Shown: piece after piece, positions 1-64,000 of the stretch | Layout of the letters: each line of letters starts with the position of its first letter | Position numbering within the stretch: the stretch's first letter is position 1 | Virus record (IMG/VR): IMGVR_UViG_3300027519_000002 | Reading direction: 5' to 3' (one strand) | DNA: 64,000 nt | Source of the DNA: a virus | Notes under the pieces: generated by a model | The model's input: only the letters and a program-made list of their open reading frames with translations | What the model was told of the DNA's origin: nothing | Database searches by the model: none | Program-made: the position numbers and the translations under genes

Positions 1-1
1 C

Positions 2-109
2 GTTAAACAAGAACGTGAGCTTCAAAAGCAAGGTGCACAAGCCTCTGCTAATGCTCAATTGGAAAGAGTGAAAGCCTCACTTAACCCACCTAAACAATCT
101 AATCAATAA
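2..109 (+). CDS. 3' end of an upstream late gene (C-terminal fragment). By N4 synteny this is possibly the portal protein.
   Basis: An open frame enters the window and stops at TAA 107-109. A hairpin plus T-run follows immediately. Its position upstream of the capsid-gene cluster matches N4 late-operon order. Confidence 0.35.
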   Translation, partial: VKQERELQKQGAQASANAQLERVKASLNPPKQSNQ

Positions 110-116
110 ACCCCTC

Positions 117-145
117 GGTGTCCGTTCCTCGGACACCTTTATCTC
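117..145 (+). terminator. Rho-independent terminator (GGTGTCCG ttcct CGGACACC, then TTTATCT).
   Basis: Perfect 8-bp inverted repeat followed by a T-rich run, directly after the upstream stop codon. Confidence 0.6.
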
Positions 146-192
146 ACCTCAATCTGCTCCCTATCGGGACAGGACAATTAGGAAAACCTCAA

Positions 193-540
193 ATGAACAG
201 AGAAGAACAAGTTAAAGAAATCCAAATCGGTAAAAAAGAAGCACAGAAGCTAGTTGATACTGCAGCGTCTGTTGACCACTTGATGAAGAGTCGTCACTTC
301 AACCGCGTAATTCTTGAAGGTTACTTCAAAGAAGAGCCGGTTCGATTAACTGGATTGCTTGCTGACCCTGAGTTCCAGTCGGAAGAGTCACAAAAAGAAA
401 TTATGGACTCTCTGCGTTCAATCTCGCTTCTACGCCAATACCTAAATACTCGTGGTTTCTTAGGCGATCAAGCTAAAGCCGCCATCGAAGATATGGACTT
501 GGCAATTGAAGAAATTAACGCTGAAGAAGCGGAGGCCTAA
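193..540 (+). CDS. Hypothetical late protein. The track start at 118 lies inside the terminator hairpin, so ATG 193 is preferred.
   Basis: ORF 118..540. AGGA lies about 10 nt upstream of ATG 193. The 118 start overlaps the terminator stem-loop. Confidence 0.45.
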   Translation: MNREEQVKEIQIGKKEAQKLVDTAASVDHLMKSRHFNRVILEGYFKEEPVRLTGLLADPEFQSEESQKEIMDSLRSISLLRQYLNTRGFLGDQAKAAIEDMDLAIEEINAEEAEA

Positions 541-543
541 TAG

Positions 544-1653
544 ATGGGTGATGACAACATCTTAGGCATGAGTGACGAGCAGTTCGCAGAACTGCCTGTC
601 CCTGACTTTTCAGAAGAATCATTTGAAGAGCCTGAGTCTGTTAGCGACAGCGGTGCAGACGAAGGTGTAGATGAACACTCAGAACCTGAATATGAGCAAG
701 AAGAAGGTGAGTTCGATGAAACCCTTGAAGAAGAAGAAAATCTTGATGAGGAAGCTGAAGAGGCTTCTGAAACTGATGATCTTGGCTCAGATGAAGACGA
801 TGAAGACGGGGAACCCGATGACGCTGAAAAAGACTCCAGCGATGTAGACTACGAAAGCTTCTATAAAGCTCTCACAGCGCCTTTTAAGGCAAATGGTAGA
901 GAGATGCAGGTAGACAACCCAGAAGACGCTGTACGGCTCATGCAGATGGGTGCTAACTACAATAAGAAGATGGCTTCATTGAAACCCAACCTCAAACTTA
1001 TGAAGATGTTGGACAACAATGGTCTACTTGCAGAAGATAAGCTATCGTTCCTCATAGACCTGGACAAGAAAAATCCAGACGCAATTAAGAAGCTAGTTCA
1101 GGAATCAGGTGTTGAAACCTATGACCTAGACTCAGCGGATGAATACAAGCCAAATTCCTACTCTGTAGACGATAAGGAGTTTGCGTTAGACGAGGTACTA
1201 GATGAAATCAAGCACACCCCGTCTTACGAAAAAACTCTCGATGTCGTAAACAACGTTTGGGACCAAACTAGTAAACGCATTATTGCGAACAACCCCGAAG
1301 TTTTAACTGCAATCAACGAGCACATCGAAAACGGTGTTTATGACCAGATCACTGCTCAGATTGACAAAGATAGAATGCTTGGACGGTTATCAGGCCTCTC
1401 TGATATCGAAGCGTACCGTCAAGTAGGTGATCGTCTATTCTCACAGGGCAATTTCAATAAAGAAAACCCGCCAACGCAAGAAAGCCCCGAACCTACGCCA
1501 CAACCAAGCCCTAAAGCTAAACAAGTAGCAAGGCGCAAACGCGCAGCAGCTACGCCACGTTCAGCTTCCTCTGCTTCACAAAATCCCACCTTTAATCCCC
1601 TAGCTATGTCTGACGAAGACTTCGAAAAGGAGTTCTCAGACAGCTACATCTAG
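544..1653 (+). CDS. Highly acidic protein, putative scaffolding protein (encoded immediately upstream of the major capsid protein).
   Basis: The N-terminal ~110 aa are extremely D/E-rich. GGAGG lies 9 nt upstream. Position mirrors N4 gp57. Assigned by synteny only. Confidence 0.4.
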   Translation: MGDDNILGMSDEQFAELPVPDFSEESFEEPESVSDSGADEGVDEHSEPEYEQEEGEFDETLEEEENLDEEAEEASETDDLGSDEDDEDGEPDDAEKDSSDVDYESFYKALTAPFKANGREMQVDNPEDAVRLMQMGANYNKKMASLKPNLKLMKMLDNNGLLAEDKLSFLIDLDKKNPDAIKKLVQESGVETYDLDSADEYKPNSYSVDDKEFALDEVLDEIKHTPSYEKTLDVVNNVWDQTSKRIIANNPEVLTAINEHIENGVYDQITAQIDKDRMLGRLSGLSDIEAYRQVGDRLFSQGNFNKENPPTQESPEPTPQPSPKAKQVARRKRAAATPRSASSASQNPTFNPLAMSDEDFEKEFSDSYI

Positions 1654-1668
1654 TAGGTAACATTCCTC

Positions 1669-2832
1669 ATGTCTAGACAATATAACGATCCAGTTGGCGG
1701 TAACCAATCAACTATTGGTGTTCAGCACCGTACCGACCACTACGTCAAAAAAGCCCTCATTGAAGCAGTAAAAGAAGAGTACTTTGGCCAGTTGGCTTCT
1801 TCTAAGCACATGCCTAAGAACATGGGTAAAACCATGAAGCTGTACCACTACTTGCCGCTACTTGATGACCGCAACATCAATGACCAAGGTATTGACGCAT
1901 CTGGCGCAACTATCGCAAACGGTAATCTTTACGGTTCAAGTAAAGACATCGGTACTATCACTTCGAAGATTCCTCTTCTTTCTGAAACCGGTGGTCGTGT
2001 TAACCGAGTTGGCTTCAAACGTATTCCGTTGGAAGGCACACTTGAGAAAATGGGTTTCTTCGACGAGTACACCCAAGAGTCACTAGACTTCGATTCTGAT
2101 GCAGAGCTACGTTCTCACGTAAACCGCGAAATGATTGTTGGTGCTGATCAGCTAACTGAAGCAATTCTACAAGCAGATATCCTAAACGCGGCTGGTACTG
2201 TTAAGTTCGCTGGCGCAGCGTTAGACCTTGATGAAGTTGGCCCTGCAGACCTAGTAACTTACGACGACCTTGTTAAGCTTGGCATCGACCTAGATAACAA
2301 CCGTACACCTAAGCAATCTAAGGTAATTACCGGTACTCGTATCATCGATACCAAAGTAGTTAGCGGTGGTCGCCCAATGTACGTACCGTCTGAACTAATC
2401 CCTACGCTAATGGCGATGAAGGACTACCACGGCGAAAAAGCGTTTGTTGAAGTTAAGCACTACGCGGCTTCTGGTCAGACTCTACGTGGTGAAGTTGGCT
2501 CAATTGCAGGCTTCCGTATCATCACTCCACTAGAGATGCAGCGTTACGAAGGTGCTGGCGCAGCCGGTGACAACACTTCATACGAGACTGGCGGTAAAGT
2601 TGACGTATTCCCAATGCTAGTTGTTGGTGACGAGTCATTCGCTACTATCGGTTTCCAAACTGATGGTAAGACCGTTAAGTTCAAGATCATCCATAAAAAG
2701 CCTGGCGAAGAAACTGCTGACCGTACTGACCCGTATGGTGAGACTGGCTTCATGGCTATCAAATGGTACTACGGCTTCTTGCCACTACGTCCTGAGCGTA
2801 TCGCACGCTTTATGACAGCGGCTAAAGCCTAA
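1669..2832 (+). CDS. Major capsid protein (N4 gp56-like).
   Basis: 387 aa, close to the N4 MCP size. Position between the scaffold-like gene and structural genes. Followed by a strong terminator-like hairpin. Assignment rests on synteny and size. Confidence 0.55.
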
Positions 2833-2839
2833 TCACACC

Positions 2840-2884
2840 GAACCCCTTGCTCTTAAGGGGTTCACTTCTTCCTTTCTAAATTTC
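2840..2884 (+). terminator. Hairpin GAACCCCTT(gctctt)AAGGGGTTC followed by a T-rich tract. Likely a partial terminator after the capsid gene.
   Basis: 9-bp perfect inverted repeat right after the MCP stop, then CTTCTTCCTTTCT. Confidence 0.55.
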
Positions 2885-2894
2885 GAGAATATCA

Positions 2895-3416
2895 ATGTCA
2901 CAACTAGACCAATTAAAGGCGCAAGCCGAGCAGTACGGCATTTCATTTCACCCAAACATCGGTGAAGACAAACTTAAAGAAAAAATTGACGAGTTCCTAA
3001 AAGCACAGGCAGATGCAACAAAAGCTGTAGTAGTGGGAACCCCAGTTAAATCAACTAAAGGCCCATCACGTGCTGAAGTACTAGCTGAAGCGTCAAAGCT
3101 TGTTCGCGTAAACATTACTTGCATGAATCCAGCTAAGAAAGACTGGGATGGTGAAATCATCACAGCCGGTAACTCACTAATCGGTACATTCCGTAAGTTC
3201 GTCAAGTTCAATACTGACGAGGGCTATCATATCCCTAATATCATCTACAAGATGCTTAAGCGCCGTAAGTTCAACGTGTTCTATACGGAACGAACCAAGA
3301 ACAACGTACAGCAACGTAAAGCGCGTTTGGCTAATGAGTTCGCTATTGAAGTCATGGAGCCACTAACTGAAGCTGAACTAGCTGAACTGGCTAAGTCACA
3401 AGCAGCGCGAGGTTAA
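2895..3416 (+). CDS. Hypothetical virion protein (N4 gp55 position).
   Basis: 173-aa ORF in the late operon. Confidence 0.45.
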   Translation: MSQLDQLKAQAEQYGISFHPNIGEDKLKEKIDEFLKAQADATKAVVVGTPVKSTKGPSRAEVLAEASKLVRVNITCMNPAKKDWDGEIITAGNSLIGTFRKFVKFNTDEGYHIPNIIYKMLKRRKFNVFYTERTKNNVQQRKARLANEFAIEVMEPLTEAELAELAKSQAARG

Positions 3417-3420
3417 GTAA

Positions 3421-4584
3421 ATGAGCCTGAACGAACTAACTACTGGTAGCATCGATGGTAATGGTGTCTTTGACACGTTGATGCAAAGCGTTCGGGCACA
3501 CCTCGATGTTGAGTTCTCGAAAAACCGTCTTAGTGGGGAAGAGTATGGCAAAGTCTATACAAACCTCACTACGGCAGTTCTTCAACAGTCAATGCAGTTC
3601 CTTCTGTCCGAACCTGGAAGTAAGGCGCAAGTAGAGTTAATTAAGTCACAGCGTGCACAAGTTGACACTCAAACAGACTTAATCTCTACCCAACGTGCTA
3701 ATGCTGTCTTGGAAGGCCAGAACATCGCAAAGCAGGGTAAGTTACTTGATAAGCAAGTCTTAACTGCTGACGAAGAACTGGAACGTGTTAAAGCACAAAC
3801 CTCCCAGATCTCGCAACAGACAACAAACCTTGTTGCTGAAGGTCAGAACATTCCTTTACAGGGTTCACTACTTACTGCTCAAAAAGCCAATACAGAGGCA
3901 CAGACTACTTTACAAGGTAAGAACGCTGCGATTGCTGATCAGCAAATCATTAACCTAGCGTCTGAAAACACTAACTTAGGTACTCAGAACACACTACTAA
4001 CAAAACAAGTGTCTAAGCTAGATACAGACATTGACTTGGTTACAGCGCAAATCTCTTCAATAGGTAAAGAGTCTCTATTCACCGAGCAACGTACTCGCAA
4101 CCTTGCAGCAGAAGCCCTTAACGTACCGAAGCAGGGCATTATTCTCGATAAGCAAGCGTCTGTACTGGAAGAACAAGTTCTCACCTCTGCGAAGTCTAGG
4201 GACACCGCTGATGCACAAATCTCATTGACCAATGCTCAGAAACTTAAGGTTGATAGTGATGTTAAGGCCACTGAAGCCAACATCCTTAAATTCAACAAAG
4301 AGGTTGAAGTTCTTCAGCAACGTAAGCTAACCGAGCAAGCACAAATTCTTGACTCAGTAGATGGAGTGCCTGTTAGCGGTATCTTAGGTAAGCAGCGAGA
4401 GCTTTACGGCCAACAAATCGAAGGTTACAAGCGCGATGCAGAACAGAAAGTATTTAAGAACTTTGCTGATGTATGGAGCGTGCTTAGAACAACCGATAAC
4501 GGCTACGACCCTGTACCTTATGGTTTCACGGTTGAGAATTTTAACTCAGTAGTTGAGAAAGCGAAGAGCGGCATTGGTGCGTAG
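3421..4584 (+). CDS. Q/T/L-rich predicted coiled-coil structural protein (N4 gp54 position).
   Basis: 387 aa, repetitive Q/L/T-rich sequence typical of fibrous or coiled-coil virion proteins. Confidence 0.45.
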   Translation: MSLNELTTGSIDGNGVFDTLMQSVRAHLDVEFSKNRLSGEEYGKVYTNLTTAVLQQSMQFLLSEPGSKAQVELIKSQRAQVDTQTDLISTQRANAVLEGQNIAKQGKLLDKQVLTADEELERVKAQTSQISQQTTNLVAEGQNIPLQGSLLTAQKANTEAQTTLQGKNAAIADQQIINLASENTNLGTQNTLLTKQVSKLDTDIDLVTAQISSIGKESLFTEQRTRNLAAEALNVPKQGIILDKQASVLEEQVLTSAKSRDTADAQISLTNAQKLKVDSDVKATEANILKFNKEVEVLQQRKLTEQAQILDSVDGVPVSGILGKQRELYGQQIEGYKRDAEQKVFKNFADVWSVLRTTDNGYDPVPYGFTVENFNSVVEKAKSGIGA

Positions 4585-4611
4585 CACCTAGCCGCAACAC
4601 TTAAGGAGGAA

Positions 4612-4634
4612 GGGGGCATTTGCTCCCTTTTTTT
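4612..4634 (+). terminator. GGGGGC(attt)GCTCCC hairpin plus a T7 run, sitting between an AAGGAGGA Shine-Dalgarno sequence and the next gene.
   Basis: Stem with one G-U pair, then TTTTTTT, directly after the 4584 stop. Confidence 0.45.
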
Positions 4635-7079
4635 ATTATGGCTAAATATAGATACAGCGTTGCAACCAGTACTACCTCGTTGTATGACGATCTTCCTGAC
4701 CCACTTAGCCAAGCTATACTGGAGCCCATTTTCGGTGGCGAGTCTAAGAGAATTACAACCAATATACTGAATAGGGCTATAAGTGGCATCAACTGGAAAA
4801 TGGAGAGTTTCTTTTCCTATGGTAAGAATCAGTACTCACTTGGTGTACCGTATCAGAAAGCTTTCACTAACGGTCTTACTGATGAACAGATAGTTGAAAT
4901 CATGTCTCAGTATGAGAGTCAGCCTTACGTCATTGATACCAGTCGAATTGTTCCTAGTTGGTCGGCATTAGAACTTACGCAGGACAAGTTAACTAACGAG
5001 TACGGTTACAACCGTTACACCAGTAAAATTGAACCCCAGAACCATAGCTTTGATGGCTTAATTGATGATAACTATGCCCGCTTCCAATCAGACTTTACTG
5101 ATACGTTAGCACCGGAGTTTGATGCACTTAAAGGTGGCATACCTGTTAACCGTACTATTGAAACCGGTGACACATATAACGGCGAGCCGGCCACTAGGGT
5201 AGACACCTACACGGTAACTACTACCGAGTCCCAAACTGTAGTACCTAGTAAAACGGTGACACATAGGTATGACTCTTTTGAGCACATAATCATCCCCCTG
5301 GAAGAGAGAGACCGCGACCCAACAGAGTTGATACTATTCCGCGATGCTTATGGGTATAAATTGTATTTCTCTATTCATGCTAAGTTTCGTATTCGTGCAC
5401 TATCTTCTATCACATACCAAGAAACGCGCAAAAGACATTACGTATTAGAGGATGGTTCGACAACCCAAGTAGTCAGTAAGATATTCGACCCAGTAACTTT
5501 AAATGGTGAAGTGAGAACAGCATCCGCTACCGAATCGTACTATTACGATGAAGAGGGTGTAATTGAGATGGACGATATTAGTCCTGACCTTATATTTCAG
5601 TCGTACATTGAGTACCACACGATCGATTCTAACGGTAAAAAGCAACCGAAACTCATATACACACCCTTTACTGAAAAGACCTTGCTTGGTCAACCTGACG
5701 CAGACCCAGACGAGTTCAGTCAGTACTACCCGACTGTTCCGTTCATTTCTCAAAATGAGAATATGTTCGATGACAGTAGAAAAGATACTGAGCTTTACAA
5801 AACCTCAATAGAGCTACTCAAACGCCTAGATGTAGATGCGTTGGCTATCTCTGCAGGCATCCAAAGCAGTCCCTCTATAAAAGATATTGACGAAGCCTAC
5901 TTCATGTTGGCTGTAGACGTAGAGACAGAGAAAAAAGCTGAACTCATGTACCTCATGGAGTTCTTTACTCACATTTACGATCAGCAACCTCCCGAACTAA
6001 AAACTACCGTAGACCAGAATAATAAATTCGTTTTTCCCTTGGATAATCTGGTTCAAGGCTTAATGGATATCATGGTCGAAGATGATGTCTCTTTGACTCT
6101 GGCCTTCAATTCCGTAGGTATTCGGAACATTACCGGCAGCATTGGTAAAGTTGGTTCAATGGAGCGCGAGTTTTCACTTGGAGAAAACGACAAGTGGTAC
6201 ATCAGACAACAAACAAAGGCTAACGAGTATAAAGAACTTGTTATCGTTAACCCCACACATCGCAACTGGGTGTACGGTAACGGTAGCATCGAAACCTCAC
6301 TTAGGGAGGCTGTAGAAGATGAGGACAACAAGAACTTCATTATCCCTTTGCATAGGTACTACGTTAACAAGCTCAACTCTTTCGACAGACAGAAGCTTCT
6401 ATACGCTGCCCCTAAAATAATCTCACATGCTTATGAGAAGTCTAAGATTGAGTGGTATGAGACAAAAGCCTTTAAGCAGTTCTTAGTAGCAGTAACCATA
6501 GTAATCACTATAGCCACAGGTGTAGACGTATATACTACAGTTGCAGCGGCATTTACGGCCGGAGGCGTAACACACGCTTTAATTGTCTTAGTGTCTTTGG
6601 TCTTAGAGAAGTACCTTATTACTTTGGCTCTTGAATACGCGGTTGAGCTGATCGGTGTAGAGGCTGCTTTCGTTGCTGCTATTGCAGCTATGGCCGCTGG
6701 TTTGTACACAGAATTTTCAGGTAATGAGTTTCTTAAGCTAGGGCCGACTGAACTACTTCAACTAAGTACGGGCATCAATTCAGCTATCAGTACTAACCTG
6801 CAAAAGGACATGCTAGAATTTCAAGCAGAGGTGACAGCATTTCAGGATGAATCTGAAAGCCTCATGGATGAACTAGAGGCGAAGCAGGAACTGCTTAAGC
6901 CGTCTAATATCATCGACCCATTCTATTTCGTTAACAGTGGGCCAATCCACGACTTCAACGAAGAACCCTCCAACTTCTATCGAAGAACTACTCAAACCAA
7001 CATCGCAGATCTCTCTTACGCTGCCATTGAAAATTTCGCAGAAGTTAATCTTTCCCTCCCAAAACCTAAATTCAATTAG
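4620..7079 (+). CDS. Large virion or ejection protein with C-terminal hydrophobic helices (N4 gp53-like position). Start is ambiguous: TTG 4620 or ATG 4638.
   Basis: 819-aa ORF. Strong SD AAGGAGGA lies 10 nt before TTG 4620, but ATG 4638 follows the T-run. The C-terminus has two or three long hydrophobic segments. Confidence 0.5.
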   Translation: MLPFFIMAKYRYSVATSTTSLYDDLPDPLSQAILEPIFGGESKRITTNILNRAISGINWKMESFFSYGKNQYSLGVPYQKAFTNGLTDEQIVEIMSQYESQPYVIDTSRIVPSWSALELTQDKLTNEYGYNRYTSKIEPQNHSFDGLIDDNYARFQSDFTDTLAPEFDALKGGIPVNRTIETGDTYNGEPATRVDTYTVTTTESQTVVPSKTVTHRYDSFEHIIIPLEERDRDPTELILFRDAYGYKLYFSIHAKFRIRALSSITYQETRKRHYVLEDGSTTQVVSKIFDPVTLNGEVRTASATESYYYDEEGVIEMDDISPDLIFQSYIEYHTIDSNGKKQPKLIYTPFTEKTLLGQPDADPDEFSQYYPTVPFISQNENMFDDSRKDTELYKTSIELLKRLDVDALAISAGIQSSPSIKDIDEAYFMLAVDVETEKKAELMYLMEFFTHIYDQQPPELKTTVDQNNKFVFPLDNLVQGLMDIMVEDDVSLTLAFNSVGIRNITGSIGKVGSMEREFSLGENDKWYIRQQTKANEYKELVIVNPTHRNWVYGNGSIETSLREAVEDEDNKNFIIPLHRYYVNKLNSFDRQKLLYAAPKIISHAYEKSKIEWYETKAFKQFLVAVTIVITIATGVDVYTTVAAAFTAGGVTHALIVLVSLVLEKYLITLALEYAVELIGVEAAFVAAIAAMAAGLYTEFSGNEFLKLGPTELLQLSTGINSAISTNLQKDMLEFQAEVTAFQDESESLMDELEAKQELLKPSNIIDPFYFVNSGPIHDFNEEPSNFYRRTTQTNIADLSYAAIENFAEVNLSLPKPKFN

Positions 7080-7087
7080 GACAACGT

Positions 7088-7471
7088 ATGTTCACATTAC
7101 CTATCACACAGCAGCTAACTAGTAACGCTCTGAATCCTGTCCCTACAACCGCTACACAGGACTTTAACCCTTCTACCTGGGACTCATTGTTCGGATACAC
7201 CAATGAAGACACCGGAGTGCAGCACGCAGGAACATTCTTGCCAACAGCACAAGCAGTAGGGGGTCTAGCACAATCATGGTTAGGTTTTCAGAACCTTGGT
7301 TTAGCTAAAGACCAATTCAACTTCCAGAAAGGTGCCTTCAACGACCAATTTAACCAGCAGGTATCTCAATACAATACTTCAATTAATGATCGCGCCAATT
7401 CCCGCGGCTACCTAACTGATGCCCAGAAAGCCAGTTACGTTAATCAGAACACCTTGGAGGGTCGTGGCTAA
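7088..7471 (+). CDS. Hypothetical virion protein.
   Basis: 127-aa ORF, translationally coupled to the next gene (ATGG overlap at 7471). Confidence 0.45.
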   Translation: MFTLPITQQLTSNALNPVPTTATQDFNPSTWDSLFGYTNEDTGVQHAGTFLPTAQAVGGLAQSWLGFQNLGLAKDQFNFQKGAFNDQFNQQVSQYNTSINDRANSRGYLTDAQKASYVNQNTLEGRG

Positions 7472-8841
7472 TGGCAAACCCTATCACATGGCGTAACGTT
7501 GGAATGCCGAACTTCGGTTCAAGCAACCAATTACAAATTGCGGCCGGTGATCAGTTGAACGCAGGCATCGCCCAGTTAGGGCGTGCCGCTGACACTTATC
7601 GTCAAGGTCAGATTGATACAGAAAGACAAACCAAGGACTTCAATACTCAGAACTTCCTTAAGCAGATAAACGGCTTCAATGATATTGATGGCTATGACCA
7701 ATTCAATCAACGCATTAACAGTGAACTGGGTGGCTTAAACGCTAGTCAGGTAGACGCTGCCGCAGTACAAAGCGCACTACAGGGGAGAGATAACGCGCTA
7801 CGTACAGATGCCCTGCAACAGCAAGAGTTCTCTGACAATCAAGCGGAAGTTGCAGGAAGACCTGATACCCGCAATGCCAATGCGTTAATCGCTGCTGGCA
7901 AGTTTGACGAGGCCGAATCTGTAATCAACGGTAGTTCTACTATCACAGACAAATCCACTCTTCTAAATACCTTGAAGAAGGCCAGAGTTGATGCACGAGA
8001 AGACAAGTTCAAAATGGATGAGCGCACGCGTACATTAGACCTTCGCGCACAAACCGATACCGCACTTGGTATTAGAAACAATGCACTACAAAATGTTGAT
8101 GACCCGACCAACCTTGAAGATTACGTGCAAGGCCAACTTCAGGAAGCAGGCGTAACTGATGCACAAATCATTAAAAACACTATTGCCGGTTTGCAGGACG
8201 ACTTTAACGCACGCAATGGTCTTACTGAAGATCAACGTAAGTCACTAGCTAACGCACAGAGCGTCCACAATAGCATCATCGACAGTACCAATCAGAAGAT
8301 AGATATCATGTCAGGCAGTACGCCGACATACGGGGATGAGTTAGGTCACTTCCTTGATACTAATAATACTACCTCTTCTGCTCTTAAGTACGTGGCAGAG
8401 CAATCTGATAAAAATGTTTCATGGTATGAGGGCATAGACGGACTAGATCACTTCCTCACTGGCGGAGACTCCCGTTGGGGAGGTGACGCTACCAAGATGG
8501 CAAGTAATGCACTTAATACAGCTAAGGAGAACCTACTGGCTGATAAGGGACTTGAAAGTATCATTACTGGCCCTGATGGTGATCGCATGTTAGGTGCCGC
8601 TGTTAAGTATGCAATGGACTCAGTAGCGAATAACGACGGTAGTGGTTGGAGTCAAGAAGAGTTCCAGAAGCAGATTGAAAAAGGCTTCAAGCTGTACCAT
8701 GCCCGCTATACATCAATAAAAGAGCATGAAAAAAAGCTATCAGACCTTGTATTGAAGCGTGATACGTTACAAAATGAAGCCGATGACAGCCTACGTATAT
8801 TAGAGAACTCGTTTAAGCGAGCAAGGCGACAAGGCCAATAA
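7471..8841 (+). CDS. Hypothetical virion protein, Q/N/D-rich (N4 gp51/52 position).
   Basis: 456-aa ORF upstream of the vRNAP. Confidence 0.45.
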   Translation: MANPITWRNVGMPNFGSSNQLQIAAGDQLNAGIAQLGRAADTYRQGQIDTERQTKDFNTQNFLKQINGFNDIDGYDQFNQRINSELGGLNASQVDAAAVQSALQGRDNALRTDALQQQEFSDNQAEVAGRPDTRNANALIAAGKFDEAESVINGSSTITDKSTLLNTLKKARVDAREDKFKMDERTRTLDLRAQTDTALGIRNNALQNVDDPTNLEDYVQGQLQEAGVTDAQIIKNTIAGLQDDFNARNGLTEDQRKSLANAQSVHNSIIDSTNQKIDIMSGSTPTYGDELGHFLDTNNTTSSALKYVAEQSDKNVSWYEGIDGLDHFLTGGDSRWGGDATKMASNALNTAKENLLADKGLESIITGPDGDRMLGAAVKYAMDSVANNDGSGWSQEEFQKQIEKGFKLYHARYTSIKEHEKKLSDLVLKRDTLQNEADDSLRILENSFKRARRQGQ

Positions 8842-8848
8842 TCTTCCA

Positions 8849-8878
8849 AAGGGGTACATCGTTACCCCTTATTTATCT
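8849..8878 (+). terminator. AAGGGGTA(catcgt)TACCCCTT hairpin plus ATTTATCT.
   Basis: 8-bp inverted repeat after the 8841 stop. Confidence 0.5.
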
Positions 8879-8913
8879 CCGCAATACCCCCCAATCAGAG
8901 AGACACCCTCCTT

Positions 8914-11900
8914 ATGTCCAATGAACTAAGTGTCCAAAAGACACAAATGAAGCGTGATCGCATCCAAAAGAGAGCAAATGAACTCATTGGTTTCGATAAG
9001 TTCTCGCAAAATGTGACTGCTGCCGCTGAAACAGCTAGGGCTGCACAAGACAGAATAGCTGCTGAAGAAATCAGACGGGCTAAGATTAGCCGTGATTCAT
9101 GGGCACGTAACAGCGAACTAGGTACGCTCTCAGGCCAAAGTAAGCAGTTAGTTAACCGACTGGCTCAAGGTGGCCTACAAGTCCTTTCAGAAGCTGTAGC
9201 TGGAGCCAATAACACTGAGGCAAACCGTTTACTTGGTAAACTGGATGACAGAGCCTTACGTCTAGCACAACGTGAACTCAACGGTGAAACCCTTAGTACT
9301 GAAGACAGTACCTATCTAGACCAGCAAGTTGATACCTCTCAATTCTACTTACCTAAATTCGGTACAAGTGCACATCACATGCCTTCTTCTAGTACGGCTC
9401 GCGAAGTATTCGCGGAGGCGTTAAGTAACTTGAAGCAAGCAGGTAATATTGATAACGCACTAACTAAAGACACGGCAGTAGCCAAAGCATTTAACCCACT
9501 TAACCGTGAAGAACAGTCTGCGGATATCGCCAAAGCCTATGAAGACTCTGGCTTATCAAATGAAGAGTCATTAACCAGTAACCCAATGGCACTATTTAAC
9601 TTTGCGGTTGATGGCGCTAAGTCACTGGTGAATAACCCTGCCTCTACAATCGAATATGCTGCTGAGAGTTTGGCAGGAGCTGCATCTGCTGCTGTACCTG
9701 GATTAGCTGTAATTAATAGTGCTAACTACGCTAACGATGTTCGTGCGAACAATATCGATAGAAAGTTACAGGATGAAAACACCTCACTTACTAAAGCTGA
9801 TATTGAAGAAGCTAACCAAGAAGGTGCACTAGCTGGCGCGTTAGACTTTGCCGGTGATGTGGTAACTGCACGCGCTGCAGGTATTACCAAGGCACTAAAT
9901 AAAGGTAAAGCACCTAAGACCAAATCACTTGCACGTAAAGCTACTGAAGAGTCAATCAAGCGTCCAGCTAAGGTAGCTGGTTCTTCTGTCTTAGAGTCAG
10001 TAACCGAAGGTGCACAGTCAGCTATTGAAGAAGATGCTTTTGGTGAAGACTTCGATCTCAAGACCAATGGTAAAGATGTACTTGAAGCTGCTGTTATTGG
10101 TGCAGGTGCATCAGGCGTAACTACTGGTACTGGTCAAGCAGTACAAACCGCTAAGGACGTTACTAAAGCTGCCCCTGAAGTTGCTAAGGCAATTGCTGAA
10201 AGTGCAAAGACTAAGAACCAGTCTAACGATGATGTTGAAAAGGCGCGTAAAGTACGTACTGAACAATCAGTTGGTGTGGCTAATGAGACTAAGGATTATT
10301 CAGATATCATTGAAAAATCTACCGCACAGGTAGAAGAATCAGAAAAATTAGACATAGAAGAAGTCGCTAGTACTATCTCGCGCCAATTTGAAGCACAGTC
10401 AAAAGATACGACAGACCCAGACTCAACTGAAGCCAATGAATCCATTGAGCAATTAAGTGGTCTTTGGGACGCTGCAGTGGATCGTCTTGATTCTGTATTT
10501 AGTGAGATAGCGCAGGACACTGACAAGAAGAAACCTGAATTACGTCAACAAGCTAGTGAACTCGGTAGAGCGATAGATGTTATTGAAGCGCATAGAGAAA
10601 AGATCTCTGAAGCAATTGCGCGAGACAATAACACAACTGAAGCTATCACCAATTTAACTAACGCTACTGAACGTAACGAAGACTTCGAGCTAAACGCGCA
10701 ACGTATCTTGGACACTGATGCTGTATCACCAGATAGTATTAGCGTGGAGCAGATGGAAGCACTTCTAAAATCAGACAAGTGGACACCAGAAGAACGTACT
10801 CGTTTAGAGAATAGCTTTAACGCTAAACAGTCAATGAAGGTTATCGAGGAAAGTCGCGATATCCAGTCTTCTTCTCCTAATGCTGATCTTGTTAGTAACG
10901 ATATCTTCAACGGTAGGTCTAAAGGTACTTACAACAAGAAAGATAAAGGTGCATCAGGTGTTAAGTCTTACCGCCAAAAGGTCGGTCATGCTTTACGTAC
11001 AGGTAACATCGAAGCTGCCAATAAAGCACGTGATTATCTAGCCGCATTTGCAGACAAACACACTAAGAAATCAGAAGCTATTCAATTGGCCCTTGGTGCT
11101 TATGCGCGTGTAGGTCAAAACGGTAACTTCACACTACAGTACAACGAGCAAGAACAAGCTGCCGTTGATTACCTTGCCCGTGAACACAAGTTTGAAATGA
11201 AGAGCGGTACTCCGCGCATTGCTCCAAGTATTCAACGTGAAGCTGAAGCCCTACGAAACGTCCTTACTGAGGTAGATGGTTTAATCCAGGCTAAACGAGA
11301 TGTTGACCCTATTTCTACACAGTCAACTCAGCCTACACCTACAGCTAATACAGCCCCTCAAGCTACACAGGAACAACCTACGGCTACTGCTGACGCATCG
11401 CCTACGGTAACTGAAACATCCACTCCTGAAGCCACTGAGACTGTATCTAATGACACCGTTGAACAACCAACTACAGAAGCAACGCAGCCAGAGGCGCAAA
11501 CAACGCCAGAAGAGAATACGCAGACGGTAACTGAACCAGAAGCTGAAACCACTACCGAAGAAAGTACCGAGTCTGAGAGCGAAGCGGTAACAGACGAGGA
11601 AGTAGGTGAAACAAACCTAGAACAGGCACTACAAGAGTCGCGTGCTGAAGAAGTTCGAATTGATAATCAAATAGAAGATCTTCGCAAGCAGCTTACTGAC
11701 AAAGAAGGCATTACCAATCAAGTCATTGCTGAACTTGGTTTAGCTGATAAAGAAGCGCACTCTGTTAAAGAACGTACTCAAATCAATGAAGCGGTACGTG
11801 AACGTCAGGGTGAACTACTTACCCAGATTCAGAACTACAAGGCTGACCAAAAGGCAGTTCGCAATAGCACCCGTGCACTGGAAGGCCAAAAGGCTAACTT

Positions 11901-14900
11901 TGATGGAACTGCGAAAGCCTTTGAGAATGAAGGTTTCGCTAAGAAGTTCGTACCTGCAAATAAGAAGACGCTAGTTCGTGCTGTACCTAACTTAATCAGT
12001 CAGTTAAAACGAGCCCCATCTACTGTACTGGCTTACGCAAAAGAATTTACTTCTCTTACTTCTAATCAGAAGGGCGCCATTAAGCACTTCACACAATTCG
12101 CAGAAGCGTTTGGAGAACGCCTTAATACGATCCCTAACTTAGAGGCGATTGCTAAGAACCCTGATTTCCACTTGTACACGCCATTAATGGAAGACGATGG
12201 ATTCTCTGAAACTGCCAAAGCTGGACTAGCAGCCGCTGCATACACGTGGTTAGCTAATGACGCTAAAGGTACACGTTACACTGATGCACGTGTATTAGCT
12301 CGCCGCTTTAACATCTCTGATAGCGATAAAGTACCTGCAAGCCTAGTAGGTGCATTGGCCAAAGATGGTCTACCCATCAACATGCTTTATAAAGCGTTAG
12401 GTCAAAACGCTGCATCTGCTTTAGGTATTCGTCTTAATGAAGAGTCAGCATCAACACGTGATATGAGTGTGTTGCAGTTACAACTAGGCCAGATGATTGT
12501 GGCCACTATGTCTGATATGGGCCTAATAGATGTTCGTCAACGCCCTATGGCTGATGTTATCCAAGCAGGTAATGCTGAAGTTCGTGAGAACGTTCTAATG
12601 CAGATTGGCCTGACTAAAGCTAAACAGGAAAACCTTACTCCTGAAGAGCTTGATAAAGTTATCGGTAAGATCCCATATACCACAGCAATCGTTAAGCACG
12701 ACCCAACTACAGAACCATTTGATGACACTGGCTTGAGTAATGAAGTACAGGAAATCATTGGAGCCAATGAAGATACTGACTACGTTATTGAGAACTTATT
12801 TGATACGCATACGGTAGACCGCGAACCCTCTCTTAAGCCTGGTGAAGGCCTTAAGGAAGGTGCACTTATGAAAGGTACTATGAAACAAGTATCTGAGCGC
12901 ACACGTGCAATGACAGCGGAGCAAGAGCAAAAAGCAATTACTATCGTCCAAGACAATGACTTGATCATGTCTATGTTAAACGTGGATGACAATGACGGCG
13001 AAGGCTCAGAACTTGAACGTGTACTAGGTATCGAATCTAAGAACCGACTTAAAGCAATGCCAAAGCGTATGCGCGATAGCGCGGAAGCGAAAGGTAATGG
13101 CCTACTTAACGAATGGAACAAGTACCAAACTTGGCGTAACAAACTAAGCCTGATGAAAAATGGCCTGTCTACTCCATTCTACTTGGGTATGGAAGTATGG
13201 AACTATGGTCGTTTTGGTTACACGAACCAAATGATTAATCCACAGACTTCTAAGATTCACCGTGCCTTGGTAGGTATGAAGAGCTGGAAGCAAACTGTTA
13301 GTGTCACTGATGGCCCTAAGATTCAAGCATTCTTACTTGGTGTGGCTCAAGGCTTAGACGTTGATATTGATAAGCAAACAGTAGATGACTCACTAGCTGC
13401 ACTTGACCCTATCATTAATGACGTAGATAACGTATTCAACAAGGGCGCGGTAGCTATCAACGAATTGAAAGCTAACGGTACAGAGTGGGCGCAGACTGAA
13501 GAAGGCAAAGCAGCACGCGAAGATGTTGTAGCTGCAGTAGAGAAGGGCAAACATAATGTTCACTCACTACATGCTCTAACTAACTTGGCTCGATACCTTG
13601 AAGCAAACGACAAAGGCCGAGAGCACTTTGATGCTGATATCTGGCTAGAAATCGATGGTATTACCAACGGTGTTGTAATCGGCTCAATCATTTTCGGTAA
13701 CGGTACAGCAAGCAATCTACGTGAAGAACTAGAAGCCGGCGGCATATTCTTCAATGAAAAGCGCGACTATGGTGAACATGCCTCCACTGAAGGTAATAAA
13801 GACTTCTACGAGCGACAAGCTGAGATCTGGCAACAGTACTTACAAGATGAAATTGTTGTAGCGAAACGCAACCCAGATAGTATTGAATCAAAGCGCCTAT
13901 TTGCCGCTGTACGCTTCTTTACGGGCTTGGACGTATTCTCAGACAAAGCACTAGAGATCAGCCGTAAGATGGCCAAGAGCCCACTTATGCAGAACGTATA
14001 CGGTGCAGGTAAGGCTTCACTATCTAATGACTTGGCTTCCGCAATCATAGACAACCTAGATACCTACATTGACAAGGTTATCAATGGTACTAAGGGCACT
14101 GATGAGCAAAAGGTTTACCTAGTAAACTACATGCTACAGAACATTGAGCCATTAGTTACTACTAAGAAAGGTAAGACATTCAATGTATTTAAGGGCGTAA
14201 ATCGCTTCAACACGGTAGAAGAAATTCGCGAGTCGGAGTACGACACGTTTGGTCTTAAAATCCTACAAGACAACATCAGTAAAGATTTTGCTTCACCGAT
14301 GCTTGATGCTATCGAAACACACTTCCAAGCGTTTAAATTCAACCGTGCTGTCTACATAGACAACATGAAGAACCACGCTGACGTATTTAAGTCACTGTAC
14401 GAAATGCGCGTTAAAGAAGAGAAAGAGCGCCTAGTTAGTGAAGGCCTTATCGATGCGACTGATGAAATACCTGAAGCAACGCGTAAAGCGATTGCGGATG
14501 AACTGCACCACATCATGCCTGCCGTTGAGAACCCTAACGGTGACGGTACATACGAGACTGACTTACAAGCCGTTAAAGTAGAAGATGTTGCTGCGCGTAC
14601 AGCCAAGGGCAATGCATACAGGGCTAACTTCAAACCAAACAGCGCTGTAAAGGTACAAGTACTTCAACCTAATGGTTCATACGCTAAAGGCTCATTAAAT
14701 ACTCTGTCTTCAACTGCGACTGTCCGTACCTTCGCTAATAACATCGGCCCGGGCGTTGGTGTTCAGAACATTCACGGCAACGATGCAGGAATTATTCAGC
14801 CGGTAGTAGCTAACTTCGACATCTTCAACGTTCACGATGGTATTCCAGCGGGACTTAACAACTATAAAGAAGTAGGTCAGGCCGCTAACCAAGCGTTTTT

Positions 14901-17900
14901 GGACAACGTATTCAATAACAACCCATTCAGTTACGCGAAAGATCTTATTGACCGTACAGTCGATGAAATCAATGAACGTAAAGAGCTTGGCGATATCTCA
15001 GCATCAACAGCTAAGACACTTATCGATAAGTTAACGAATACGACTACAAGCCAGTTCGGTAAAGATACTCGCGATGGCGGTAACGACTATGAGTACCTTA
15101 CTTCTAAGGCTGTCGAGACTTCCGATCGTCTAGGTGAGTTGCGTAATACTGTTGAATCGGTGCAACAATACTATTTGCCTGGGACAGGTGTTACCACTGA
15201 ACTTGGTAATAAGAACGATGAAGCCCGTAGCAATGGTACATACGAGGCACCTAAAGCCCCTGAGTTGTCAAAAGACGGAGCAACACAAACCGCATCGACT
15301 GTGCAGCGCACAAAGGAGATGCAACAGAAGAACCTAAAAGAAAACACTTCTGATACTGGCTTAAAAGATACCGCGCCATTCGCCACTACATTAGAAAAAG
15401 CATTGAAAGCAGGGGAGTCATTCTCTTCAGCATTTAAAGCCGCTGTAGATGCCACTGGCTCAAAGGGTTTCCACGTAAGCTTAATCAATAAGCTACTTGA
15501 GAACTTGCCTTCTGACTTTGAAGTGCAGCTTGTGAACAAGGACAGTGATAGTAAGTTGGTCGAGAAGATGAACGGTATTCGTGGCGCCCATATCAAAGGC
15601 ACAGGTAAACTGTTACTTAAGTCAACAGACTTCAGCAAGAACAGCCTAAACCTTGAAACCTTGGCTCACGAACTGCTTCACGTAGTTACTGCGAACACTA
15701 TTGACGCTGAACCTGATAATCCAGCCGTTAAAAAACTTGATGAATTGTTAAGAGAACTTCGCGGTAAGATCACTGACAGCAAGTTCCTACCTGCATTAGA
15801 AAACTCTAAAGAACTGGTAGCTTGGGGTTTGACCAATAAAGACTTCATCAGGAAGCTTAGAGCTACAAAGGTTAAGAGTAGACGTAACGGTAAGCTATTA
15901 GATGCGTTCACCGCATTTGCTGACGCACTAAAAGGCTTCTTTGGTGGTAAGTCACTTAAGAACGACTCTGCACTTAAGCAGTTAATTGAGCTGTCTGCTG
16001 CCGTAATGGAAGTGGATAGTAAGGTTAACCCTCGAAGCAATGACGCTAACATTGACCTGAACGCTCAACGCATCCAAAGAATGTCACCGGTAGAACTTAT
16101 TCGTGGTCTAGCTGCGCATGGCCAAACTACTGACGCACATACATCTCACTTGGTTTCAATCCAAGAAGAGATAGTAAACGTGTTCGCTGGCCCAATGGGT
16201 GCTGACCTTAAGTTAGAGGAAGAGGCGTTAGGTGATGACGTTGATCAATACCTTACCCACCTATCCAACGGTACAAGACCATTCGTAAGCGCAATCCAAA
16301 CAACATTTAACCTTACACCTCAAGAAGCTTATGTTGCGGAGCAACTGGAAGCGGTACTTGATAGTAAGATATTAGATGCAGGGTTCGTTAAGAATAGACT
16401 CGTTGATGTCTGGGAATCAGCTAGAAAGTCGCTTACATGGGAAAGCTTCCTACCTAACCCTGACTTCAAAGATGATGCGGCAGAAGTTGCCAAGGCTAAA
16501 GCCAAGTACGATTACTTGTTTAGTACTAAGAACCTTAACAAAGGTAACTATGCGTTCAGTGACTTAGCAGGTAAGTACGTAGACTCTCGCGCCTCTGACT
16601 TCCTTACTCGATTCGCAGCAGCTTCTGCTGTATCAAGTGAAGTTCGTGCAGCCCTAGAAGGCCTAGACGAGGTTACTACTGAAACCAATGGAAGTATTTG
16701 GTCACGCGCTAACAAGGCTGTCATGGATCTGTTTGGTCGCATGGAAGAGCTGGTTAACGGTAACTTACGTCACGGTGGTAACTTGCAAGAGAAGCAAGAC
16801 CAGTTACTTAACCGCATGGCTCAAACTAATCACCGTAATCGTCAAAAACTTAACCTACTGGAAAGGAAGAACCTTGAAGGTAAGACAGTACTTAACAAGT
16901 ACCTAAGCAAAGCTATTAACTCTGCACTAACTGGTGATTTCGTTACTTCACGTACAGAGTCTGAGCGCCCGTTTATAGCGGCAGCGGCTAACGTAGCGCA
17001 GTTGGTAGGTACAGGTACAGTCGGTACTATGACTGAGTTCTTACGTAAGCAGTTCAAAAAGGCTGACGAAGATAGACCTAGCCCACTAAACGAGGCGTTT
17101 ACCGAGGTATTCGGTAGAGGCCATCCTGATATGGATAGCGTTATAGACCTTACGCGTAAAGCCAATCGCGATATCGAGCAGCAACGTCAGTTCGGTAAAC
17201 AAGGCATGATGTCACTACTTCAGAGTAAGTTAGGCAAGTTAAGCGATGCAGCGTCTGAAAGCCTACACAAATCACTGCTTTCTACTGATGCCGGCCACCT
17301 ACTTGCTAACGGTTACGATATCAACCGAATCGACGAGTTCCTGACAAACGATGCAGCGCTAGACAACGAAATCAAAGATATCGAATCTCGTATATCTGGT
17401 TTCCAGCACAGCACTACTTACGTTAACCAAGCCAAAGCGCTTGCATACTATATGGTAACGGGTAACGCCACCTCTGATGTGTTGCACAAGAACGCTCACC
17501 AGATCGTTAACCTGTTTGGATTAAACCAGAAGGTAACTGACGATCGCAAAGCTGATGCAATCAAACTGGTAGACACACTCACTTCTCTTTACGCCATGAC
17601 GTACACTTCAAACGGCCATAAGAAAGCCGCTTCACAGGTTATTCGCGAGAACAACCAAAAGGACGAGAACGGCGTTGAGTTCATGCTTAAGCAGTACGAA
17701 CAGTTACGCCTAGATGCCCTTGAAGCTAATTTTGACGGCGAAGTGACGCAAATGACAAAAGGTTACACACCTGAGTCAGTTAATCCGCACATCACTCACG
17801 ACTATGCTTTGCCTGGGAGTGCGAAAGCTGAGTCTCTATATAAGCAGGGCTATAAGTTAATTGGGGCTGTTGGTCGCGATGAACGCCTAGACTCTTCAAA

Positions 17901-19569
17901 AGGTCTACTACTATTCGCAATTGAAGATGGCGGTATGGCTCGAAGAGTGACAGGTACAATGTCATTTACGGCAGGGGCTATGAAAGGTACTGAATGGATT
18001 GACTCTATGGAAAAAGCGGAGCAGCCAATCACGTACAAGGATAAGCACAAGATCTTAGGCGGCATTATCGGTACGGCTCGTAAGAACGCACTTGCACGTA
18101 TCAGTGACCCTAACTTTGACCCACGTAGTGTTGAGGTTGATGCTGGCCCAATGATGATTCCGACTTTCCACAATGACGGTTCAATAAAGACATTCCGTTA
18201 TGAAATGTCAGAAGCATTGCGTACAACCAGTCTTCAGAAGCGCTATAACGCTATCGAGGCATTGGCTACCATGCAGGGCAATGTCGTTGACAAACGAAAT
18301 ACCCGTGAACGTAACCGTGCGGTAGTAGACACGCTGGTAGAGCAGTACAACAATGACCCTGATAGGGCTTCAGCGGATTATGTACATATCGGCCCAAATG
18401 CGAAATCTGCATACCTCCGCGAATACTGGTCGCTATTACCTCACGACACACAAATGTACATTCGTGAAAAGACCGGCCTTAAGTTACCTATCAAGCGCGA
18501 GCTGTTACATGCAACACTAGGTTTCCGCAAACCAAGTCTATCTGATATCTTCAAGACTGACCGCGATGCACAAGGCATGGTTACTAGCCTAGTTCGCAAA
18601 GGTTTGGAGAACGTACTTAAGCCTGACCAGATTAGCGCACTAATCCGCGGTATCAAGAAAGGTGAAGATGGTTTCGCTGTTGCCACTGGTATTATTAAGG
18701 ACAACGTAGTTGTTAAGAACCTTTGGACTACCATGTTCAACATCGTTAGTAACTTCCTACACCTGCTTGGTAACGACATACCAGTTCGCCAAGCGTTTAG
18801 CGGCAGCGTGCGCGGTTATCGTGAAGCAGCTAAGTACAACAAGCTACGTCAACGTGCCTACGAAGTAGAGCGTGAAATGGCTATCTTGGATTCAGGTTCT
18901 GAACAGTACAGCAAGTTCCGCAATGAGGCTAACAAGCTACAAACGCTAATGGCCACAAGCCCAGTACATAAGCTAATGGAAGCTGGCTTGTTCCAGACTA
19001 TCGTAGAAGATATCGATAACACGCAAGACCCGTTCAGCTTTAAGAGCAAGACCGCACGCAAGATTGATGAGTGGTCCGACGCGAAGCGAGTAGGGCCACT
19101 GAATAAACTAGGCAAGTACCTTTACGTTACGCAAGACACGCAACTGTATAAGATGATGAACCAACCTATTCAGATGTCTGACTTTGCTGCACGTTTTGCC
19201 ATGTTTGAGTACTTAACTGAAATGGCGCCTGAAAAGCTGGATGATCAGACTGCGTTGAATACGGTCAGCGAACACTTCGTTAACTACGATATTCCTACCA
19301 GTCCACAGCTCCAGTGGCTTAACGACCACGGGTTGTTGATGTTCAGTAAGTATTACCTACGGATTCTACGTCCGGTATGGTCTACATTCGCTGAGAAGCC
19401 AGTGAGTACAATACTTTCTCTAATGATGACGCTAGACAATGCGCTAACATCACCAGTGGAGACAGTACTAAGTAGCACTATCTTCGATAAGATTACTAAC
19501 CCTATCTCAAGTGGTTTAGATGCTTGGGACGAACCATTGCCGCTGCAAGCAGTAGCAGAAATTCTTTAA
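8914..19569 (+). CDS. Virion-encapsidated giant RNA polymerase (N4 gp50-like vRNAP).
   Basis: 3551 aa. Central domain carries T7-like motifs: A-like FDADIWLEIDGITNG, B SRKMAKSPLMQNVYGAG (R-x3-K-x7-YG), C NVHDGIP. Last gene of the late operon, as in N4. Confidence 0.85.
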   Translation: MSNELSVQKTQMKRDRIQKRANELIGFDKFSQNVTAAAETARAAQDRIAAEEIRRAKISRDSWARNSELGTLSGQSKQLVNRLAQGGLQVLSEAVAGANNTEANRLLGKLDDRALRLAQRELNGETLSTEDSTYLDQQVDTSQFYLPKFGTSAHHMPSSSTAREVFAEALSNLKQAGNIDNALTKDTAVAKAFNPLNREEQSADIAKAYEDSGLSNEESLTSNPMALFNFAVDGAKSLVNNPASTIEYAAESLAGAASAAVPGLAVINSANYANDVRANNIDRKLQDENTSLTKADIEEANQEGALAGALDFAGDVVTARAAGITKALNKGKAPKTKSLARKATEESIKRPAKVAGSSVLESVTEGAQSAIEEDAFGEDFDLKTNGKDVLEAAVIGAGASGVTTGTGQAVQTAKDVTKAAPEVAKAIAESAKTKNQSNDDVEKARKVRTEQSVGVANETKDYSDIIEKSTAQVEESEKLDIEEVASTISRQFEAQSKDTTDPDSTEANESIEQLSGLWDAAVDRLDSVFSEIAQDTDKKKPELRQQASELGRAIDVIEAHREKISEAIARDNNTTEAITNLTNATERNEDFELNAQRILDTDAVSPDSISVEQMEALLKSDKWTPEERTRLENSFNAKQSMKVIEESRDIQSSSPNADLVSNDIFNGRSKGTYNKKDKGASGVKSYRQKVGHALRTGNIEAANKARDYLAAFADKHTKKSEAIQLALGAYARVGQNGNFTLQYNEQEQAAVDYLAREHKFEMKSGTPRIAPSIQREAEALRNVLTEVDGLIQAKRDVDPISTQSTQPTPTANTAPQATQEQPTATADASPTVTETSTPEATETVSNDTVEQPTTEATQPEAQTTPEENTQTVTEPEAETTTEESTESESEAVTDEEVGETNLEQALQESRAEEVRIDNQIEDLRKQLTDKEGITNQVIAELGLADKEAHSVKERTQINEAVRERQGELLTQIQNYKADQKAVRNSTRALEGQKANFDGTAKAFENEGFAKKFVPANKKTLVRAVPNLISQLKRAPSTVLAYAKEFTSLTSNQKGAIKHFTQFAEAFGERLNTIPNLEAIAKNPDFHLYTPLMEDDGFSETAKAGLAAAAYTWLANDAKGTRYTDARVLARRFNISDSDKVPASLVGALAKDGLPINMLYKALGQNAASALGIRLNEESASTRDMSVLQLQLGQMIVATMSDMGLIDVRQRPMADVIQAGNAEVRENVLMQIGLTKAKQENLTPEELDKVIGKIPYTTAIVKHDPTTEPFDDTGLSNEVQEIIGANEDTDYVIENLFDTHTVDREPSLKPGEGLKEGALMKGTMKQVSERTRAMTAEQEQKAITIVQDNDLIMSMLNVDDNDGEGSELERVLGIESKNRLKAMPKRMRDSAEAKGNGLLNEWNKYQTWRNKLSLMKNGLSTPFYLGMEVWNYGRFGYTNQMINPQTSKIHRALVGMKSWKQTVSVTDGPKIQAFLLGVAQGLDVDIDKQTVDDSLAALDPIINDVDNVFNKGAVAINELKANGTEWAQTEEGKAAREDVVAAVEKGKHNVHSLHALTNLARYLEANDKGREHFDADIWLEIDGITNGVVIGSIIFGNGTASNLREELEAGGIFFNEKRDYGEHASTEGNKDFYERQAEIWQQYLQDEIVVAKRNPDSIESKRLFAAVRFFTGLDVFSDKALEISRKMAKSPLMQNVYGAGKASLSNDLASAIIDNLDTYIDKVINGTKGTDEQKVYLVNYMLQNIEPLVTTKKGKTFNVFKGVNRFNTVEEIRESEYDTFGLKILQDNISKDFASPMLDAIETHFQAFKFNRAVYIDNMKNHADVFKSLYEMRVKEEKERLVSEGLIDATDEIPEATRKAIADELHHIMPAVENPNGDGTYETDLQAVKVEDVAARTAKGNAYRANFKPNSAVKVQVLQPNGSYAKGSLNTLSSTATVRTFANNIGPGVGVQNIHGNDAGIIQPVVANFDIFNVHDGIPAGLNNYKEVGQAANQAFLDNVFNNNPFSYAKDLIDRTVDEINERKELGDISASTAKTLIDKLTNTTTSQFGKDTRDGGNDYEYLTSKAVETSDRLGELRNTVESVQQYYLPGTGVTTELGNKNDEARSNGTYEAPKAPELSKDGATQTASTVQRTKEMQQKNLKENTSDTGLKDTAPFATTLEKALKAGESFSSAFKAAVDATGSKGFHVSLINKLLENLPSDFEVQLVNKDSDSKLVEKMNGIRGAHIKGTGKLLLKSTDFSKNSLNLETLAHELLHVVTANTIDAEPDNPAVKKLDELLRELRGKITDSKFLPALENSKELVAWGLTNKDFIRKLRATKVKSRRNGKLLDAFTAFADALKGFFGGKSLKNDSALKQLIELSAAVMEVDSKVNPRSNDANIDLNAQRIQRMSPVELIRGLAAHGQTTDAHTSHLVSIQEEIVNVFAGPMGADLKLEEEALGDDVDQYLTHLSNGTRPFVSAIQTTFNLTPQEAYVAEQLEAVLDSKILDAGFVKNRLVDVWESARKSLTWESFLPNPDFKDDAAEVAKAKAKYDYLFSTKNLNKGNYAFSDLAGKYVDSRASDFLTRFAAASAVSSEVRAALEGLDEVTTETNGSIWSRANKAVMDLFGRMEELVNGNLRHGGNLQEKQDQLLNRMAQTNHRNRQKLNLLERKNLEGKTVLNKYLSKAINSALTGDFVTSRTESERPFIAAAANVAQLVGTGTVGTMTEFLRKQFKKADEDRPSPLNEAFTEVFGRGHPDMDSVIDLTRKANRDIEQQRQFGKQGMMSLLQSKLGKLSDAASESLHKSLLSTDAGHLLANGYDINRIDEFLTNDAALDNEIKDIESRISGFQHSTTYVNQAKALAYYMVTGNATSDVLHKNAHQIVNLFGLNQKVTDDRKADAIKLVDTLTSLYAMTYTSNGHKKAASQVIRENNQKDENGVEFMLKQYEQLRLDALEANFDGEVTQMTKGYTPESVNPHITHDYALPGSAKAESLYKQGYKLIGAVGRDERLDSSKGLLLFAIEDGGMARRVTGTMSFTAGAMKGTEWIDSMEKAEQPITYKDKHKILGGIIGTARKNALARISDPNFDPRSVEVDAGPMMIPTFHNDGSIKTFRYEMSEALRTTSLQKRYNAIEALATMQGNVVDKRNTRERNRAVVDTLVEQYNNDPDRASADYVHIGPNAKSAYLREYWSLLPHDTQMYIREKTGLKLPIKRELLHATLGFRKPSLSDIFKTDRDAQGMVTSLVRKGLENVLKPDQISALIRGIKKGEDGFAVATGIIKDNVVVKNLWTTMFNIVSNFLHLLGNDIPVRQAFSGSVRGYREAAKYNKLRQRAYEVEREMAILDSGSEQYSKFRNEANKLQTLMATSPVHKLMEAGLFQTIVEDIDNTQDPFSFKSKTARKIDEWSDAKRVGPLNKLGKYLYVTQDTQLYKMMNQPIQMSDFAARFAMFEYLTEMAPEKLDDQTALNTVSEHFVNYDIPTSPQLQWLNDHGLLMFSKYYLRILRPVWSTFAEKPVSTILSLMMTLDNALTSPVETVLSSTIFDKITNPISSGLDAWDEPLPLQAVAEIL

Positions 19570-19575
19570 ACATCA

Positions 19576-19600
19576 GGGCGCTTAATGCGCCCTTTCTTTT
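19576..19600. terminator. GGGCGC(ttaat)GCGCCC plus TTTCTTTT. Terminator between convergent genes.
   Basis: Perfect 6-bp GC stem plus T-run immediately after the vRNAP stop. The convergent minus gene ends at 19599. Confidence 0.6.
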
Positions 19601-19976
19601 ATACTGCGTAAGCTAGTCCAGCCAATCCCGCGAGTATTGTGCCAATGAAGGCTAGGGCATAGGTCACTGCTTTGCGGCCGATGCCTGATAAACCTGAGTC
19701 TTCAATCTCAAGTTTTAATTGTTCTGGTTCATCAACATCTGGTAATTCCATTAAACTTGGAATAGGGAAACCAGGTGCGAATACGGTGGGCTCTTTCGCT
19801 CTACCTTGCATAGGGAGCGCCCAACCTTGTCTTCGAAGAACGTTAACCCGACTGCCGATGCTGCCTGTACTTCGTCCTAGCACTTCTGCTACGTCTTGGT
19901 AACGGTAGTTCCAGTTCTCAATAAGGTTCATTACTACGTTGTCTTCTGCGGGGGTAAATGGTCTACGAGTTGTCAT
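19599..19976 (-). CDS. Small protein with an N-terminal Myb/SANT-like helix-turn-helix and a C-terminal transmembrane anchor.
   Basis: Spaced aromatic residues (NWNYRYQDVAEVLGRSTGSIGSRVNVLRRQGW) and a hydrophobic C-terminus (AVTYALAFIGTILAGLAGLAYAV). Confidence 0.4.
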   Translation of the reverse strand: MTTRRPFTPAEDNVVMNLIENWNYRYQDVAEVLGRSTGSIGSRVNVLRRQGWALPMQGRAKEPTVFAPGFPIPSLMELPDVDEPEQLKLEIEDSGLSGIGRKAVTYALAFIGTILAGLAGLAYAV

Positions 19977-19989
19977 GTTTTATGCTCAA

Positions 19990-20016
19990 ACAAAAAAGCC
20001 CCCATATAGGGGGCTT
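19990..20016 (-). terminator. GCCCCC(atata)GGGGGC with a flanking A/T run. Terminator for the minus-strand operon.
   Basis: 6-bp GC stem. On the minus strand it is followed by TTTTTTGTTTG. Confidence 0.6.
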
Positions 20017-20035
20017 GGTAAGGAGAATGTTGTAG

Positions 20036-20221
20036 CTACTCGGTCTTCTTCTTTTTTTCTGAGTATATCGCTACAACGATAAAAGCGATTAGGGCTACTA
20101 CACCGGCTACGCTTAAAAATATGCTCAGAAAGTATGAAGTAGCGATTACAATACCTGCCAGCAATGCCAAACCTACAGCTATTGCGATCGCTTTCATTAA
20201 GAGAAGTAGTTTACGAAACAT
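20036..20221 (-). CDS. Small two-TM membrane protein.
   Basis: 61 aa, two hydrophobic helices, start overlaps the upstream stop. Confidence 0.4.
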   Translation of the reverse strand: MFRKLLLLMKAIAIAVGLALLAGIVIATSYFLSIFLSVAGVVALIAFIVVAIYSEKKKKTE

Positions 20222-20667
20222 TATACGAACAGCGACTTGCGAGGTTTGCTGTTAGCTTTAACTAATGCCTCTTCTTCTTCTTCTGTTTTGAACGGGGGCT
20301 TGTCTTCTTTGGCTCCCTCTTCTGTTTCTTCAACAGGATCAGGTTCAACCACTTCAGGCTCTGCCTCTACTTTCTTAGAAAGTGGGGTAACGTTATCTTC
20401 CGCTGACTTTTCAGCAGGAGCGTCTTCAGTTACCGACCCTTCTTTCTTAGCAGCAGTTTTAGTTCTGCGCTTCTTAGGTGCAGATTTCTTAGCTGGTTCG
20501 CCGCCTACAAGGGCTGCTACGTCCGTATCTAGGTTTGCTGATACAGAATCACCATCAATTTCTAGTTCAATGCTGAAGTCTTTGTCAGCAAGGCCTAGCA
20601 TGTTTTGAGCCTTAACGTGTTGCGTTAAGATCTCATTAATATCTTTTTCTTCGAATACAATTTTCAT
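20221..20667 (-). CDS. Hypothetical protein with a K/P/E/A-rich, histone H1-like low-complexity C-terminal half.
   Basis: 148-aa ORF containing SAPKKRRTKTAAKKEGS and a long acidic or proline-rich tail. Confidence 0.45.
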   Translation of the reverse strand: MKIVFEEKDINEILTQHVKAQNMLGLADKDFSIELEIDGDSVSANLDTDVAALVGGEPAKKSAPKKRRTKTAAKKEGSVTEDAPAEKSAEDNVTPLSKKVEAEPEVVEPDPVEETEEGAKEDKPPFKTEEEEEALVKANSKPRKSLFV

Positions 20668-21224
20668 TACGCTATCTTCTTCTGAAATGCGAGTAGTTGT
20701 TGAAAGGTGTCAGTCCGTGCGCCTGCAAATATGGCTGCTAACGCGTCTGCAACGTGTTCGTTCTTTCCTGTGTAGTGTACGTTCCCACCACGCTTGTGAG
20801 AGAACCAGTTAGCTTCAGGGAAGGTGTCAGTTGCCCAGTCAATCATTTGCTGCTTAGATGCGTTCTTATTGCCTACTGCAGCTAGTTTGACTTCTGATGG
20901 AGTGACTTGAATTAGTGGAACTTTAAGACTGGCCAGTAACCCGATACAGATACCGTATGAGGTCATGGCTCTTGAACTTTGCGAACCAATAGGTATCTCT
21001 ACGAAGGCTATGTTTACACCCTTTAGGAATGCAGACATGCCTTCGTAGATCTCCCTTGCACGCCGAAGGTCATCGCTGTTCTTACGAACAGTTTTATTTT
21101 TATTGTCCGATGCCGTTTCGATTAGTTTGATTTCGTCAAGGCCGAAGTCACCCTGAGCAAGCTCAAAGTGACCTTTCACCATCCCAAAGTTCCGTAGGCT
21201 TGGGTCGATACCGGCTAGAATCAT
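20667..21224 (-). CDS. ruvC: RuvC-like Holliday junction resolvase.
   Basis: N-terminus MILAGIDPS matches the RuvC LGIDPG motif. AFVEIP provides the Glu. C-terminal EHVADALAAIFAG matches the RuvC DAADALAIA catalytic region. Confidence 0.7.
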   Translation of the reverse strand: MILAGIDPSLRNFGMVKGHFELAQGDFGLDEIKLIETASDNKNKTVRKNSDDLRRAREIYEGMSAFLKGVNIAFVEIPIGSQSSRAMTSYGICIGLLASLKVPLIQVTPSEVKLAAVGNKNASKQQMIDWATDTFPEANWFSHKRGGNVHYTGKNEHVADALAAIFAGARTDTFQQLLAFQKKIA

Positions 21225-21968
21225 TTACTTAAATAATGACTTCACGCCACCTTTGGCTGATGAACCTGCGCCACCTTTGGCTGGAGCACCTGACTTGGCG
21301 CCAGACTTCTCCGCACCTTTAGCGCGGTTGATAACTTCGCCTTTGAACTTCTCAAGCCATGTTTCAACGTGAACCGCTTCTTCCGCTTCAGCTTGGATTT
21401 CTGTCACGGTCATGTTGTCACGTGGGCGTACCCACTTAACGATAGCGTTCTGCTCACGTGTTTCACCTGACGCAACGTACTTGCCTTCATCGTTTTTAAC
21501 GCGCTTGTCTACAAGCTGCTTTTCGATAAGGAATTTAACGTCTTTGCCAACCAAGTCCATGATCATGTTCACTTTGGTAGGAACTTCTTTCTTCTCTTCG
21601 TAGCTGTAAAGCTTAATTACTTTCTCTTCGATGTCTAGATCAGCAATTTCTTCGGCTGTTGCTAGAAGCGCTAGTGAGTTAGCGAAGATGAAACCTGGAA
21701 GGTACTTCTCGTTACCGTCTTTGTCTGTGTAGGTGTTGCTGCAACCTTTCTCTTCACCAGAGGTCATGTACTCAGTTTGAGAGTGGGATTTACCGTCAGC
21801 ATCTACTTGGACGTTTAGTGCCATTGCACCTGATTTCGCTACAGAAATGTATGCGTATTTGATGACACCTGCCGCTAGGCCTGTGTCGAATAATTGGAAT
21901 CCGCCGCCAATACGGTCTTCGTCAGTGGCGATGTTCTTTTTAGTTTTAAGGTTGTTCATTAGGCTCAT
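21225..21968 (-). CDS. Hypothetical protein, possibly an ssDNA-binding protein by N4 synteny (gp45 position). Glycine-rich C-terminal tail.
   Basis: 247-aa ORF among replication genes. No motif could be verified by eye. Confidence 0.3.
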   Translation of the reverse strand: MSLMNNLKTKKNIATDEDRIGGGFQLFDTGLAAGVIKYAYISVAKSGAMALNVQVDADGKSHSQTEYMTSGEEKGCSNTYTDKDGNEKYLPGFIFANSLALLATAEEIADLDIEEKVIKLYSYEEKKEVPTKVNMIMDLVGKDVKFLIEKQLVDKRVKNDEGKYVASGETREQNAIVKWVRPRDNMTVTEIQAEAEEAVHVETWLEKFKGEVINRAKGAEKSGAKSGAPAKGGAGSSAKGGVKSLFK

Positions 21969-21988
21969 TGGTATTTTCTCCTTACTCT

Positions 21989-22714
21989 TTAGCCGTAGTA
22001 TTCAACAAGACGGTTCAACACGTGTTGCGCGTTGTTATCGATAAACGTTTCGTTCTGGTCCCATAAGCCCATTGGCCCACGGATTCGCTCGTTTACCGCG
22101 TCTTTAGTTAGTTTGGTTTGGTAGACATATTTGAAGCCGAGTGCTTCGTCTTCCGGTGTGATTTCAAGCATTTCGCTTTCGAAATCGGTGAGGTCTTTCA
22201 GTTTCTTCTTCTTGGCGTAAACCACGCATGAGAAGTAACTTTCAACGCCTTGGTTCTTGATGGCGCCTTTGGCTGGTACTTTCGTTTCAGTAACCATCTC
22301 GCCTTCGTTGAGCTGGTCAACAACGTGCGCTAGGAAGATAACGTTCTTCGATGATGCTGCTACTTTTTGCTGCATGATTCGTTTGAAGAACTGCGTGTAC
22401 TCACCCCATGCTTGCATGGTGTTTGTTGATGTAAGTACGTGAAGTGATTCGTACATATCCATCAAGTAGTTAAGCGAGTCAATGACGATAGTGTGAACGT
22501 CATCCATCTCTTCTACTTGGTCAAACGCATCTTCGACCTGATACGGGTCAGTGACAACAAGTTCTTTGAACTTGCTTCGAAAGGGTAACTTCTTACCCGC
22601 TTCACAATTTAGATAGATGACACCCTCTGGGTTCTTTAGTCCCATTAGTGACGCTGATTTTCCCACGGCTGACTTACCGCAGATAAGTACGAGATTATCG
22701 TTAACTTCTGACAT
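21989..22714 (-). CDS. RecA-superfamily (Sak4/KaiC-like) P-loop ATPase.
   Basis: Walker A LICGKSAVGKSA, Walker B-like HTIVIDSL, about 240 aa. Confidence 0.45.
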   Translation of the reverse strand: MSEVNDNLVLICGKSAVGKSASLMGLKNPEGVIYLNCEAGKKLPFRSKFKELVVTDPYQVEDAFDQVEEMDDVHTIVIDSLNYLMDMYESLHVLTSTNTMQAWGEYTQFFKRIMQQKVAASSKNVIFLAHVVDQLNEGEMVTETKVPAKGAIKNQGVESYFSCVVYAKKKKLKDLTDFESEMLEITPEDEALGFKYVYQTKLTKDAVNERIRGPMGLWDQNETFIDNNAQHVLNRLVEYYG

Positions 22715-22776
22715 TGGTTTCTCTTGTTTCTGAATTGATGAAAGCGCAGCAGGGCACGGAGGTGCCCAAACTACTC

Positions 22777-24945
22777 TTAAGCGGCTGCTTGTTTTGCGAA
22801 GGCTTTACGCGCTGAAACCATGATCGTTGTCATAATTTCTTCTTCTGGGAGTTTGTCAGCGAGTTTCTCGTTAAGAGACATCACCGCTGCTTCTACTTGG
22901 CTGATAGTTTTGCCTGAGTCCACTAACATTAGTGCGAACTTGACCAATTGATTTGAACGGTTGCCAGAACCGGTGTTGTTAACGAACCAACGTTCCACAT
23001 TAGATAGCGATTGCTGATCAATGAGTCGCTGCTTACGTTCTTCATTCTTCTTGGTTTTCGGAATGAATGGGACCGGGTCAAATAGTTCACCATCTTGTAG
23101 GAACAAGCTACCGTCATGGCTCTGCCATTTACGGCTTCGCTGTGAGGTTTGCTCATCTACTTCGAATGGTAGCCAGTCATAGACTGCCTGCATGAACTCT
23201 TTGTATTCTTGGCCGTCCAGCTTCAAGCCATACTTCATAGGTAGGATAATGCGGTAACGATCTTCACCTTCCGTTTGGTGACGTTTAGTGGTGTAGAACG
23301 CAGCCTTATAATCCGCTAGAAGCTGTCTTGAGATATCAAGAGGTGATTCACCGTCAACATCGATAACCAGTAGGTTAAAGCCTGCTTTAGTGTTGTCTTC
23401 GCATCTGTGACCTTCCTGCACATGGTGTGTTATCCAGTGCATATCTGGCATCTGGGTGAGTTTGCCTAAGTTGTCCCAATTAACTACATCGTTATAGTAG
23501 TTGTACGCTACATGGTCTGAGTATGAGACAGTAAGTTTGTCTAGGCTTGTCTCTTCAAGAGCCTCACCTGTAAGGAACTCAATACCATCTACGTAATGCT
23601 TCTTCACGATGATGTTATTTTGGTGGCCCCAGGCGATCGCCATGTTTAGCATCTCTGTTTTCTGAGATGCGTTACCTTTATAGAAAGGTAGGTCTTCAAC
23701 TAACTCAACCTGTGTAACCGGACGCTGCATTGAGCCAAGATACTTAGCTAATTTCACGTAAGGACGGTCACGGTTAAGTACTTCGCTGAGTGCGTTACCT
23801 GAGTCTTCTACAATAGCGATTGCGTAGTAGAGGTGTTCTGCAGTTATCTTAGCAGAGCCTTCGAAGAAGGCGTATGCGCCAGCTAATTTAAGCGCCTTGA
23901 ATGCACGGTTTTCCATCTCGATACGTTTTACCGTATCGTGTTCACTGAACTCACGTGAGCGTTGCTTGTTCCACAAGTCATACTCAATACGTAAGATTTC
24001 TTCTTCCTTGTCCAATAACAAGAGTTTGTTGAAGTTCACTGGGTCAGCTAACTCAATTAAGTGTTCCGCTAGTTCCTCAATGAACTCTGATGACTCTTCG
24101 TTACTGTTACGTTCGAAGATCTCTTCCGCTGTAAGATCAAGTCTACGGTTTACCGTCTTTTCACAACCAAATAGGCAGCGTCGGGCGTAGCCTTTCTCTT
24201 GCATGGAAAGAAATTCTTCTTCCTTTTTTCCGCCATCAAGTAATGAACTCTGCGTACCGAACATGATCAGGTTACACGGTGTTTGCCCTTCAATAGAGCT
24301 AAGTCGCGTGTTGTCCTTCGTGTTCTTTGTCAGAGATTCCTTGATTTTACCTTTGTCGTAAAGTTCTAGGAACTTACTAAAGGCATCGGCGTTACCTGTT
24401 AGGTTGTCACCAATTTCGTCAATCTCAAAATTAAGAGAGCCTGCGTTGGCTAACAGAAGTTTATGCCTGAATTGTTTCAGAGCTGCTGGCGTTGCTGAGT
24501 CAAATGACTTAACCCATGCACCGATAGACTTAAACTCTGCAATCAAGTCCTGCATTTCTTCATCAGGATCAGTGCCGTTTTTAATCGAACGCTTGTTAGC
24601 AAGCTTCGCTAGGTTCTGTTCAGTCGTGTAAGGTAACAATTCAGATTCAAATCTGTCATTGAATAGACCAAATACTTCCTCTTCCAAGAAGTTCATCGAC
24701 TTGGTTTTACCTGCGCCAGATGGGGCAAGGTTAATCGCGTAGATGTTAATTGGTAGTGGCTTCTGGTTATAAAGCTTGATACGGGCACGCATCTGCGATG
24801 CTGCCTTACCAATGAAGTATGAGACTACTATTCGAAAGAAAGCTGGAGTGTCGTTCTCGCAATAGTTCGCGATGTGCTGAGTTAGTTTCTCAGCGACTGG
24901 GTGATACTTTATCTTCTCTTGGTCGAAGATCTGAAACTGTGGCAT
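22777..24945 (-). CDS. DNA primase: C-terminal primase-polymerase plus PriCT domains fused to an N-terminal P-loop NTPase.
   Basis: Walker A APSGAGKT near the N-terminus. hhhDhD-type motif LLVIDVDGES and a PriCT-like NNTGSGNRSNQLVKFALML in the C-terminal half. Start reassigned to ATG 24945, which has an AGAGGA SD and sits 2 nt after the upstream stop. Confidence 0.5.
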   Translation of the reverse strand: MPQFQIFDQEKIKYHPVAEKLTQHIANYCENDTPAFFRIVVSYFIGKAASQMRARIKLYNQKPLPINIYAINLAPSGAGKTKSMNFLEEEVFGLFNDRFESELLPYTTEQNLAKLANKRSIKNGTDPDEEMQDLIAEFKSIGAWVKSFDSATPAALKQFRHKLLLANAGSLNFEIDEIGDNLTGNADAFSKFLELYDKGKIKESLTKNTKDNTRLSSIEGQTPCNLIMFGTQSSLLDGGKKEEEFLSMQEKGYARRCLFGCEKTVNRRLDLTAEEIFERNSNEESSEFIEELAEHLIELADPVNFNKLLLLDKEEEILRIEYDLWNKQRSREFSEHDTVKRIEMENRAFKALKLAGAYAFFEGSAKITAEHLYYAIAIVEDSGNALSEVLNRDRPYVKLAKYLGSMQRPVTQVELVEDLPFYKGNASQKTEMLNMAIAWGHQNNIIVKKHYVDGIEFLTGEALEETSLDKLTVSYSDHVAYNYYNDVVNWDNLGKLTQMPDMHWITHHVQEGHRCEDNTKAGFNLLVIDVDGESPLDISRQLLADYKAAFYTTKRHQTEGEDRYRIILPMKYGLKLDGQEYKEFMQAVYDWLPFEVDEQTSQRSRKWQSHDGSLFLQDGELFDPVPFIPKTKKNEERKQRLIDQQSLSNVERWFVNNTGSGNRSNQLVKFALMLVDSGKTISQVEAAVMSLNEKLADKLPEEEIMTTIMVSARKAFAKQAAA

Positions 24946-24947
24946 TG

Positions 24948-25982
24948 TTATCCTCTTAACTGTAATTCTCCACTGTCTAGGTACTTCTGCTTTTGCTCGC
25001 AAATTTCAAAAGCTTTGCAGTACCGGCACGCTACAACTTCACCTGGGAATGTCTTCACAATGGCGCCTTTCTCACGGGCGAATCGTTCTGCACCACGTTT
25101 ATCTTCATCGAATACACCACCGCTCATAGCGCGTTTGGCTTTTTCGTCCTTATAAACTTTGTAGACCGTAGGCTTTCGCCATAGGTCGTCATCGTTACAT
25201 TCAGGAATTTCAGATTCGGGTTTGTCCCAGTATTTCTTGATGGTAGCTAGTTGCTTGCGTACAAACGCTTCAGTGGCTTGATATGAGTTCAGCATGAATT
25301 TCTTCTCTACTGTTCTCATATTGGGGTAGTTGGGTTCACGTGTCCGTGAGCCTTGCCAGTCCGTAAAGATGAACTGAATGGCCATATCGTCACGTGTTAC
25401 TTTGTCAGGGTTGAGCCAACGATAAATACTACCTTGGTTAATGTAGTCTTCGTCTTTGGTTCCCTTCATAAAGGTGTAAACAGAAGTCGTTTTAAAGTCT
25501 TCTAGTCTACCGTCACCGATGAAGTCGAACTTACCGCTGATGATGAATCCGTCTATCTCTTTCTCAGAACGAACTTCTAAGTAGATAGGGATGATGTCAG
25601 GGTCTGCTTTGAGATCTTCGGCTGATGGGTTTACGCGAATACGTTCAATCACTCGTTTAGGGTAGCCAAGCTTTTCAAGGTTCTTGGCATAGCTTCCAAC
25701 CCACGCAGCTTCAATACCGTTGTGTATGGACGAACCCATCGCAGATGGGATGAGTCCAACGATATCGTCTTTCGCCTCGTTATCAACGCGGTTACTTAAT
25801 ATAAGTTGTTTGAGTGGCTTTAGAAGTGATGTAGCCGAGATGTGGTTCTCTCGACTATCGTGATCGTAGTCATCGTGTGCTAACCATACCGCAATGGATA
25901 AGGGTAGGTTGCTGTTGTTGGTAACTTGTTGCATTGGCTTTGCCTTTCTGATGATTAATCGCCAGAGTGCGGGGAGCCGCAC
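24948..25982 (-). CDS. PD-(D/E)XK nuclease, Cas4/RecB-like, with a C-terminal cysteine cluster.
   Basis: DFIGDGRLEDFK (D...E.K) and C-terminal CRYCKAFEIC. Confidence 0.5.
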   Translation of the reverse strand: MRLPALWRLIIRKAKPMQQVTNNSNLPLSIAVWLAHDDYDHDSRENHISATSLLKPLKQLILSNRVDNEAKDDIVGLIPSAMGSSIHNGIEAAWVGSYAKNLEKLGYPKRVIERIRVNPSAEDLKADPDIIPIYLEVRSEKEIDGFIISGKFDFIGDGRLEDFKTTSVYTFMKGTKDEDYINQGSIYRWLNPDKVTRDDMAIQFIFTDWQGSRTREPNYPNMRTVEKKFMLNSYQATEAFVRKQLATIKKYWDKPESEIPECNDDDLWRKPTVYKVYKDEKAKRAMSGGVFDEDKRGAERFAREKGAIVKTFPGEVVACRYCKAFEICEQKQKYLDSGELQLRG

Positions 25983-26018
25983 AAGCTTTCATCTCAGGCA
26001 AAGCCACAAGTTATTTAG

Positions 26019-26441
26019 TTAGGGGTAGGCACTCCAAATAGAGTTTGCCATGGCGTATTGCTTACATCTTACTAGGTAAGGGTTAAGTAAGAAGTACGTT
26101 ACGCCTTTCTTAGTAGCTAACCCTAGCTGTCTTTGATGGTCACGTTTAAGTCGAACCATAAGACCAGCTTTAACGATCTTACTTACATAACGACTGTGAA
26201 GTTTGTAGGCCGTAGATTTACGGTCTTGTACTGATTCAGGCAATTCATACGAACACACATTATTTACGTAATTGTGCTTGCGTTTAATATTCAGAAAAAG
26301 TACTTGAGCGGCAGGGGGTAAACCCACAAGTGTATCAAGTAGATCAGGTGCAAATGAATTATTGTCCGTGCTCAGTGGACTGATCATTGCGAAAGGTGCG
26401 TGTGTGTTGGTTGCTTGGGCTAAAGACAACATACTCTCCAT
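26019..26441 (-). CDS. Hypothetical protein bordering the attP-like noncoding region.
   Basis: 140-aa ORF with no recognisable motif. Confidence 0.4.
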   Translation of the reverse strand: MESMLSLAQATNTHAPFAMISPLSTDNNSFAPDLLDTLVGLPPAAQVLFLNIKRKHNYVNNVCSYELPESVQDRKSTAYKLHSRYVSKIVKAGLMVRLKRDHQRQLGLATKKGVTYFLLNPYLVRCKQYAMANSIWSAYP

Positions 26442-26571
26442 GAGGTTTTTATATGAAATAAAAATCCACTCACAAAGGTAGAATATTAATGCTGTAACTG
26501 ATTGATCTGCCTCAACTATAATTCCCTATATATAAATAAGATCAAATAGATGAAATAGACGAACCAATTTA

Positions 26572-26587
26572 CTGTACGGAGGTACAG
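26572..26587. promoter_or_regulatory. CTGTAC-GGAG-GTACAG hairpin. Fourth member of the short-loop hairpin family.
   Basis: Perfect 6-bp inverted repeat with a GGAG loop, in the noncoding region next to the integrase. Confidence 0.3.
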
Positions 26588-27091
26588 CAGATACTACTAA
26601 TATAACTTACCTAACTAAATTCCGTTTCAATGTGATCCGTGCGTAAATCACTGACGTAAATCAGTACCGCGTGGTTGCATCGACCGAACTATTTTTATTA
26701 TTAGTGTTCGGATTTTTTGACATCGACTCCCTCTGTCTTTGTCATCTCAACATTAAGTAAATTTATACTTAAGTATGAAATCGGAATGTATAGGAACGTG
26801 AAAACGTTTTCCACCTATTTTGTAAGAAAACTTGAATGAACGTTCAAGAAAAAGTCAGTCATGTCACTATTGTCATCATTGGAACAAAAGCCAATTAAGT
26901 CACTTTCTGGTGGCTAGGTAACTTCAACTTCAAGTTAACGTGACTCATAACTGCACTGATAGTGCGTTTTGTCCTCCGAAAATTTGTGACCAGATTGTGA
27001 CTATGAATAGGCACTTTTAGGCTCATCTAGGCTTAGTACTTTTTTAAAGAAGTAAGCGTACATAAGCCTCTGATATATATAGATATTTTAC

Positions 27092-27125
27092 CCACAGGTT
27101 CAAGTCCGGCCCCGGGCACCACTAT
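27092..27125 (+). other. attP-like core: tRNA 3' end from the T-loop onward (GGTTCAAGTCC-GGC-CCCGGGC-A-CCA).
   Basis: Canonical T-loop, a 7-nt acceptor 3' strand, discriminator and CCA, but no matching 5' half. It lies 22 nt from the integrase stop inside a 700-bp noncoding AT-rich region. Confidence 0.45.
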
Positions 27126-27146
27126 TTTCCTAATAAAATCAACAAC

Positions 27147-28400
27147 TTACGCAGATTTCATTTTTTCATGTGACTCAGATGTGACCATATCGATAAGATT
27201 CGATACTCGTTCACTCATTCCTGGCATCTCATCATCCATCCATCTGCCATAATGTTTTTCGAACATCATAATGGAAGTGTGACCCATTTCTCGCATGATC
27301 CATCTTTCAGGTGCACCAGTCGTTAATAATCTACTAGCGAATGTGTGACGAGCCTGATTAGGTCCACGATATCGAATGTTGAGTTTCTTAAGAAACGCTT
27401 CGAAGAATCTCTCTGCTACACGTGCACTATTTATATAAGGCTCTAGTGTGAATGTGTCAGGGAATACGAAAGTGAGACTTTCCTTCTTCTTTCTACGTTT
27501 ATCTGATTGAGTAACTTCAACCGTATGCTTACGGTTCATCTTCGAGATACTTTGTTGAGCCAATAATATCTCTTTAGCTTGTCTGGTTAAGTGGACGGTT
27601 CTAACACTGCCTTTTGTCTTTGGTACTTTATAGTCACCACGAACAACAGCACGCTTAATGTAAACCTCACCTTTAACTAGGTCGATATCTTCCCAAGCCA
27701 AACAAAGCCATTCAGAAATACGTACACCAGTGTGACAAGCGAAGAGGAACGCGTTGCGTTCTGACTCGCGTGAAGTTTCAGCTTTACCTATTCTAATCAA
27801 CTCTTCAGTTGTGAATGGGTCAGCATTGTCTTCAGAGTCGCGCTCTAAGTTCTTAACATGCTCTAGTGGATTGAACTCGATTACTCGGTCAGCCATAGCA
27901 TCTTTAAAGGCACCACGTAACGGTGTAAGAATATCGTTGATAGTCTTGTTCGTGAGCTGGCCTAGATCTCTACTGCGCCAACGTTTCACTTCTGACTGCA
28001 TCAATGAGTCTATGCGCCTGTTACCAAACTTAGGCTTAAGGTAGTTCTCTACGGTACTCTTGTAGCCGCGAAAGGTTTTAGGTGCATATTCAGATTCCTT
28101 GGTTTCAAGCCAAGTATCTAATGCTTCAGCAACAGTAGGTATTATTGCTGCTGGCTCAAACAGATCTGCTTTCTTAGAGTCAGGGAAGTGGTTGCGGTAA
28201 CTGAATATCTTGGTCGCAATTTCGTGAAGTACTACGTTCCTTTTATTAAAGGCCCATTTCACATTAGCTTGCGTAGCTTTAAGGTTCTTGAGAGTTTCAC
28301 GACAACGTACACCTTTATAGTAGAAATCTATAACAATAGATTCCCCGCGTAAGTGTACGCCATCGTAGTCCTTTACAAATTCACTAAGCGGCTTCGCCAT
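27147..28400 (-). CDS. int: Tyrosine recombinase (phage integrase).
   Basis: Catalytic-domain signatures GVRISE (Arg), HTFASRLL..GAPERWIMREMGHTS (H-x-x-R) and FEKHYGRW (Tyr). N-terminal arm-type DNA-binding region. Adjacent attP-like tRNA fragment and xis-like gene. Confidence 0.85.
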   Translation of the reverse strand: MAKPLSEFVKDYDGVHLRGESIVIDFYYKGVRCRETLKNLKATQANVKWAFNKRNVVLHEIATKIFSYRNHFPDSKKADLFEPAAIIPTVAEALDTWLETKESEYAPKTFRGYKSTVENYLKPKFGNRRIDSLMQSEVKRWRSRDLGQLTNKTINDILTPLRGAFKDAMADRVIEFNPLEHVKNLERDSEDNADPFTTEELIRIGKAETSRESERNAFLFACHTGVRISEWLCLAWEDIDLVKGEVYIKRAVVRGDYKVPKTKGSVRTVHLTRQAKEILLAQQSISKMNRKHTVEVTQSDKRRKKKESLTFVFPDTFTLEPYINSARVAERFFEAFLKKLNIRYRGPNQARHTFASRLLTTGAPERWIMREMGHTSIMMFEKHYGRWMDDEMPGMSERVSNLIDMVTSESHEKMKSA

Positions 28401-28590
28401 CTAATTCCTCAAACAGTTCATCAAGTCTTTCATAATGATACATGATCACACCGTGAACTTTCTTCCAATGAATGCCTTCTTGTAATTTACCTGCAAGTCT
28501 GCGCTTTTGGAGATTGTGGTAAGTAAGGCCTTTCAACTCTTCTAATACTTTTGGGTAAACCCAACCTAGCTTAATGTATGTAGCTTTCAT
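28384..28590 (-). CDS. xis: Excisionase/AlpA-like small DNA-binding protein.
   Basis: 68 aa, basic, winged-helix-like (LQKRRLAGKLQEGIHWKKVHGVIMYHYERLDELFE). Overlaps the integrase start by 17 nt, the classic xis-int arrangement. Confidence 0.45.
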   Translation of the reverse strand: MKATYIKLGWVYPKVLEELKGLTYHNLQKRRLAGKLQEGIHWKKVHGVIMYHYERLDELFEELDGEAA

Positions 28591-28612
28591 ATAATGCGCC
28601 CCTTATTGCGCT

Positions 28613-28894
28613 ATGAGGAAAATAATGAGTAATAAAAGAACTGGCTACAAAAGAGTAGCCAACGTATTTAGCTGGATAGGTACAGCATGGGTCTTAGGTG
28701 CTGGAATCGTTACACTGATTATTCAGCTTTTCGATATAAGCGGGTTTCGTCAAATGGGTGCCGATGCCGCACTTCCACTAACACTAGTTTGTTTAGTGGG
28801 TGCAGCAATCGTCTACTCGATTCCCCAAGGACTGTACCTATTAGGTTGCTATCTTGCGGATGGTTTCAAACCAGATGACAGCAAACAGTGGTAG
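28613..28894 (+). CDS. Two-TM membrane protein encoded divergently from xis/int.
   Basis: 93 aa, two hydrophobic helices. It is the only plus-strand gene inside the minus-strand block. Confidence 0.45.
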   Translation: MRKIMSNKRTGYKRVANVFSWIGTAWVLGAGIVTLIIQLFDISGFRQMGADAALPLTLVCLVGAAIVYSIPQGLYLLGCYLADGFKPDDSKQW

Positions 28895-28896
28895 GT

Positions 28897-29094
28897 TTAA
28901 AGTACAGCTTTAAGTAAATCTGCCTGTTCATGCGTCAGTTCAATAGTAACTGGCGTAAGAACGTCTTTACCTGCAATACTGACACTCACACCTTCGTAGT
29001 TAGCCCAACCGGTACGTTGTACTAGGCAACCATCGTTTTCAGCGTAGCGTTGTGTCACTTCAACATCAATTGTCGTTACTTCTACTTCGCTCAT
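28897..29094 (-). CDS. Small hypothetical protein. Start reassigned to MSEVEV, making an ATGA overlap with the ligase stop.
   Basis: The 28897..29136 ORF has an in-frame ATG at 29094 that overlaps TGA of the upstream gene. Confidence 0.35.
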   Translation of the reverse strand: MSEVEVTTIDVEVTQRYAENDGCLVQRTGWANYEGVSVSIAGKDVLTPVTIELTHEQADLLKAVL

Positions 29095-30233
29095 ACGTCC
29101 TCTCGAATGCGTAATGCAACGGGATGGAATGGGCAACCATCTGCTGTAAGGTTAAAGAATTGGACGGTAAGATACTTGCCAATGTTTTGCTCACCTTCGA
29201 GCGCGTGAGTATTCTTTTCTTGGGCATCACCGGGACTGGTAACTTGAAACTCGACTCCGGTATCTGTTTTACAACGATAGATCCCGACTTCTGTACCTTG
29301 ACGGCGATTAGGCTTGCCTCGCAAAACGCCAATGATTTCAAACTCTGCATCTTGGAACGTCTTCACTTTCATTAATGACTTAGAACGTTTGCCTTGCTCG
29401 TAACCAGTACCGTACTGACGAACAATAGTACCTTCGTAACCCTTTTCAAGGTACATACTGTGACGCTCATCTAGGCTTTGTTGATCTTCCACCTTACGTG
29501 AAGCAAGTGGCGACCAGTGCAACGCACATTGGGCGCAATCTGCTGCCATATATAGGCGCATCACTTTCTCCGATCGTTCCGAGTAGCATACGTCAAAGTC
29601 AGTGTCGTACACATGATAATGCAACTTAACTGAGTCAGGTTGCGGTTTCTTAATCAGAGAACCAATGTTTTGAAGTGACTCGCCATGTAAGTAAAGTTCC
29701 CCGTCAAGCGTGGTTCCTGACCAGATACCTTTGTCATACATGCCTTGTAGATCTTTCGCTACGTGTTCAACAGTAAGTAACTTACCTTGGCGCGAGTACA
29801 ACTGAACCTTGCCATCTACTACTGTAGCTAACATTCGGTGACCATCTAGCTTAGGCTGTACCGCAACAGGGAAGTCCCATTGCTTAACCTTTTCGATAGG
29901 CTGCGCTAACATCGGCTTAATTAAACCAAGGCCATTAGTGGCTACTGAGCCTTCTTCTGGTTTGGTTTCGGTGTACCCGTTGTCAATCTTCTTCGCAACT
30001 TTGCTACGAGCTTCGGACACAGCTTGTTCAAGGTAGGTGGTTTCGTTTGCACGGCCAATGTTCTTACCCTCTTTGTACGCGGTTTCGGTTATTACTTCCT
30101 GACCACCAATGACCTTTGCTGACGCTACGGTCATTAAGGCGTGATCACCTTCATCTTCTACACGTACACCCCATGTTCCAATTTTGCCGTTGGAGTGTGC
30201 TTTGTAGAGTAGTTGTTCAAATGCGGGGTTCAT
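29091..30233 (-). CDS. lig: ATP-dependent DNA ligase.
   Basis: Motif I KLDGHR (KxDGxR), motif III DGELY, motif IV EGTIVRQ, motif V LMKVK. Confidence 0.7.
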   Translation of the reverse strand: MNPAFEQLLYKAHSNGKIGTWGVRVEDEGDHALMTVASAKVIGGQEVITETAYKEGKNIGRANETTYLEQAVSEARSKVAKKIDNGYTETKPEEGSVATNGLGLIKPMLAQPIEKVKQWDFPVAVQPKLDGHRMLATVVDGKVQLYSRQGKLLTVEHVAKDLQGMYDKGIWSGTTLDGELYLHGESLQNIGSLIKKPQPDSVKLHYHVYDTDFDVCYSERSEKVMRLYMAADCAQCALHWSPLASRKVEDQQSLDERHSMYLEKGYEGTIVRQYGTGYEQGKRSKSLMKVKTFQDAEFEIIGVLRGKPNRRQGTEVGIYRCKTDTGVEFQVTSPGDAQEKNTHALEGEQNIGKYLTVQFFNLTADGCPFHPVALRIREDV

Positions 30234-30451
30234 GTTGTTATTTTCTCCATCATGTACGCTGTTTTGTCGGCTACTTTTTTGCCTTGGAAGTTAAAAGTGA
30301 CAGCGTGCACGTAACCAGCACCGTCCCTTAATACAATCCAGTCAAGACCGTAACCTTCTATATGGGCTTCTTCATAGGCTATGGTTTCATCACCTAGAAG
30401 CTTTGCACCGTTCCAACCGACCTTCACTTTTTGTCCTACGAGTATGATCAT
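30230..30451 (-). CDS. Small hypothetical protein.
   Basis: 73-aa ORF, translationally coupled. Confidence 0.35.
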   Translation of the reverse strand: MIILVGQKVKVGWNGAKLLGDETIAYEEAHIEGYGLDWIVLRDGAGYVHAVTFNFQGKKVADKTAYMMEKITT

Positions 30452-30459
30452 GGTTTTCC

Positions 30460-31098
30460 TTAGTGATAATAAGTTTCTTTCATCTCAAGTCGGGCATATC
30501 CGTCCTTGAGTTCTAGTTGGTACTCGGCACCTTCAATAAGATCAGCACTTTTAACTGCTGCCTCAATTGCTAGGAAATTGTCCCAAGCCTGGGACTCTGG
30601 CCAAGTAGATGTATATTTGCGATAAAACTTCCTAATACCTTTGCGCATGTAGGCTAAGGCGTATTCAGTGAAGTCCTCGAAGCTACTAGCGGTGTAGCTC
30701 TCTACTCCGTGTCTACACCCACTTCTAGACATTTCAATGATTGCAAGGAAGTCTTCATCGAAGATGTGTTTGTGAGTTATAGGTGCTTCTCTACGTTTAT
30801 TGCTTCGCATGTATATGCTGTAAAGTTCAGGTAAATCGCTGGATAGGCCTTCATCGGTAATTACACTCGAATATCTGACTCTTATGGCCCACGCTACTGC
30901 GATGGCTGACAACTCATCTTCTACTGAGCCAATGGCATTAATACCGTTTACGTGTTCTACGTAGTCATGTGCAAGCAGGGTTCCTACGCCTGTGTCTAAC
31001 GATAAGTAGCTTTTTGGTATCTGTCGTTTGTCTCTAAGACCTAGTTCACCTGATACTGGACAGGGTTCGCATATAAGTGTTGAACGTAGTTGGATCAT
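30460..31098 (-). CDS. Hypothetical protein.
   Basis: 212-aa ORF, ATGA overlap with the upstream gene. Confidence 0.4.
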   Translation of the reverse strand: MIQLRSTLICEPCPVSGELGLRDKRQIPKSYLSLDTGVGTLLAHDYVEHVNGINAIGSVEDELSAIAVAWAIRVRYSSVITDEGLSSDLPELYSIYMRSNKRREAPITHKHIFDEDFLAIIEMSRSGCRHGVESYTASSFEDFTEYALAYMRKGIRKFYRKYTSTWPESQAWDNFLAIEAAVKSADLIEGAEYQLELKDGYARLEMKETYYH

Positions 31099-31469
31099 GG
31101 TTTTCTCCAGACAACACTAATTTTAGGCTTTATAGGTTTACCTACGTCTTCACCTAGGTAAGCATCTTGGCACTTTTTAAAGAACCACAACTCACATTCA
31201 ATCTTGTAGACGATAGGCTCATCTTGGGGACTCACCAAATCCATTACTTGTGGGAAAATGAACTGGTCTAACGGATTCCCAGCGTGTTTATAGTCAACCC
31301 CTATAATGCTAGTGTCACCGTACTCACCCGTAGCAACGTAAAATGTTGCAGGGTACTTTCCAGGTTCAGGGTACAAGTGCCCCCATGTACTAGTCATTGT
31401 GTTGTGTTTCTTTTTCTGCCCGAAGGCGTCAACAACAGGCATACTTTTCTCCAGATACAAAAAAGCCAC
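31095..31469 (-). CDS. Hypothetical protein.
   Basis: 124-aa ORF. Confidence 0.4.
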   Translation of the reverse strand: MAFLYLEKSMPVVDAFGQKKKHNTMTSTWGHLYPEPGKYPATFYVATGEYGDTSIIGVDYKHAGNPLDQFIFPQVMDLVSPQDEPIVYKIECELWFFKKCQDAYLGEDVGKPIKPKISVVWRKP

Positions 31470-31484
31470 CTAATAAGGTGGCTT
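31458..31484 (-). terminator. AAGCCACC(taataa)GGTGGCTT plus T-run on the minus strand.
   Basis: 8-bp inverted repeat after the SPFH gene stop, with a poly-A on the plus strand (poly-U in the minus-strand transcript). Confidence 0.55.
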
Positions 31485-31505
31485 GTCGTTTAAATTGAAT
31501 TGGGC

Positions 31506-32360
31506 TTATCGGCCTCTGATGTCCATGATAGGCATGGAACCTTCACCCATAATGGTAGCTGGAAGCTTACCATCCCAATTTTGGGCTTCTGTAAGTTTGA
31601 TGATCAGCGGGTTATCACGTAGTGCTTTCGCCTTAGCTTCAATGGCTGCTGCTTCAGCTAGACCTTTAAGTCGAATGGCATCAGCTTCTGCTTTAGCAAT
31701 GGCCTCAATACCTTCTGCACGCGCTTTGTCAGTGTTAACGCCACGCTGTGCTTCAAGACCTTGACGAGCAAGCTTATGCTCTTCTGCTGCTGCTAGGTTC
31801 TTTTCAGTTTGCTTGGTTTCAATTGAGGCCAAGTACTTCTTAGGTAGAGTGATGTTCTCAATCTGCAAGTCACCCACTTTAATCGGGTAGCCGGCCATTT
31901 CTTCTAACAGAAGACCTTCAATCTGCATGATTGCAGTACTACGGTCTTGAATAAGCTGTTCTGCTTCAAAGCGAGGGATAACTGCTTTAACTGCGCTACG
32001 TAGGCGAGGGTCTAAAATACGTGCTTCGAACTGGGCTAGGCCACCGTATTCTTTATACATGCTCAACGCTGATTTGCGGTCAACCGTCCAGTTAACTGCT
32101 ACTGCAACATTAACCGGCATTTGTTCTGCGGTAGATGAAGGCATCAGTTCTTTGTTCTGACGGGTACGCACTTCAATTTCTTCAACCGTTTCAACGAAAG
32201 GTACTTTGAAATGCAGACCAGGGTTTACTTGTTCTTTGGCTTCACCGAAGTTTTTGACGATACCTACGTGACCTTCTTCAATAGTGTAGGCGGCAAGGAA
32301 CATAGTAATAGCGATAAATAGGGCAGCAATGCCACCTAAGATAGATTTAATTGGAATCAA
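31506..32360 (-). CDS. SPFH/band-7 (prohibitin/HflC-like) membrane protein.
   Basis: N-terminal TM (GGIAALFIAITMFLAAY), then EEGHVGIVKNFGE, and a C-terminal Ala/Glu-rich coiled-coil (AEADAIRLKGLAEAAAIEAKAKAL). Confidence 0.65.
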   Translation of the reverse strand: MIPIKSILGGIAALFIAITMFLAAYTIEEGHVGIVKNFGEAKEQVNPGLHFKVPFVETVEEIEVRTRQNKELMPSSTAEQMPVNVAVAVNWTVDRKSALSMYKEYGGLAQFEARILDPRLRSAVKAVIPRFEAEQLIQDRSTAIMQIEGLLLEEMAGYPIKVGDLQIENITLPKKYLASIETKQTEKNLAAAEEHKLARQGLEAQRGVNTDKARAEGIEAIAKAEADAIRLKGLAEAAAIEAKAKALRDNPLIIKLTEAQNWDGKLPATIMGEGSMPIMDIRGR

Positions 32361-32404
32361 TGGTTTTACTCTTGTTATGGTTTTAGGAAAAGGGTTCTTA
32401 CTTA

Positions 32405-32620
32405 CTAAGCAACTAGGTCTTTCAACTTGTTGCGCATGTTCACTGCTAACACTTCGTCTTTTACAGCTTGATCTGCTTTTGCCTGCTGTTCTCTAGCTTT
32501 TTCAGTTAGCTTTTTACGTTTGGTTTCGGCATTTTTGCGTTGCTTCTGCGCTTTGATTGCAGCGCGGTCACATAGCTTTGTGGCTGATTTAAGAAGTGTA
32601 GATACAGAAATATTGAACAT
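32405..32620 (-). CDS. Small basic hypothetical protein.
   Basis: 71 aa, K/R/Q-rich. Confidence 0.35.
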   Translation of the reverse strand: MFNISVSTLLKSATKLCDRAAIKAQKQRKNAETKRKKLTEKAREQQAKADQAVKDEVLAVNMRNKLKDLVA

Positions 32621-32750
32621 GATTTTTTACTCAGTAAGGAAGGAATTTAAGAATGGGTGACACGACCTAAAGGGGTCTTTAAATCTGCTTAACAATTTGC
32701 TGATTCTGGCTAGTGTCATCGCCTAGCTTGATGCCTATGAGGACATCCAA

Positions 32751-33710
32751 CTATGAGGTTAGGGCTTTCCAGATCTGACCATGGGGTGAGTCAGTTAAGA
32801 TTTCGTTCCACTGTTGAGCCAGTGTTTGAATCTCTTTCTGGGCATGAGAGTCGATACGTTGGTCGTATGCTCGTTTCCATGCGTTTAATGAAGCGGTCAC
32901 ATAATAGCTTGTAAGCATGTTCTGTGGCAAGAGGCTTCTTGCTTGTTCTGGCGCAAAACCATCTTTAATGTCTTCATCGTAATTCTGACCGGCAGCTACT
33001 GTTCGGGAACGACTAAACACTGCCATGCTTTTACTGTCTGGGTGAATGTCGCCACTACCTTGCTTAATCGAACCATCTGGACGACTACGCCACTCTTTAA
33101 TGTGGTAGAACTCAGGTGTGTCATCTACGTATCTACGTGACACTTCATTGTAGGTAGTGCCGACCATGTGCTTAAAGCGCTGACGAGCGATGAAGATAGG
33201 AATAGTTTCACGCATCGTTACGTCAACGAATGCAGGGTCTAGTTCAATTTCTGGTTCCCATGCCTGATACTGCACTGGATTTAGTGTATCTACTTCTGGC
33301 ATTAATGCTTTGGCACAATGAGGTACTTTTTCAAATAAGAAGTTGATAACAGAGTCACGGTACTCAGGTGTAATCATTCCCATGCGAAGAATGTTAACCC
33401 AACCGAATAACGAAGTTCTGAACTTGAACTCACCTGTTTCAAGATTGGTTCTCCATACTGCTGAAGCAATATGTTCAGGGTCGATATTGAGTAGGTTAAT
33501 GAAAGGTTGGTCTGCAATCAGCGTGAAACGCACATGACTGAACGGAGTCCAGTGCCGGTGATCGGCAAGGTAATGTACCAGACCTTCATCTGAACCTTTT
33601 GGTTTATCTTTGCGGAACGTGAATACGCTTGATTCTTTGTCCATTGAGACACGCGCTGCGTTTACGCAGAGCAGGTCGTCATTATTATGTAGTACTAATT
33701 CAGCCTTCAT
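32751..33710 (-). CDS. thyX: Flavin-dependent thymidylate synthase ThyX.
   Basis: N-terminus MKAELVLH...VNAARVS (ThyX AARxC/S region), HWTPFSHVRFTL (HxSxFEHxxFTF-like) and RQRFKHMVGTTYNEVSRRY (RHR...S.RY-like motif). Confidence 0.55.
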   Translation of the reverse strand: MKAELVLHNNDDLLCVNAARVSMDKESSVFTFRKDKPKGSDEGLVHYLADHRHWTPFSHVRFTLIADQPFINLLNIDPEHIASAVWRTNLETGEFKFRTSLFGWVNILRMGMITPEYRDSVINFLFEKVPHCAKALMPEVDTLNPVQYQAWEPEIELDPAFVDVTMRETIPIFIARQRFKHMVGTTYNEVSRRYVDDTPEFYHIKEWRSRPDGSIKQGSGDIHPDSKSMAVFSRSRTVAAGQNYDEDIKDGFAPEQARSLLPQNMLTSYYVTASLNAWKRAYDQRIDSHAQKEIQTLAQQWNEILTDSPHGQIWKALTS

Positions 33711-34003
33711 CTATCTCTCTCAAAGGTTGTGGCTTCTATGTTGGGGAATGGTTTACGTAGAGTTCTGATCTGCTCCACAAGTACACCATCCACATCTCTT
33801 TCAAACATTACGGACTTAAAGCCCATACTGTAAAAAATGTTGTTCAGTGCCTTGTAGTCGTAGTAAGTGAACCTACCGCGTAAGGCGAATACACAAACTA
33901 GTTGTTTAGTGGGGTAGGACACATTGAATGTGCAGTACTCCCTACGCCATACCTGCTGAACGTTCTGTACCTCGAAGCTTACGTCTTTATGAGCGCAGTT
34001 CAT
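33707..34003 (-). CDS. Hypothetical protein.
   Basis: 98-aa ORF. Confidence 0.35.
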   Translation of the reverse strand: MNCAHKDVSFEVQNVQQVWRREYCTFNVSYPTKQLVCVFALRGRFTYYDYKALNNIFYSMGFKSVMFERDVDGVLVEQIRTLRKPFPNIEATTFERDR

Positions 34004-34481
34004 GGTAAGTACCGTTTAACAGGTCTTGGTATTGGTCAATGGGAACCAAGGCCCATTTGGGTTTTCTTTTGTGTGTGATCACCATGGTCACATCTTCGTC
34101 TTCGGGAGCAATGCCCTGACGTAACGTGTCGAAAGGGATAGTGGGTGCGTCAATACCTAGACGAGGAATGTCACGAATTTTGTGTTGGGTGATCTTGGCG
34201 TAAACCATCTGCTCACTAATGCCTAGCGCTTCTGCCATCTCAGGAGGGCTGTAACACTCTTTCCAAAGGACTTTAAGGCTTTCTATGATCTGCTCTTCAC
34301 GCTTCTCTGAGCCGCTTGGCAGCTTCCAAAGCTTACGTCTACTCCATATCGTGTCTTTGGTGACACCAAATATGAATGCGATTTCTGAGTCAGATTTACA
34401 TTTGTTAATGAGGTCTTCGATCTCGGCTCTATCCGATTCGAAAGGTGGTTTGCGGAGAATAGGGGGGAATGTTCTGTTCAT
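33987..34481 (-). CDS. Putative DNA-binding protein with two HTH-like segments.
   Basis: 164 aa, containing SEIAFIFGVTKDTIWSRRK and PEMAEALGISEQMVYAKI. Confidence 0.35.
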   Translation of the reverse strand: MNRTFPPILRKPPFESDRAEIEDLINKCKSDSEIAFIFGVTKDTIWSRRKLWKLPSGSEKREEQIIESLKVLWKECYSPPEMAEALGISEQMVYAKITQHKIRDIPRLGIDAPTIPFDTLRQGIAPEDEDVTMVITHKRKPKWALVPIDQYQDLLNGTYHELRS

Positions 34482-34541
34482 GTGGGACTTATAGAAGTGG
34501 TGGAACAGAGCATTCCCTGTTCCACTTAGTGTGGAAAGGGT

Positions 34542-34754
34542 TTAGCGCATACGTCGTGCGCGGAGTAATTTCTCATGGTCTGTGGCGCAATCTGCATCAC
34601 AGAAAAGTTTTTGGTCTTCAACCGGCTCTTCGCAGTTATAACAACTGCCCTTAGCTACAATGGTTGGTTTAGAGTTAGCGCGTGCGGCAGCAATAGCGCG
34701 TTGACGGGATTCTTCTTCAATGGCTGAAGCTTTATCAACTGGATCTGCAAACAT
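34542..34754 (-). CDS. DksA/TraR-family C4 zinc-finger protein.
   Basis: C-terminal CYNCEEPV...CDADC in a 70-aa basic protein. Confidence 0.5.
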   Translation of the reverse strand: MFADPVDKASAIEEESRQRAIAAARANSKPTIVAKGSCYNCEEPVEDQKLFCDADCATDHEKLLRARRMR

Positions 34755-34761
34755 AATGACC

Positions 34762-35244
34762 TCATGCAGTAAGTGGTAAGATTTCGTTTTCTTCGTTCTT
34801 CACGAACTCCAATGCACCAAGTTGCGTTAACAACTTATACGCTTGGTCTTCGTTCCAAATGTGCTTGTATGGGGTAGCCAGCCAACCAACACTTAGTAAG
34901 TGCTTTCTATTGAATCCGTCAATTAGGGTCTTGTGGTGCTTGTTTAAGGTATTAACCATGTCCTTCTGAAACTGAGGGTCTGTGACCTCAATCTCTTCAG
35001 ATTTCATGTATGGCTTACCAAAATCGTCAATCCCGAAAACAGCAATAAATACAGTCCATTTGTGCCGAATATTCGAAATGAGTTGGAAAGTGTCCTGTGT
35101 CATGGGGATTAACTGAGAATTAGTTAATGATAGGAACTGACACGGACCTTGTGCAGGAACACAACCGATAGCTGTGTTTTTTAGCCGTGCTCTGGCAAGA
35201 GCTTCGGCCTGTTTCAGCGGGTTAAACTTCTTCCGCTTGCGCAT
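34762..35244 (-). CDS. Hypothetical protein.
   Basis: 160-aa ORF. Confidence 0.4.
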   Translation of the reverse strand: MRKRKKFNPLKQAEALARARLKNTAIGCVPAQGPCQFLSLTNSQLIPMTQDTFQLISNIRHKWTVFIAVFGIDDFGKPYMKSEEIEVTDPQFQKDMVNTLNKHHKTLIDGFNRKHLLSVGWLATPYKHIWNEDQAYKLLTQLGALEFVKNEENEILPLTA

Positions 35245-35307
35245 AACAGTACCTGTTTAAATTATAAAATCAAGGGGAAAAGCCCTACAAACGTAGGGCA
35301 ATCCGGT

Positions 35308-37884
35308 TTACGCAGCTTCTGCTTCTGTTAAAAAGTCTTGGATAACTGCTTTGATAGTGCTCTGGTCGGCACCATTTGGTAGTTCGATTTCGTCTTTCCA
35401 AGTCGGGTAGAACAAGGATAGTTCCCCACCTAATCCAACACTCTCATGTTGAATTTCAGGGAGTTCTTGCCATTCCATACATTCCACTAGGTTGCTGTTC
35501 AGCCACTCAACTGCCGCTAGGTCGTCGCGTACTAAGAAGTACTGGGCATCGTGGATATGGGCTACTGGTAGAATGTCGTATCGGAAGTCTGAATCGAATG
35601 TGCGCTCTTGCAGCTCAATGCCAGCGCGATTGTTAAGCAAGCCGTAAGATTGACCAAGTGCGTTACCTGCGGTACGCCCTTCTGATTTAGCTTCGTAAGG
35701 GGTTCTTGATGAGCCCATCAAACATTGCTTAATCACTGGCGTTCTTACTCTTAGACCGAAAGCGACTGTGACGTAACCGTCGATAGCAGCCTGGTCAATC
35801 TTCTCTTGAACCCAATTATCTGACCACTCATATAAGCGGTGATAGTTGCGCTCAATAGACTGTGCTTCTTCTTTGGTTAGTCCAAGGCCCATCAATCCGT
35901 GGTATGTCCCACCATAGGTGAGTAGGAATGTTGGTGACTTAGACTTCTGCCTGAACTCAGGGTATTTCTTCTTAATGCTGTTAATCGACTCAACGGAGTT
36001 GGGGTCAATGTCGAGCATGTTGTTTCCAAAGTACCCGTAAGCCCGTAGACAGTGCCCATCGTAACCATCGGTATAAACCTTTAGCTTCTCTGGGTCTTTA
36101 GTGGTTAAGGCTGAAATGCGGTCTTCTAGTGAAGCAAAGTCTGCTCCCATGAATACCCAACCTTCCGGTGCTGCAAAGCACGACTTAACCAGTTTTGCAT
36201 ACGTTGCCCCTGTTGAGGGAATGTTCTGCATGTTCGGGCCTGACGAACTAAGTCGGCCTGATACTGTACCGCCAATGTTAAAGTTACCGTGCAAGTAATA
36301 GTGCCCGTCAGACTTAAGAACGGCACCTTCAAATGCTTTGATAAACGTACCTAAGATCTTATCTGCGTCATAGAACGCAACACAGGTCTTAAGTAATTCT
36401 TTAATGTCTTCACGCTCGGTGACTGCGTAAAGTTTCATTAGCGTTTCACCACCACAGGCTCCAGCACCACTATCGGTCTTATCGATAATGTCGAACTGTA
36501 GGTAGTCATACAGGAAGCGCTGCATCATCGGATTAGAGTTAGGGTTGAAGACGATGTGTTCAAAGTCTTCTATTGGTTTAACCTTTGTCTTCAGTTCCGC
36601 GTTGCGCTTGTTCATTGCTGCTTCACGTTCTAGGTACACGAACTGTTCAATGTCAGGGTGTGACTGAAGCACCTTGTGACAACGAGCAATCTCTTTCTCT
36701 AGCACGTTACGTGCATATTTGACCTGCGCCATATCAATAGGCATACCGGTCAATTCCATCTGCAGTACGACTTTCACGGAAGGTTTTAACATCTTCTCGT
36801 AAACGTCTACCTGCTTGTCTTTGACCATAGTTGGGTAGTGCTTATTGTGTACGTACCAAGTAGCTAAAGTGTCCTTGAGCTGGTATACCTCAAGTTGCTC
36901 TTTGGTTAGCTTGGTAATGTCTTTCACATCTTCGGCAAAGTTGCCGGTGAACTCATGCGATTGGTCTTTCAAGCCAAGGCTGTTACCTGCACAAGAGTTT
37001 GTGGCCACGTAAGTAATTAACTTAGTGTCATCGAAATTACGGGTGAGTACTTCGATCCCTTGCTGCTTACCAATCTCGTCAAGAAGGCCACTCATAAACA
37101 GTGTATTTATGAGGATCTTCATATCGTAGTTGGCGTTGTGATAGATGCACTTACCGCGGTAAGTAAAGAAGAAGTCTTTAAGTAGGCCTCTCACTTTGCT
37201 GTTAGGTTCGTGGTAATCATCACACCAGATAACGACACCGTTATGTTGATCCCAGGCAAAGCCAATAGTCACAACACCGGTTTCCCAGAACTTAAGGCTC
37301 AGCGTTTCGGTGTCAACCGTTAACGCGTCATATTGCTTAAGGTCTTGGAGTACAGAATAGACCTCATTAGGGTCACGTATGTATTTCGCTGAGTGGATGA
37401 TGTTAGTACCAATTTCTTCGTACTGTCCTTTACTCACATCAGCTAGGGTTTTGAGGCCCATATCCAGTTTGTCTTTCAGGTCTGGGTTATAGAATAGGGC
37501 AGAGTAGTTCACACCAAGTATGACCTGCATATCCGTGTAACCATCTACGATGCACGGTAACGCATAGCCGTGGTGCGGCTCTGCTTTCTTCTCACCTGTT
37601 AATACTTTGAAGTACTCAGCATCAGGTACATATAAGTACTTAACGCCTTGTTCTTTAAGTATCGGCATTAGGTCTTGTAGGTAAGCACGCATTACCTTTA
37701 CAGGGGCTTTCTTACCTTTCGGGCCGTATACCAAGTCAAACGCTATTACGTCCTTTGGTTTAATACCAAGGGAACGCAATGGCTGAATGTAGTTTGTCTC
37801 CATTTGAGACTGCTTAAGTGACGAGCTCTTAATGAGAATCGCCACCTTAAACTCTGTGTTATCTCTGAAGATAATGTGTTGCAT
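35308..37884 (-). CDS. Family A DNA polymerase with 3'-5' exonuclease domain.
   Basis: Exo I DTETLS, Exo II YHNANYDMK, pol motif B KSPTFLLTYGG, motif C VAHIHDAQY. 858 aa. Confidence 0.85.
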   Translation of the reverse strand: MQHIIFRDNTEFKVAILIKSSSLKQSQMETNYIQPLRSLGIKPKDVIAFDLVYGPKGKKAPVKVMRAYLQDLMPILKEQGVKYLYVPDAEYFKVLTGEKKAEPHHGYALPCIVDGYTDMQVILGVNYSALFYNPDLKDKLDMGLKTLADVSKGQYEEIGTNIIHSAKYIRDPNEVYSVLQDLKQYDALTVDTETLSLKFWETGVVTIGFAWDQHNGVVIWCDDYHEPNSKVRGLLKDFFFTYRGKCIYHNANYDMKILINTLFMSGLLDEIGKQQGIEVLTRNFDDTKLITYVATNSCAGNSLGLKDQSHEFTGNFAEDVKDITKLTKEQLEVYQLKDTLATWYVHNKHYPTMVKDKQVDVYEKMLKPSVKVVLQMELTGMPIDMAQVKYARNVLEKEIARCHKVLQSHPDIEQFVYLEREAAMNKRNAELKTKVKPIEDFEHIVFNPNSNPMMQRFLYDYLQFDIIDKTDSGAGACGGETLMKLYAVTEREDIKELLKTCVAFYDADKILGTFIKAFEGAVLKSDGHYYLHGNFNIGGTVSGRLSSSGPNMQNIPSTGATYAKLVKSCFAAPEGWVFMGADFASLEDRISALTTKDPEKLKVYTDGYDGHCLRAYGYFGNNMLDIDPNSVESINSIKKKYPEFRQKSKSPTFLLTYGGTYHGLMGLGLTKEEAQSIERNYHRLYEWSDNWVQEKIDQAAIDGYVTVAFGLRVRTPVIKQCLMGSSRTPYEAKSEGRTAGNALGQSYGLLNNRAGIELQERTFDSDFRYDILPVAHIHDAQYFLVRDDLAAVEWLNSNLVECMEWQELPEIQHESVGLGGELSLFYPTWKDEIELPNGADQSTIKAVIQDFLTEAEAA

Positions 37885-37887
37885 GTG

Positions 37888-38427
37888 TTATGCCTTTAGC
37901 GTGTTAAGAATCAACTGCATCTTTAACAACTTCACGCCTTCGGCACTTTCCTCAAGGTACTGCGAAACCTCTATTTCATTCAGTGAAGGCTCAACACCGT
38001 CGATCTTCTCTGGTAGGGCTGGTTTCACACAATCGGGGAATAACAAATGTAAATCGGTGGAGTTACCTGCCTTGTTTAGCGTCTGGTTTATATAACCATT
38101 AACTTCATGTTGGCGGTAAGTGTGTCGCTCCCATTCGTCACTGTGGCCTTGAAACTCATCAACGAGTGAAGCGTGTAGTCTTCGTAATTGGAAGGGCTGT
38201 AGCTTTGCTAAGGAATGAATGAAAGGCTCTCCGCGAAATCTGAACCCGGCAACAGAGTCAGTTTTTTCCCTTTGAGCCAATGCAATTCTATCTACAACCT
38301 TTTGCCGCGATGCGTGGAACGCATCTAAAATTAATTGCTGAATTTGTTGTTGTGCCTGTACTTTCCAGTAGCGATTAGGCGACTGCTGATTTGAGTGCTG
38401 TTGCGATGTCAATGCGTGCTTCTCCAA
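37888..38427 (-). CDS. Hypothetical protein. N-terminal region overlaps the helicase gene, so the true start may be internal.
   Basis: 179-aa ORF. Confidence 0.35.
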   Translation of the reverse strand: MEKHALTSQQHSNQQSPNRYWKVQAQQQIQQLILDAFHASRQKVVDRIALAQREKTDSVAGFRFRGEPFIHSLAKLQPFQLRRLHASLVDEFQGHSDEWERHTYRQHEVNGYINQTLNKAGNSTDLHLLFPDCVKPALPEKIDGVEPSLNEIEVSQYLEESAEGVKLLKMQLILNTLKA

Positions 38428-39685
38428 GGTAATGTGGTGGGAGTTCCCCGCACATAACTATTTCCATAGAAGGACGGGACGTTGCTACATAAAGTAAACG
38501 GGCTACATCATCTGCGTTTTCACACGTACCAATGTCACTAAGGTCAATAAAGACTTTGCCGTAAGTAGAGCCTTGGGATTTGTGTACAGTTGATGCGTAG
38601 GCAGGGCGTAAGTCACCCCATTGATCTTTCACTTCGAAGTACTTCTTCCAGTTCTTTTCACTGGCTAGTCTCTTCAGTAACATTTTGACCTTCCATCGCT
38701 CAGTTGGGACGAATAGGTCTTGGCGTTTCTTAAGGTTAACTAAGTAACCCTCTACACCATCTATTACGGTTGTCGATACGTCTTTAACTTGTACCGCTAC
38801 GTCTGTGCCATAGCAGATGTTTTCAGAGTTAGGTTCCATAATAGGCTTGTTTGTGATGAGCGTTTCACCTTCGGTGATTAGCTCGCTGACACCACGACAC
38901 TCACGAATAAAGCTGTTGTAAGCCGATACGCGGTTGTTAGTCCAAGCCAGAACTTTAGCTGACTGGTCTGGTACAAATGAGTGGTGACGGAATGTGTTTC
39001 GAATGTCTTCTTCGAACTCTGCAGGGGAAACGTGTTTAACAGCAAAGCCATCAGTGATTAGTGGCTTAAACTGACCTGTGTGCACGGTTTCACGGTATTG
39101 GCCAGATAGTTCTGAGATAGTACCGTTGTTACGCATAATCGTTTCAAGGCGTACCGTAGGTATGCCTGCATCGAAGATAGGGGACTTTTCTGCGTTGACG
39201 CTAATAAGCTGTGCAGGATCACCCATGTAAAGTACTTTGCAATCGGCTGCTAAGTAGTCGATGTACTCTTTTAGTTTGTCATCAATGAAACTGGCTTCAT
39301 CAATGATAATAAGCTGGTTGTATAGCTGCTCTGCTCGCTTACCTAGTTGTAAGCTTGTCGTACCATCGGCCCAGTTGTTTCGTAGGATTAAGCCAAGGTG
39401 ACTATGTATGGTCAGTGGGTCAATGCCCATAGTTTCTGACAATACGCGTGCAGCTTTACGTGTTGTCGCTGTAATAGCGATAGACTCGAACTCAGGCCAT
39501 TTCTTGCCTAGTAGTTCGTAAGACTCTTGAAACTTGCTGAAGTTATCAAGTAGATACGATACAAGCGTTGTTTTGCCAGTACCTGCGTAACCTTCCAGAA
39601 CGAACTCATGTTGTTCAGGGTCTAGAAGAAAAGAAATGATTGAACGGATCGCCTTCTCTTGGCAATCGTTTAAAGTGAGTGCCAT
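38375..39685 (-). CDS. SF1 helicase, Dda/RecD-like.
   Basis: Walker A GYAGTGKTT, Walker B IIIDEASF, motif V/VI STVHKSQGSTY and YVATSRPS. Confidence 0.7.
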   Translation of the reverse strand: MALTLNDCQEKAIRSIISFLLDPEQHEFVLEGYAGTGKTTLVSYLLDNFSKFQESYELLGKKWPEFESIAITATTRKAARVLSETMGIDPLTIHSHLGLILRNNWADGTTSLQLGKRAEQLYNQLIIIDEASFIDDKLKEYIDYLAADCKVLYMGDPAQLISVNAEKSPIFDAGIPTVRLETIMRNNGTISELSGQYRETVHTGQFKPLITDGFAVKHVSPAEFEEDIRNTFRHHSFVPDQSAKVLAWTNNRVSAYNSFIRECRGVSELITEGETLITNKPIMEPNSENICYGTDVAVQVKDVSTTVIDGVEGYLVNLKKRQDLFVPTERWKVKMLLKRLASEKNWKKYFEVKDQWGDLRPAYASTVHKSQGSTYGKVFIDLSDIGTCENADDVARLLYVATSRPSMEIVMCGELPPHYLGEARIDIATALKSAVA

Positions 39686-39764
39686 GAGGCTTCCTTGTCA
39701 AAAATACCGCACAAGGGGCTTTTGGGTCATCTAGGGAAGATGGCCCCAAGTGCGGCAAAAGAGG

Positions 39765-39947
39765 TTAATTTATTAACGAGATAAATAGTGCAGCGGTTAG
39801 TACTGCTACAGCTACTTGGTAGCCGTTGATTTGTTTTTTCAACTTAGCTCTACTGGTGATTGCTTTTGAGTAGTACTCTTCAAGCTGATCTCGCGATAGT
39901 TCACGTGCCCGTTTCTGGGCCAAAAATGCGAATTGGTTATATCTCAA
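39765..39947 (-). CDS. Small membrane protein.
   Basis: 60 aa with one TM helix. Confidence 0.35.
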   Translation of the reverse strand: MRYNQFAFLAQKRARELSRDQLEEYYSKAITSRAKLKKQINGYQVAVAVLTAALFISLIN

Positions 39948-41142
39948 ATCGAATTACCTTACCTCGCTTGGGAGTAAATTCTTTATCGCCTTCGATAATC
40001 CAATAAACAGGAACATCAAGGGGAATCCACTCGTTTTCTAGGTCGAACCAGCCGTCACTGAATATCACTAAAGCCTTTGGCTTATTGTTTCGCGCATATT
40101 CAAGGACAGGTTCAATGTTTGTGCCACCGTCACCTTTGAGTTCTATGTTGAGTACGTCAGCCGCCTCTTCGATAGTTGTCTCAGTGGTAATCTCGGTATT
40201 GAATCCAAGAACCTTTGTGCGCTTTGGCTTAAGTTTCGTATGGATTGCGTGCACTTCTGAAATAAACTGATCTATTTGCCCGGGTCCAACGGAACCAGAC
40301 ACATCGATAGCAACAGTAATTTCTGTAAGACTTTCAGAGTGCTGTGTAGGCATGAAATAGTCAGGCATGTATCTGCGGTTAGGCTTTTGATACGAATAAT
40401 CAGCGGCAGCTAAATCATTCATGTGCTTGGCTAATATCTTGAACCACGGCAGCTTCGGAGAAAGCAAATTATCTAAGAAGATCTTCACTTCGCCTGGGAT
40501 GTTACCCCAACCGCTAGCTTGTTCGGCCAGAATAGATGCACGTTGTATTGTGTCTATGGTTTCAGATTCAATCTCATCCCATTCAACACCGTCATCTTCT
40601 TCAGGTATATCGAAGTCATCATCGGCTTCGTCAACCGTACCGTATACGAAGGAGAAGTCGTAGACTTCGCCTGTGTCTTCATCGAACCAGTCATCATCTT
40701 CAGTAAATGACTCTTCAGCGAGTTCCTGTGCCTTCTTAATTACAAGGTCGTAGGCCTCTTCTGAGGTCAAGTTTTCAAAGTCTTCGTGATAGTTCCAATG
40801 TGAAGGAACTTCGAAGCCTTGGTCGCGTAGAAGCGCGGTAATGACGTATTCGGTAGCAGACTTCCACGTTCGGTAATCTTTACCTTTGCCGCGAATAGGG
40901 TGCTGTAGTGCAACACGATATGCAGCTCTGGCTAAGAACGCTAAACGTTCACCGGCTGTTAGTTGCATGAAGTACTCAGGGTTTACCAAAAGGTAAACCC
41001 CGTTAGTTTGAGAAGTTAGTGTTCTCTCGCTCCAGTTGAAGCGCAAACTGAATAGTATCGTGGTTAAAAACACACTATCAGGGCGAGAGATTAACTGTAT
41101 CTTGGCTGCATCGAGTGCAGTTGTAAGTTCTTCAGTTTGCAT
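39937..41142 (-). CDS. von Willebrand factor A (vWA) domain protein.
   Basis: MIDAS motif VAIDVSGSVG. Acidic N-terminal region. Gene pair with the upstream MoxR-like ATPase. Confidence 0.6.
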   Translation of the reverse strand: MQTEELTTALDAAKIQLISRPDSVFLTTILFSLRFNWSERTLTSQTNGVYLLVNPEYFMQLTAGERLAFLARAAYRVALQHPIRGKGKDYRTWKSATEYVITALLRDQGFEVPSHWNYHEDFENLTSEEAYDLVIKKAQELAEESFTEDDDWFDEDTGEVYDFSFVYGTVDEADDDFDIPEEDDGVEWDEIESETIDTIQRASILAEQASGWGNIPGEVKIFLDNLLSPKLPWFKILAKHMNDLAAADYSYQKPNRRYMPDYFMPTQHSESLTEITVAIDVSGSVGPGQIDQFISEVHAIHTKLKPKRTKVLGFNTEITTETTIEEAADVLNIELKGDGGTNIEPVLEYARNNKPKALVIFSDGWFDLENEWIPLDVPVYWIIEGDKEFTPKRGKVIRFEI

Positions 41143-41151
41143 AATGCTTCC

Positions 41152-42168
41152 TTACAGTAGGACAGACAGTTCTAGTGCTTTGTCCATGAACAATTGGTTC
41201 TCGGCAATGCGAGGGAAACGTCTGCTCATGTCACGAATTGTGATCACTTGGAACTCACGTGGCATACGGTTTACGTATGTAAGAAGTGCCGTAGCGTTAG
41301 TGCTAGTAACGTTGTCAGCTAGTACACCTGATAGGGCGTATAGTGTTCCACCGTTGTGACCAGGCATTAGGGCGCCATTAGGGTCTGCTTGAATTGCGCT
41401 GATCTTAGGTAGCTGATCAAAGACTTGGTTAAACGCGATAAATTCACGTGCCGGCCCTTCACCCAATGTACCTGCCAATAGCGGTAGCGCTGATGGACCT
41501 ACTTCGTCTAGCTGCTGCAATAACTTGCTTGCAAATTCCCATGTACGAGGACACGCAAACGTATAGTCTGTGTGGTCTGGGTCAAACATTTGTAGGCAGC
41601 TTGGCTTGTACTGAATGTACGATACGATGCGCGGGTCAAACTCTTGTTGCTGCGCGTATTCAATCCAATCAATAGTGCTTACTGTCAGTTCGATGTGAAT
41701 AAGGCGCGACTGCATTGCAGTACTAGCGCGGGAAGTAAATGCACCGTCTGACTCTAAGTTACCAGCGGCAACAATGAATACTGCAGGGTGAAGCTTACGG
41801 CCACCAACTGCGCGGTCTAGAATTAGCTTGTACGCTGCTTTCTGAACAGACTCAGGCGCGTGTGGTAGTTCATCAAGGAACAGAAGCCAACCTTCTTTAC
41901 CTTCAGGTAACTTGTCACCTTCAACAGGGAAGGTATCAAACGGAATGTATGTCGCTTTGTCATCTACAATTTGAGGGAAGCCCTTCAAATCTGTTGGGTC
42001 GCAGTTAGCTAAACGTTCATCGATAAGCGCCAAGTTAAAGTCTCTGGCTACGCTGGCAACGATGTCTGATTTACCTGTCCCTGGTGATCCATGAATCATA
42101 GGTACAAGGCCTGCGCGAAGTACTGTAGCAATCATATCTACAGCCGTACTGGGTTTTACTGCGTTCAT
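41152..42168 (-). CDS. MoxR-like AAA+ ATPase.
   Basis: Walker A HGSPGTGKSD, Walker B LLFLDE, arginine-finger region. 338 aa. Confidence 0.7.
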   Translation of the reverse strand: MNAVKPSTAVDMIATVLRAGLVPMIHGSPGTGKSDIVASVARDFNLALIDERLANCDPTDLKGFPQIVDDKATYIPFDTFPVEGDKLPEGKEGWLLFLDELPHAPESVQKAAYKLILDRAVGGRKLHPAVFIVAAGNLESDGAFTSRASTAMQSRLIHIELTVSTIDWIEYAQQQEFDPRIVSYIQYKPSCLQMFDPDHTDYTFACPRTWEFASKLLQQLDEVGPSALPLLAGTLGEGPAREFIAFNQVFDQLPKISAIQADPNGALMPGHNGGTLYALSGVLADNVTSTNATALLTYVNRMPREFQVITIRDMSRRFPRIAENQLFMDKALELSVLL

Positions 42169-42198
42169 GTGGAGTTTTCCTTTTTAATAATCGCAAGA

Positions 42199-42213
42199 GG
42201 GTACGGAGTACCC
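42199..42213 (-). promoter_or_regulatory. GGGTAC-GGA-GTACCC hairpin, candidate vRNAP-type hairpin promoter.
   Basis: Perfect 6-bp inverted repeat with a GGA loop, 30 nt upstream of the MoxR ATPase gene. Confidence 0.35.
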
Positions 42214-42218
42214 ATTAA

Positions 42219-42392
42219 TTACATTTCGAATCGCTCAAACTCAGTGTGGCTGGCGATAGCCAGAACACGGTGTTCTTGCTCATGTAGATATTCTTCGAAC
42301 TGTTGGTAGGCTTGGGGAACCGTTACGGCTCCCATGGTTTCGAACTCAAAGTTCTTACCGTCAATTGTGGCTTTACACAGATACTCGGTCAT
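42219..42392 (-). CDS. Small ORF (57 aa, MTEYLCKATIDGKNFEFETMGAVTV...). Not in the ORF track.
   Basis: ATG preceded by GAGGTAAC, TAA stop. Sits between the dNMP kinase and the ATPase. Confidence 0.3.
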   Translation of the reverse strand: MTEYLCKATIDGKNFEFETMGAVTVPQAYQQFEEYLHEQEHRVLAIASHTEFERFEM

Positions 42393-43005
42393 TTGCTGTT
42401 ACCTCGTACATATCGTCGGGTATGGCGTTGATCGCAAGTATCTGATTAAAGACGTTTATGATGTTGCGGTTGAAGTTAGGGTTCTTCGGATTAGGTACGA
42501 TGTAATCTGAGCCGTATGTTTGAATACCTTGTTCAGATTCGTGCATATCATCGCTCTCATAGGCAAAACCTATGGTTGGAATGACTTGGGCAATGTGGCC
42601 TTGCTTCTGGCCTCGGATATGCTCCGCTTCATTATCAAAACGCACATCAGTAACTAACACGATGTCAGTGTCTGAAAGGTCAATCTGTGCACCGGTAACG
42701 ATAAGCCAAAGGTTCCCATTTACCATGTCTCGGCCCCAATTGGTGCCAAGGGTTTGCATCAGGTAGCGAGGTGTTACGCCGAACTGTGGAATTACAGTCT
42801 CTTTGGCTTCCTGTGTTGCAAAGTGCTCATCGGTAAGGCCAAGGCCTACCTTGAGCATTTCTTTGATTGGGTCTGCATAGGCGAGCTCTGTTACCGTGTA
42901 ACCTGAGTCTTCTGCGTAGTTACGAATAATTGTCGCAGCGTAGTTTTTACCTGCGCCTTTCTGACCAGCAATACCTATAACAATAGGCTTTTTTACGGCT
43001 ACCAC
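42373..43005 (-). CDS. Deoxynucleoside monophosphate kinase (T4 gp1-like).
   Basis: P-loop GIAGQKGAGKN. YADPIKEMLK, PRYLMQTLGTNWGRD and VLVTDVRFDNEAEHIR mirror the T4 dNMP kinase segments as I recall them. Confidence 0.6.
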   Translation of the reverse strand: MVAVKKPIVIGIAGQKGAGKNYAATIIRNYAEDSGYTVTELAYADPIKEMLKVGLGLTDEHFATQEAKETVIPQFGVTPRYLMQTLGTNWGRDMVNGNLWLIVTGAQIDLSDTDIVLVTDVRFDNEAEHIRGQKQGHIAQVIPTIGFAYESDDMHESEQGIQTYGSDYIVPNPKNPNFNRNIINVFNQILAINAIPDDMYEVTANDRVSV

Positions 43006-43274
43006 GGGTCAACTGCTCCCCAGTTTAGTGACACGACACGAACTGTATCTTCGTCTTCGTCATCGGTCGGTATGACCTTCATGCCTGACTCGCTGTAGGA
43101 TGAGTCGGTTACTGCGGCAAAGTCTACTTCGTCTACAAGTATTGCTTGTTGCGTTCCGTTGCGATCACCATAAGACACGTTTGATACAACGAACATATCG
43201 TCTTCAAAGTTGTCTAGTTTTTCTTTAAGTTCTTTTACGGTGAGGCAACTTTCTTGTAATTTTTCTAATAACAT
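42999..43274 (-). CDS. Small acidic hypothetical protein.
   Basis: 91-aa ORF. Confidence 0.35.
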   Translation of the reverse strand: MLLEKLQESCLTVKELKEKLDNFEDDMFVVSNVSYGDRNGTQQAILVDEVDFAAVTDSSYSESGMKVIPTDDEDEDTVRVVSLNWGAVDPW

Positions 43275-43798
43275 TATGCTTCCTTTGCTTGAGGATGGAG
43301 TTCAATGAATTGATCAGTGAAGCTGTAAGTCTTGTCCTCGTTAACAGTGATGTAACCGCGTTCACGGGCTACCAGTAGCATTAAGCTCACAGTGGAACGG
43401 GACAGGTTTAACTCTTGCGCTATGCCTGTTGTACGTACTTTTCTGTTCTTACGCTTTACAGCAATAGACAAGCGGTATGGGTGCTCTATGATCATCAACT
43501 CAGTTCTGTCATAGCGCTCAATAGTACTTTCACTTCGCTCGTCAGGACGGGTAGTACGCTGCAGAGTGTGACGCAATACTGATTCTTTACGGGATTGTAC
43601 GCGCTCTTCAATGACCTTCTGGTCTGCGCCTTCTTTGATTTCACCACTGATGATAAATGCTTCGCCAGATGTAGTGTCAAAGGCAGTTAGCAGGGTCACA
43701 ACATCATCACGTAATTCACGTAATGTAATGGTTCGGCCTACTAACTCTGATAATTTGGTGGTCTTAAGACCTTTAATGCTGCTCACTTCATGCTCCAA
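43274..43798 (-). CDS. Hypothetical protein with a C-terminal HTH.
   Basis: 174 aa, containing LNLSRSTVSLMLLVARERGYITV. Confidence 0.4.
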   Translation of the reverse strand: MEHEVSSIKGLKTTKLSELVGRTITLRELRDDVVTLLTAFDTTSGEAFIISGEIKEGADQKVIEERVQSRKESVLRHTLQRTTRPDERSESTIERYDRTELMIIEHPYRLSIAVKRKNRKVRTTGIAQELNLSRSTVSLMLLVARERGYITVNEDKTYSFTDQFIELHPQAKEA

Positions 43799-43826
43799 AT
43801 AAAAAAGCCAGCGGTTAAGCTGGCTT
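43797..43826 (-). terminator. GCCAGC(ttaacc)GCTGGC plus TTTTTTATTT on the minus strand.
   Basis: Perfect 6-bp stem plus T-run after the 43815 gene stop. Confidence 0.55.
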
Positions 43827-44150
43827 GTTGTTGTTTAATTCTTTGATTCGTTCTTGAATCAACTCTAACTGGGTTTGAAACCTTTCTCTTAACTCGGCTT
43901 CACGGTCAATGGGTTCACCCATGACTTGCTCATGCAAGGCTTCATGTTCTGCTTGCATCTCCGTCCACTCGAACATTCCACGGATCTCACTTTCAGTAAG
44001 CTTTATGGAGTTACCGAAGTCAGTGACTACTGTGTAAATGTTGTTGAGTTTAGATGTGATAACCGCATTACCTATGCGGCCTGTGTAAAGGGGAACTAGT
44101 TTTAAACCAACGGTTAAGTTGAGAGGTAAGGGGATTGCTAGGCTACTCAC
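43815..44150 (-). CDS. Hypothetical protein.
   Basis: 111-aa ORF. Confidence 0.4.
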   Translation of the reverse strand: MSSLAIPLPLNLTVGLKLVPLYTGRIGNAVITSKLNNIYTVVTDFGNSIKLTESEIRGMFEWTEMQAEHEALHEQVMGEPIDREAELRERFQTQLELIQERIKELNNNKPA

Positions 44151-44460
44151 TGCACATGGTTCTATAAGCTTCTAACTTATAGATTTCAGAGAAAGCGTTA
44201 TCGAATGAAACTCTATGGCCGATTTCATCGCGCCAGTTGTCAGGGTCCATACATACTGCTGGCTTACCTGTTACAACAAATCCGCCTTTCATGCGAATGC
44301 CGCAGAACATCATCTGCTGACCTGAAAGTACGACAGTTTCGAAGTCTACGTCTTCAATACGATCAATGATGCTTTTGGACGAAATGAAGTTTTCATTACA
44401 ACCCATCTCTTTCATCATGGTTTCAATTTCTTGTGATCGTGTTGGTGCTACTATTGGCAT
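44143..44460 (-). CDS. Hypothetical protein.
   Basis: 105-aa ORF. Confidence 0.4.
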   Translation of the reverse strand: MPIVAPTRSQEIETMMKEMGCNENFISSKSIIDRIEDVDFETVVLSGQQMMFCGIRMKGGFVVTGKPAVCMDPDNWRDEIGHRVSFDNAFSEIYKLEAYRTMCSE

Positions 44461-44593
44461 GGTTTTCCTTAGTAATAAAGTGCTAACGAAATACCCACAA
44501 ACACACGATTGAAGCGGAATACTTCATGTGGTTGTAGGGTTATTTTTGGGCCACCTACCGTAGTAGGGAAGCCTGGGACTTTAGATTTTTGAG

Positions 44594-44770
44594 TCATTTG
44601 AATCTCTTAGGTCTGATGGAGTAAAACACACCATTATGCGGCAACGGAGAGCCGTCTTCGCGATGTGTTGCGTGGTGTCCAGCAGGGTACTGTTTCTTTA
44701 GGCCTTCAATGGCCTCGGGCGAGTAACCCTTCAAACCAAAAACCCTGTAGTTACTGGTTCGTTTTCTCAT
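44594..44770 (-). CDS. Small basic protein (start moved to MRKRTSNY, ATGA-coupled to the upstream gene).
   Basis: The 44594..44842 ORF overlaps the 44767..45186 gene. An internal ATG at 44770 removes the overlap. Confidence 0.3.
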   Translation of the reverse strand: MRKRTSNYRVFGLKGYSPEAIEGLKKQYPAGHHATHREDGSPLPHNGVFYSIRPKRFK

Positions 44771-45186
44771 TCCCGTTCCAGCGAAATTTTGTATTTGAAA
44801 TGGGCGTTGATTAATTCCAAGAGACGTTGTTGTGTTTTGCACGCTTGTACCTTGTCTTTAAGTAAATCTACGTAACCTAGCTTGCTTATGGCCGTGCAAT
44901 AATTCCTTCGCGAAGTCCTCATGAACTTCACCCGCACAGTGCTGTTATGCTCTGTCAGGTCAAGGATAACTCTTACCCTTCCCCCAATTTCCTCCCTTAT
45001 TTCGCCACGAGGCACTTCGACAAAAACTTCATCAAATATCCAATCAGGTTCGAACTCAGCTTCTTTCCACTTACTCTTCCTGACCGGCTTAACATCTGGT
45101 ATGTCGTCTTCACTCCAAATGTCGCTATACAAAGCTTCTGACTTCAGCCACTCAATAAGCTCTACTTTTGTACTGATCGTCTTCAC
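44767..45186 (-). CDS. Hypothetical protein.
   Basis: 139-aa ORF. Confidence 0.4.
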   Translation of the reverse strand: MKTISTKVELIEWLKSEALYSDIWSEDDIPDVKPVRKSKWKEAEFEPDWIFDEVFVEVPRGEIREEIGGRVRVILDLTEHNSTVRVKFMRTSRRNYCTAISKLGYVDLLKDKVQACKTQQRLLELINAHFKYKISLERE

Positions 45187-45413
45187 TTAAACTTTCCTTC
45201 TATCGCATTACGAACTTCATCAGCTATATTCTTCGCTGTTTCTGAGGGCATGGTGGAGCCATGCACGAAAGGCCACCAACGTTCTAGTACTTTCATAAGT
45301 GCAAGTTGCATAGCACTGTTGTGCTTGATTAGCTTCTGATGTTCTTCGACTTGAATTTGGATGATTTGGACAAGCTCTTTACGGCTCTTGTCTTCAATTG
45401 AGTGGATTGACAC
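45183..45413 (-). CDS. Small hypothetical protein.
   Basis: 76 aa. Confidence 0.35.
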   Translation of the reverse strand: MSIHSIEDKSRKELVQIIQIQVEEHQKLIKHNSAMQLALMKVLERWWPFVHGSTMPSETAKNIADEVRNAIEGKFK

Positions 45414-45415
45414 TT

Positions 45416-45613
45416 TTAATGACTCGCTTTGTAGGTGGTATCTACTATGTGGGGTGTGGTAGATATAAGTTCGTATTCAAGCTTGTAAACATGAACTTCA
45501 CCTACATTCACTAGACCATCTTCGAACAGTGCTTGGGGTACTTGTTCCCAGGAGGTAACGCCTTTTAAAATACGTTCACCTAGTAAGGTCTTAACTTTGA
45601 AGACTACCATCAC
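45416..45613 (-). CDS. Small hypothetical protein.
   Basis: 65 aa. Confidence 0.35.
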   Translation of the reverse strand: MMVVFKVKTLLGERILKGVTSWEQVPQALFEDGLVNVGEVHVYKLEYELISTTPHIVDTTYKASH

Positions 45614-46050
45614 TCTTGCTCCTTGCGTAGTTGTTCTCTGTGGTAATTACAGAAGTTTTTGAGAAGCATATCGAGATGGTTTGCGCGTATATCTAATTTG
45701 TCGTGGTTAAACATATAATCGCTCGCGCTAGAAACCATCTTACTCAACAGGTCAATCTTCTTCTCTATGGCGAATTTGTTAAGCAGTGCTTTCGACTCGG
45801 TGTTGTCTATCTCAAATAGACGCTCAATAGCTGCACCCATATCCATATCAACCAACTCGCAACAGGATTCCACATTGGCAGCTAACTCAAGGTTAGTTTG
45901 CTCTAGACTTTTTACACGCTCATTAGCCTTTGATAGTAGTGCATCCACAAACTCATAAACATACGGGTTTAAATCCATTTCGCCGCTCGGCTGTTGTTTC
46001 AGTTTGAAACCGTTGGATAAAGCTAATTCTCTTACTCGCTTCTTGTTCAT
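45610..46050 (-). CDS. Hypothetical protein. Start at ATG 46050 (AAGGAG SD) rather than GTG 46059.
   Basis: ORF with AAGGAG 8 nt upstream of MNKKRV. Confidence 0.4.
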   Translation of the reverse strand: MNKKRVRELALSNGFKLKQQPSGEMDLNPYVYEFVDALLSKANERVKSLEQTNLELAANVESCCELVDMDMGAAIERLFEIDNTESKALLNKFAIEKKIDLLSKMVSSASDYMFNHDKLDIRANHLDMLLKNFCNYHREQLRKEQE

Positions 46051-46218
46051 CACTCTCACTCCTTAAAGGTAGATCTCTTTTGGACAATGCTCACTTAAAG
46101 GTATGAAGTGTGAGAATTGGTACTTGCCAGCGTTGTAGACGCACTCATTAATTTGAGTTCCGTCTACTGCCACTTGGTTAACAAAAAATAAGGTTAAAAG
46201 TACCTTCATACATTACCT

Positions 46219-46641
46219 CTACTGTATTCTTTGAATTTCTTCGTTTAGATAAAGCGTACCGCGAGTACACTTAATACCGGATGGGTAGGGTATAGCTACC
46301 TCGCGCTCAACGTTTGTAGGCCAGCTCTCAGGCATTTTGCCGCTACCTACTATCTTGACCTTCTCTCCAACCTTCCAAGGGCTTCTGGCTTCCCAGAATG
46401 CCGCTTTACCCATGTAGTGTAGGGCAACAAGTTGGCAGGTAGATCTAACTTCGAATAGCTGTCTTAGCTTTGATGTCATGGCTTTGACTGCTGCTTCAGT
46501 AATGTGAAGTTCTTCTGACATTTCACGGCAGGTTCTGCCTATGATTACTAGGTCATAAACGCGCTGCTGCGCTCTAGTTAAAGTCATAGCTGTAACCACA
46601 TTCTTCGTAGTCAACGGAGCCTCTGGTATTAAAACCAGCAC
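46219..46641 (-). CDS. LuxR/GerE-type HTH transcription regulator.
   Basis: LTRAQQRVYDLVIIGRTCREMSEELHITEAAVKAMTSKLRQ is a classic LuxR C-terminal-type HTH. The true start is possibly the internal MTLTRAQQ. Confidence 0.5.
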   Translation of the reverse strand: MLVLIPEAPLTTKNVVTAMTLTRAQQRVYDLVIIGRTCREMSEELHITEAAVKAMTSKLRQLFEVRSTCQLVALHYMGKAAFWEARSPWKVGEKVKIVGSGKMPESWPTNVEREVAIPYPSGIKCTRGTLYLNEEIQRIQ

Positions 46642-46843
46642 GAACTAACTTTGGTGTAATACTGTAGCCACCGTGAACACCAACCGCATGATAGACAAAG
46701 CCGTCGATACACACTTCTTTAGTGCGTTCGGAGAAGTCTTCCATTTGTAAAACTGAGTTGTGTCCGTAGCTTTGGCTCTTAGGCTGACAAGCCGCTAGAG
46801 CCATTACTGATAAAAGGGTGATTAGCTTAAGCTGCTTCTTCAT
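46574..46843 (-). CDS. Small lipoprotein (signal peptide plus lipobox LAAC).
   Basis: N-terminus MKKQLKLITLLSVMALAACQPK, about 89 aa. Confidence 0.45.
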   Translation of the reverse strand: MKKQLKLITLLSVMALAACQPKSQSYGHNSVLQMEDFSERTKEVCIDGFVYHAVGVHGGYSITPKLVRAGFNTRGSVDYEECGYSYDFN

Positions 46844-46872
46844 AAGGCGAGTTCTCTAATTAAATAAAAGTT

Positions 46873-46946
46873 AGTCACCTTGGGAATTGAACCCTATGAC
46901 ACTCCTGCGCAATTACCCTGCTCGTAGCACGCTGTCTAGGTGACTG
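46873..46946 (-). tRNA. tRNA-like gene (acceptor AGTCACC/GGTGACT, T-loop GTTCAATT).
   Basis: Perfect 7-bp acceptor pairing and a canonical T-arm on the minus strand. The internal arms could not be folded by hand. Confidence 0.45.
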
Positions 46947-46953
46947 TTGAAAT

Positions 46954-47032
46954 TGGCCCCAATGCAAGGATTCGAACCTCGTAGTCAAGTAATGAACTGA
47001 ACTTGAACCATACCATTTAACGTCCATGCCGT
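46954..47032 (-). tRNA. tRNA-like gene with an encoded CCA end (…GGTTCGAATCCTTG-CATTGGG-G-CCA).
   Basis: T-arm CGAGG/TTCGAAT/CCTTG followed by a 7-nt acceptor strand, discriminator and CCA. The 5' boundary is approximate. Confidence 0.35.
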
Positions 47033-47104
47033 ACTTTTCTTACTCGCTGCCATGGATGATCATAAGCTGTTGCGGCTGTAACGCGGTTCACATTGGGAAT
47101 AAAA

Positions 47105-47185
47105 TTGGCCGACTGGGGAGGATTCGAACCAACAACTTAAACTACACTTACACTAGTCACTGAGGACACGCATCACTCATCACCT
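47105..47185 (-). tRNA. tRNA-like gene with an encoded CCA end (…GGTTCGAATCCTCC-CCAGTCG-G-CCA).
   Basis: T-loop consensus and CCA are present. Stem complementarity is imperfect and boundaries are approximate. Confidence 0.3.
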
Positions 47186-47581
47186 AGCTTGTCGTCTTCA
47201 TTTAAGTCTACTCTTGCCATGACTCTCTCTGTTTCGTTGTGCTTACGCAGTCTCTCGATGCGTGTGGGTCGAAAGACAAACAGAAATTGAGCGAGTACCA
47301 GTCGTTTTGAAAAGGATGTTTTGGCAGATGTACCTACTGTTTATTTGTGACAGACAGTATAACTATTGGTTAAATAGAAATGGTGTAAGTACATCTCCAA
47401 AACACCCGTAGTTCCGCGTTAAAAAACGTGGGGTGTTTGGCCTGTTGTGCCTTGCGTAGCAAGAATACGCGCAGGAACGATTTATTAAAGTGAGTTCGTC
47501 ACCTCACCGGCACTAACCAGTACAGTATGGAGCGGAGCAGCTAGACATTACTGTACTGAGTATTTATGAATTGGGTTGCGC

Positions 47582-47665
47582 TCTTAGGCGACTGGACTCG
47601 AACCAGTAGTTCTACCTCTTATCCATTCACCAGATTTACATACACCTTGTAAGGAAGCTATCCGA
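47582..47665 (-). tRNA. tRNA-like gene (T-arm ACTGG/TTCGAGT/CCAGT).
   Basis: Perfect T-arm on the minus strand. The acceptor stem is not resolved by hand. Confidence 0.3.
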
Positions 47666-47672
47666 ACATGAA

Positions 47673-47760
47673 GCGTGTAAGTCGGGAATCGAACCCGATT
47701 AGTGCACCATGCACCTAAGAACGACTTTTACGTATCATCCCGTGTCAAGTAAGAGTACTC
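47673..47760 (-). tRNA. tRNA-like gene (T-arm TCGGG/TTCGATT/CCCGA).
   Basis: Perfect T-arm on the minus strand. The acceptor stem is not resolved by hand. Confidence 0.3.
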
Positions 47761-47879
47761 AGTTAAGCCACGGAAGATATGTAACATGGTTAGAGAACCC
47801 ACCACTTAGGTCACTTTCAAACAGCCTTCCGAGCGTGTTATTCAGTTGAGGATTGACCTTATGGTGCGTTCTCTAATTA

Positions 47880-48449
47880 CTAACGTATACGCATCTCGGC
47901 ATCATCGATGCCCGATGCGCCACGCGATGTTTCTTCAAGCTGTTCTACTTCAACCAATGGTAGGTTGCTGTATGTACGCTCAATAACAATCTGTGCGACT
48001 TTATCGCCTTTAAAGAACTCTACTGTCTCTTGGCCTAAGTTAATTAGGTTGATCTTGATTTCACCTGTGAAAGGCTTATCAATGATTCGTGCCATTACAG
48101 CAATGTTCTTCTTACTCGCTATCTTAGAGCGATTAGAGATACGTCCGTAAAAGCCTTTAGGCAACTGCATTGCAATACCAGAAGGCAGTACACATGATTT
48201 ACCTGGAGGCAGGACAACTGACTCCATTGTCTGCAGATCTAGTCCAGCATCATCTTCATGGGCCATTGAAGGCATAGCAGCGTCAGGATGACGCTTTACC
48301 ACTTTGATGTGAGGTGCAAAAGCCGCAATCAAGCGCTCTTCCGCTTCAGTGTAGTCAATTTTCAGCGGTTCCAAATCAGCTTGGTTAAGGCGTAATTCCA
48401 TTGTAGCGATGTTATCGCCGTGGGTGTTTTCTTGTTTGATGTCTGTCAT
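47880..48449 (-). CDS. dCTP deaminase/dUTPase-family protein.
   Basis: AGLDLQT...GKSCVLPSGIAMQLPKGFYGRISNRSKIASK follows the dCTP deaminase/dUTPase motif pattern (GxD, R-S-K). Confidence 0.5.
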   Translation of the reverse strand: MTDIKQENTHGDNIATMELRLNQADLEPLKIDYTEAEERLIAAFAPHIKVVKRHPDAAMPSMAHEDDAGLDLQTMESVVLPPGKSCVLPSGIAMQLPKGFYGRISNRSKIASKKNIAVMARIIDKPFTGEIKINLINLGQETVEFFKGDKVAQIVIERTYSNLPLVEVEQLEETSRGASGIDDAEMRIR

Positions 48450-48712
48450 TACTCTTCTTCTTCGTTGTCAGGACAATCAGGGTTAATACAAACCAAATCA
48501 GGCTCTAAACTATCGCCCTGCGGTATGAGTTCATTGTCACAAGCTAGGCAACGCCCGAACTCAGGTGAGTAATCGGGACTATGAGGATTGTTGCTTTCGT
48601 GTGGCATGTGCTCTGGGTAGTACATTAGTTCGTCCTCTGCGGTGTAAGACCACGCTGAGAACAGTAAAAGAAATGGAACAGTGTTCTTAATGAACGGGTG
48701 TATGGATTTCAT
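48449..48712 (-). CDS. Small secreted Cys-rich protein (signal peptide).
   Basis: N-terminus MKSIHPFIKNTVPFLLLFSAWSYTA and six Cys in 87 aa. Confidence 0.4.
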   Translation of the reverse strand: MKSIHPFIKNTVPFLLLFSAWSYTAEDELMYYPEHMPHESNNPHSPDYSPEFGRCLACDNELIPQGDSLEPDLVCINPDCPDNEEEE

Positions 48713-49061
48713 GGAGTATCACCATCTTTCCTGCTTCAGCGAATTTGTCTTGTATTGCTTCAGCTTCTACCTGAGTCATGTTTTCCAGTTCAGGTATTTC
48801 ATCTTGATCTGGTATAACGACTTTCCAAGCACTAGATTCATAGTACTTTGATTCCATCAGGCATAAGCCAGTCGAACGAACTACCGGAGGTAGTCCTAAT
48901 TTACTGGCTAAACGGTAATGAATACGTGAGTCTGGTGTCCCATCTAAGTGTTTTGCGTTGGTTTCAATTCCAACTACAACTAACTTACGCCATATATGGT
49001 ATGGCTTGTAGGTGACAGTATCACCTACGGTAAACTCAATTTCACGCTGCATTGCTGTCAA
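48687..49061 (-). CDS. Hypothetical protein.
   Basis: 124-aa ORF. Confidence 0.4.
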   Translation of the reverse strand: MTAMQREIEFTVGDTVTYKPYHIWRKLVVVGIETNAKHLDGTPDSRIHYRLASKLGLPPVVRSTGLCLMESKYYESSAWKVVIPDQDEIPELENMTQVEAEAIQDKFAEAGKMVILHEIHTPVH

Positions 49062-49851
49062 AGTCCAGGGACTTACTGAACAGGAAACGCTGCTTTTCTT
49101 TCTTCACTGGACCACCGTTAATGAAGTACTGGTGAAGTAGGGTAGTGATAGCGCGATAGCCAAGAGTGTTGTTCTCGTAGCCTTCTGTTAGTGACTCTTC
49201 TAATGAGGCCTCTACGTCTTTGCGCTTAATCTTGGGGAACAGTTCCAAGTACATTGAAAGCAGTTCAGACTCTTTCATGGCTTGAATGAGTTCAGATAGC
49301 TTTATCTTGTCTGTGTTGTAGACAAGGCCTACACGCCCTAAGAACTCTGTCTTAATGCCCAGTTCACGTAGTCTGTCTAAGTCAATGCCTTCTTCGCCAT
49401 TGAAAGCGCCAGCAAAGATGAACAGTACGTTCTTGCATGAGACTGTGTTGTAGTGTCCGTAGCTACCCATAACTGAGGTAGTAGCTGCTTCCAAGATCTT
49501 CAAGAACTCGTTCTGAACACCGTTGGTAGTCTCATGTGCTATCTCTGAGTTAGAGTTACCACTAATGAATAGCTTGTCGAACTCGTCTACAAATACGACT
49601 GTCTGCCCAAGCTGCATGTTCTCTAGCGGCACTAGTGCCTTGGATAAACTGTTACCGCTTGTACCTTCTTTGGTTAGCTGCGCTGCGTTGATCTCAAGGA
49701 AGTTTACGCCATACTTGTCAGCCATTTGCTCGACTGTCCAAGTCTTACCAGAGCCTGAAGGCCCGGTGAAGATGAAATGTGGGCGTATGTTAGCCTTACT
49801 CGACACAAAGATTTTAAAGATGCGGTTTAGCTCTTCTGCGTGTTTAAGCAT
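49042..49851 (-). CDS. ClpX/HslU-like AAA+ ATPase (no N-terminal zinc-binding domain). Start moved to MLKHAEEL.
   Basis: Walker A GPSGSGKT, Walker B VVFVDEFDKL. GVQNEFLKILE...VLFIFAGAF parallels the ClpX GVQQALLKLIEG...ILFICGGAF segment as I recall it. Confidence 0.6.
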   Translation of the reverse strand: MLKHAEELNRIFKIFVSSKANIRPHFIFTGPSGSGKTWTVEQMADKYGVNFLEINAAQLTKEGTSGNSLSKALVPLENMQLGQTVVFVDEFDKLFISGNSNSEIAHETTNGVQNEFLKILEAATTSVMGSYGHYNTVSCKNVLFIFAGAFNGEEGIDLDRLRELGIKTEFLGRVGLVYNTDKIKLSELIQAMKESELLSMYLELFPKIKRKDVEASLEESLTEGYENNTLGYRAITTLLHQYFINGGPVKKEKQRFLFSKSLDFDSNAA

Positions 49852-50062
49852 CGTGATTCCTTTTGAGAGTTTCACTGACTGTCTCCACCACGGTGTTGTG
49901 ATAGTAGTCAATGGCTTCTGAAATAGTGTGTTTACTGGGGTTTTCCATAATGCTTTTGTAAGCATGTTCACGTGCTTCTTCTAAGCTATCAGCGTGAGCA
50001 ACAACATGGATTTTTAGACTGTCTACAGTCTCGATTGGGGTGATTTCTTCTGGGTTTAGCAT
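49844..50062 (-). CDS. Small hypothetical protein.
   Basis: 72-aa ORF just downstream of the GGA-loop hairpin at 50131. Confidence 0.4.
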   Translation of the reverse strand: MLNPEEITPIETVDSLKIHVVAHADSLEEAREHAYKSIMENPSKHTISEAIDYYHNTVVETVSETLKRNHDA

Positions 50063-50130
50063 ATCGTGGTTACATAGTCGGAATACCTCGTTTTCGAAAA
50101 CTTAGTATATCGGTTTAACAATTCACACTA

Positions 50131-50145
50131 GTGCACGGAGTGCAC
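50131..50145 (-). promoter_or_regulatory. GTGCAC-GGA-GTGCAC hairpin, candidate vRNAP-type promoter.
   Basis: Perfect 6-bp inverted repeat with a GGA loop. Shares about 30 nt of flanking sequence with the copy at 53264, including TTCATCTAAGAAAAA. Confidence 0.4.
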
Positions 50146-50156
50146 ACTATTCATCT

Positions 50157-50186
50157 AAGAAAAAAGAAAGCCCCGAAGGGCTTTCG
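50157..50186 (-). terminator. AAAGCCC(cgaa)GGGCTTT plus TTTTTTCTT on the minus strand.
   Basis: Stem-loop plus U-run directly after the RNAP II large-subunit gene stop. Confidence 0.6.
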
Positions 50187-51374
50187 TTATGACAATGCGT
50201 ATTCAGCACTGGCGATTTGAGATACCACGTTACCTAGCTTGGGTATGTGGTAGTTTGAGCCATGTATTTCAGACAAGATATCTGCTAACAGGTCAGAGTG
50301 AGCCAGTTGCTTAAACATCTCAACATAGTGCTCGCGCATGAAGTTCACGTAATTAGCGTGACACTTGAACTCGTCATGTACACACTTCACTGGGAATGGT
50401 TTATGAGCCAATGTCTTGCATATCAAGCGATGCAGTTCAACTAGGTTCTCTGCATAGTCAGACATGATGATTTCATGGTCATGTAGCATGGTAGCCATAC
50501 GTAGTGATACGAACTCGTTGCTAGGGTTGGTCTTCCCGTTCTTAGCCCAATAGTTCTCAATCATGTATTTAACACGCTTAAGTTCTTGTGGGTTGTAGTT
50601 ACAACGTCTGTTCATCTCACGCACCAACATACCGTCAATGCTGTGAATGACGTTAGCTGCGATAGATAGGCCTGACTCTTGACCAGCTTTAACTTCGAAG
50701 CGGTGCGTAAAGGTAGCGTGATCTAACTCATCTACTTCAATACGCTTATCTTGCTTCTCCATAACAGGACATACAGCAACGAAACCATCAGGTAATGACC
50801 ATGAATGTTCGTCTGCGTATGGTTGCCAAGCACCTAATAGATGTTCCATGGCGATTGTGGCACCAAGTGCTACATCTTTCAGTGACTCGTAGAACGCTGC
50901 TAGTTCAGGCGTATCTTCACCGAATACCTCTTTAGGTTGCATAGTAGAGCCGTAGAAGTGAGTCATAAGTGCTGACTTAACAGCCTTACGTACAACCTTC
51001 ACATTGATGTGCGGTGAGTTGTTCATTACACCAGTTACATCAGTATAGATATCTGCTCGACGACCAGTATTGATAAGGCCTGTAGACTTACAGGTAATCT
51101 CGCAATTCATCAGTGCACCCATGATTTGAACACCAGACGAACAAGCGTCTAGGCCAACCATGAAGCCTGATGGTCTACCTGCTTCAGCATCTTCAAGTGC
51201 TAATAGAGCACCAAGGTAGATAGCAGGTTCATCAGCGTCTTCAACTAAGGCATGAAGTTCTTCCATAGTTTTCGCTTCAACCCATTTAATACGGTCTTCA
51301 AACAACTCTTTGTCTAGGCCAAATGCGTTTGCGATTGCGATTTTGATGTACTGTTTACCAGTGAAATGTTGCAT
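50187..51374 (-). CDS. Phage RNA polymerase II catalytic (large) subunit, N4 gp16-like, T7-type.
   Basis: Motif A VGLDACSSGVQIMGA (T7 DGSCSGIQ), motif B VRKAVKSALMTHFYGS (R-x3-K-x7-YG), motif C VKCVHDEF (T7 HDSF). Confidence 0.75.
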   Translation of the reverse strand: MQHFTGKQYIKIAIANAFGLDKELFEDRIKWVEAKTMEELHALVEDADEPAIYLGALLALEDAEAGRPSGFMVGLDACSSGVQIMGALMNCEITCKSTGLINTGRRADIYTDVTGVMNNSPHINVKVVRKAVKSALMTHFYGSTMQPKEVFGEDTPELAAFYESLKDVALGATIAMEHLLGAWQPYADEHSWSLPDGFVAVCPVMEKQDKRIEVDELDHATFTHRFEVKAGQESGLSIAANVIHSIDGMLVREMNRRCNYNPQELKRVKYMIENYWAKNGKTNPSNEFVSLRMATMLHDHEIIMSDYAENLVELHRLICKTLAHKPFPVKCVHDEFKCHANYVNFMREHYVEMFKQLAHSDLLADILSEIHGSNYHIPKLGNVVSQIASAEYALS

Positions 51375-51398
51375 AACTAAATCCTCATATAGTTGGAT

Positions 51399-51421
51399 GC
51401 AGCAGCCGTGCGTTAGCGTAG
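51399..51421 (-). promoter_or_regulatory. Early-promoter-like hairpin motif, copy 1 (CAGCC-GTGCGTTAGCGTA-GGCTG), followed by the TATGAGGATT box.
   Basis: Carries the shared GCGTTAGC core and sits 25 nt upstream of the RNAP II large-subunit ATG. Confidence 0.35.
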
Positions 51422-51505
51422 GCTGCGTGGTTTATCTTAAGTGAATCGGGACACCCCAGTTTAGTGGGTCATTGGGGTCGAACGGGTCAAGCCCATTACT
51501 GCCCG

Positions 51506-51787
51506 TTAGGGCTTTTTTGACTTGTTGAGCTCCATGGCAGCGTTCCAACCTGCTTCATAGGCTTCTTCTGATTGGTAATCATTAGGGAAGTCAGATCCTT
51601 GAATGTACAAGTTATAACTTTCTTCCCATGGCTCTGGCTTTACGCGCCATGTGAGTTTGGGTCTACGTATAGGGTTATAGTCGGCACTATCCATATCTTC
51701 GTAAGTACCTTGCGTACTTAGGTACTGAATCTTTTTACCTTCAGATAATGCGGCTAGTGCCTCTAGCTGGTTAAGTTGTCTACTCAC
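51506..51787 (-). CDS. Hypothetical protein.
   Basis: 93-aa ORF. Confidence 0.4.
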   Translation of the reverse strand: MSRQLNQLEALAALSEGKKIQYLSTQGTYEDMDSADYNPIRRPKLTWRVKPEPWEESYNLYIQGSDFPNDYQSEEAYEAGWNAAMELNKSKKP

Positions 51788-52028
51788 TCAGTAGTTCCTC
51801 AATAGCGTCAAGCTTTGATTGGTCTGCCTGACGTTGCTCTTCAAGGATTGCAGTAACAGCATTGAGGTAACGGTCACACTCTGCTTGTAGCTTGGCGTAG
51901 TACTCCATGTCTTTGTCAGACTCCTGATAAGAAGCATCAATCAACCACCGATTAGGGTTACTTCTAATCATGCGCAAGGTGTTTCCAATATTTCTTGCGC
52001 GATTACTCATATCACTATATTTACTCAT
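51780..52028 (-). CDS. Hypothetical protein (82 aa). The internal ATG with a GGAGGT SD is preferred over the TTG start at 52151.
   Basis: GGAGGT lies 5 nt upstream of ATG 52028. The upstream part of the tracked ORF is overlapped by a better small ORF in another frame. Confidence 0.4.
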   Translation of the reverse strand: MSKYSDMSNRARNIGNTLRMIRSNPNRWLIDASYQESDKDMEYYAKLQAECDRYLNAVTAILEEQRQADQSKLDAIEELLSE

Positions 52029-52185
52029 CTTTACCTCCGATTGGTGAGTACCACGCCTTAACTCGACAGGCGTTATGAGCGGTAAACAGTTTCGTATAAT
52101 CACTTGGTTTACCTCCATGTTTTTTAGCCCTTTCAGTAGCACTTGGAACAAGCTTTATGGGTTTGTTGCAGTAGGTGCAGTTCAT
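52021..52185 (-). CDS. Small zinc-ribbon-like protein (MNCTYCNKPIKL...HNACRVKAW), 54 aa. Not in the ORF track.
   Basis: ATG overlaps the stop of the upstream small ORF (ATGA). Its stop overlaps the ATG of the next gene. CxxC...H..C pattern. Confidence 0.35.
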   Translation of the reverse strand: MNCTYCNKPIKLVPSATERAKKHGGKPSDYTKLFTAHNACRVKAWYSPIGGKDE

Positions 52186-52319
52186 ACTTCGACTACCTCT
52201 TTAATGCTTGGGTAAGACTGCGATCGCCACCAGTGCCGCAGTGCGGCTTCTGATGTGAAATCGTAAATTCCTTGGTGATGTGCAGGGTCATTACCCCAAA
52301 TAACGTGAAAGGTTTTCAT
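52182..52319 (-). CDS. Small ORF (45 aa, MKTFHVIWGNDPAHHQG...). Not in the ORF track.
   Basis: AAGAGG/GAGGG SD 6-9 nt upstream. Translationally coupled to the zinc-ribbon ORF. Confidence 0.3.
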   Translation of the reverse strand: MKTFHVIWGNDPAHHQGIYDFTSEAALRHWWRSQSYPSIKEVVEV

Positions 52320-53242
52320 CCCTCAATTACCTCTTTCTCTGCGAACTCAACGATTGCTTTACGGAATTGGTTGCCCTGAGTGGACACGTGATAACCCTGA
52401 GCATAAGTACGCCCACGTTTATCTACTTTATGTCTCTCATAGAACTCATTACCTACTTGGATTAGGTCACGATACGTTCTGTATGAGTCTGTAACGAACG
52501 TTAACCACTGACGCTTGGTATCTGCATCCATATCAGGGTTCTTCGGTGTCTCGCTCAATCTGGTGAGTATTCTTTCATTCAGACACAAAGGTACTGAATT
52601 GAATAGGTTGATTGAGTCCAAGCAAATGTCTTCGTCATGGTGAGTACCTTTACCTAAAATCATGGATGATTTCTCGGTAAGTAAGTCGTTATCGAAGTTA
52701 CGCGTAACAACGTTAGGCCGCACCACCATTGGTGGGAGATACTTAGTTTCGTGAATGTGCTTCATCACTTGTTCACTAAGTTCAATGTTGTTAATTAGGT
52801 ATAGAACAGCACCTTCATCACTATCGATTTTGTCGATATCGAAGTAGTCATGTTCTGACATAACAGCCATGATCTCGGCTGTAGTCACAATACCCTCATA
52901 CTTGTCTGACATCTTAAGCACGCCAGCACACTGACCTACGATTGAGGTGAACTCAACAGGGTCTGTAAGTACTGATGTCTGACATAAGATTTCATTTACC
53001 ACTACCTCCATATCTCTCTCATGGAGTTGGGCTAATCTTGCCTCTTTTGAGTGGTAATAATCACCATGTAGCCATTGCGTCAGAGCGTCAGCGGTAGACG
53101 CAATAAGGTCTATCATTGACTGTTCAGCAGTAAGGTCATTCAGTATGACTTTGTTAATCTGCTTCTTGCTGTGCTTGGTTTCTACGTAACGCTGGTAATC
53201 AACTAAATTCATGTGGCTCATCTGTCTGCTCGCTCTTTTCAT
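52316..53242 (-). CDS. Probable RNAP II small (N-terminal-domain-like) subunit, N4 gp15 position.
   Basis: 308-aa ORF two genes upstream of the catalytic subunit, preceded by a GGA-loop hairpin. Assignment by synteny only. Confidence 0.35.
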   Translation of the reverse strand: MKRASRQMSHMNLVDYQRYVETKHSKKQINKVILNDLTAEQSMIDLIASTADALTQWLHGDYYHSKEARLAQLHERDMEVVVNEILCQTSVLTDPVEFTSIVGQCAGVLKMSDKYEGIVTTAEIMAVMSEHDYFDIDKIDSDEGAVLYLINNIELSEQVMKHIHETKYLPPMVVRPNVVTRNFDNDLLTEKSSMILGKGTHHDEDICLDSINLFNSVPLCLNERILTRLSETPKNPDMDADTKRQWLTFVTDSYRTYRDLIQVGNEFYERHKVDKRGRTYAQGYHVSTQGNQFRKAIVEFAEKEVIEG

Positions 53243-53263
53243 CTACGTCCCGTAAGGGACACA

Positions 53264-53278
53264 CTGCACGGAGTGCAG
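53264..53278 (-). promoter_or_regulatory. CTGCAC-GGA-GTGCAG hairpin, candidate vRNAP-type promoter.
   Basis: Perfect 6-bp inverted repeat with a GGA loop, 22 nt upstream of the 53242 start codon. Flank CTCTCATCTAAAAAT is conserved with the 50131 copy. Confidence 0.4.
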
Positions 53279-53328
53279 CTCTCATCTAAAAATCAGTTAA
53301 GAAAAGTAAAAGGGCCGAAGCCCTCTAC

Positions 53329-53481
53329 TTAGTAAAAGTTAAGCTCTGGTAGCATTAACTCACATTCGAGATGGTGCATATCAGCGTGCACATCACGTTT
53401 AAATTCTTGTTCAAACTCAACTTCAGCTTCTAGCTGCTCAATGTGTTGGTCTAGTTCGATTTCAAAGTTATCTGTAAACAT
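53329..53481 (-). CDS. Small early protein. Start at the ATG that follows the TATGAGGATT box.
   Basis: ORF 53329..53520. The conserved ACTATGAGGATT box lies immediately upstream of ATGGAAATG. Confidence 0.35.
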   Translation of the reverse strand: MFTDNFEIELDQHIEQLEAEVEFEQEFKRDVHADMHHLECELMLPELNFY

Positions 53482-53530
53482 TTCCATAATCCTCATAGTG
53501 GAAGTCAACGAGCGACACACACCACGTGTG

Positions 53531-53550
53531 CCATTACTGCGCGTTAGCGC
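53531..53550 (-). promoter_or_regulatory. Early-promoter-like motif, copy 2 (CCATTACT-GCGC-GTTA-GCGC).
   Basis: 20-nt conserved motif with a 4-bp stem and a 4-nt loop. Confidence 0.4.
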
Positions 53551-53693
53551 TATTGATGAAAAACAACACCTACAAGCAGGGTTGCAACAGAAAGTGATGC
53601 GAAGATCACTGTTAGATGCCAGTTCTTTAATTTACTGGGCTTAGAAGGGTTATGCGTAACGTAATCAGTAGGCATTTCACTTTCCTTTAGGTA

Positions 53694-53718
53694 TAAAAAA
53701 AGGACACACAAGGTGTCC
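53694..53718 (-). terminator. GGACACC(ttgtg)GGTGTCC plus TTTTTTTATA on the minus strand.
   Basis: Stem-loop plus U-run after the 53737 gene stop. Confidence 0.55.
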
Positions 53719-53736
53719 TCTTCAGGTGATATTTAA

Positions 53737-54129
53737 TTAAGCAGTTTGCTGCATTAACTCTTTCAACTTAGATGTCTTTTCATCTGTTTCAGTTGATTCT
53801 TCTTCTTGGGCTTTGCCAAGCATCGCACCGATATCAAGCGCATTATCATCAAGCTGTTCTTGAACGTGGACGTTCTTAACTTTGATAACTAACTCTGTTG
53901 AGTCTTCAGGGTTATCAAGCATGTAGTTATGCAGTGCTTGCATTTGCGTTGAAGGGTTTTCAGTGCGGTTAAGTGAGATACCTACACGTGAAAGTGGAAT
54001 AACAACACCATTAGGCAAATGTGCCTCAAGGTTCGCAAAACCGTCTGAACGCTGTTGTTGACCGCGTGAACGGTTGTTAGCGATTGCAGGGTTAGAACGT
54101 AGAGCGTTGCGGTTTACTAATTTAGCCAT
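53737..54129 (-). CDS. Hypothetical early protein with a basic N-terminus. Start at MAKLVNRN.
   Basis: ORF with the TATGAGGATT box 9 nt upstream of ATG 54129. Confidence 0.4.
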   Translation of the reverse strand: MAKLVNRNALRSNPAIANNRSRGQQQRSDGFANLEAHLPNGVVIPLSRVGISLNRTENPSTQMQALHNYMLDNPEDSTELVIKVKNVHVQEQLDDNALDIGAMLGKAQEEESTETDEKTSKLKELMQQTA

Positions 54130-54177
54130 TGTCAAAATCCTCATAGTTGACGTTAATTCAATGGAACACCATTTGTT

Positions 54178-54197
54178 CCACTAATGTGCGTTAGCAC
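54178..54197 (-). promoter_or_regulatory. Early-promoter-like motif, copy 3 (CCACTAAT-GTGC-GTTA-GCAC).
   Basis: Conserved motif about 50 nt upstream of ATG 54129. Confidence 0.4.
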
Positions 54198-54408
54198 AAC
54201 AAATCAACCTGAAGAAGTAGATAAGTGATAAGTATATTTGACAGTCTGAGTCGAAGACCATTACGCTGCGCTTGTCGCAGCCCAGTGTTGTGTTTGTGTA
54301 GTGTTGTGTAGTGTATTAATAGTTAATTAATACCTATTAATATATAAAGAAATAACGGGATATAGGGTGTAACCCTATATCCCTTTTTATTAATTAATAG
54401 ATAAGTAT

Positions 54409-54660
54409 TTAGTAGTAAATAATATTCCTATTAGGGACGATTTGAGAATCGACACCTCTACCTACAAGGTGACGTAGTGCTTGGAAAGCACGGTCACTAT
54501 ACTTACATATTGTTGATACACCATCCTTGGTAATACCCCTTACAAATAACCTAGTGCTTGTACCTTGTGAGTACACTCGTAACATTTCACCTGAGTCGGT
54601 AGTGATAACTTCAACGTCACAATGTGCTGCTAGTACAGACAGGTTAATAACTAACTTCAT
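54409..54660 (-). CDS. Small early protein.
   Basis: 83-aa ORF. The motif lies 30 nt upstream of its ATG. Confidence 0.4.
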   Translation of the reverse strand: MKLVINLSVLAAHCDVEVITTDSGEMLRVYSQGTSTRLFVRGITKDGVSTICKYSDRAFQALRHLVGRGVDSQIVPNRNIIYY

Positions 54661-54690
54661 ACTTCGATATTCCCTTGTTCGTTATAATGT

Positions 54691-54710
54691 CCATCACTGT
54701 GCGTTAGCAC
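54691..54710 (-). promoter_or_regulatory. Early-promoter-like motif, copy 4 (CCATCACT-GTGC-GTTA-GCAC).
   Basis: Immediately downstream (in transcript sense) of the 54711-54737 terminator. Confidence 0.4.
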
Positions 54711-54737
54711 TAAAAAATAAAGCACCCGAAGGTGCTT
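54711..54737 (-). terminator. AAGCACC(ttcg)GGTGCTT plus TTTATTTTTT on the minus strand.
   Basis: Stem-loop plus U-run after the 54738 gene stop. Confidence 0.55.
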
Positions 54738-54959
54738 TTAATTGTCCGTCATTGTATTTTGAATTTCTTGAAGAGATTCCATTATCTCATTCATTTCTGT
54801 GAGGGTTATTACTATGTCATTTGCGGGCGCAAATAGTACCTCGTTGTTAATTATATGGGCTTCACCTAAGTCGCATATAAATTGCGATGTAGAGTCTATT
54901 AATTCTCTGCGTTCAAAACCTATTGTTTCACCGTCAACTACAGTTTTTAGATATCTCAT
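54738..54959 (-). CDS. Small early protein.
   Basis: 73-aa acidic ORF. Confidence 0.4.
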   Translation of the reverse strand: MRYLKTVVDGETIGFERRELIDSTSQFICDLGEAHIINNEVLFAPANDIVITLTEMNEIMESLQEIQNTMTDN

Positions 54960-55105
54960 TGATTAACTCTCCAATCAACATTGGCCATGTAGTCATAGAA
55001 CATATCAACTACTGCTTCTTCATCTACATTACCACTATCGTGATGAATGACAGCACCAAACTTGTTTAATACACCAATTGGTACGTGCTTCTTAATTAAT
55101 GACAT
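54956..55105 (-). CDS. Small early protein. Start at MSLIKKH after the TATGAGGATT box.
   Basis: The box is followed by aaacgaATG at 55105. Confidence 0.35.
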   Translation of the reverse strand: MSLIKKHVPIGVLNKFGAVIHHDSGNVDEEAVVDMFYDYMANVDWRVNQ

Positions 55106-55155
55106 TCGTTTAATCCTCATAGTTAGAATGTATTTTACCATCACAACGCGATAAC

Positions 55156-55176
55156 GCCATGACGGTAAATTGTTTA
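55156..55176 (-). promoter_or_regulatory. Early-promoter-like motif, copy 5 (CCATCAC-aa-CGCGATAACGCC variant).
   Basis: Shares CCATCAC and the GCG..CGC stem. The loop differs. Confidence 0.3.
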
Positions 55177-55428
55177 GTCGAAGTCTATTTCTTCGTGCAT
55201 TTTGTTGTCATGCAGAATGAACTTCTCTTTAACGTAGACACCATCTTCAAGGTGATCAGGTACAAAGTTCCACTTAGCAGGTACAACCCACTCACCATCT
55301 AGAAACAAACTTAGTTGTCCAACTTTACGTTGTTCATCTGAATAGCGGTGATTACCTTCAACTAGTTTCGTAACGTGAACGTATTGGTGAGTTGATGACT
55401 CAATGTATGCAACAGTTTCAAAAGTCAT
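55174..55428 (-). CDS. Small early protein. Start at ATG 55428 (MTFETVAY).
   Basis: TTATGAGGATT box 7 nt upstream. Confidence 0.4.
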   Translation of the reverse strand: MTFETVAYIESSTHQYVHVTKLVEGNHRYSDEQRKVGQLSLFLDGEWVVPAKWNFVPDHLEDGVYVKEKFILHDNKMHEEIDFD

Positions 55429-55466
55429 AAGCAAATCCTCATAAGTTAATGACTAAGGCATGATAT

Positions 55467-55489
55467 CCATTAATATGCGTTAGCATATA
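55467..55489 (-). promoter_or_regulatory. Early-promoter-like motif, copy 6 (CCATTAAT-ATGC-GTTA-GCAT, extendable to a 7-bp stem TATATGC/GCATATA).
   Basis: Compensatory base changes relative to the other copies preserve the stem. Confidence 0.4.
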
Positions 55490-55741
55490 GGTATGTATCG
55501 GTTAGAGATGAATAGATGGTAAGGTATAGGTTCTAGGGTAAATAGCTTTTACAGACACTCAGACACACTCTCTGCTCATGTATAAGGTGAAGTCATACAA
55601 TGACACTCATTCATCTAATGTACTCTCAGGATGTGATACAGAGCGTATTAGTAGAACTATCTAATGATGTTGATAAGAAGGTTAATAAGAACTGTCTTTG
55701 CTTGTGTTGTGTAGTGTGCTCTTAGAAAAAGGAGAGACAGC

Positions 55742-55951
55742 TTACGCTGCCTTTTCCTCGATAGATGCTACTTTACTAGCCTTTGCTTTAGCTAGTTTCT
55801 CTTGTAGCTTAAGTTGTTCAGTTTGTTCCCAGTTCTCTACGTTGATGCGCATAACTGATGTTGCCTTGTTGCATGAGATAGCTACGTCCTCTGCAGACTT
55901 GAAGAACAATGAGATTACGTTGAAGAATTGTGAGATTACGTTAAGCATGGC
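55742..55951 (-). CDS. Possible first early gene (69 aa, MLNVISQFF...AKAKASKVASIEEKAA).
   Basis: Internal ATG of the 55742..56119 ORF, preceded by an ACTATAGAGGGTAT box and motif copy 7. Confidence 0.3.
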   Translation of the reverse strand, partial: AMLNVISQFFNVISLFFKSAEDVAISCNKATSVMRINVENWEQTEQLKLQEKLAKAKASKVASIEEKAA

Positions 55952-55979
55952 GATACCCTCTATAGTTGTGGCCTGATTG

Positions 55980-55999
55980 CCATTAATCCGCGATAGCGG
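55980..55999 (-). promoter_or_regulatory. Early-promoter-like motif, copy 7 (CCATTAAT-CCGC-GATA-GCGG).
   Basis: Most upstream copy, next to the G10 tract. Confidence 0.35.
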
Positions 56000-56228
56000 T
56001 AGTGTGCTTTGGTAGGGGGGGGGGTAGGTTTCGTTTTTAAACGAAAATACGGTAGTAATACACTCGTACCTAATTATTAAAAATCTACAAAAGTTTCGGT
56101 ATATTATTTGACCAATCACTCGAGACTTTGCTGATCATCCATTCAGTGTTAAAGTAGTCATTCCTTCGGGCCTGTCATCAGTACAGCCCAGTTACACCTC
56201 ACAATTCCTTCCTTGAAGTACCTCTCCA

Positions 56229-56924
56229 ATGTCAGAACTTACAGTAGATGAAATAAAATCTGCGTTACCTGCGCAGTTTAAGAAGAGTATTAATCAGGAA
56301 CTGATTGACGGTATCAATGCCACTATTTCAGATCCTGAGATGTACGAGAATTACCGTGAGAACTTAATGAGTTACACTCATGTTCTTAAGAACGGTAAGT
56401 TTAAGATAAGTAGTTATTTAGATGCGGTTCGCTATGTCAGTTATAAGCTGATGGGTTGCACTAATATCAAAGCTTACTCCCTCACATTCCCCGATAAGAT
56501 AGAAAGGTTTAATCAGCAAGGTATTCACCCTAAAGACATTGCCAGTTATGTGACTGCATACAACAAGTCCAAACTGGTTAATCTCATTCTCGAACAAACC
56601 TTAATTCCTTCCTACGTACTAAACCAAGACCTTTATCAACAAGCTCTTAATGTTCAAGCAGAGTTAATGATGACTGCTCAGAGTGAGAAGGTTCGTAGTG
56701 ATGCTGCGAATAGTATTCTTACTCAGCTTAAGATGCCTGAGAAGCAACAAGTTGAACTGGATATTACCGTTAAAGAAGACAGTGTTATCAGTCAGCTTAA
56801 GCGCACATCTGCAGAACTTGCTGCACAACAACGTACCTTCATTGAATCTGGTGCAGGCCATGCACAACAAGTAGCGCACAGTAAGATTATTGAAGCCTCT
56901 TTTGAAGAGGTGGACGATGCATAA
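56229..56924 (+). CDS. First gene of the late operon, putative terminase small subunit (N4 gp69 position).
   Basis: 231-aa ORF immediately upstream of, and overlapping, the large terminase. Assignment is positional. Confidence 0.3.
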   Translation: MSELTVDEIKSALPAQFKKSINQELIDGINATISDPEMYENYRENLMSYTHVLKNGKFKISSYLDAVRYVSYKLMGCTNIKAYSLTFPDKIERFNQQGIHPKDIASYVTAYNKSKLVNLILEQTLIPSYVLNQDLYQQALNVQAELMMTAQSEKVRSDAANSILTQLKMPEKQQVELDITVKEDSVISQLKRTSAELAAQQRTFIESGAGHAQQVAHSKIIEASFEEVDDA

Positions 56925-58533
56925 CCCTGTAGCTGAAGCCCTTCAGTCGATAATGACTGTAGAGGACTACTTAAACGCTGTTGATTACTCAGCCCCTGCG
57001 GGCTACGTGCCTTCGGCCTTCGCCCTAGAGTTCGTTAACTTCATCAAGATGGTGAACGGTGCTGACGGGGAAGAGAACTTAACCCCATTGGTTCACTATT
57101 ACATGCTAGACACTATCTCTCATGGTGGTACGCGAATAGTTAACCTGTGTCACCGTGGTATTGCGAAGACTACAGTAATGGGTGAATACCTGTTCTTGTA
57201 TATCGCTACTTATGGTGAGTTGCCCGGGTTCGGTTATGTTGACCTGGCGTTGTATGTTTCAGATAGCATCGATAACGGTGTTAAGAACATGCGTAAGAAC
57301 CTTGAGTTCCGTTGGGAAAACTCTGACTTCCTTCGTGAAGTCGTACCTACGGTACGCTTCACAGATATTCGTTGGGAGTTCGTGAACGCTGATGGTAAGA
57401 AGTTCATCATCAAGGGTTACGGTGCTAAGACGGGTGTTCGTGGTGCTAAAGAGATGGGTAAGCGACCACAGCTTGCAGTACTCGATGACTTATTCTCGGA
57501 TGAAGATGCGAAGTCACCTACGATCATAGAGAACGTAGAGGCCACCATATACAAGGCCGTTACCTACGCACTTGCGCCAGCGCAGAATATGATTATCTGG
57601 TCTGGTACACCGTTCAACGCGAAAGACCCCCTATACAAAGCCGTTGAGTCAGGTGCATGGGAAGTTAACGTATTCCCTGTATGTGAGAAGTTCCCTTGTA
57701 CACGTGAAGAGTTTCGTGGCTCATGGCCTGACCGCTTTACCTATGACTACGTTAAAGAACAGTACGACATAGCGCTTAAGATAGGTAAGGTCGATACATT
57801 CAACCAAGAACTTATGCTTCGTATCATGTCAGATGAAGACCGTCTGGTACGTGATTCAGACATACGATGGTACAAGTTGCAGTCTGTTCTTACGAACAGA
57901 GAAAAGTTTAACTTCTACATTACGACTGACTTTGCAACGTCAGAGCGTACCAGTGCCGATTACTCAGTAATTAGCGTATGGGCGTTGAATAGTAATGGTG
58001 ACTGGTTCTGGGTAGATGGTGTTGTTGAGCGGCAGCTCATGGACGCAAACATTAACGACTTGTTTAGATTGGCTCAGATATACCGACCACAAGAAGTGGG
58101 TATTGAGGTCAGTGGACAGCAGGGCGGATTTGTTCAGTGGGTGCAGGAACAGATGCTTATTCGTAGTATCTATTTCCAGTTGGCTTCAGAGAACAACAAC
58201 GGCAATCCAGGCATTAGACCTAACACACAAAAGATGGTGCGCTTTAACACTATCTTACCGATGTTCAAGATGGGGAAGATGTACTTTCCTATTGAACGCA
58301 AGAAGAGCAAAGAGATGCTTGAAGCCATGGACGAACTATCGCTTGCCTCCAAGGGCGGCTTTAAGTCGAAGCACGATGACTTCATAGATACCATTTCAAT
58401 GCTTTCCCTCCTTAACACGTGGCGACCTTCAGAAGACGCACCTATGCGCGGCAGTAATGATGAGACTGATATCTGGGATCTCAATTCTGACGAAGAAGAA
58501 GACGACTACGGCCTTTCCTCCTACCTAGTTTAA
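56917..58533 (+). CDS. terL: Terminase large subunit.
   Basis: Walker A-like CHRGIAKTT, Walker B LAVLDDLFSDED, RNaseH-like nuclease residues (ITTDFATS, HDDFIDT). Start at MHNPVAEA overlaps the upstream stop. Confidence 0.7.
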   Translation: MHNPVAEALQSIMTVEDYLNAVDYSAPAGYVPSAFALEFVNFIKMVNGADGEENLTPLVHYYMLDTISHGGTRIVNLCHRGIAKTTVMGEYLFLYIATYGELPGFGYVDLALYVSDSIDNGVKNMRKNLEFRWENSDFLREVVPTVRFTDIRWEFVNADGKKFIIKGYGAKTGVRGAKEMGKRPQLAVLDDLFSDEDAKSPTIIENVEATIYKAVTYALAPAQNMIIWSGTPFNAKDPLYKAVESGAWEVNVFPVCEKFPCTREEFRGSWPDRFTYDYVKEQYDIALKIGKVDTFNQELMLRIMSDEDRLVRDSDIRWYKLQSVLTNREKFNFYITTDFATSERTSADYSVISVWALNSNGDWFWVDGVVERQLMDANINDLFRLAQIYRPQEVGIEVSGQQGGFVQWVQEQMLIRSIYFQLASENNNGNPGIRPNTQKMVRFNTILPMFKMGKMYFPIERKKSKEMLEAMDELSLASKGGFKSKHDDFIDTISMLSLLNTWRPSEDAPMRGSNDETDIWDLNSDEEEDDYGLSSYLV

Positions 58534-58545
58534 AACAGGAATACA

Positions 58546-59214
58546 ATGTTACTTTCTGAGTTTTTCGATCACCTATCTTACGGTGAACTATCCCAGTACG
58601 GGGTAGGGACTGATGATGCAGGCAAAATAGCCAACAAGGACTATCCTCGCATCATTTCTTTTATCAACACGGGGCTTACCCGTATTCACACTAAACTCCC
58701 TCTTAGAATTGATTCTGTGCGCTTAAGTACGACAAGCGGCAAGATGCGCTACGAGCTGAGAAGTACGGCTGATTGGGTCGAGGGTATTGATGGCCCGTTC
58801 CAAGACAACATACTTGTTATCAGTGAGGTTATTGGTTCAGATGGTGAGTCACTCGTACTCAATGACGATATGGACGATGCGACGATTACCGTAGCTGACC
58901 GTGCCGTTACTTTTGAGCAGCCGGCAGATGATACCTTCACTGTCACTTACCAAGGCAATCACCCTAAGTTACCTGTATCAAGGCGCATTGACCCAGATGC
59001 TATTGAGATCGACGTACCTGACTTTGTTATCGAGCCGCTATTAACTTTCGTGGCTTCAAAGGTAATTGGTAGCGGAGGCAGTGCAGAGTCTATTCAAGAA
59101 GGTCAAATGAAACTTCAGGAATTTGTACTGCAAATCCAAGAACTGATAGATAGCGGCATGGTTAGAACGCCCACGCCTACTACACAGCGAACTAAACCGT
59201 ATGGGTGGGTATAA
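58546..59214 (+). CDS. Hypothetical virion protein (N4 gp67 position).
   Basis: 222-aa ORF. Confidence 0.4.
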   Translation: MLLSEFFDHLSYGELSQYGVGTDDAGKIANKDYPRIISFINTGLTRIHTKLPLRIDSVRLSTTSGKMRYELRSTADWVEGIDGPFQDNILVISEVIGSDGESLVLNDDMDDATITVADRAVTFEQPADDTFTVTYQGNHPKLPVSRRIDPDAIEIDVPDFVIEPLLTFVASKVIGSGGSAESIQEGQMKLQEFVLQIQELIDSGMVRTPTPTTQRTKPYGWV

Positions 59215-59217
59215 TTT

Positions 59218-60555
59218 ATGAATCAATACCTAGCTTTCTCCGGTAACGGTCAAGCAATCATCCCAGATATACATATTTCTGGTCCATTTACGGCGACTTG
59301 GCGAGGGTTTGCCACTGATACCACAAACATCAACCCTCTTTTCGCGCTAAAGGACACCAGTAGCAATGAGCACGTTGGTGTGGGTTTTGATGAGGGTCGT
59401 CTTAAAATCTTTTCTGACGGTAGAACCCCCAATGCTGATGCCAGAGTGCACCCTATGAGTGTCTACTTTGAGGTTGCTATGGTGTGGGATGGTACAGAGT
59501 TGACGTTATTCTTAGATAATGAGTTTCGTTACTCCGTAATACCTTCTAACCCTGGTTTTATATCTACACTAGATACTCTCTACTTGTGTGGTTTCGTGAA
59601 TAACCCTGAAAGTAATGCTGACCATTACTTTGACGGAGGCTTCCACTCCTTCTCCATTGAGGGGTTAGTGGATATTGACGCAAATGACTTCGGTAATAGG
59701 GGTCAATACATAGGCAACAAAGTCACAGGCAGAATGCACAGACTAGAGGGCACGTGGCCTACTGATAATAGTCACTGGGTTCAATACACAGAAAGTAAGT
59801 TCAGACTGCCTGCTCCCGTAAACCCTATTGGTTCCACAGTATTACAAAACCCTGTCCAACCGTGTACGGGGGCAGATACTTCCTTCACTGAGCGTAGGGT
59901 TATTACGCACTTCTCTTCTTACGCTAAGTCGCACTTAAGACTTAGAAACTCTTTGGCTATGACCAAGAACTTTGAAGTAGAGGCTTACATTAGTACTGGT
60001 ATATCTAGCCGCGCTTCAATCTTCGCTTGTCAACGCGATAGAACAAAAGGGGTGTTCGCTGATGTAACTGAATCTACTGTACGTTTCTTCATTTATCGTG
60101 ATGGAAGTGACACAGCGCGATTGGTTGAAACTGGCAACCTCAACTTTAATGATGGTCGCGTCCATAGAGTTAACTTCCGCCTAGTAGACGGGATTAGAGG
60201 TTATATTTTCGTAGACGGTGAACTTCAAGGGGCAACGTCAAGTTGGGACATTGTTGGTACAGAAGAGATTGACTTCTTTGGTCGCAGAGATGATGGCTCG
60301 TCATACAGTATTAGCGGTGTACTTTACGGGCTAAAAATTTGGCATGGAAACCAGTTCAACGGGAGTCTAGTCTTGGATGCGCCACTTAACAATGTAATTC
60401 AAGAAGGCGCTGAAATAGATAACCATGCAGATAAAACTAACCCTCTTACAGCCTACAACTTTGTTGACGAGTACTCTCAGCAACACACTCGATTACCTTC
60501 TGGGGACTGGCTCAAACGCGACGGAACTGTATTGGAGTACGCTTATGACCGATAG
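59218..60555 (+). CDS. Hypothetical virion protein, possibly a tail or receptor-binding component.
   Basis: 445-aa ORF with a beta-rich composition. Confidence 0.4.
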   Translation: MNQYLAFSGNGQAIIPDIHISGPFTATWRGFATDTTNINPLFALKDTSSNEHVGVGFDEGRLKIFSDGRTPNADARVHPMSVYFEVAMVWDGTELTLFLDNEFRYSVIPSNPGFISTLDTLYLCGFVNNPESNADHYFDGGFHSFSIEGLVDIDANDFGNRGQYIGNKVTGRMHRLEGTWPTDNSHWVQYTESKFRLPAPVNPIGSTVLQNPVQPCTGADTSFTERRVITHFSSYAKSHLRLRNSLAMTKNFEVEAYISTGISSRASIFACQRDRTKGVFADVTESTVRFFIYRDGSDTARLVETGNLNFNDGRVHRVNFRLVDGIRGYIFVDGELQGATSSWDIVGTEEIDFFGRRDDGSSYSISGVLYGLKIWHGNQFNGSLVLDAPLNNVIQEGAEIDNHADKTNPLTAYNFVDEYSQQHTRLPSGDWLKRDGTVLEYAYDR

Positions 60556-60844
60556 ACGTTACCTATTGCACCTTACAACCTCAAAGTCTGAAAGGTACGC
60601 ACAACTTAAGCAGCATTTCTCAGCGTGTGCTGAATACGGGCAATTTAGTGTATTTCCTCTTTTGCCTGGATTAACCGTAGTTAAGTCGGTTGACTTATCC
60701 AATACCGAAACACAAGAAGAAAATCTTTTAGCGACAATACAGTCGCTTATGGATGAACACGGTGATGATCTCGAAGTAATTATTTCGGACTATCATGGGC
60801 AACAATTACAAGCAATTTTCACAATAGAAAGCGATCAACCATAG
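60545..60844 (+). CDS. Small hypothetical protein (start at MTDRRYLL).
   Basis: The internal ATG of ORF 60425..60844 overlaps the upstream stop. Confidence 0.35.
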   Translation: MTDRRYLLHLTTSKSERYAQLKQHFSACAEYGQFSVFPLLPGLTVVKSVDLSNTETQEENLLATIQSLMDEHGDDLEVIISDYHGQQLQAIFTIESDQP

Positions 60845-60852
60845 GAATAACA

Positions 60853-61077
60853 ATGCGCTTAGTAAACAACAAAGAATACTCAACATTTGAATTGGAAAAA
60901 CTATTTCAATGCAATTTAAGCGGAGGTACTGCTTCACTTTTGGTTCGTACCGCTGGAGCACCAAATTACGTAAAAATTAAAGAATTTGATACTGATGAGT
61001 TAGTTAAAGTTTCACTCCCGAATGGGCAGTATAAAGTTGAATTAACGGGGTCGGCGACAGTCGCAGTCTCTCAATAA
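60853..61077 (+). CDS. Small hypothetical protein.
   Basis: 74-aa ORF followed by a strong terminator. Confidence 0.4.
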   Translation: MRLVNNKEYSTFELEKLFQCNLSGGTASLLVRTAGAPNYVKIKEFDTDELVKVSLPNGQYKVELTGSATVAVSQ

Positions 61078-61096
61078 TCGGATCAAGTAAAATTAA

Positions 61097-61126
61097 AAAA
61101 GGGGCTTCGGCCCCTTTAATTTTATT
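61097..61126 (+). terminator. AAAGGGGC(ttcg)GCCCCTTT plus AATTTTATT.
   Basis: 8-bp stem with a GNRA-like loop and a T-run. Confidence 0.6.
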
Positions 61127-61195
61127 AGACTTATTTTAGTGACGAAATTCAGTTAAATTCCCTGTATATTCAACCCTAAAGTTACACTCCCTCCT

Positions 61196-61507
61196 ATGAT
61201 AAGTCCTTCCAAAATGTTCGAACAAATTAAAGAAATTCCACCAACAATATTAAGCGTTCTACTTGCAGTAGTTATCGCGCTATTGCGTGTTATTTATGAC
61301 AAGGAAGAAACGTCAGCTATTCGTATGGGCTTAGAGTCAGTACTGTGTGGTGCGCTTGCGGTAGTGGGTGCTAGTGGTGTAGAGGCAATGGGGCTAGATC
61401 AGAATTGGACTGTATTCATCGGCGGAGTCATAGGCTTCGTTGGTTCACAAAGCATACGCTCCTATGCCGATGTATTTCTAAAAGCTAGGGCTAGTGGGAA
61501 GCGGTAG
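61196..61507 (+). CDS. Putative holin (small multi-TM protein).
   Basis: 103 aa with two or three hydrophobic segments (ILSVLLAVVIALL, VLCGALAVVGASG, VFIGGVIGFVG) and a charged C-terminus. Confidence 0.4.
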   Translation: MISPSKMFEQIKEIPPTILSVLLAVVIALLRVIYDKEETSAIRMGLESVLCGALAVVGASGVEAMGLDQNWTVFIGGVIGFVGSQSIRSYADVFLKARASGKR

Positions 61508-61709
61508 GCTGAAGGTTTACCCAACCCTGAACAGCTTCTTCTCCAACAACGCCTTGCTCTAGAAGTTCATTAATGCTTTTGCAGGTAGAGTCGATTACCC
61601 ACTCTTCATTTAAGTTACAAGCTAATTTACGGACTCCCTTCACCGTAATCATCGCGTAACGACGAGGAAAGTTCTGTGTCTTGAGCTTAACTAAATTGCT
61701 CAGATCCAT
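61491..61709 (-). CDS. Small hypothetical protein.
   Basis: 72-aa ORF. Confidence 0.35.
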   Translation of the reverse strand: MDLSNLVKLKTQNFPRRYAMITVKGVRKLACNLNEEWVIDSTCKSINELLEQGVVGEEAVQGWVNLQPTASH

Positions 61710-61774
61710 TTACGCACCTTTATTAACTGTATAAATCATTTTGATCACTATATATTTAATTAAACGTTAAATAA

Positions 61775-61806
61775 ATAAAAAACCCACAATTAAGTGGGTT
61801 TTTTTA
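61775..61806. terminator. AACCCAC(aattaa)GTGGGTT flanked by an A-run and a T-run. Bidirectional terminator.
   Basis: 7-bp stem with poly-A upstream and poly-T downstream. Confidence 0.6.
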
Positions 61807-61841
61807 ATACTTAAACTATTAAGTCGTTTTTAAATGATCTA

Positions 61842-62345
61842 TTAGGTTATCCTCGACCTAACAGTTTGTTCCTCCCCATTCTTCTTAGCAGTTCCTACCC
61901 AATATGCGACAGCACCACCCCATAAAGTCATAAGTTGTGTAGCAAAAACAATGACTAATGGACGATTTTCTTCTGAGATGTCGAAGAACATGAGTGAGTA
62001 GCCGTATATACCAGCCATAAGCGTGAGGGCGATAACAATGAAGGCGGGCATATCACTGCCGGTGTTTTTGTTTCGTGCATCAGATCTATCTTCTGTTTCT
62101 AATCGTTGGGCTTCTAAAGCCAATTTGGTAAGTTCTACTTCGTGCTCTTTTTCAAGAGCCTCAATTTTTAGGTGTACTTCGCTGTGCGGGTCAGATAACG
62201 CTTGCGCCATTTCCGTAGGGTCAGTCGATGTACCTAACACTTTCGCTATGATGGCTTGTGCTGCAAATCCTTTAGGGCCACCGACTAGCGAAGCTAGTAA
62301 GGGGGCATACTTACCGATCGCGTCTTTAACGTTGTCCCAACTCAT
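61842..62345 (-). CDS. Membrane protein of the lysis cassette: soluble coiled-coil N-terminus plus two C-terminal TM helices. Holin or spanin-like candidate.
   Basis: 167 aa. C-terminus MPAFIVIALTLMAGIYGYSLMFF...LVIVFATQLMTLWGGAVAYWV. ATGA-coupled to the endolysin. Confidence 0.35.
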   Translation of the reverse strand: MSWDNVKDAIGKYAPLLASLVGGPKGFAAQAIIAKVLGTSTDPTEMAQALSDPHSEVHLKIEALEKEHEVELTKLALEAQRLETEDRSDARNKNTGSDMPAFIVIALTLMAGIYGYSLMFFDISEENRPLVIVFATQLMTLWGGAVAYWVGTAKKNGEEQTVRSRIT

Positions 62346-62704
62346 TACAGTTCCTCGCGGTATGACTCTTCACGGCAGTCGATGTGCACCCATGATGAGT
62401 ACTCAATGAAGCCATATTCGTAAGGGAAGTTCTCGACAAGTGCCTGGAATACTTCTTTGGCCGTTACGTCACGTACCTTGATGTCAGCAGCTTTGCCGTA
62501 TAGGTGGAATGAGTTCTTAGCACCACCTTCTGCTTTGTTGTGCGCTTCGCAACGACAACCTGAAGAGATAGTTACTGGCTCACCGAAGTAATCACGAACC
62601 CAGTTAAGAATGTGGAGAAGTTGTGCGTCTACAGTGTCATGGCCACAGCCGCATTGACACTCAAATTCTTCGCGAGTGAAAAACTCTGATAGTTGCTGAC
62701 TCAT
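62345..62704 (-). CDS. Endolysin, peptidase M15 family (L-alanyl-D-glutamate peptidase type).
   Basis: SSGCRCEAHN...GGAKNSFHLYGKAADI...WVHID matches the SGYR...H...G.A.D...H.D zinc-binding signature. Confidence 0.7.
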   Translation of the reverse strand: MSQQLSEFFTREEFECQCGCGHDTVDAQLLHILNWVRDYFGEPVTISSGCRCEAHNKAEGGAKNSFHLYGKAADIKVRDVTAKEVFQALVENFPYEYGFIEYSSWVHIDCREESYREEL

Positions 62705-62940
62705 TTGGTGATATTCCCCTTCATAACTTCAGAGAATAATTCGGTGTAGCCACCGACATGACGCTCTTCGTCATACACTTGAGGAACAGTTTGGAAACCT
62801 TGATCTCTTACAAAATCTAGTTTGTCTTTTTGTTGAGGGGATTTGATGTCATAATAATTGAAAGGTATGCCTTTAGTCGTTAGCAACTCTTGCGCTAACT
62901 CACAGTAATGGCAACCCTTATATCCGTAGATATGAAGCAT
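62701..62940 (-). CDS. Glutaredoxin (NrdH-like).
   Basis: Active site GCHYC, TVPQV motif, GG motif. Start at MLHIYGY. Confidence 0.65.
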   Translation of the reverse strand: MLHIYGYKGCHYCELAQELLTTKGIPFNYYDIKSPQQKDKLDFVRDQGFQTVPQVYDEERHVGGYTELFSEVMKGNITK

Positions 62941-63089
62941 AGAAGAACCTATGTGGAAAGGGTGTGGGGGAAGTACCATGTGCAATACATGGTGAAGTGA
63001 ATCGGAATTGCTCCGACACGCGCAACTTACCTACAACCCTCCCAAAAGTAAATACCCATCCCTCCTAATAATCTCGCAACGAGGTATCA

Positions 63090-63443
63090 ATGAAGCCCCT
63101 TAGAACGCTTTATACCAATAGCCATTACCCATTAACCTTGGTCTACAAAGACAGTGACGGTAATCCAAAAGATATTACAGGCTACAGTGCCAAACTCGTT
63201 TTGCGTCAGTCGTTGTCATCAAAGGTAGCAGCAACTGTAAGTGCTGATATCGATGGCCCTAACGGGAAGATCTCTTTCAAAATCAAACCTAGCGATACCG
63301 ATGGTATCTTGGGTGAAGAGTTTGAATCTAAGTTCCTACTAGGTGTCACCTTGACTGACCCAGATTCTGAAACCTTAACCCTCTTACAGACCAACGTACT
63401 GATCAAAGAGAACATCGTTCCTTCGGAGGTGCCGAGTGCATAA
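63090..63443 (+). CDS. Hypothetical beta-rich virion-associated protein.
   Basis: 117-aa ORF. Confidence 0.4.
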   Translation: MKPLRTLYTNSHYPLTLVYKDSDGNPKDITGYSAKLVLRQSLSSKVAATVSADIDGPNGKISFKIKPSDTDGILGEEFESKFLLGVTLTDPDSETLTLLQTNVLIKENIVPSEVPSA

Positions 63444-64000
63444 CGAAGAAGTTGATGTATCAACTGACCAACCATTAATACTGACGGACGAAGAGCAAAA
63501 CCTAATTGTTACTTCTGGTTTAGGCGTTAGTGTTACCGAGCCAGAGCAAGTAATTGAGATCACTCAATCAGGTATGCTCTCTTTCTATGAGACTGGTGCA
63601 TCAGGTGACGGTTATATGTCTAACCAAGGCCCGAACACTACTAAGTTCGGTGGCTTTGCTGCTGACCGTAACTTTGTACGTGTTCACTTATCTTGGATTG
63701 AGACCAACGTACCCAACTATCACCGCATGACCCGCGTTTACCGCGCTAAGTCTAACGACTTCTTGTTAGCCGAGTGCATTGGTGACAGTGAAACGCAAGC
63801 ATTTACTGATACAGTTGAACCAGGCGTTGACTACTTCTACTGGTTAGTTGGTGAAACTTATGCAGGTAAACAGACTGAACACTCTTTAGGGTTATCTGTT
63901 GCAGCTACCGAAGACTCTAACTTCCTGTTAGACCTTCTTGGTTTGAAGCCGTTGATTGATGATCTTGCAACATTAGAAGACAAACTCAATTCATCTTACA
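63437..64000 (+). CDS. 5' part of a large late gene running off the window end (tail appendage or fiber candidate).
   Basis: Open frame from about 63437 (GTG) to the window end, overlapping the upstream stop. Confidence 0.4.

Follow-up and report, generated by a model that had tools for sequence, protein, structure and literature searches.

N4-like phages are textbook lytic phages, and they are popular for therapy and biocontrol, partly because they are assumed to be unable to lysogenise. Their early transcription requires an RNA polymerase (RNAP) delivered by the virion. The view that the type is strictly virulent, on which an earlier note on the DNA analysed here had relied, is dated, since integrated proviruses were reported in silico in 2023 (Zheng et al., mSystems, PMC10654107). 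That survey counted 40 N4-like proviruses in the integrated state and found lysogeny hallmark genes in 54 N4-like genomes; 14 integrase-bearing N4-like genomes were marine. The proviruses came mainly from Moraxella, and the authors note chimeric assembly as a possible caveat. The locus described here, in a 64,000-nt stretch of viral DNA (the window), belongs to the same phenomenon of integrase-bearing N4-like genomes inside bacterial contigs. PMC10654107 is a hallmark-gene survey, and its text names neither an attP nor an excisionase, nor a provirus from Alteromonas or Salinimonas. Beyond it, the present locus gives attP, attB, attL and attR to the base and a lysogen with a complete genome. 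It supplies the integration anatomy of an N4-like phage, with attP core, tRNA-Leu target, xis-int operon and module boundaries, as well as candidate arm and IHF sites and matched free, integrated and empty-site sequences.

The T7-like family, once called 'strictly lytic', has integrase-bearing members among pelagiphages (bioRxiv 10.1101/410191) and in Pseudomonas phage LUZ100 (PMC10134795); in the pelagiphage preprint the terms tRNA and attP are used heavily. These likewise belong to a podovirus lineage with its own RNAP that had for long been taken as obligately lytic. The T7-like polymerase is produced in the infected cell, from an early gene that the host transcribes, whereas the N4-like early programme needs one that arrives with the virion. 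Lysogeny and induction therefore pose a different regulatory problem in the two.

The integration module can be compared with that of the P2-like temperate phage phiCTX (NC_003278). The phiCTX integrase (Int) has the same architecture and the same Asn-for-His variant; in phiCTX, too, attP follows closely on the 3' end of int and corresponds to the reverse-complemented 3' end of a tRNA. Annotated repeats and IHF sites flank the phiCTX core; here TGTGAC pairs and an IHF-like site are candidates for the same positions. phiCTX is a 35-kb P2-like myovirus, whereas the present phage is a 74-kb N4-like podovirus with a virion RNAP. The annotated phiCTX attP is 30 bp long and the core described here 25 bp; the target of phiCTX is a tRNA-Ser gene, and that of the present phage is tRNA-Leu(UAA). 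The core is separated from the int stop by 25 nt here and by about 118 nt in phiCTX. A DUF1233 excisionase (Xis) gene lies upstream of int here, and no P2-type C/Cox switch was found. Phage lambda has the same heterobivalent arm-binding Int and a small xis upstream of int and overlapping it. Its attP is likewise AT-rich, with arm-type sites repeated on either arm and a site of the IHF consensus, the counterparts of these sites being candidates here. The lambda attB is intergenic, whereas the present target is a tRNA 3' end and the P' arm, with its predicted sites, overlaps the coding end of int.

An int-xis-attP module in an N4-like genome

The window carries the N4-like hallmarks that the earlier note had read from it. 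The virion RNAP (vRNAP) ORF, of 3551 aa, lies at 8914-19569, and the identical gene in a second contig (L001) contains the Pfam domains PF21867 (vRNAP_dom_2), PF21894 (N4_RNAP_helical) and, weakly, PF21624. RNAPII is heterodimeric and T7-like, with a match to Pfam RNA_pol (PF00940) at 50187-51374 and to the PHROG 'N4-like RNA polymerase'. Replication genes resembling N4 gp42-gp45 stand in N4 order; an exonuclease (phrog_2139, NCBI name 'N4 gp42-like'), a gp43-like primase (phrog_2135), an AAA_24 protein and a PHROG SSB were present. The capsid gene is 71-77% identical at the DNA level to those of N4-like Vibrio, Klebsiella and Salmonella phages; no deposited phage comes close, the best match being pVa5 with 71% in the capsid gene. 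Positions 26000-29000, compared with 50,697 phage records in a DNA search for near-identity, gave no match. Inside this genome each of the elements described before, int, xis and a tRNA 3' end, was found. Region 25983-28896 is very probably a functional integration and excision module of a temperate N4-like (Schitoviridae-type) Alteromonas phage.

The int gene (27147-28400, minus strand) encodes a 417-aa tyrosine integrase of the phiCTX type, as assigned from Pfam, PHROG and an alignment with phiCTX Int. The protein has an N-terminal arm-binding domain (Arm-DNA-bind_2, PF12167, residues 13-76, 66.7 bits with a cut-off of 22), a SAM-like core-binding domain (Phage_int_SAM_3, 38.8 bits, over the gathering score) and a catalytic domain (Phage_integrase, PF00589, residues 199-384, 71.4 bits with a cut-off of 27.1). 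It matched the integrase family phrog_1 with an E value of 4.7e-58 and phiCTX Int with 36% identity over 385 aa (E 2e-78), and phiCTX-type integrases were among its best matches in the phage collection. The catalytic set consists of R227, K261, R351, H374 and Y384. R227 aligned to the position substituted in the Tn1549 Int R225K structure, H374 lies within an MGH motif, and K261, R351 and Y384 do not vary among 18 family members and also occur in phiCTX Int. The catalytic residues had been described as an intact R...HxxR...Y series; the five residues are kept, but the 'HxxR' box reads N348-Q-A-R351 (NQAR) and lacks the canonical His. This position is N or S across the subfamily and N in phiCTX Int (RGPNQCRH). 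Judged from these alignments, Asn for His is a subfamily variant and not an inactivating change.

The xis gene (28384-28590, minus strand; Pfam and PHROG assignment) encodes a 68-aa excisionase, or recombination directionality factor, and shares 17 nt with the start of int, the arrangement of a xis-int operon. Xis matched DUF1233 (PF06806, 'putative excisionase') with 26.3 bits, the cut-off being 22, and the PHROG excisionase families phrog_9668 and phrog_539. The matches of Int to Phage_integrase and of Xis to DUF1233 were thus both over the cut-off, in keeping with the earlier reading of the two genes. The overlapping Xis would direct the reverse (excision) reaction.

The attP core (27097-27121, plus strand) is 25 bp long, has the sequence GGTTCAAGTCCGGCCCCGGGCACCA and runs antiparallel to int. 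It spans the T-loop, the 3' T-stem, the 3' acceptor strand, the discriminator and CCA, and is identical at 25/25 positions to the 3' end of Alteromonas tRNA-Leu(UAA); the same 3' 25 nt were found in many other marine Gammaproteobacteria. A tRNA 3' end had been placed at 27092-27125, 22 nt from the int stop. The fragment is there, but the tRNA-identical stretch is 27097-27121 and the distance is 25 nt (27122-27146). ARAGORN found no complete tRNA in the window, so the fragment stands without a 5' half, as had been noticed; when the region was scanned with Rfam, the matches with E up to 10 were due to chance only (lncRNA, snoRNA), and no tRNA or tmRNA model was among them. In BLAST comparisons the homology of integrated forms to the window stops at 27097 or 27121, so that the edges of the core are the exact recombination breakpoints. 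Because of the 25/25 identity and of edges that fall exactly at the breakpoints, the 25-mer is no chance match; its chance expectation in a 21-kb locus is 0.00. The proposal that the fragment is the attP core for a host tRNA was borne out.

Integrated, free and empty-site forms

All four forms of the attachment site, attP, attL, attR and attB, were found, as site-specific integration with a separate free form entails. The attP form (phage-core-phage) was present in the window and in two other contigs (L001, L003), the attR form (tRNA-Leu 5' part-core-int) in three (L002, L004, L005), the attL form (phage P arm-core-host) in one (L126) and the attB form (tRNA-core-host) in seven (L071, L072, L074, L077, L080, L063, L119). 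The attR and attL contigs L002, L004, L005 and L126 were 94-99% identical to the window in BLAST. In integrated copies an identical Int adjoins a complete tRNA-Leu. The free form, 73.6 kb long, is a MEGAHIT k141 contig, so the 25-bp repeat cannot have made the attP join.

Both prophage junctions were found on one contig of Alteromonas alvinellae (CACSIH010000243.1, 92 kb). Its two cores lie at record positions 8778-8802 and 82786-82810, 74,008 bp apart, and the prophage between them is 94-100% identical to the window phage. The flanks are host pgsA-uvrC-uvrY on one side and DTW/AhpC/rhodanese/SIR2/LysE on the other; the SIR2/LysE part of the flanking set lies 0.9-1.8 kb from the tRNA in the empty sites L080 and L063. 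The target tRNA-Leu(UAA) is the last gene of a pgsA-tRNA-Gly-Cys-Leu cluster. Prophage-type junctions also occurred in two Logan assemblies. The N4-like prophages flanked by a duplicated segment for which the earlier note had suggested a search therefore exist, in A. alvinellae, in Salinimonas marina and in the two Logan assemblies. The phage integrates at exactly the 27097-27121 core, the tRNA is restored, and the free attP coexists with attL and attR. Vibrio, named before as a candidate host, was ruled out: the sequences flanking the phage match Alteromonas genomes at 81-85% identity, NCBI lists the proteins under Alteromonas alvinellae, and the host belongs to the Alteromonadaceae.

Phage and host contigs might have been joined in assembly through the shared 25-bp tRNA segment, with no true prophage behind them. 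Metagenomic or Logan contigs do make up some of the assemblies, and chimeric assembly has been raised for some N4-like proviruses (PMC10654107). Such an artefact is scarcely credible for the present locus, because both junctions, with flanks syntenic to the empty sites, are on one contig of a named Alteromonas assembly, an independent complete chromosome has the same arrangement, and the int-tRNA junction recurs in at least five independent samples. The k values of the assemblers also exceed the 25-bp repeat (MEGAHIT 141, from the contig name; Logan 31). In addition, the prophage variant is 94-97% identical to the free form and so is not the same molecule mis-joined.

With true integration as the preferred reading, the phiCTX-type Int would recombine the 25-bp attP core with its exact counterpart at the 3' end of the tRNA-Leu(UAA) gene of the host. 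The whole genome of ~74 kb would thereby be inserted; the phage copy would make the tRNA complete again, and the 25 bp would stand as a direct repeat at either end. Int probably bridges the core and the TGTGAC arm sites with the help of IHF, in the manner of lambda and phiCTX.

Related prophages and the attP arms

The complete chromosome of Salinimonas marina (CP064795.1) carries an N4-like prophage of ~72 kb at tRNA-Leu(UAA). Its int is 72% identical to that of the window and a second copy of the core lies at the far end; the tRNA copy at attR is one C shorter than that at attL. A further N4-like prophage was found in Alteromonas sp. Nap_26, at tRNA-Leu(GAG) beside secG, with an int of 61% identity and its own 26-bp core, duplicated at attL. 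BLAST identity to the window was 66-70% for the S. marina (L128) and Nap_26 (L129-L131) prophages. Integrases of the clade have thus changed target from one tRNA-Leu gene to another. In an IMG/VR provirus 75 kb long, int lies at one terminus and orf140/exonuclease at the opposite one. An N4-like element was also seen in Neptuniibacter. Two other candidates were set aside. Pseudomonas phage Hali (80.6 kb, int 34.5% identical), considered as a cultured, integrase-bearing N4-like phage, proved to be a temperate phage of the ordinary kind, for which a repressor is annotated. A 57-nt partial tRNA-Leu copy in A. portus (L053) belongs to a different element, as there is no similarity to int.

The xis-int cassette occupies the same genome position in the related N4-like prophages. 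In int-less N4-like relatives the ligase gene is followed, after ~390 nt, by the exonuclease gene, which marks the module (GC 0.38-0.42 versus about 0.45) as an insert of low GC. Sequence comparison shows it as an insertion relative to int-less N4-like genomes that is conserved in the clade, with diverged and retargeted integrases. The low GC would also suit a foreign cassette recently captured, as non-functional cargo, by one otherwise lytic N4-like phage. So would the occurrence of the same xis-int pair in ordinary temperate-phage contigs of 13-45 kb, and the nearest Int relatives, which are chromosomal in Alteromonadaceae. A recent capture is nevertheless most improbable: the cassette has the same position in at least four diverged N4-like lineages, with integrases 57-72% identical and all four integrated, and its acquisition thus predates the clade. 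The cassette and its position, shared by diverged N4-like prophages, argue for a temperate clade and not for a single capture. The earlier note had offered integration at a host tRNA or a captured element; tRNA integration stands, and a single capture gives way to a module ancestral to the clade.

The P arm (26442-27096) is a 655-bp AT-rich, non-coding stretch at a GC dip, without any ORF with a family match. It contains tandem candidate arm-type Int sites, TGTGACC/TGTGACT, 11 nt apart at 26985 and 26996, and an IHF-consensus match, WATCARNNNNTTR, at 27063-27075 on the minus strand. Tandem candidate sites of the P' arm, TGTGACT/TGTGACC, likewise 11 nt apart, lie in the 3' end of int (27169-27185, plus strand), and more TGTGAC copies at 27278 and 27344. 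The motif is clustered, 7 of the 18 plus-strand copies of the window falling within 26985-27731. In the S. marina prophage, ~66% identical, the TGTGAC pair of the P arm and the IHF-like block are kept and the sequence around them is not. From this clustering and this one comparison, the TGTGAC pairs are assigned as putative arm-type sites and the IHF-like block as a putative IHF site. TGTGAC also occurs at the equivalent P' place in the S. marina and Nap_26 prophages. The P' copies sit in coding sequence, and coding constraint could account for conservation there.

Lysogeny control and accessory genes

No CI/Cro, HTH_3/XRE, LexA-like Peptidase_S24 or antirepressor was found among 58 further ORFs of the window compared with Pfam and PHROGs (best 25 of 43 PHROG families), and the ~10 kb outside the window held structural genes and no repressor. 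With N4-type early transcription, it is not obvious how a prophage could set the lytic programme going. The prophages could accordingly be a dead end, grounded or defective, with a free phage that is lytic only and int and xis giving accidental or abortive integration. The missing recognisable immunity repressor or antirepressor, the established dependence of the N4 early programme on the virion RNAP, and the attR tRNA of S. marina with one C fewer (decay or sequencing error) would fit such a view. We consider it improbable. The prophages are full length (74.0 and ~72 kb, versus 73.6 kb for the free form), and their vRNAP genes are long and apparently intact (at least 3625 aa in A. alvinellae and at least 2746 aa in S. 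marina). Integrated copies match free ones at 94-100% identity, implying that the two states have interconverted recently. Moreover, xis accompanies int in all the N4-like prophages and in non-N4 temperate contigs, and is kept with it across diverged members of the clade (xis 57-70% and int 61-72% identical). The retargeting of the integrase to another tRNA-Leu indicates selection on integration. For the functional module that we favour, the role of Xis, the regulation of the prophage and its inducibility to infectious virions are presumed. An N4-like genome with no known repressor is no proof of a strictly lytic lifestyle. As two lysogens are named strains, one of them with a complete genome, how lysogeny is established, maintained and left by a phage with a virion RNAP is directly testable.

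The gene beside the P arm, orf140 (26019-26441, minus strand), encodes a small clade-specific protein with a predicted winged-helix-like fold. It had no family match in Pfam, PHROG or NCBIfam; 7 homologues were found among 5.8 billion proteins, all within this phage clade, and the gene is absent from int-less N4-like relatives. The AF2 model has a pLDDT of 70.8 with a confident core at residues 31-120, and its best Foldseek PDB matches were winged-helix repressors of the ArsR/SmtB/MarR/CodY kind, at E values of 0.08 or more that are not significant. From this model orf140 may, with low confidence, be a regulator or repressor.

It is possible, though we hold it rather unlikely, that the clade keeps lysogeny without a lambda-type switch, by early promoters read only by vRNAP, a silent prophage, and orf140 and/or host-RNAP promoters. 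Early promoters that only the virion-delivered RNAP reads would leave the integrated copy silent by default, and integration at attP would split the cluster of replication genes, with int on one side of the cut and orf140/exonuclease on the other. After infection, the choice between lysis and lysogeny would then fall to orf140 and/or host-RNAP promoters, which would also provide an unconventional induction route independent of vRNAP. A sigma-70 promoter scan of the module returned fewer sites than shuffled sequence and was therefore uninformative.

A terminator-like hairpin followed by a T run lies upstream of xis (28640-28663, minus strand; consensus scan only) and could insulate xis-int from the upstream replication-gene transcript. 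ORF93 (28613-28894, plus strand), divergent from xis, encodes a small protein with two transmembrane helices, read by eye, and had no significant family match in Pfam, PHROG or NCBIfam. The window and the A. alvinellae prophage both have it; L004 and L005 have 57 nt instead, and S. marina has an unrelated 151-aa ORF in the same slot. ORF93 belongs to the variable cargo (a 'moron') and may be expressed from the prophage.

Integrase, excisionase and tRNA 3′ end

The 417-aa ORF at 27147-28400 (minus strand) matched the Pfam families Arm-DNA-bind_2, Phage_int_SAM_3 and Phage_integrase, all above their gathering scores. It overlaps by 17 nt a 68-aa ORF at 28384-28590 (minus strand), which matched DUF1233 ('putative excisionase') at 26.3 bits, the Pfam cut-off being 22 bits. 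The two proteins were labelled integrase and excisionase by PHROGs, and we refer to their genes as int and xis. A tRNA 3′-end fragment, GGTTCAAGTCCGGCCCCGGGCACCA, is located 25 nt past the int stop (27097-27121, plus strand). ARAGORN detected no complete tRNA in the window, and an Rfam scan of the module region gave no meaningful match. The genome around these genes is N4-like: it contains a vRNAP ORF (8914-19569, 3551 aa, with vRNAP domains), an RNAPII subunit, a gp42-like exonuclease and a gp43-like primase. Together these matches bear out the earlier note, which had read an integrase, an excisionase and a tRNA 3′ end in an N4-like genome. The capsid gene is 71-77% identical in DNA to those of N4-like Vibrio, Klebsiella and Salmonella phages, and a DNA search found no close relative among deposited phages. 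GC content drops to 0.38-0.42 across 26-29 kb, compared with ~0.45 elsewhere in the window, and a terminator-like hairpin is present upstream of xis (28640-28663, minus strand).

The earlier note had described the R...HxxR...Y residues of the integrase as intact, which holds for R227, R351 and Y384, while the His position of HxxR is occupied by N348. R227 aligns with the residue mutated in the Tn1549 Int R225K structure, H374 falls on the MGH motif, and K261, R351, H352, H374, H383, Y384 and W387 are invariant in an alignment of 18 family members. The closest known system is that of phiCTX, a P2-like temperate Pseudomonas phage, whose Int is 36% identical to the window Int over 385 aa and has the motifs RGPNQxRH and KHYxKW in common with it. 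Since phiCTX Int carries the same N-containing motif, N348 is a trait of the subfamily and not a defect. The annotated attP of phiCTX also lies just downstream of int and is the reverse complement of a tRNA 3′ end; according to the annotation it is flanked by repeats and IHF sites.

Attachment sites and integrated copies

An exact look-up of the integrase protein returned nine contigs. In the free form (L001 and L003), int has the same gene context as in the window, and L001, from a 73.6-kb MEGAHIT k141 contig, matches the window at 100% identity over 21 kb. In L002 and L004, int is immediately followed by complete tRNA-Leu(UAA) and tRNA-Cys genes, and the L005 contig terminates within the tRNA-Leu copy. 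L002 is one end of a 92,167-bp contig (CACSIH010000243.1, NCBI GCA_902705805.1), in which pgsA, uvrC and a uvrY-like gene lie beyond the tRNAs and a 10-nt N-masked gap occupies the expected place of tRNA-Gly (read by eye, with no ARAGORN call). A look-up of the exonuclease gene led to the opposite end of this contig (L126), where the order is phage P arm (the non-coding 26442-27096 of the window), the same 25-mer, and host DTW, AhpC, rhodanese, SIR2 and LysE genes. The two 25-mers, at 8778-8802 and 82786-82810 of the record, are 74,008 bp apart, in agreement with the length of the free genome.

Comparison of the 25-mer context across all loci gave attP (P arm-core-P′ arm), attR (tRNA 5′ part-core-P′ arm/int) and attL (P arm-core-host) forms. 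The attB form (tRNA-core-host) was present in seven genomes, namely five Alteromonas, one Aestuariibacter and L119. At the empty sites in L080 (Aestuariibacter) and L063 (A. facilis), 0.9-1.8 kb separates the tRNA from the SIR2/LysE portion of the downstream gene set, with the gene order seen beside the prophage on CACSIH010000243.1. The BLAST alignment of every integrated copy to the window stops exactly at 27097 or 27121. The fragment at 27097-27121 is a real attP core, and the earlier proposal of integration at a host tRNA gene is supported by the four site forms and by the BLAST ends at the core edges. We are highly confident that integration takes place through the 25-bp core, and a full, inducible temperate cycle appears likely.

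The earlier note had suggested a Vibrio host. Identity of the host flanks to Alteromonas sp. IB21 and A. portus is 81-85%, and NCBI names the proteins of CACSIH010000243.1 Alteromonas alvinellae, so that the Vibrio assignment is replaced by Alteromonas. In A. portus itself, a 57-nt partial 3′ part of tRNA-Leu(UAA) without its 5′ half (L053 5085-5141) was observed ~1.25 kb from the host DTW-side genes, with no int homologue near it. This copy marks a different integrated element or a remnant at tRNA-Leu(UAA), and the locus looks like an integration hotspot.

Related prophages and origin of the module

The nearest Int homologues are all from Alteromonadaceae. A 72%-identical Int is encoded in the complete Salinimonas marina chromosome CP064795.1, where it comes last in a run of N4-like genes (helicase, DNA polymerase, Thy1, Band_7, ligase, Xis, Int), directly against tRNA-Leu(UAA)-Cys-Gly-pgsA-uvrC. 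At the far end of this prophage, ~72.0 kb off, the tRNA 3′ end recurs ahead of an orf140 homologue, exonuclease, primase and vRNAP. N4-like prophages bounded by a duplicated tRNA 3′ end, as the earlier note had envisaged, were thus found both on the A. alvinellae contig and in a complete chromosome. The tRNA-Leu copy at the S. marina attR (L128 11278-11363) reads GGCCCGGGC, with three C, and the attL copy (L175 8625-8652) and all other genomes read GGCCCCGGGC; the three-C reading may be a homopolymer sequencing error; otherwise the rebuilt tRNA-Leu(UAA) of this lysogen has a defective acceptor stem. On the host side of the S. marina attL (L175 3078-8088) are a glycosyltransferase, an Acyl_transf_3/SGNH acyltransferase, tRNA-Tyr, a 316-aa ORF and, upstream, a 233-aa ORF, the last two having a long repeated stretch in common. 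These genes are missing from the Alteromonas empty sites, which indicates more variable DNA at the locus.

TGTGAC occurs in 18 plus-strand copies in the 64-kb window, seven of them within 26985-27731. One tandem pair (26985 and 26996, plus strand, spacing 11 nt) lies 101-112 nt left of the core, and another (27169 and 27180, plus strand, spacing 11 nt) lies within the 3′ end of int, 48-59 nt to the right of the core. In the S. marina prophage the left pair is kept in a non-coding arm with little conservation elsewhere. So is the block 27063-27075, which by our own reading fits the IHF consensus WATCARNNNNTTR on the minus strand. By analogy with lambda and phiCTX, we regard the TGTGAC pairs as good candidate arm-type Int sites and this block as a good candidate for an IHF bend.

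In Alteromonas sp. Nap_26, a 61%-identical Int stands at the end of an N4-like prophage and abuts tRNA-Leu(GAG) beside secG. The far end has its own 26-bp core, GGGTTCAAGTCCCGCTTTCCGCACCA, a copy of the tRNA-Leu(GAG) 3′ end, followed by the native terminator; these sites, on metagenome scaffolds, are L129 11276-11361 and L257 ~8892-8917. The integrase has therefore been retargeted between two tRNA-Leu genes within the clade. In the Nap_26 prophage, an HNH/NUMOD4 homing-endonuclease ORF interrupts the DNA polymerase A gene, leaving parts of 550 aa and 281 aa (L129 1423-4841); that of the window is undivided, a single 858-aa gene (35308-37884). At one extreme of a 75-kb IMG/VR provirus lies a 57%-identical int, and orf140/exonuclease lies at the opposite extreme.

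Capture of an integrative element by one N4-like phage, which the earlier note had offered as an alternative, is contradicted by the same module in S. marina, Nap_26 and the IMG/VR provirus: the integrating N4-like prophages are a clade, not a single event. The evidence supports xis-int-attP as a functional phiCTX-type module in a temperate N4-like clade of Alteromonadaceae, integrating at tRNA-Leu genes. A further N4-like element, more distant in sequence (exonuclease 55% identical), was observed within a 198-kb bacterial contig of a Neptuniibacter MAG (JBFPDX010000883.1, L176). A complete tRNA-Leu(UAA) (L176 8042-8128) adjoins it on the exonuclease side with its 5′ end toward the phage, a side and orientation that do not fit the Alteromonas scheme.

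N4-like genomes at greater distance, whose exonuclease is 45-51% identical, lack both int and xis. Where such a genome has the ligase (L136, L138 and L161), the exonuclease follows it after ~390 nt, so that the module is an insert between these genes, at about 25983-28896 of the window. Among the 80 Int relatives ranking best in IMG/VR, only one is N4-like, and in ten others the same xis-int pair lies on non-N4 contigs of 13-45 kb. This distribution points to an origin of the module in ordinary temperate phages of the same hosts.

A 2023 survey mined 342 N4-like genomes and counted 40 integrated proviruses, of which 28 came from Moraxella genomes; it also found integrase, transposase or DGR genes in 54 genomes, 14 of them marine (PMC10654107). 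Its authors' conclusion was that lysogeny occurs in some N4-like viruses, and they raised chimeric assembly as a possible caveat; its text does not mention attP, excisionase, or an Alteromonas or Salinimonas provirus (PMC10654107). The earlier reading of N4-like lysogeny was thus right, with less novelty than it had supposed: a temperate N4-like phage is an already reported kind, and the present case is new and well resolved. In the literature searched, no paper defines an attP or a tRNA target for an N4-like phage. Cultured Alteromonas schitoviruses have been described as lytic and without integrase.

Regulation of lysogeny and variable genes

The ORF beside the P arm, orf140 (26019-26441, minus strand), had no family match in Pfam, PHROG or NCBIfam. 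Its homologues number only seven, all within the integrating N4-like clade, and none was found in int-less N4-like relatives; orf140 belongs to the module. The confident core of its AF2 model (pLDDT 70.8) resembles ArsR/MarR/CodY winged-helix repressors, a likeness that is only a lead since the Foldseek E was at least 0.08. No CI/Cro, XRE, S24-peptidase or antirepressor was detected in the 58 other ORFs scanned with Pfam and, among the best 25 of 43 families, PHROGs. The ~10 kb outside the window, with tail fibre and portal genes, likewise held no repressor or antirepressor family. Otherwise the genome offers only three DNA-binding candidates, weak HTH proteins that are all on the minus strand: a GerE/LuxR-type HTH (46219-46641, E 2.9e-5), a winged-helix match to Fe_dep_repress (43274-43798, E 8.2e-5) and an HTH_17 match (33987-34481, E 9.5e-5). 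N4 early transcription requires the virion-injected RNAP, so an integrated copy should be silent by default, and it has no obvious means of starting lytic growth.

Divergent from xis is ORF93 (28613-28894, plus strand), with two transmembrane helices as read by eye. It is present in the window and the A. alvinellae prophage; L004 and L005, otherwise 98-99% identical copies, have 57 nt instead, and S. marina has an unrelated 151-aa ORF. The position is a variable cargo slot beside xis, possibly with a role in superinfection exclusion. The window (31506-32360, minus strand), L004 and the S. marina prophage all carry a Band_7/SPFH-domain gene that the prophage variant of A. alvinellae (L002) lacks. 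A second low-GC stretch, at 54001-56000 (0.378-0.386), contains many small minus-strand ORFs with no family matches and is presumably the early region.

Follow-up and report, generated by a model that had tools for sequence, protein, structure and literature searches.

The 64,000-nucleotide stretch of viral DNA analysed here (the window) belongs to a temperate N4-like (Schitoviridae) phage of Alteromonas; it encodes an integrase, and its relatives are integrated prophages. Perfect hairpins with a GGA loop stand before several of its leftward genes, and they raise the question of whether they act as promoters and, if so, which polymerase reads them. A sequence-only reading had described three of them, GGGTAC-GGA-GTACCC (42199–42213), GTGCAC-GGA-GTGCAC (50131–50145) and CTGCAC-GGA-GTGCAG (53264–53278), together with a related CTGTAC-GGAG-GTACAG (26572–26587); all four sequences and positions are exact. 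The N4 P2 promoter hairpin that it cited for comparison was also correct (AAGAAGC-GGA-GCTTCTT at N4 557–573 in our scan of that genome), and it leaned towards assigning the GGA hairpins to the virion RNA polymerase (vRNAP). The phage encodes a vRNAP of 3551 aa (8914–19569, + strand) and the heterodimeric RNAPII, with a small subunit (N4 gp15-like; 52316–53242, − strand) and a large subunit (N4 gp16-like, T7-type RNA_pol; 50187–51374, − strand), the Pfam RNA_pol assignment being recorded on homologs of the latter.

On the + strand of the window, seven perfect GGA-loop hairpins with stems of at least 6 bp are present, against 0.17 expected (mean of 300 dinucleotide-preserving shuffles, maximum 2); the − strand has none over the whole window. 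Three more with GGAG loops, at 22752, 25967 and 26572, bring the family to ten, so that the list in the sequence-only reading was accurate but incomplete, lacking 22752, 25967, 38309, 48279, 48880 and 54477. All ten fall within 22.7–54.5 kb, a span of 32 kb, share one orientation and are carried by the strand that serves as template for leftward early and middle genes; four are inside ORFs, and some copies fall in the early region.

Among those labelled class B (all + strand), 22752–22767 (GGGCAC-GGAG-GTGCCC) has its low-coordinate edge 38 nt from the start codon of a Sak4-like gene (21989–22714), 25967–25982 (GTGCGG-GGAG-CCGCAC) is intergenic with its low-coordinate edge 34 nt from the ATG (25933) of an exonuclease-like gene, and 26572 lies upstream of a 140-aa gene (26019–26441), by a putative attP. 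The 42199 hairpin precedes a MoxR-like ATPase gene (41152–42168, − strand; phrog_1297, weak AAA_5 match), after which a gene for a VWA-like DUF2201 protein comes next; 48880–48894 (ACTACC-GGA-GGTAGT) is within ORF 48687–49061; 50131 precedes a small gene without a family match (49844–50062, − strand); and 53264 precedes the RNAPII small-subunit gene. The sequence-only reading had placed its three hairpins directly upstream of minus-strand genes and on their template strand, and both points hold: GGA is on the + strand, the genes are on the − strand, and the low-coordinate edge of the hairpin is 31 nt (42199), 69 nt (50131) and 22 nt (53264) from the first base of the start codon. The remaining members, also on the + strand, are 38309–38325 (GATGCGT-GGA-ACGCATC), within a gp38-like ORF upstream of the DNA polymerase gene; 48279–48295 (AGCGTCA-GGA-TGACGCT), within a dUTPase/dCTP-deaminase-like gene; and 54477–54491 (GTGCTT-GGA-AAGCAC), within the early-region ORF 54409–54660 and ~100 nt before a strong hairpin at 54357–54383.

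Rho-independent terminators on the − strand end the RNAPII operon directly before hairpin 50131 (50166–50185) and stand directly before hairpin 53264 (53309–53326), with gaps between terminator and hairpin of 21 and 31 nt, respectively. Sigma-70-like promoters are depleted in 41.9–56.3 kb (8 observed versus 27.5 ± 5.9 expected).

A common motif flanks the hairpins on their 5′ side: counted from the loop centre, A17 and A8 are each found in nine of ten and C14 in seven of ten (binomial P = 3e-5, 3e-5 and 2e-3). The same signal appears in the relatives and Pseudomonas phage LUZ7 (A8 42/48, A17 37/48, C14 33/48), compared with 25–33%, 32% and 18% for A8, A17 and C14 in control hairpins. When the search asked for the flank and a stem of 6 bp or longer, whatever the loop, seven of the nine matches on the template strand had GGA or GGAG loops; the other strand gave two matches. 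The template consensus, 5′ to 3′, is A17-n-K-C14-R-n4-A8-(6-bp stem)-GRA(N)-(stem)-C. Predicted +1 positions are C22745, C25960, C26565, C42192, C48873 and C50124, and 48279 carries the complete motif (C48273). C14 is missing from 38309, 53264 and 54477, which have C at 11 instead, as in N4 (C53260 in the case of 53264); 38309, lacking A8, C14 and A17, is an atypical member. Six sites combine C14 with an assigned downstream start codon; the implied 5′ untranslated regions (UTRs) would measure 24–62 nt at five of them and 124 nt at 26572, and a Shine–Dalgarno sequence is present in each. The flank reported earlier as common to 50131 and 53264, CACAC ... TGCACGGAGTGCA ... TCATCTAARAAAA, is real, its 3′ part being the T-tract tail of the two terminators.

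A search of syntenic positions, proposed in the sequence-only reading, shows that relatives with 60–88% protein identity keep hairpins at the same gene junctions, with stems that differ yet pair and a loop that is always G-R-A(N). Common junctions are those upstream of the RNAPII small-subunit, MoxR and Sak4-like genes and after the RNAPII large-subunit gene. All six stem positions change on both sides, GGA is invariant in 19 sequences, and loop variants within the clade are GGAG, GGAT and GAAC. Thus, in relatives designated by L numbers, the 53264 site carries CTGCGC-GGA-GCGCAG (L011), GCGTTC-GGA-GAACGC (L012), GTGCGC-GGA-GCGCAC (L014) and GCCACC-GAAC-GGTGGC (L015), and the 50131 junction GTGTGC-GGA-GCACAC (L011), CTGGAC-GGA-GTCCAG (L012) and CTGTGC-GGAT-GCACAG (L014). 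Orthologs of 22752 covary likewise (GGGCAT-GGAG-ATGCCC, GGGCGC-GGAT-GCGCCC, GGGGC-GGAT-GCCCC and GCCACC-GAAG-GGTGGC), as do those of 26572 (CTGTAC-GGAC-GTACAG in L018, AAAGCGC-GGAT-GCGCTTT in L016, GCAACC-GAAC-GGTTGC in L020). L018 has a hairpin identical to 25967 between homologous genes; 42199 is identical in L002 and replaced at the same junction by CCCTAC-GGA-GTAGGG in L012 and L013. Compensatory double changes distinguish L001 at 48880 (ATTACC-GGA-GGTAAT; identical in L011) and at 54477 (GTGCAT-GGA-ATGCAC; no counterpart found in L011). The 48279 hairpin is identical in L012 and L013 and has one template-strand G·T pair in each of L001 and L011; its function is uncertain because coding constraint, which could by itself account for this conservation and so weighs against counting it in a promoter family, is inseparable from selection on the hairpin. 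At 38309, the hairpin lies in a 34-nt block that L002 shares with 100% identity, against ~75% in the flanks, which points to nucleotide-level constraint inside a coding region. The family is absent from distant relatives (MoxR identity 43–46%) and from N4.

The sequence-only reading had also supposed two hairpin classes, and both are found. The other, class A, consists of CCA-N9-G(T/A)TA hairpins with stems of 4–6 bp on the + strand between 51501 and 55999, and is probably its 'seven-copy motif'. Six copies (51501–51512, 53539–53550, 54185–54198, 54699–54710, 55473–55488 and 55988–55999) and two looser variants (~51410 and ~55150) are confined to 51.4–56.0 kb, the leftmost ~4.6 kb of the early region. 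Relatives keep loop and CCA and change the stem (TGTGC-GATA-GCACA, AAGCCC-GATA-GGGCTT, AAAGCC-GTTA-GGCTTT). These candidate vRNAP early promoters resemble those of LUZ7, which we identify as C-GTA-G hairpins with CCA at 13–14 nt, two of which stand in tandem before Drc, spaced 32 nt. Like the early hairpins of LUZ7 and LIT1, the class A hairpins combine stems of 4–6 bp with a conserved loop that a C:G pair closes, their CCA is ~12–14 nt away from the loop centre, and they are restricted to the early region; the loop differs, being GTTA or GATA (4 nt) where LUZ7 has GTA (3 nt). Class A appears to fit the virion-polymerase early promoters of N4 and LUZ7 better than the GGA hairpins do.

Enrichment, strand bias, position, synteny, covariation, the flank signal and the depletion of sigma-70-like promoters together make it likely that a phage RNA polymerase uses the GGA/GGAG hairpins as promoters. 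[quoted passage not shown] As to the enzyme, we lean slightly towards RNAPII, as proposed for the LUZ7 middle promoters, in which case the class A hairpins would be the vRNAP promoters. Taken whole, the account of single-stranded hairpin promoters forming a middle class most likely read by RNAPII is, on these sequence comparisons, the one we favour, with reservations. Three members without C14, four intragenic ones, the absence of the family from distant relatives and N4, and the lack of a demonstrated Drc/gp2 cofactor homolog, which was looked for in this phage, sit less easily with this account.

That the hairpins are instead vRNAP early promoters of the N4 P1–P3 type, from which vRNAP transcription would extend deep into the replication region, is a minority possibility with real arguments behind it. 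The template 5′-C-GGA-G-3′ matches N4 positions −9C, −10G, −11G, −12A and −13G (PMC4496689), loop and closing pair being exactly those of N4 P2 and P3; P3 (AAGCTGC-GGA-GCAGCTT) immediately precedes N4 gp15, a position syntenic with that of 53264; C stands 11 nt from the loop centre in 53264, 54477 and 38309, as in N4; and a transcript from 53264 would run through the genes of both RNAPII subunits before reaching the terminator at 50185. The loop match and the placement of P3 both tell against RNAPII. However, members of the family occur as far away as the Sak4-like gene (22.7 kb), a distance of more than 30 kb from the early end, they lack the CCA-N8 initiator of all three N4 promoters, C14 is present in seven of the ten, as it is in the GGA hairpins of LUZ7, and the separate CCA-N9 family suits vRNAP better. 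What survives of the earlier proposal is N4-type behaviour of a template-strand promoter, shown by a conserved loop and closing pair, free stems, strict orientation and a position upstream of genes and downstream of terminators; its leaning to a P2-like vRNAP class is not supported in the form given.

Other readings fare worse. The hairpins could act in mRNA (loop UCC or NUYC), as stabilizers, processing sites or operators of a translational regulator: they lie in or near 5′ UTRs, and covariation alone does not distinguish DNA from RNA pairing. This is improbable, given that the conserved loop is of the d(C-GNA-G) type on the template strand, that RNA starting at C14 would leave each hairpin untranscribed from its own site, and that no Rfam family matches; the G·T pairs in the imperfect 48279 orthologs, which would be C·A mismatches in RNA, argue weakly in the same direction as there are only two. 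Nor are the hairpins terminators, since they lack a U-tract; true terminators lie directly upstream. An encoded integrase, prophage relatives and inverted repeats before genes would suit double-stranded palindromic operators of a temperate phage's dimeric repressor, yet arms that covary freely among paralogs and orthologs around an asymmetric centre, conserved in one orientation in the window (10/10) and likewise in relatives, are the opposite of what half-site operators predict, and the one-sided flank motif is asymmetric too; we consider this very improbable. Chance inverted repeats or coding by-products, suggested by the four members inside ORFs (48279 in a conserved enzyme gene), are more improbable still: the seven hairpins far outnumber the 0.17 expected and all lie on one strand, compensatory changes occur at orthologous sites, and the members have a flank motif in common. 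Enrichment, compensatory changes and flank motif effectively refute chance for the whole family; 48279 and 38309 may individually have arisen so.

Hairpin promoters are an already known kind of element. The N4 early promoters P1–P3 (Haynes & Rothman-Denes 1985; Glucksmann 1992; Gleghorn 2008; reviewed in PMC4496689) share with the window hairpins a template-strand location, a 5–7-bp stem of free sequence provided that pairing holds, a 3-nt G-R-A loop and C:G closing, the d(C-GNA-G) motif being an unusually stable DNA mini-hairpin used by N4 (PMC4496689). By contrast, N4 has three such promoters rather than ten over 32 kb, vRNAP promoters being limited to the injected end in the N4 model (PMC4496689); where the window hairpins show C14, A8 and A17, those of N4 have an A-tract followed by CCA, and +1 lies 11 nt from the loop centre; and position −8 is G in N4 and mostly A here.

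The four LUZ7 middle promoters, mapped by ONT-cappable-seq (Putzeys et al. 2022) and attributed to RNAPII with Drc, are described (PMC9163698) as GC-rich hairpins whose stems measure 6 bp or more and whose loops have 3–4 nt, ~15 bp upstream of a G start. In LUZ7 we located four GGA hairpins between genes (8238, 9521, 35252 and 39354), each with a stem of 6 bp or more and with C14 and A8; from shape and start-site spacing we infer that they are those promoters. The window differs in host and clade (its RNAPII small subunit is ~36% identical to those of the LUZ7-related Pseudomonas phages LIT1 and Pa2, among the matches listed), in having ten copies versus the four reported there, some of them in the early region and inside ORFs, in its clade's GGAG, GGAT and GAAC loops, and in that its hairpins are known from sequence. 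The two sets agree in a GC-containing hairpin, stem length of at least 6 bp, a 3–4-nt loop and a template C (RNA G) ~14–15 nt downstream of the loop centre; the located LUZ7 hairpins also share the GGA loop and carry an A at the base of the stem. The junctions correspond as well: 8238 (GCGTTC-GGA-GAACGC) lies directly after the RNAPII large-subunit gene, as 50131 does, and 39354 (GCCGCT-GGA-AGCGGC) upstream of the Sak4-like gp64, as 22752 does. One LUZ7 flank, gTTAATCGAAAGA, is near-identical to aTAATCGCAAGA and TTAATCGCCAGA of the window (TAATCR-n3-GA). By these comparisons the GGA hairpins seem nearer to the LUZ7 middle hairpins than to N4 virion-polymerase promoters, and probably belong to the RNAPII/middle class rather than to P2-type vRNAP sites.

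A systematic scan of the window for perfectly paired hairpins with a GGA loop and stems of 6 bp or more returned seven on the + strand (38309, 42199, 48279, 48880, 50131, 53264 and 54477, each named by its start coordinate) and none on the − strand, against a chance expectation of 0.17 on average, and 2 at most, in 300 dinucleotide-preserving shuffles. The stems of these seven, all on the template (+) strand, measure 6–7 bp, and three further hairpins with a 4-nt GGAG loop (22752, 25967 and 26572) bring the family to ten, with a range of 22.7–54.5 kb. The sequence-only reading had quoted four of them (26572, 42199, 50131 and 53264); their sequences and coordinates are exactly as it gave them, but the family to which they belong is larger than it had reported. 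Its placement of the hairpins on the template strand of leftward genes applies to all ten. The GGA of the loop is invariant, and the closing pair is C:G in six of ten window members and in 32 of 43 in the clade; at position −8 the core members carry an A, but this base is not conserved.

The early and middle (replication) genes form a − strand block from about 56.1 kb down to 19.6 kb, which includes a MoxR-like ATPase with a VWA-like protein, DNA polymerase, primase and a Sak4-like protein, and the late genes are on the + strand. Both RNAPII genes are present, encoding an N4 gp15-like small subunit (52316..53242, −; best match among isolated phages 39% identity) and a gp16-like large subunit (50187..51374, −), and an ORF of 3551 aa (8914..19569, +) matches the N4 virion RNA polymerase (vRNAP). 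Six of the ten hairpins are intergenic, just upstream of a start codon, with 25967 counted here after its gene start was corrected to ATG 25933; the other four are inside ORFs, among them 38309, which lies in a gp38-like ORF upstream of the DNA-polymerase gene. Hairpins 22752, 25967, 26572 and 42199 stand ahead of replication or middle genes, and the genes fronted by family members include those for MoxR, an exonuclease and the Sak4-like protein. Rho-independent terminators precede 50131 (by 21 nt) and 53264 (by 31 nt); the flank that these two had been noted to share is genuine, and its 3′ part is accounted for by both hairpins following such terminators.

Relatives were obtained from a viral-contig scan (L001 and L002, about 80% nucleotide identity to the window) and from an exact-protein look-up of gp15-like and Sak4-like homologs (L011–L020, 60–88% protein identity). 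GRA(N)-loop hairpins occupy the same gene junctions in these genomes, on the template strand, and the syntenic conservation for which the sequence-only reading had proposed a search is borne out; their stems differ from those of the window yet still pair. Upstream of the gp15-like gene, CTGCAC-GGA-GTGCAG in the window corresponds to CTGCGC-GGA-GCGCAG in L011, GCGTTC-GGA-GAACGC in L012, GTGCGC-GGA-GCGCAC in L014 and GCCACC-GAAC-GGTGGC in L015. After the gp16-like gene, GTGCAC-GGA-GTGCAC corresponds to GTGTGC-GGA-GCACAC, CTGGAC-GGA-GTCCAG, CTGTGC-GGAT-GCACAG and GCTACC-GAAC-GGTAGC in the same four relatives, respectively, and upstream of MoxR, GGGTAC-GGA-GTACCC corresponds to CCCTAC-GGA-GTAGGG in L012. 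The hairpins upstream of the Sak4-like gene (GGGCAC-GGAG-GTGCCC in the window; GGGCAT-GGAG-ATGCCC, GGGCGC-GGAT-GCGCCC, GGGGC-GGAT-GCCCC and GCCACC-GAAG-GGTGGC in relatives) were compared by hand, a MAFFT alignment of the region having misplaced them. Within genes, L001 differs from the window at 48880 and 54477 by exact compensatory double changes, and 38309 lies in a 34-nt block that is identical in L002, every third codon position included, between flanks of about 75% identity. Across 19 hairpins all stem positions vary on both sides and GGA never varies; since these members were picked as perfect hairpins, the count shows variation only and would be circular as a percentage paired.

Two further features of these junctions were observed. 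The interval 50043–50210, which takes in hairpin 50131 together with its preceding terminator and the 5′ UTR of the small gene 49844..50062, has nearly 100% identity to L001, where the background is about 80%; this UTR has no obvious Shine–Dalgarno sequence near the ATG, and comparison of the gene with LUZ7 gp23 showed no similarity. Between hairpin 53264 and the gp15-like start codon there is a small stem-loop, GTCCC-GTAA-GGGAC (53247–53260; CCCC-GAAG-GGGG in L001), and an N4-like start at C53260 would put the RNA 5′ end exactly at its base.

The 5′ flank, downstream with respect to transcription, was analyzed with the loop as anchor, counting nucleotides from the loop centre on the template strand. 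In the window, A8 and A17 are each present in nine of ten hairpins and C14 in seven; a set of 48 non-redundant hairpins drawn from the clade plus LUZ7 has A8 in 42, A17 in 37 and C14 in 33, whereas 204 control hairpins with other loops have the corresponding bases at 18–33%. A loop-blind search for a stem of at least 6 bp together with A8, C14 and A17 recovered nine template-strand sites, seven of them with GGA or GGAG loops, and two sites on the other strand with unrelated loops. If RNA starts opposite C14, transcripts would begin with G, and with GAUUA at three sites. The 5′ UTR predicted on this basis is 24–62 nt at five of the six sites with both C14 and an assigned start codon, and 124 nt at 26572, and a Shine–Dalgarno sequence is present in the three UTRs read out (22752, 25967 and 42199). 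In three of the ten (53264, 54477 and 38309), possibly a subclass, a C lies 11 nt from the loop centre.

By virtue of the comparative evidence, the reading of the GGA hairpins as promoters is well supported, and several other roles fit them less well. They have no T-tract and real terminators are adjacent, so the hairpins themselves are not terminators. Sigma-70-like promoters are strongly depleted in 41.9–56.3 kb (41900–56300), where 8 were found versus 27.5 ± 5.9 in shuffles, and none adjoins a hairpin in the right orientation; the hairpins were accordingly rejected as sigma-70 promoters. The asymmetric centre is conserved, the arms are free and the orientation is fixed, which speaks against a duplex operator and for a hairpin whose loop is read. 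Action at the RNA level is less likely: the conserved loop is of the d(C-GNA-G) type on the template strand, an Rfam scan gave no family, and the only imperfect orthologs, two at site 48279, carry template-strand G.T pairs. A wobble test of DNA versus RNA pairing on one-mismatch hairpins gave 4 matches versus 7 on the control strand and was informative only for those two G.T cases.

A second family, which presumably is the seven-copy motif family that the sequence-only reading had set beside the GGA hairpins, does exist as a separate class. It comprises six CCA-N9-G(T/A)TA hairpins with 4–6 bp stems on the + (template) strand (51501, 53539, 54185, 54699, 55473 and 55988) and two looser variants (at about 51410 and about 55150), is confined to the early region (51.4–56.0 kb), and has a small ORFan gene behind each hairpin. 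In relatives, the loop and CCA are kept and the stems covary. Because of their position, short stem and CCA initiator, these GWTA hairpins resemble the early (vRNAP) promoters of N4 and LUZ7 and are likely to be vRNAP early promoters. Five early genes share the ribosome-binding motif AATCCTCATA (at 51380, 53488, 54136, 55112 and 55434 on the + strand; sense TATGAGGATT). An AT-rich stretch of the early region also holds a perfect 12-bp hairpin, GGGATATAGGGT-GTA-ACCCTATATCCC (54357–54383), with T-rich tails on both strands, which is conserved with covariation (15-bp stem in L012, 11-bp stem in L015) and has the appearance of a bidirectional terminator; RNA started at hairpin 54477 would end there after about 100 nt.

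The window represents an uncharacterised temperate schitovirus; an earlier report of lysogenic N4-like viruses exists (PMC10654107). A tyrosine integrase is encoded at 27147..28400, and the closest relatives are found within Alteromonas and Salinimonas genome assemblies, two of which are complete chromosomes. Among the relatives considered here (L016, L018, L019 and L020) are prophages in the chromosomes of Salinimonas marina and Alteromonas sp. RKMC-009, where host genes abut the homolog of gene 26019..26441, and for this reason the AT-rich gap 26442–27146 probably holds attP. A near-identity DNA search of phages found no close isolated relative, the sole match being 200 nt in the AD45 alterophages; a gp16-like scan of metagenomes yielded one distant 1.9-kb contig and nothing else, and a primase scan of genome contigs gave no match. 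The 850-nt gap 47028..47879 is without any ORF of 50 aa or more; 47093–47563 has 89% identity to L001, compared with a background of about 80%, and 47430–47635 matches, at 81–85%, sequence left unannotated in the Alteromonas N4-like phages AD45-P1 to P4. This gap may hold a non-coding RNA or an origin of replication; tRNA and Rfam scans gave no matches. A run of about ten G stands beside the divergent junction of the early (−) and late (+) blocks (positions 56017–56027 and 56120–56228) and may be near the physical genome end.

Which polymerase reads the GGA hairpins was considered against N4 and LUZ7. Applied to N4, the same scan found P1 (90–102, GAA loop), P2 (557–573, GGA) and P3 (4546–4562, GGA), of which P3 immediately precedes gp15. 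Each of them carries CCA-N8-GRA, placing +1 at 11 nt from the loop centre, and the N4 middle region contained no comparable hairpin. N4 vRNAP contacts template-strand bases −9C, −10G, −11G, −12A and −8G, the loop being closed by the pair −9C:−13G, and hairpin extrusion has been argued to limit such promoters to the injected end (PMC4496689). [quoted passage not shown] Scanning LUZ7, we found C-GTA-G hairpins with CCA at 13–14 nt at position 792 and, as a pair separated by 32 nt before gp14, at 3663 and 3695. Intergenic GGA hairpins with a stem of 6 bp or more number exactly four in LUZ7, and all have C14 and A8: 8238 (just after the RNAPII large-subunit gene), 9521, 35252 and 39354 (upstream of the Sak4-like gene). 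These four we infer to be the published middle promoters.

Recognition by vRNAP is suggested by the GGA loop and closing pair, identical to those of N4 P2 and P3, by the synteny of 53264 with P3, and by the C at 11 in three members; the hairpins also have the template-strand position, 5–7 bp stem and 3-nt loop of N4 vRNAP promoters, apart from the three with 4-nt GGAG. However, the CCA-N8 initiator occurs in none of the ten, C14 taking the place of CCA at 11, and the members are not confined to the injected end: beginning at 54.5 kb, they extend across the middle region as far as 22.7 kb. As the class moreover parallels that of LUZ7, and the GWTA hairpins are a better vRNAP candidate, RNAPII is favoured for the GGA class over vRNAP, and vRNAP for the GWTA class. 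Two comparisons at the protein level favour neither polymerase. Of the N4 vRNAP residues that contact loop and stem (K114, R119, W129, D901 and R904), D901 and R904 align to V and L in an unreliable, 21%-identity alignment, and the N-terminal recognition element is not alignable. LUZ7-type middle promoters depend on RNAPII with an ssDNA-binding cofactor of the Drc/gp2 type. A 130-aa early protein (53737..54129, −), whose gene lies behind a class A (GWTA) hairpin and has a strong ribosome-binding site, is a candidate for such a cofactor: weak alignments link its motif sDGFANL..LPnG..IP.SRvGI to LUZ7 Drc (hhalign E = 0.02, 26 columns) and N4 gp2, tblastn and BLASTP searches for a Drc/gp2 homolog gave no significant match, and its AlphaFold (AF2) model has a pLDDT of 46.

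To our knowledge, LUZ7, with four sites, is the only N4-like phage apart from N4 itself whose middle promoters have been mapped. The window and its relatives add about 40 comparable hairpins that are conserved in gene position and define a consensus of loop, closing pair and fixed A8, C14 and A17, along with natural loop variants, so that the reading polymerase and its mode become directly testable with oligonucleotide templates. We tentatively propose, with somewhat less than even confidence, that the small heterodimeric RNAPII uses a conserved promoter made up of a GRA(N)-loop hairpin and an A8/C14/A17 initiator, common to Pseudomonas phage LUZ7 and temperate Alteromonadaceae N4-like prophages. 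If so, hairpin reading by RNAPII would be widespread and perhaps ancestral in Schitoviridae, with the AT-rich middle promoters of coliphage N4 as the exception. Because of loop drift from lineage to lineage (GGA, GGAT and GAAC), co-variation of the loop with polymerase residues could reveal the way in which a DNA hairpin is read by a minimal T7-like RNAP. The annotation also provides a transcription-unit map for this temperate phage, in which the start of the transcription cascade is of interest because prophage induction occurs without injected vRNAP.

At the loop, the likeness to the N4 P2 hairpin put forward in the sequence-only reading holds; taken together, however, the family corresponds to the middle class of LUZ7. 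A GC-containing stem of at least 6 bp with a 3–4 nt loop is common to all ten window hairpins; template C14, used as a sequence proxy for the G start about 15 nt downstream, is present in seven of ten and in all four LUZ7 GGA hairpins; and four members (22752, 25967, 26572 and 42199) share the position of that class ahead of operons in the middle region. The resemblance to the four LUZ7 hairpins extends over shape, spacing, two gene junctions and flank, where LUZ7 gTTAATCGAAAGA aligns with aTAATCGCAAGA and TTAATCGCCAGA of the window. The GGA family probably belongs to an already known promoter type, to which it adds a consensus and a test bed for hairpin reading by RNAPII or vRNAP.

What the first reader, a model, noticed from the sequence alone, without database searches (positions are those of the whole stretch)
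51399..55999. Seven copies of a conserved about 20-nt motif with a co-varying hairpin upstream of early genes
Seven copies lie at 51399, 53531, 54178, 54691, 55156, 55467 and 55980. Each sits 25-60 nt upstream of a minus-strand small gene, and several follow a rho-independent terminator directly. On the displayed (template) strand the motif reads CCAYYAMT-[4-7 bp stem]-G(T/A)TA-[stem']. The stem changes sequence between copies but keeps pairing: GTGC/GCAC, GCGC/GCGC, ATGC/GCAT extended to TATATGC/GCATATA, CCGC/GCGG, and CAGCC.../...GGCTG. That kind of compensatory change points to recognition of a DNA hairpin, as with N4 virion RNAP early promoters, rather than a sigma-70 type promoter. The flanking CCAT resembles the CATCC segment that I recall preceding the N4 P2 hairpin. 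The copies cluster in the 5-kb early-gene region.
Basis: partly seen in the sequence, partly recalled or inferred. Interest (0 to 1): 0.7.

Follow-up and report, generated by a model that had tools for sequence, protein, structure and literature searches.

The report
Hairpin early promoters of N4-like phage
The repeated motif is very probably the set of DNA-hairpin promoters that this N4-like phage's injected RNA polymerase uses to switch on its first genes; this is the expected arrangement for the phage family, here with a four-base rather than a three-base loop.

Summary
The window is an uncultured N4-like (Schitoviridae) phage. It has a 3551-aa virion RNA polymerase gene and both RNAPII subunit genes.

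The motif is real. On the template (+) strand it reads CCAYNAMW-NNSC-GNTA-GSNN. There are six perfect copies (51493, 53531, 54178, 54691, 55467, 55980; none expected by chance) and one degenerate copy (55138). All lie in the leftmost 4.6 kb and all point at minus-strand early genes.

The 4-bp stem changes sequence but keeps pairing, both between copies and between orthologous copies in three related genomes (97.8% of cells paired, three of four pairs covary). The closing C-G pair and the G..TA loop never change.

N4's own promoters, read from its genome, have the same layout: a hairpin with a GC-G.A-GC core, a short spacer, then template CC (RNA starts GG).

Corrections:
- The "copy" at 51399 is a different, deeply conserved hairpin in the RNAP2 leader.
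- The copy at 51493 was missed.
- The copy listed at 55156 is really at 55138 and has a broken stem.

A second covarying hairpin family (6-bp stem, GGA loop) lies at 53264, 50131 and 42199 and may be middle promoters.

Verdict: a new member of a known kind, with a tetraloop twist. Moderate-low interest.

The parts
55980..55999 (-). Class A hairpin promoter, the leftmost one. Template (+) strand: CCATTAAT CCGC GATA GCGG. Predicted +1 at 55981, driving the 68-aa gene 55742-55948.
   Evidence: The L002 and L003 orthologs have ACGC/GCGT, a compensatory change.
55467..55486 (-). Class A hairpin promoter: CCATTAAT ATGC GTTA GCAT (the stem can extend to 6 bp). Predicted +1 at 55468, driving gene 55174-55428.
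   Evidence: The L003 ortholog has GTGC/GCAC and the L002 ortholog has loop GATA.
55138..55157 (-). Degenerate class A copy: CCATCACA ACGC GATA ACGC (2 of 4 pairs; alternative 3-bp GCG-ATAA-CGC). Predicted +1 at 55139, driving genes 54956-55105 and 54738-54959.
   Evidence: The L003 ortholog is perfect (CTGC GTTA GCAG).
54691..54710 (-). Class A hairpin promoter: CCATCACT GTGC GTTA GCAC, directly after terminator 54738-54719. Predicted +1 at 54692, driving gene 54409-54660.
   Evidence: The L002 ortholog has loop GGTA.
54178..54197 (-). Class A hairpin promoter: CCACTAAT GTGC GTTA GCAC. Predicted +1 at 54179, driving gene 53737-54129/54144.
   Evidence: The L002 ortholog has GCGC/GCGC, a compensatory change.
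53531..53550 (-). Class A hairpin promoter: CCATTACT GCGC GTTA GCGC. Predicted +1 at 53532, driving the small gene ending at 53329.
   Evidence: The L002 and L003 orthologs have GGCC/GGCC, a compensatory change.
51493..51512 (-). The stop codon of the upstream gene lies in the loop. Predicted +1 at 51494, with a 120-nt leader to RNAP2.
   Evidence: Conserved in L002, L003 and L004.
51400..51428 (-). A long hairpin GCAGCC-GT-GC-GTTA-GC-GTA-GGCTGC with no CCAYYAMT, about 25 nt before the RNAP2 start codon. Function unresolved.
   Evidence: Conserved before RNAP2 in L002-L005, L007 and L008, including lineages whose class A hairpins differ.
53264..53278 (-). Class B hairpin: CTGCAC GGA GTGCAG on the template strand, between terminator 53326-53309 and RNAP1. 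A second hairpin (53246-53259) follows it.
50131..50145 (-). Class B hairpin: GTGCAC GGA GTGCAC, directly after the RNAP2 terminator at the early/middle boundary.
   Evidence: Covarying orthologs in L002, L003, L004 and L007.
42199..42213 (-). Class B hairpin: GGGTAC GGA GTACCC, intergenic, 31 nt before the start codon at 42168 (middle region).
52316..53221 (-). RNAP1, the small subunit of the N4-type RNAPII (301 aa from the start supported by homologs).
50187..51374 (-). RNAP2, the large subunit of the N4-type RNAPII.
8914..19569 (+). Virion RNA polymerase (3551 aa), the presumed reader of the class A hairpins.
   Evidence: matches N4 vRNAP structures 11gp/9pnq, E 1e-39.
56015..56024 (.). G10 run (C10 on the sense strand) 15 nt upstream of the first promoter. 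It marks the neighbourhood of the left genome end.
   Evidence: The same run follows the first promoter in L002-L004, L007 and L008. N4 has a C-run at 32-41.
54719..54738 (-). Intrinsic-terminator-like hairpin plus T-run, immediately upstream of the 54691 promoter. Similar ones lie at 55735-55752, 54357-54383, 53309-53326 and 50166-50185.

Best explanation
The class A elements are early promoters for the phage's virion-packaged RNA polymerase, of the N4 hairpin type.

Proposed mechanism, by analogy with N4. After the left end of the genome enters the cell, negative supercoiling extrudes the 12-nt inverted repeat. The template-strand arm folds into a mini-hairpin with a 4-bp stem, an invariant closing C-G pair and a G-N-T-A loop whose G and A can form a sheared pair. 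The injected polymerase binds this hairpin. The identity of the outer stem bases is free as long as they pair. Transcription starts on the conserved template CC, 10-11 nt beyond the loop, giving RNAs that begin GG.

Each promoter drives a short unit, promoter then one or two small genes then a terminator. The last two units include the RNAPII subunit genes.

Shown here:
- the motif, its strand and its confinement to the early region;
- stem covariation with invariant loop ends;
- the polymerase genes;
- the matching layout of N4's own promoters.

Inferred: hairpin extrusion, binding by the virion polymerase, and the exact start site.
For: - Virion RNA polymerase and RNAPII genes are present.
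- There are six exact copies plus one degenerate copy. All are on the template strand of the early genes, only within 51.5-56.0 kb, against 0.00 expected.
- The first copy sits next to the joined genome ends, as N4 P1 does.
- On 23 sites from four genomes, 97.8% of stem cells pair and three of four pairs take 2-3 pair types. Slid controls pair 18-42%.
- Orthologous compensatory changes: CCGC/GCGG to ACGC/GCGT, GTGC/GCAC to GCGC/GCGC, GCGC/GCGC to GGCC/GGCC, ATGC/GCAT to GTGC/GCAC.
- The test is not circular. A scan with no constraint on the 3' arm still gives 4 of 4 pairs at early-region sites and 0-2 elsewhere.
- As single-stranded DNA the template strands fold into the predicted hairpin, -3.6 to -5.1 kcal/mol.
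- N4 promoters read from EF056009 have a stem, a G.A-type loop, a stem, a 4-nt spacer and template CC. The review states that stem identity is free, the loop is conserved, and -10G:-12A form a sheared pair (PMC4496689).
- LUZ7 has nine mapped early starts at hairpins with stems of at least 4 bp, starting on G 13-14 nt from the hairpin centre (PMC9163698). Here the distance is about 12.5 nt.
- Sigma-70-like sites are depleted.
- More distant relatives carry different hairpins at the same positions. L007 and L008 share the downstream ..TGG, and in L010 and L011 a TGG lies within 10 nt of the stem.
Against: - There are no transcription start or binding data.
- The loop has 4 nt, not N4's 3, and there is no conserved central purine equivalent to N4's -11G.
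- Four-base-pair stems are only marginally stable, and their extrusion from duplex DNA is unproven.
- A second hairpin family (class B) in the same genome carries the very loop of N4 P2 (C-GGA-G). It could be the polymerase's true or additional target.
- One copy (55138) has a broken stem.
- The promoter-contacting residues of N4 vRNAP could not be aligned to this protein.
Confidence: 0.8

Rival explanations
1. The class A hairpins are promoters for the phage's second polymerase, the heterodimeric RNAPII, as reported for the hairpin-type middle promoters of LUZ7. The virion polymerase would use something else, for example the class B GGA hairpins.
For: LUZ7 middle promoters are GC-rich hairpins with 3-4 nt loops (PMC9163698). 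The class B hairpins carry the N4 P2-type loop. One lies before RNAP1, where N4 itself has a hairpin promoter.
Against: Class A sites precede the RNAPII genes themselves and the very first gene at the genome end. They are absent from the whole 20-50 kb replication and middle region. Only three intergenic class B sites were found, the first 2.7 kb from the end. Two of them lie at or inside the middle region, which fits a middle role for class B better than an early one. The short stems of class A fit LUZ7's early class, and the stems of 6 bp or more fit its middle class.
Confidence: 0.08
2. The inverted repeats are double-stranded operator sites for a dimeric phage or host regulator of early genes.
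For: They are 12-nt inverted repeats placed just upstream of genes.
Against: The arm sequence varies freely while complementarity is kept, whereas an operator would conserve sequence. The conserved parts are the asymmetric loop (always G-N-T-A on the template strand, never the reverse) and a one-sided CCAYNAMW flank.
Confidence: 0.04
3. The elements act in RNA, as processing, stability or attenuation signals in read-through transcripts.
For: Terminators in this region may be leaky. In that case the hairpins would be transcribed from upstream units.
Against: In the sense direction the hairpins are not followed by a U-run. No RNA family matches. The conserved CC/GG lies outside the hairpin at a fixed distance.
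Confidence: 0.03

Closest known systems
Coliphage N4 early promoters P1-P3 for the virion RNA polymerase
   Same: - Template-strand DNA hairpin in the leftmost early region.
- Stem identity is free but pairing is kept.
- GC-rich core with a closing C-G pair and a loop that begins with G and ends with A.
- A short single-stranded spacer, then template CC (RNA GG).
- Promoter-gene-terminator units, one of them before RNAP1.
- A poly-C run near the left end.
   Different: - The loop has 4 nt (G-N-T-A), not 3 (GGA/GAA), and no conserved central purine.
- The stem is usually 4 bp, not 5-7.
- The spacer is 6 nt, not 4.
- There are seven copies, not three.
- The polymerases are only distantly related (E 1e-39 over 3500 aa).
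Pseudomonas phage LUZ7 early promoters (mapped by ONT-cappable-seq)
   Same: Many copies (nine in LUZ7). Hairpins with stems of at least 4 bp. G start 13-14 nt from the hairpin centre, against about 12.5 nt predicted here.
   Different: LUZ7 has a conserved 3-nt loop. The starts here are only predicted.
LUZ7 middle (RNAPII/Drc) hairpin promoters
   Same: The class B hairpins here have 6-bp stems and a 3-nt loop (4 nt in one L007 site). They lie at the early/middle boundary and in the middle region.
   Different: There are no start-site data. The class B loop equals the loop of N4's early P2 promoter. One class B site lies before RNAP1.
Extra-stable DNA mini-hairpins d(GCGAAGC) / d(GCGAAAGC) (own knowledge, not checked here)
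   Same: The core GC-G..A-GC has a loop that a sheared G:A pair can close. The N4 review describes this for the N4 loop.
   Different: The loop here is G-N-T-A, and its stability was not measured.

Membership tests
N4-type virion-RNAP hairpin promoter | The genome encodes a giant virion RNA polymerase | tested here: met
   The 3551-aa ORF 8914-19569 matches N4 vRNAP structures.
N4-type virion-RNAP hairpin promoter | Located in the early region at the left genome end, co-oriented with the early genes and upstream of the RNAPII genes | tested here: met
   All copies lie in 51.5-56.0 kb on the template strand. RNAP1 and RNAP2 lie downstream. The ends are joined at about 56.0-56.2 kb.
N4-type virion-RNAP hairpin promoter | An inverted repeat whose variable bases need only keep the hairpin | tested here: met
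   97.8% of cells paired and three of four pairs covary. Orthologous compensatory changes are seen.
N4-type virion-RNAP hairpin promoter | 3-nt loop with a central purine (-11) and a 5-7 bp stem | tested here: not met
   The loop is 4 nt, G-(T/A/G)-T-A. The stem is 4 bp in most copies and up to 6 bp.
N4-type virion-RNAP hairpin promoter | Conserved GC-rich core around the loop (GC-GRA-GC; -9C, -8G; G:A closure) | tested here: inconclusive
   The analogous core is SC-GNTA-GS. The closing C-G pair is present in 22 of 23 sites and the loop G, T and A in all 23. The -8-equivalent position is G in 15 of 23 sites and C in 8.
N4-type virion-RNAP hairpin promoter | Start on template C at a fixed distance from the loop (11 nt from the loop centre in N4) | not testable with these tools
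   CC is conserved 10-11 nt beyond the loop, about 12.5 nt from its centre. No RNA data are available.
N4-type virion-RNAP hairpin promoter | Bound and used by the virion polymerase on single-stranded or supercoiled DNA (gyrase and SSB dependence) | not testable with these tools
   This needs biochemistry.
Sigma-70 promoter | -35 and -10 hexamers at 16-18 nt spacing | tested here: not met
   6 sites found against 15.9 +/- 4.0 expected. None falls at a motif copy.
Intrinsic terminator | A GC-rich hairpin followed by a U-run in the transcribed sense | tested here: not met
   There is no T-run after the hairpin on the sense strand. Only 51493 has a T-run, and it is on the untranscribed + strand.
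Known RNA family (Rfam) | A match to a curated covariance model | tested here: not met
   Only one sub-threshold chance hit in 50.0-56.5 kb.

The most novel reading that the evidence does not exclude
In this Alteromonas-associated lineage the virion polymerase has shifted from N4's three-base loop to a four-base G-N-T-A mini-hairpin with a 4-bp stem and a longer ruler. The phage's second polymerase reads a separate class of longer GGA-loop hairpins. Both phage polymerases would then be hairpin readers with distinct specificities. Hairpin specificity would also turn over quickly between sister lineages (window type, L007 type, L008 type) while the start region stays fixed.
Probability: 0.45. 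Interest if true: 0.45.

Novelty: new member of a known kind. Interest (0 to 1): 0.35.

Why it matters
Hairpin promoters read by an injected polymerase are a hallmark of N4-like phages. They have been defined experimentally in only two phages, N4 and LUZ7.

This set gives a clean, covariation-supported consensus for an uncultured marine lineage. It shows that loop size (4 against 3 nt), stem length and spacer can change. It also shows that closely related lineages carry different hairpins at the same positions.

That makes the lineage a natural series for working out how these polymerases read hairpin shape. The short orthogonal promoter and polymerase pairs could also be useful as tools.

For annotation, the set gives seven predicted early transcription units.

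Tried and rejected
- A first pattern with the wrong spacing found nothing.
- A near-identity DNA search of cultured phages found nothing. The closest cultured phage by RNAP1 is only 39% identical.
- The metagenome scan with RNAP1 peptides found no relative. Relatives came from the viral collection and from protein look-ups instead.
- The near-match on the minus strand at 62894-62911 was rejected. Its closing pair is mismatched, only 2 of 4 pairs form, and it lies inside an ORF.
- The GGA-loop hairpins at 38316, 48286, 48886 and 54483 were set aside because they lie inside open reading frames.
- The bare heptamers ACGGAGT and GCGGAGC are not enriched.
- The CA-rich decamer is not enriched genome-wide.
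- A stem-loop beginning exactly at the predicted +1 is seen in 4 of 7 leaders but not the other 3. Overall leader folding is no better than shuffles, so this is only weak support for the start site.
- The promoter-contacting residues of N4 vRNAP could not be compared, because that part of the protein does not align.

Full report
WHAT THE WINDOW IS

The window carries a 3551-aa ORF (8914-19569, +) that matches the solved N4 virion RNA polymerase (E 1e-39). It also carries N4-type major head, terminase and other late genes on the + strand.

On the minus strand lies a long run of genes. Among them are the two subunits of the N4-type RNAPII: RNAP1 at 52316-53221 and RNAP2 at 50187-51374.

Late genes start at 56229 going right, and early genes start at about 55950 going left. 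The two genome ends are therefore joined at about 56.0-56.2 kb, and the finding covers the leftmost early region in N4's orientation.

The phage is not close to any cultured one:
- There is no near-DNA match.
- The DNA polymerase is about 52% identical to that of enteric N4-like phages.
- RNAP1 is at most 39% identical to any cultured phage.

Its relatives sit in Alteromonas and Salinimonas assemblies and in metagenomes.

THE OBSERVATION

On the + strand, which is the template for the minus-strand genes, the motif reads CCAYNAMW - NNSC - GNTA - GSNN.

Exact copies lie at 51493, 53531, 54178, 54691, 55467 and 55980. That is 6 found against 0.00 expected. A degenerate copy lies at 55138.

- The 55156 copy is really the 55138 copy, and its stem is broken (2 of 4 pairs).
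- The 51399 copy is a different element (see 'Class C' below).
- The 51493 copy was missed.

The hairpin is not a product of how I searched. A scan that fixes only CCAYNAMW, four free bases and GNTA, and leaves the 3' arm free, gives 13 hits. The seven in the early region have 4,4,4,4,2,4,4 complementary positions. The six elsewhere have 0-2.

A repeat finder recovers the motif de novo. As single-stranded DNA the template strands fold into the predicted hairpin at -3.6 to -5.1 kcal/mol. The broken copy folds at -2.6.

COVARIATION

Three related genomes carry the same motif at the same positions: L002 (RNAP1 88% identical), L003 (81%) and L004 (69%). They have 6, 6 and 4 sites.

Orthologous sites show double changes that keep the pairing:

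| Window site | Window arms | Relative | Relative arms |
|---|---|---|---|
| 55980 | CCGC/GCGG | L002, L003 | ACGC/GCGT |
| 54178 | GTGC/GCAC | L002 | GCGC/GCGC |
| 53531 | GCGC/GCGC | L002, L003 | GGCC/GGCC |
| 55467 | ATGC/GCAT | L003 | GTGC/GCAC |

On the 23-site alignment, 97.8% of cells pair and three of the four pairs take two or three pair types. The closing C-G pair holds in 22 of 23 sites and the loop's G, T and A are invariant. Controls with the partner slid by 1-3 columns pair only 18-42%.

The second loop base varies (T, A or G). The loop always reads G-N-T-A on the template strand, so the element has a fixed orientation relative to the genes.

COMPARISON WITH N4, CHECKED ON ITS SEQUENCE

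Reading EF056009, the sense strand has three hairpin promoters:
- P1: GTTGC-TTC-GCAAC-TTAT-GGA (about 91-112).
- P2: GAAGC-TCC-GCTTC-TTTT-GGA (about 556-578).
- A third, just before gp15 (RNAP1): AGCTGC-TCC-GCAGCT-TTT-GG (about 4547-4568).

On the template strand these read CC, a spacer, a stem, the core GC-G(G/A)A-GC and the second stem.

The N4 review (PMC4496689) states the following:
- Conserved stem and loop bases are contacted by the polymerase, while the other stem bases need only pair.
- -10G and -12A form a sheared pair.
- The four As before the start act as a ruler.

The element here has the same plan with different numbers: a 4-nt loop that still begins with G and ends with A, a 4-bp stem, and a 6-nt spacer.

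The first G of the predicted GG start lies about 12.5 nt from the loop centre. The figure is 11 nt in N4 and 13-14 nt in LUZ7, where nine early starts were mapped at hairpins with stems of at least 4 bp (PMC9163698).

SURROUNDINGS

The predicted starts lie 32-51 nt before the start codons of six small genes and 120 nt before RNAP2.

Most leaders share an extended ribosome-binding motif, AACTATGAGGATT (7 matches against 1.8 expected).

Terminator-like hairpins on the minus strand follow most genes, and one abuts the 54691 promoter. The region is therefore a string of promoter-gene-terminator units, as in N4.

Sigma-70-like sites are depleted (6 against 15.9 +/- 4.0 expected) and none coincides with a copy. 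No Rfam family matches.

DIVERGENCE AMONG RELATIVES

More distant relatives keep the layout but change the hairpin (sense strand):

| Locus | Source | Hairpin |
|---|---|---|
| L007 | Salinimonas marina | CCAGC-AWA-GCTGG followed by ATTAATGG |
| L008 | Alteromonas sp. RKMC-009 | (G)GCAA-CAAG-TTGC(C), then 5-6 nt, then GG |
| L010 | metagenome contig (RNAP1 homolog named Marisediminitalea sp. by NCBI) | CGC-AAN-GCG |
| L011 | Marinobacterium litorale | CCGC-TTC-GCGG, the N4 P1 core |

In L002-L004, L007 and L008 the first site lies beside a G/C run at the joined ends.

The start region (..TGG) stays while the hairpin turns over. This is what is expected if the hairpin co-evolves with the polymerase that reads it.

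TWO OTHER HAIRPIN FAMILIES

Class B. On the template strand this is a 6-bp stem with a GGA loop. Intergenic copies lie at three places:
- 53264-53278, between a terminator and RNAP1;
- 50131-50145, right after the RNAP2 terminator;
- 42199-42213, 31 nt before a middle gene.

Orthologs in L002, L003, L004 and L007 covary. All cells pair and 4 of 6 pairs show compensatory changes.

The loop equals that of N4 P2. The long stem and the position at and beyond the early/middle boundary match the LUZ7 middle promoters, which have stems of at least 6 bp and 3-4 nt loops. I consider a role as middle (RNAPII) promoters the more likely, but a second class of virion-polymerase promoter is not excluded.

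It is a longer hairpin, GCAGCC..GC-GNTA-GC..GGCTGC, about 25 nt before the RNAP2 start codon. It is conserved in every relative, including L007 and L008 whose class A hairpins differ. In L003 its loop is GTA, so three- and four-base G..A loops are interchangeable at this site. It lacks the CC at the right distance. Its role is open: it could be a leader RNA structure, a polymerase-binding site or a variant promoter.

VERDICT

These are very probably N4-type hairpin promoters for the virion polymerase.

What is established by sequence: the motif, its confinement to the early region, its orientation, its covariation, and the parallel with N4. What is inferred: hairpin extrusion, binding by the virion polymerase, and the start site.

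This is the expected arrangement for the phage family, so I file it as a new member of a known kind. The tetraloop, the rapid turnover of hairpin type between sister lineages, and the second hairpin class are the points worth a specialist's attention.

Noticed in passing
window 53264-53278, 50131-50145, 42199-42213: A second covarying hairpin family on the template strand, with a 6-bp stem and a GGA loop. The three copies are intergenic: before RNAP1, after the RNAP2 terminator, and before a middle gene. Orthologs are present in four relatives. These are possibly middle (RNAPII) promoters like those of LUZ7.
   Followed up: partly
window 51400-51428; L002-L005, L007 and L008 just upstream of RNAP2: A long hairpin GCAGCC..GC-GNTA-GC..GGCTGC in the RNAP2 leader. 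It is conserved even in lineages whose early-promoter hairpins differ. L003 has a GTA triloop at this site. Its function is unknown.
   Followed up: partly
window 53246-53259: A second small hairpin (GTCCC GTAA GGGAC on the + strand) directly downstream of the class B hairpin before RNAP1. Its stem covaries in L002, L003 and L007. It would sit at the 5' end of the RNA if the class B element is a promoter.
   Followed up: partly
window 51380-51392, 53488-53500, 54136-54148, 55112-55124, 55434-55446: Early-gene leaders share an extended ribosome-binding motif, AACTATGAGGATT in the sense direction (7 matches against 1.8 expected). It is much longer than a plain Shine-Dalgarno sequence.
   Followed up: partly
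window 56015-56024: A G10 run 15 nt upstream of the first promoter, in the 230-nt gap between the divergent early and late genes. The same run is present in L002-L004, L007 and L008. N4 has a C-run at 32-41 of its left end. It probably marks the terminal region, which means the window is a joined-ends assembly.
   Followed up: partly
L007 (CP064795.1, 3.77 Mb) and L008 (CP031010.1, 4.93 Mb): Related N4-like genomes lie inside complete bacterial chromosomes of Salinimonas marina and Alteromonas sp. RKMC-009, with their ends joined. This is either integration or mis-assembly. N4-like proviruses have been reported (PMC10654107). The flanks were not examined.
   Followed up: no
window 54196-54356 and 55487-55734: Two long AT-rich non-coding spacers lie between a terminator and the next promoter. 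Each contains the tract GTGTTGTGTAGTGT (CA-rich in the sense direction). Similar ACACTACACAACA tracts occur in L007 and L008. The decamer is not enriched genome-wide.
   Followed up: partly
window 55899-55940: A 21-nt tandem duplication (86% identical) inside the first early gene.
   Followed up: no
window 54357-54383: A 12-bp perfect-stem hairpin flanked by T-runs on both strands, i.e. a bidirectional terminator-like site, after gene 54409-54660.
   Followed up: no
window 62894-62911 (minus strand): A near-match to the motif (CCATTACT GTGA GTTA GCGC) with a mismatched closing pair, inside an ORF of the lysis/late region. It is probably chance.
   Followed up: yes
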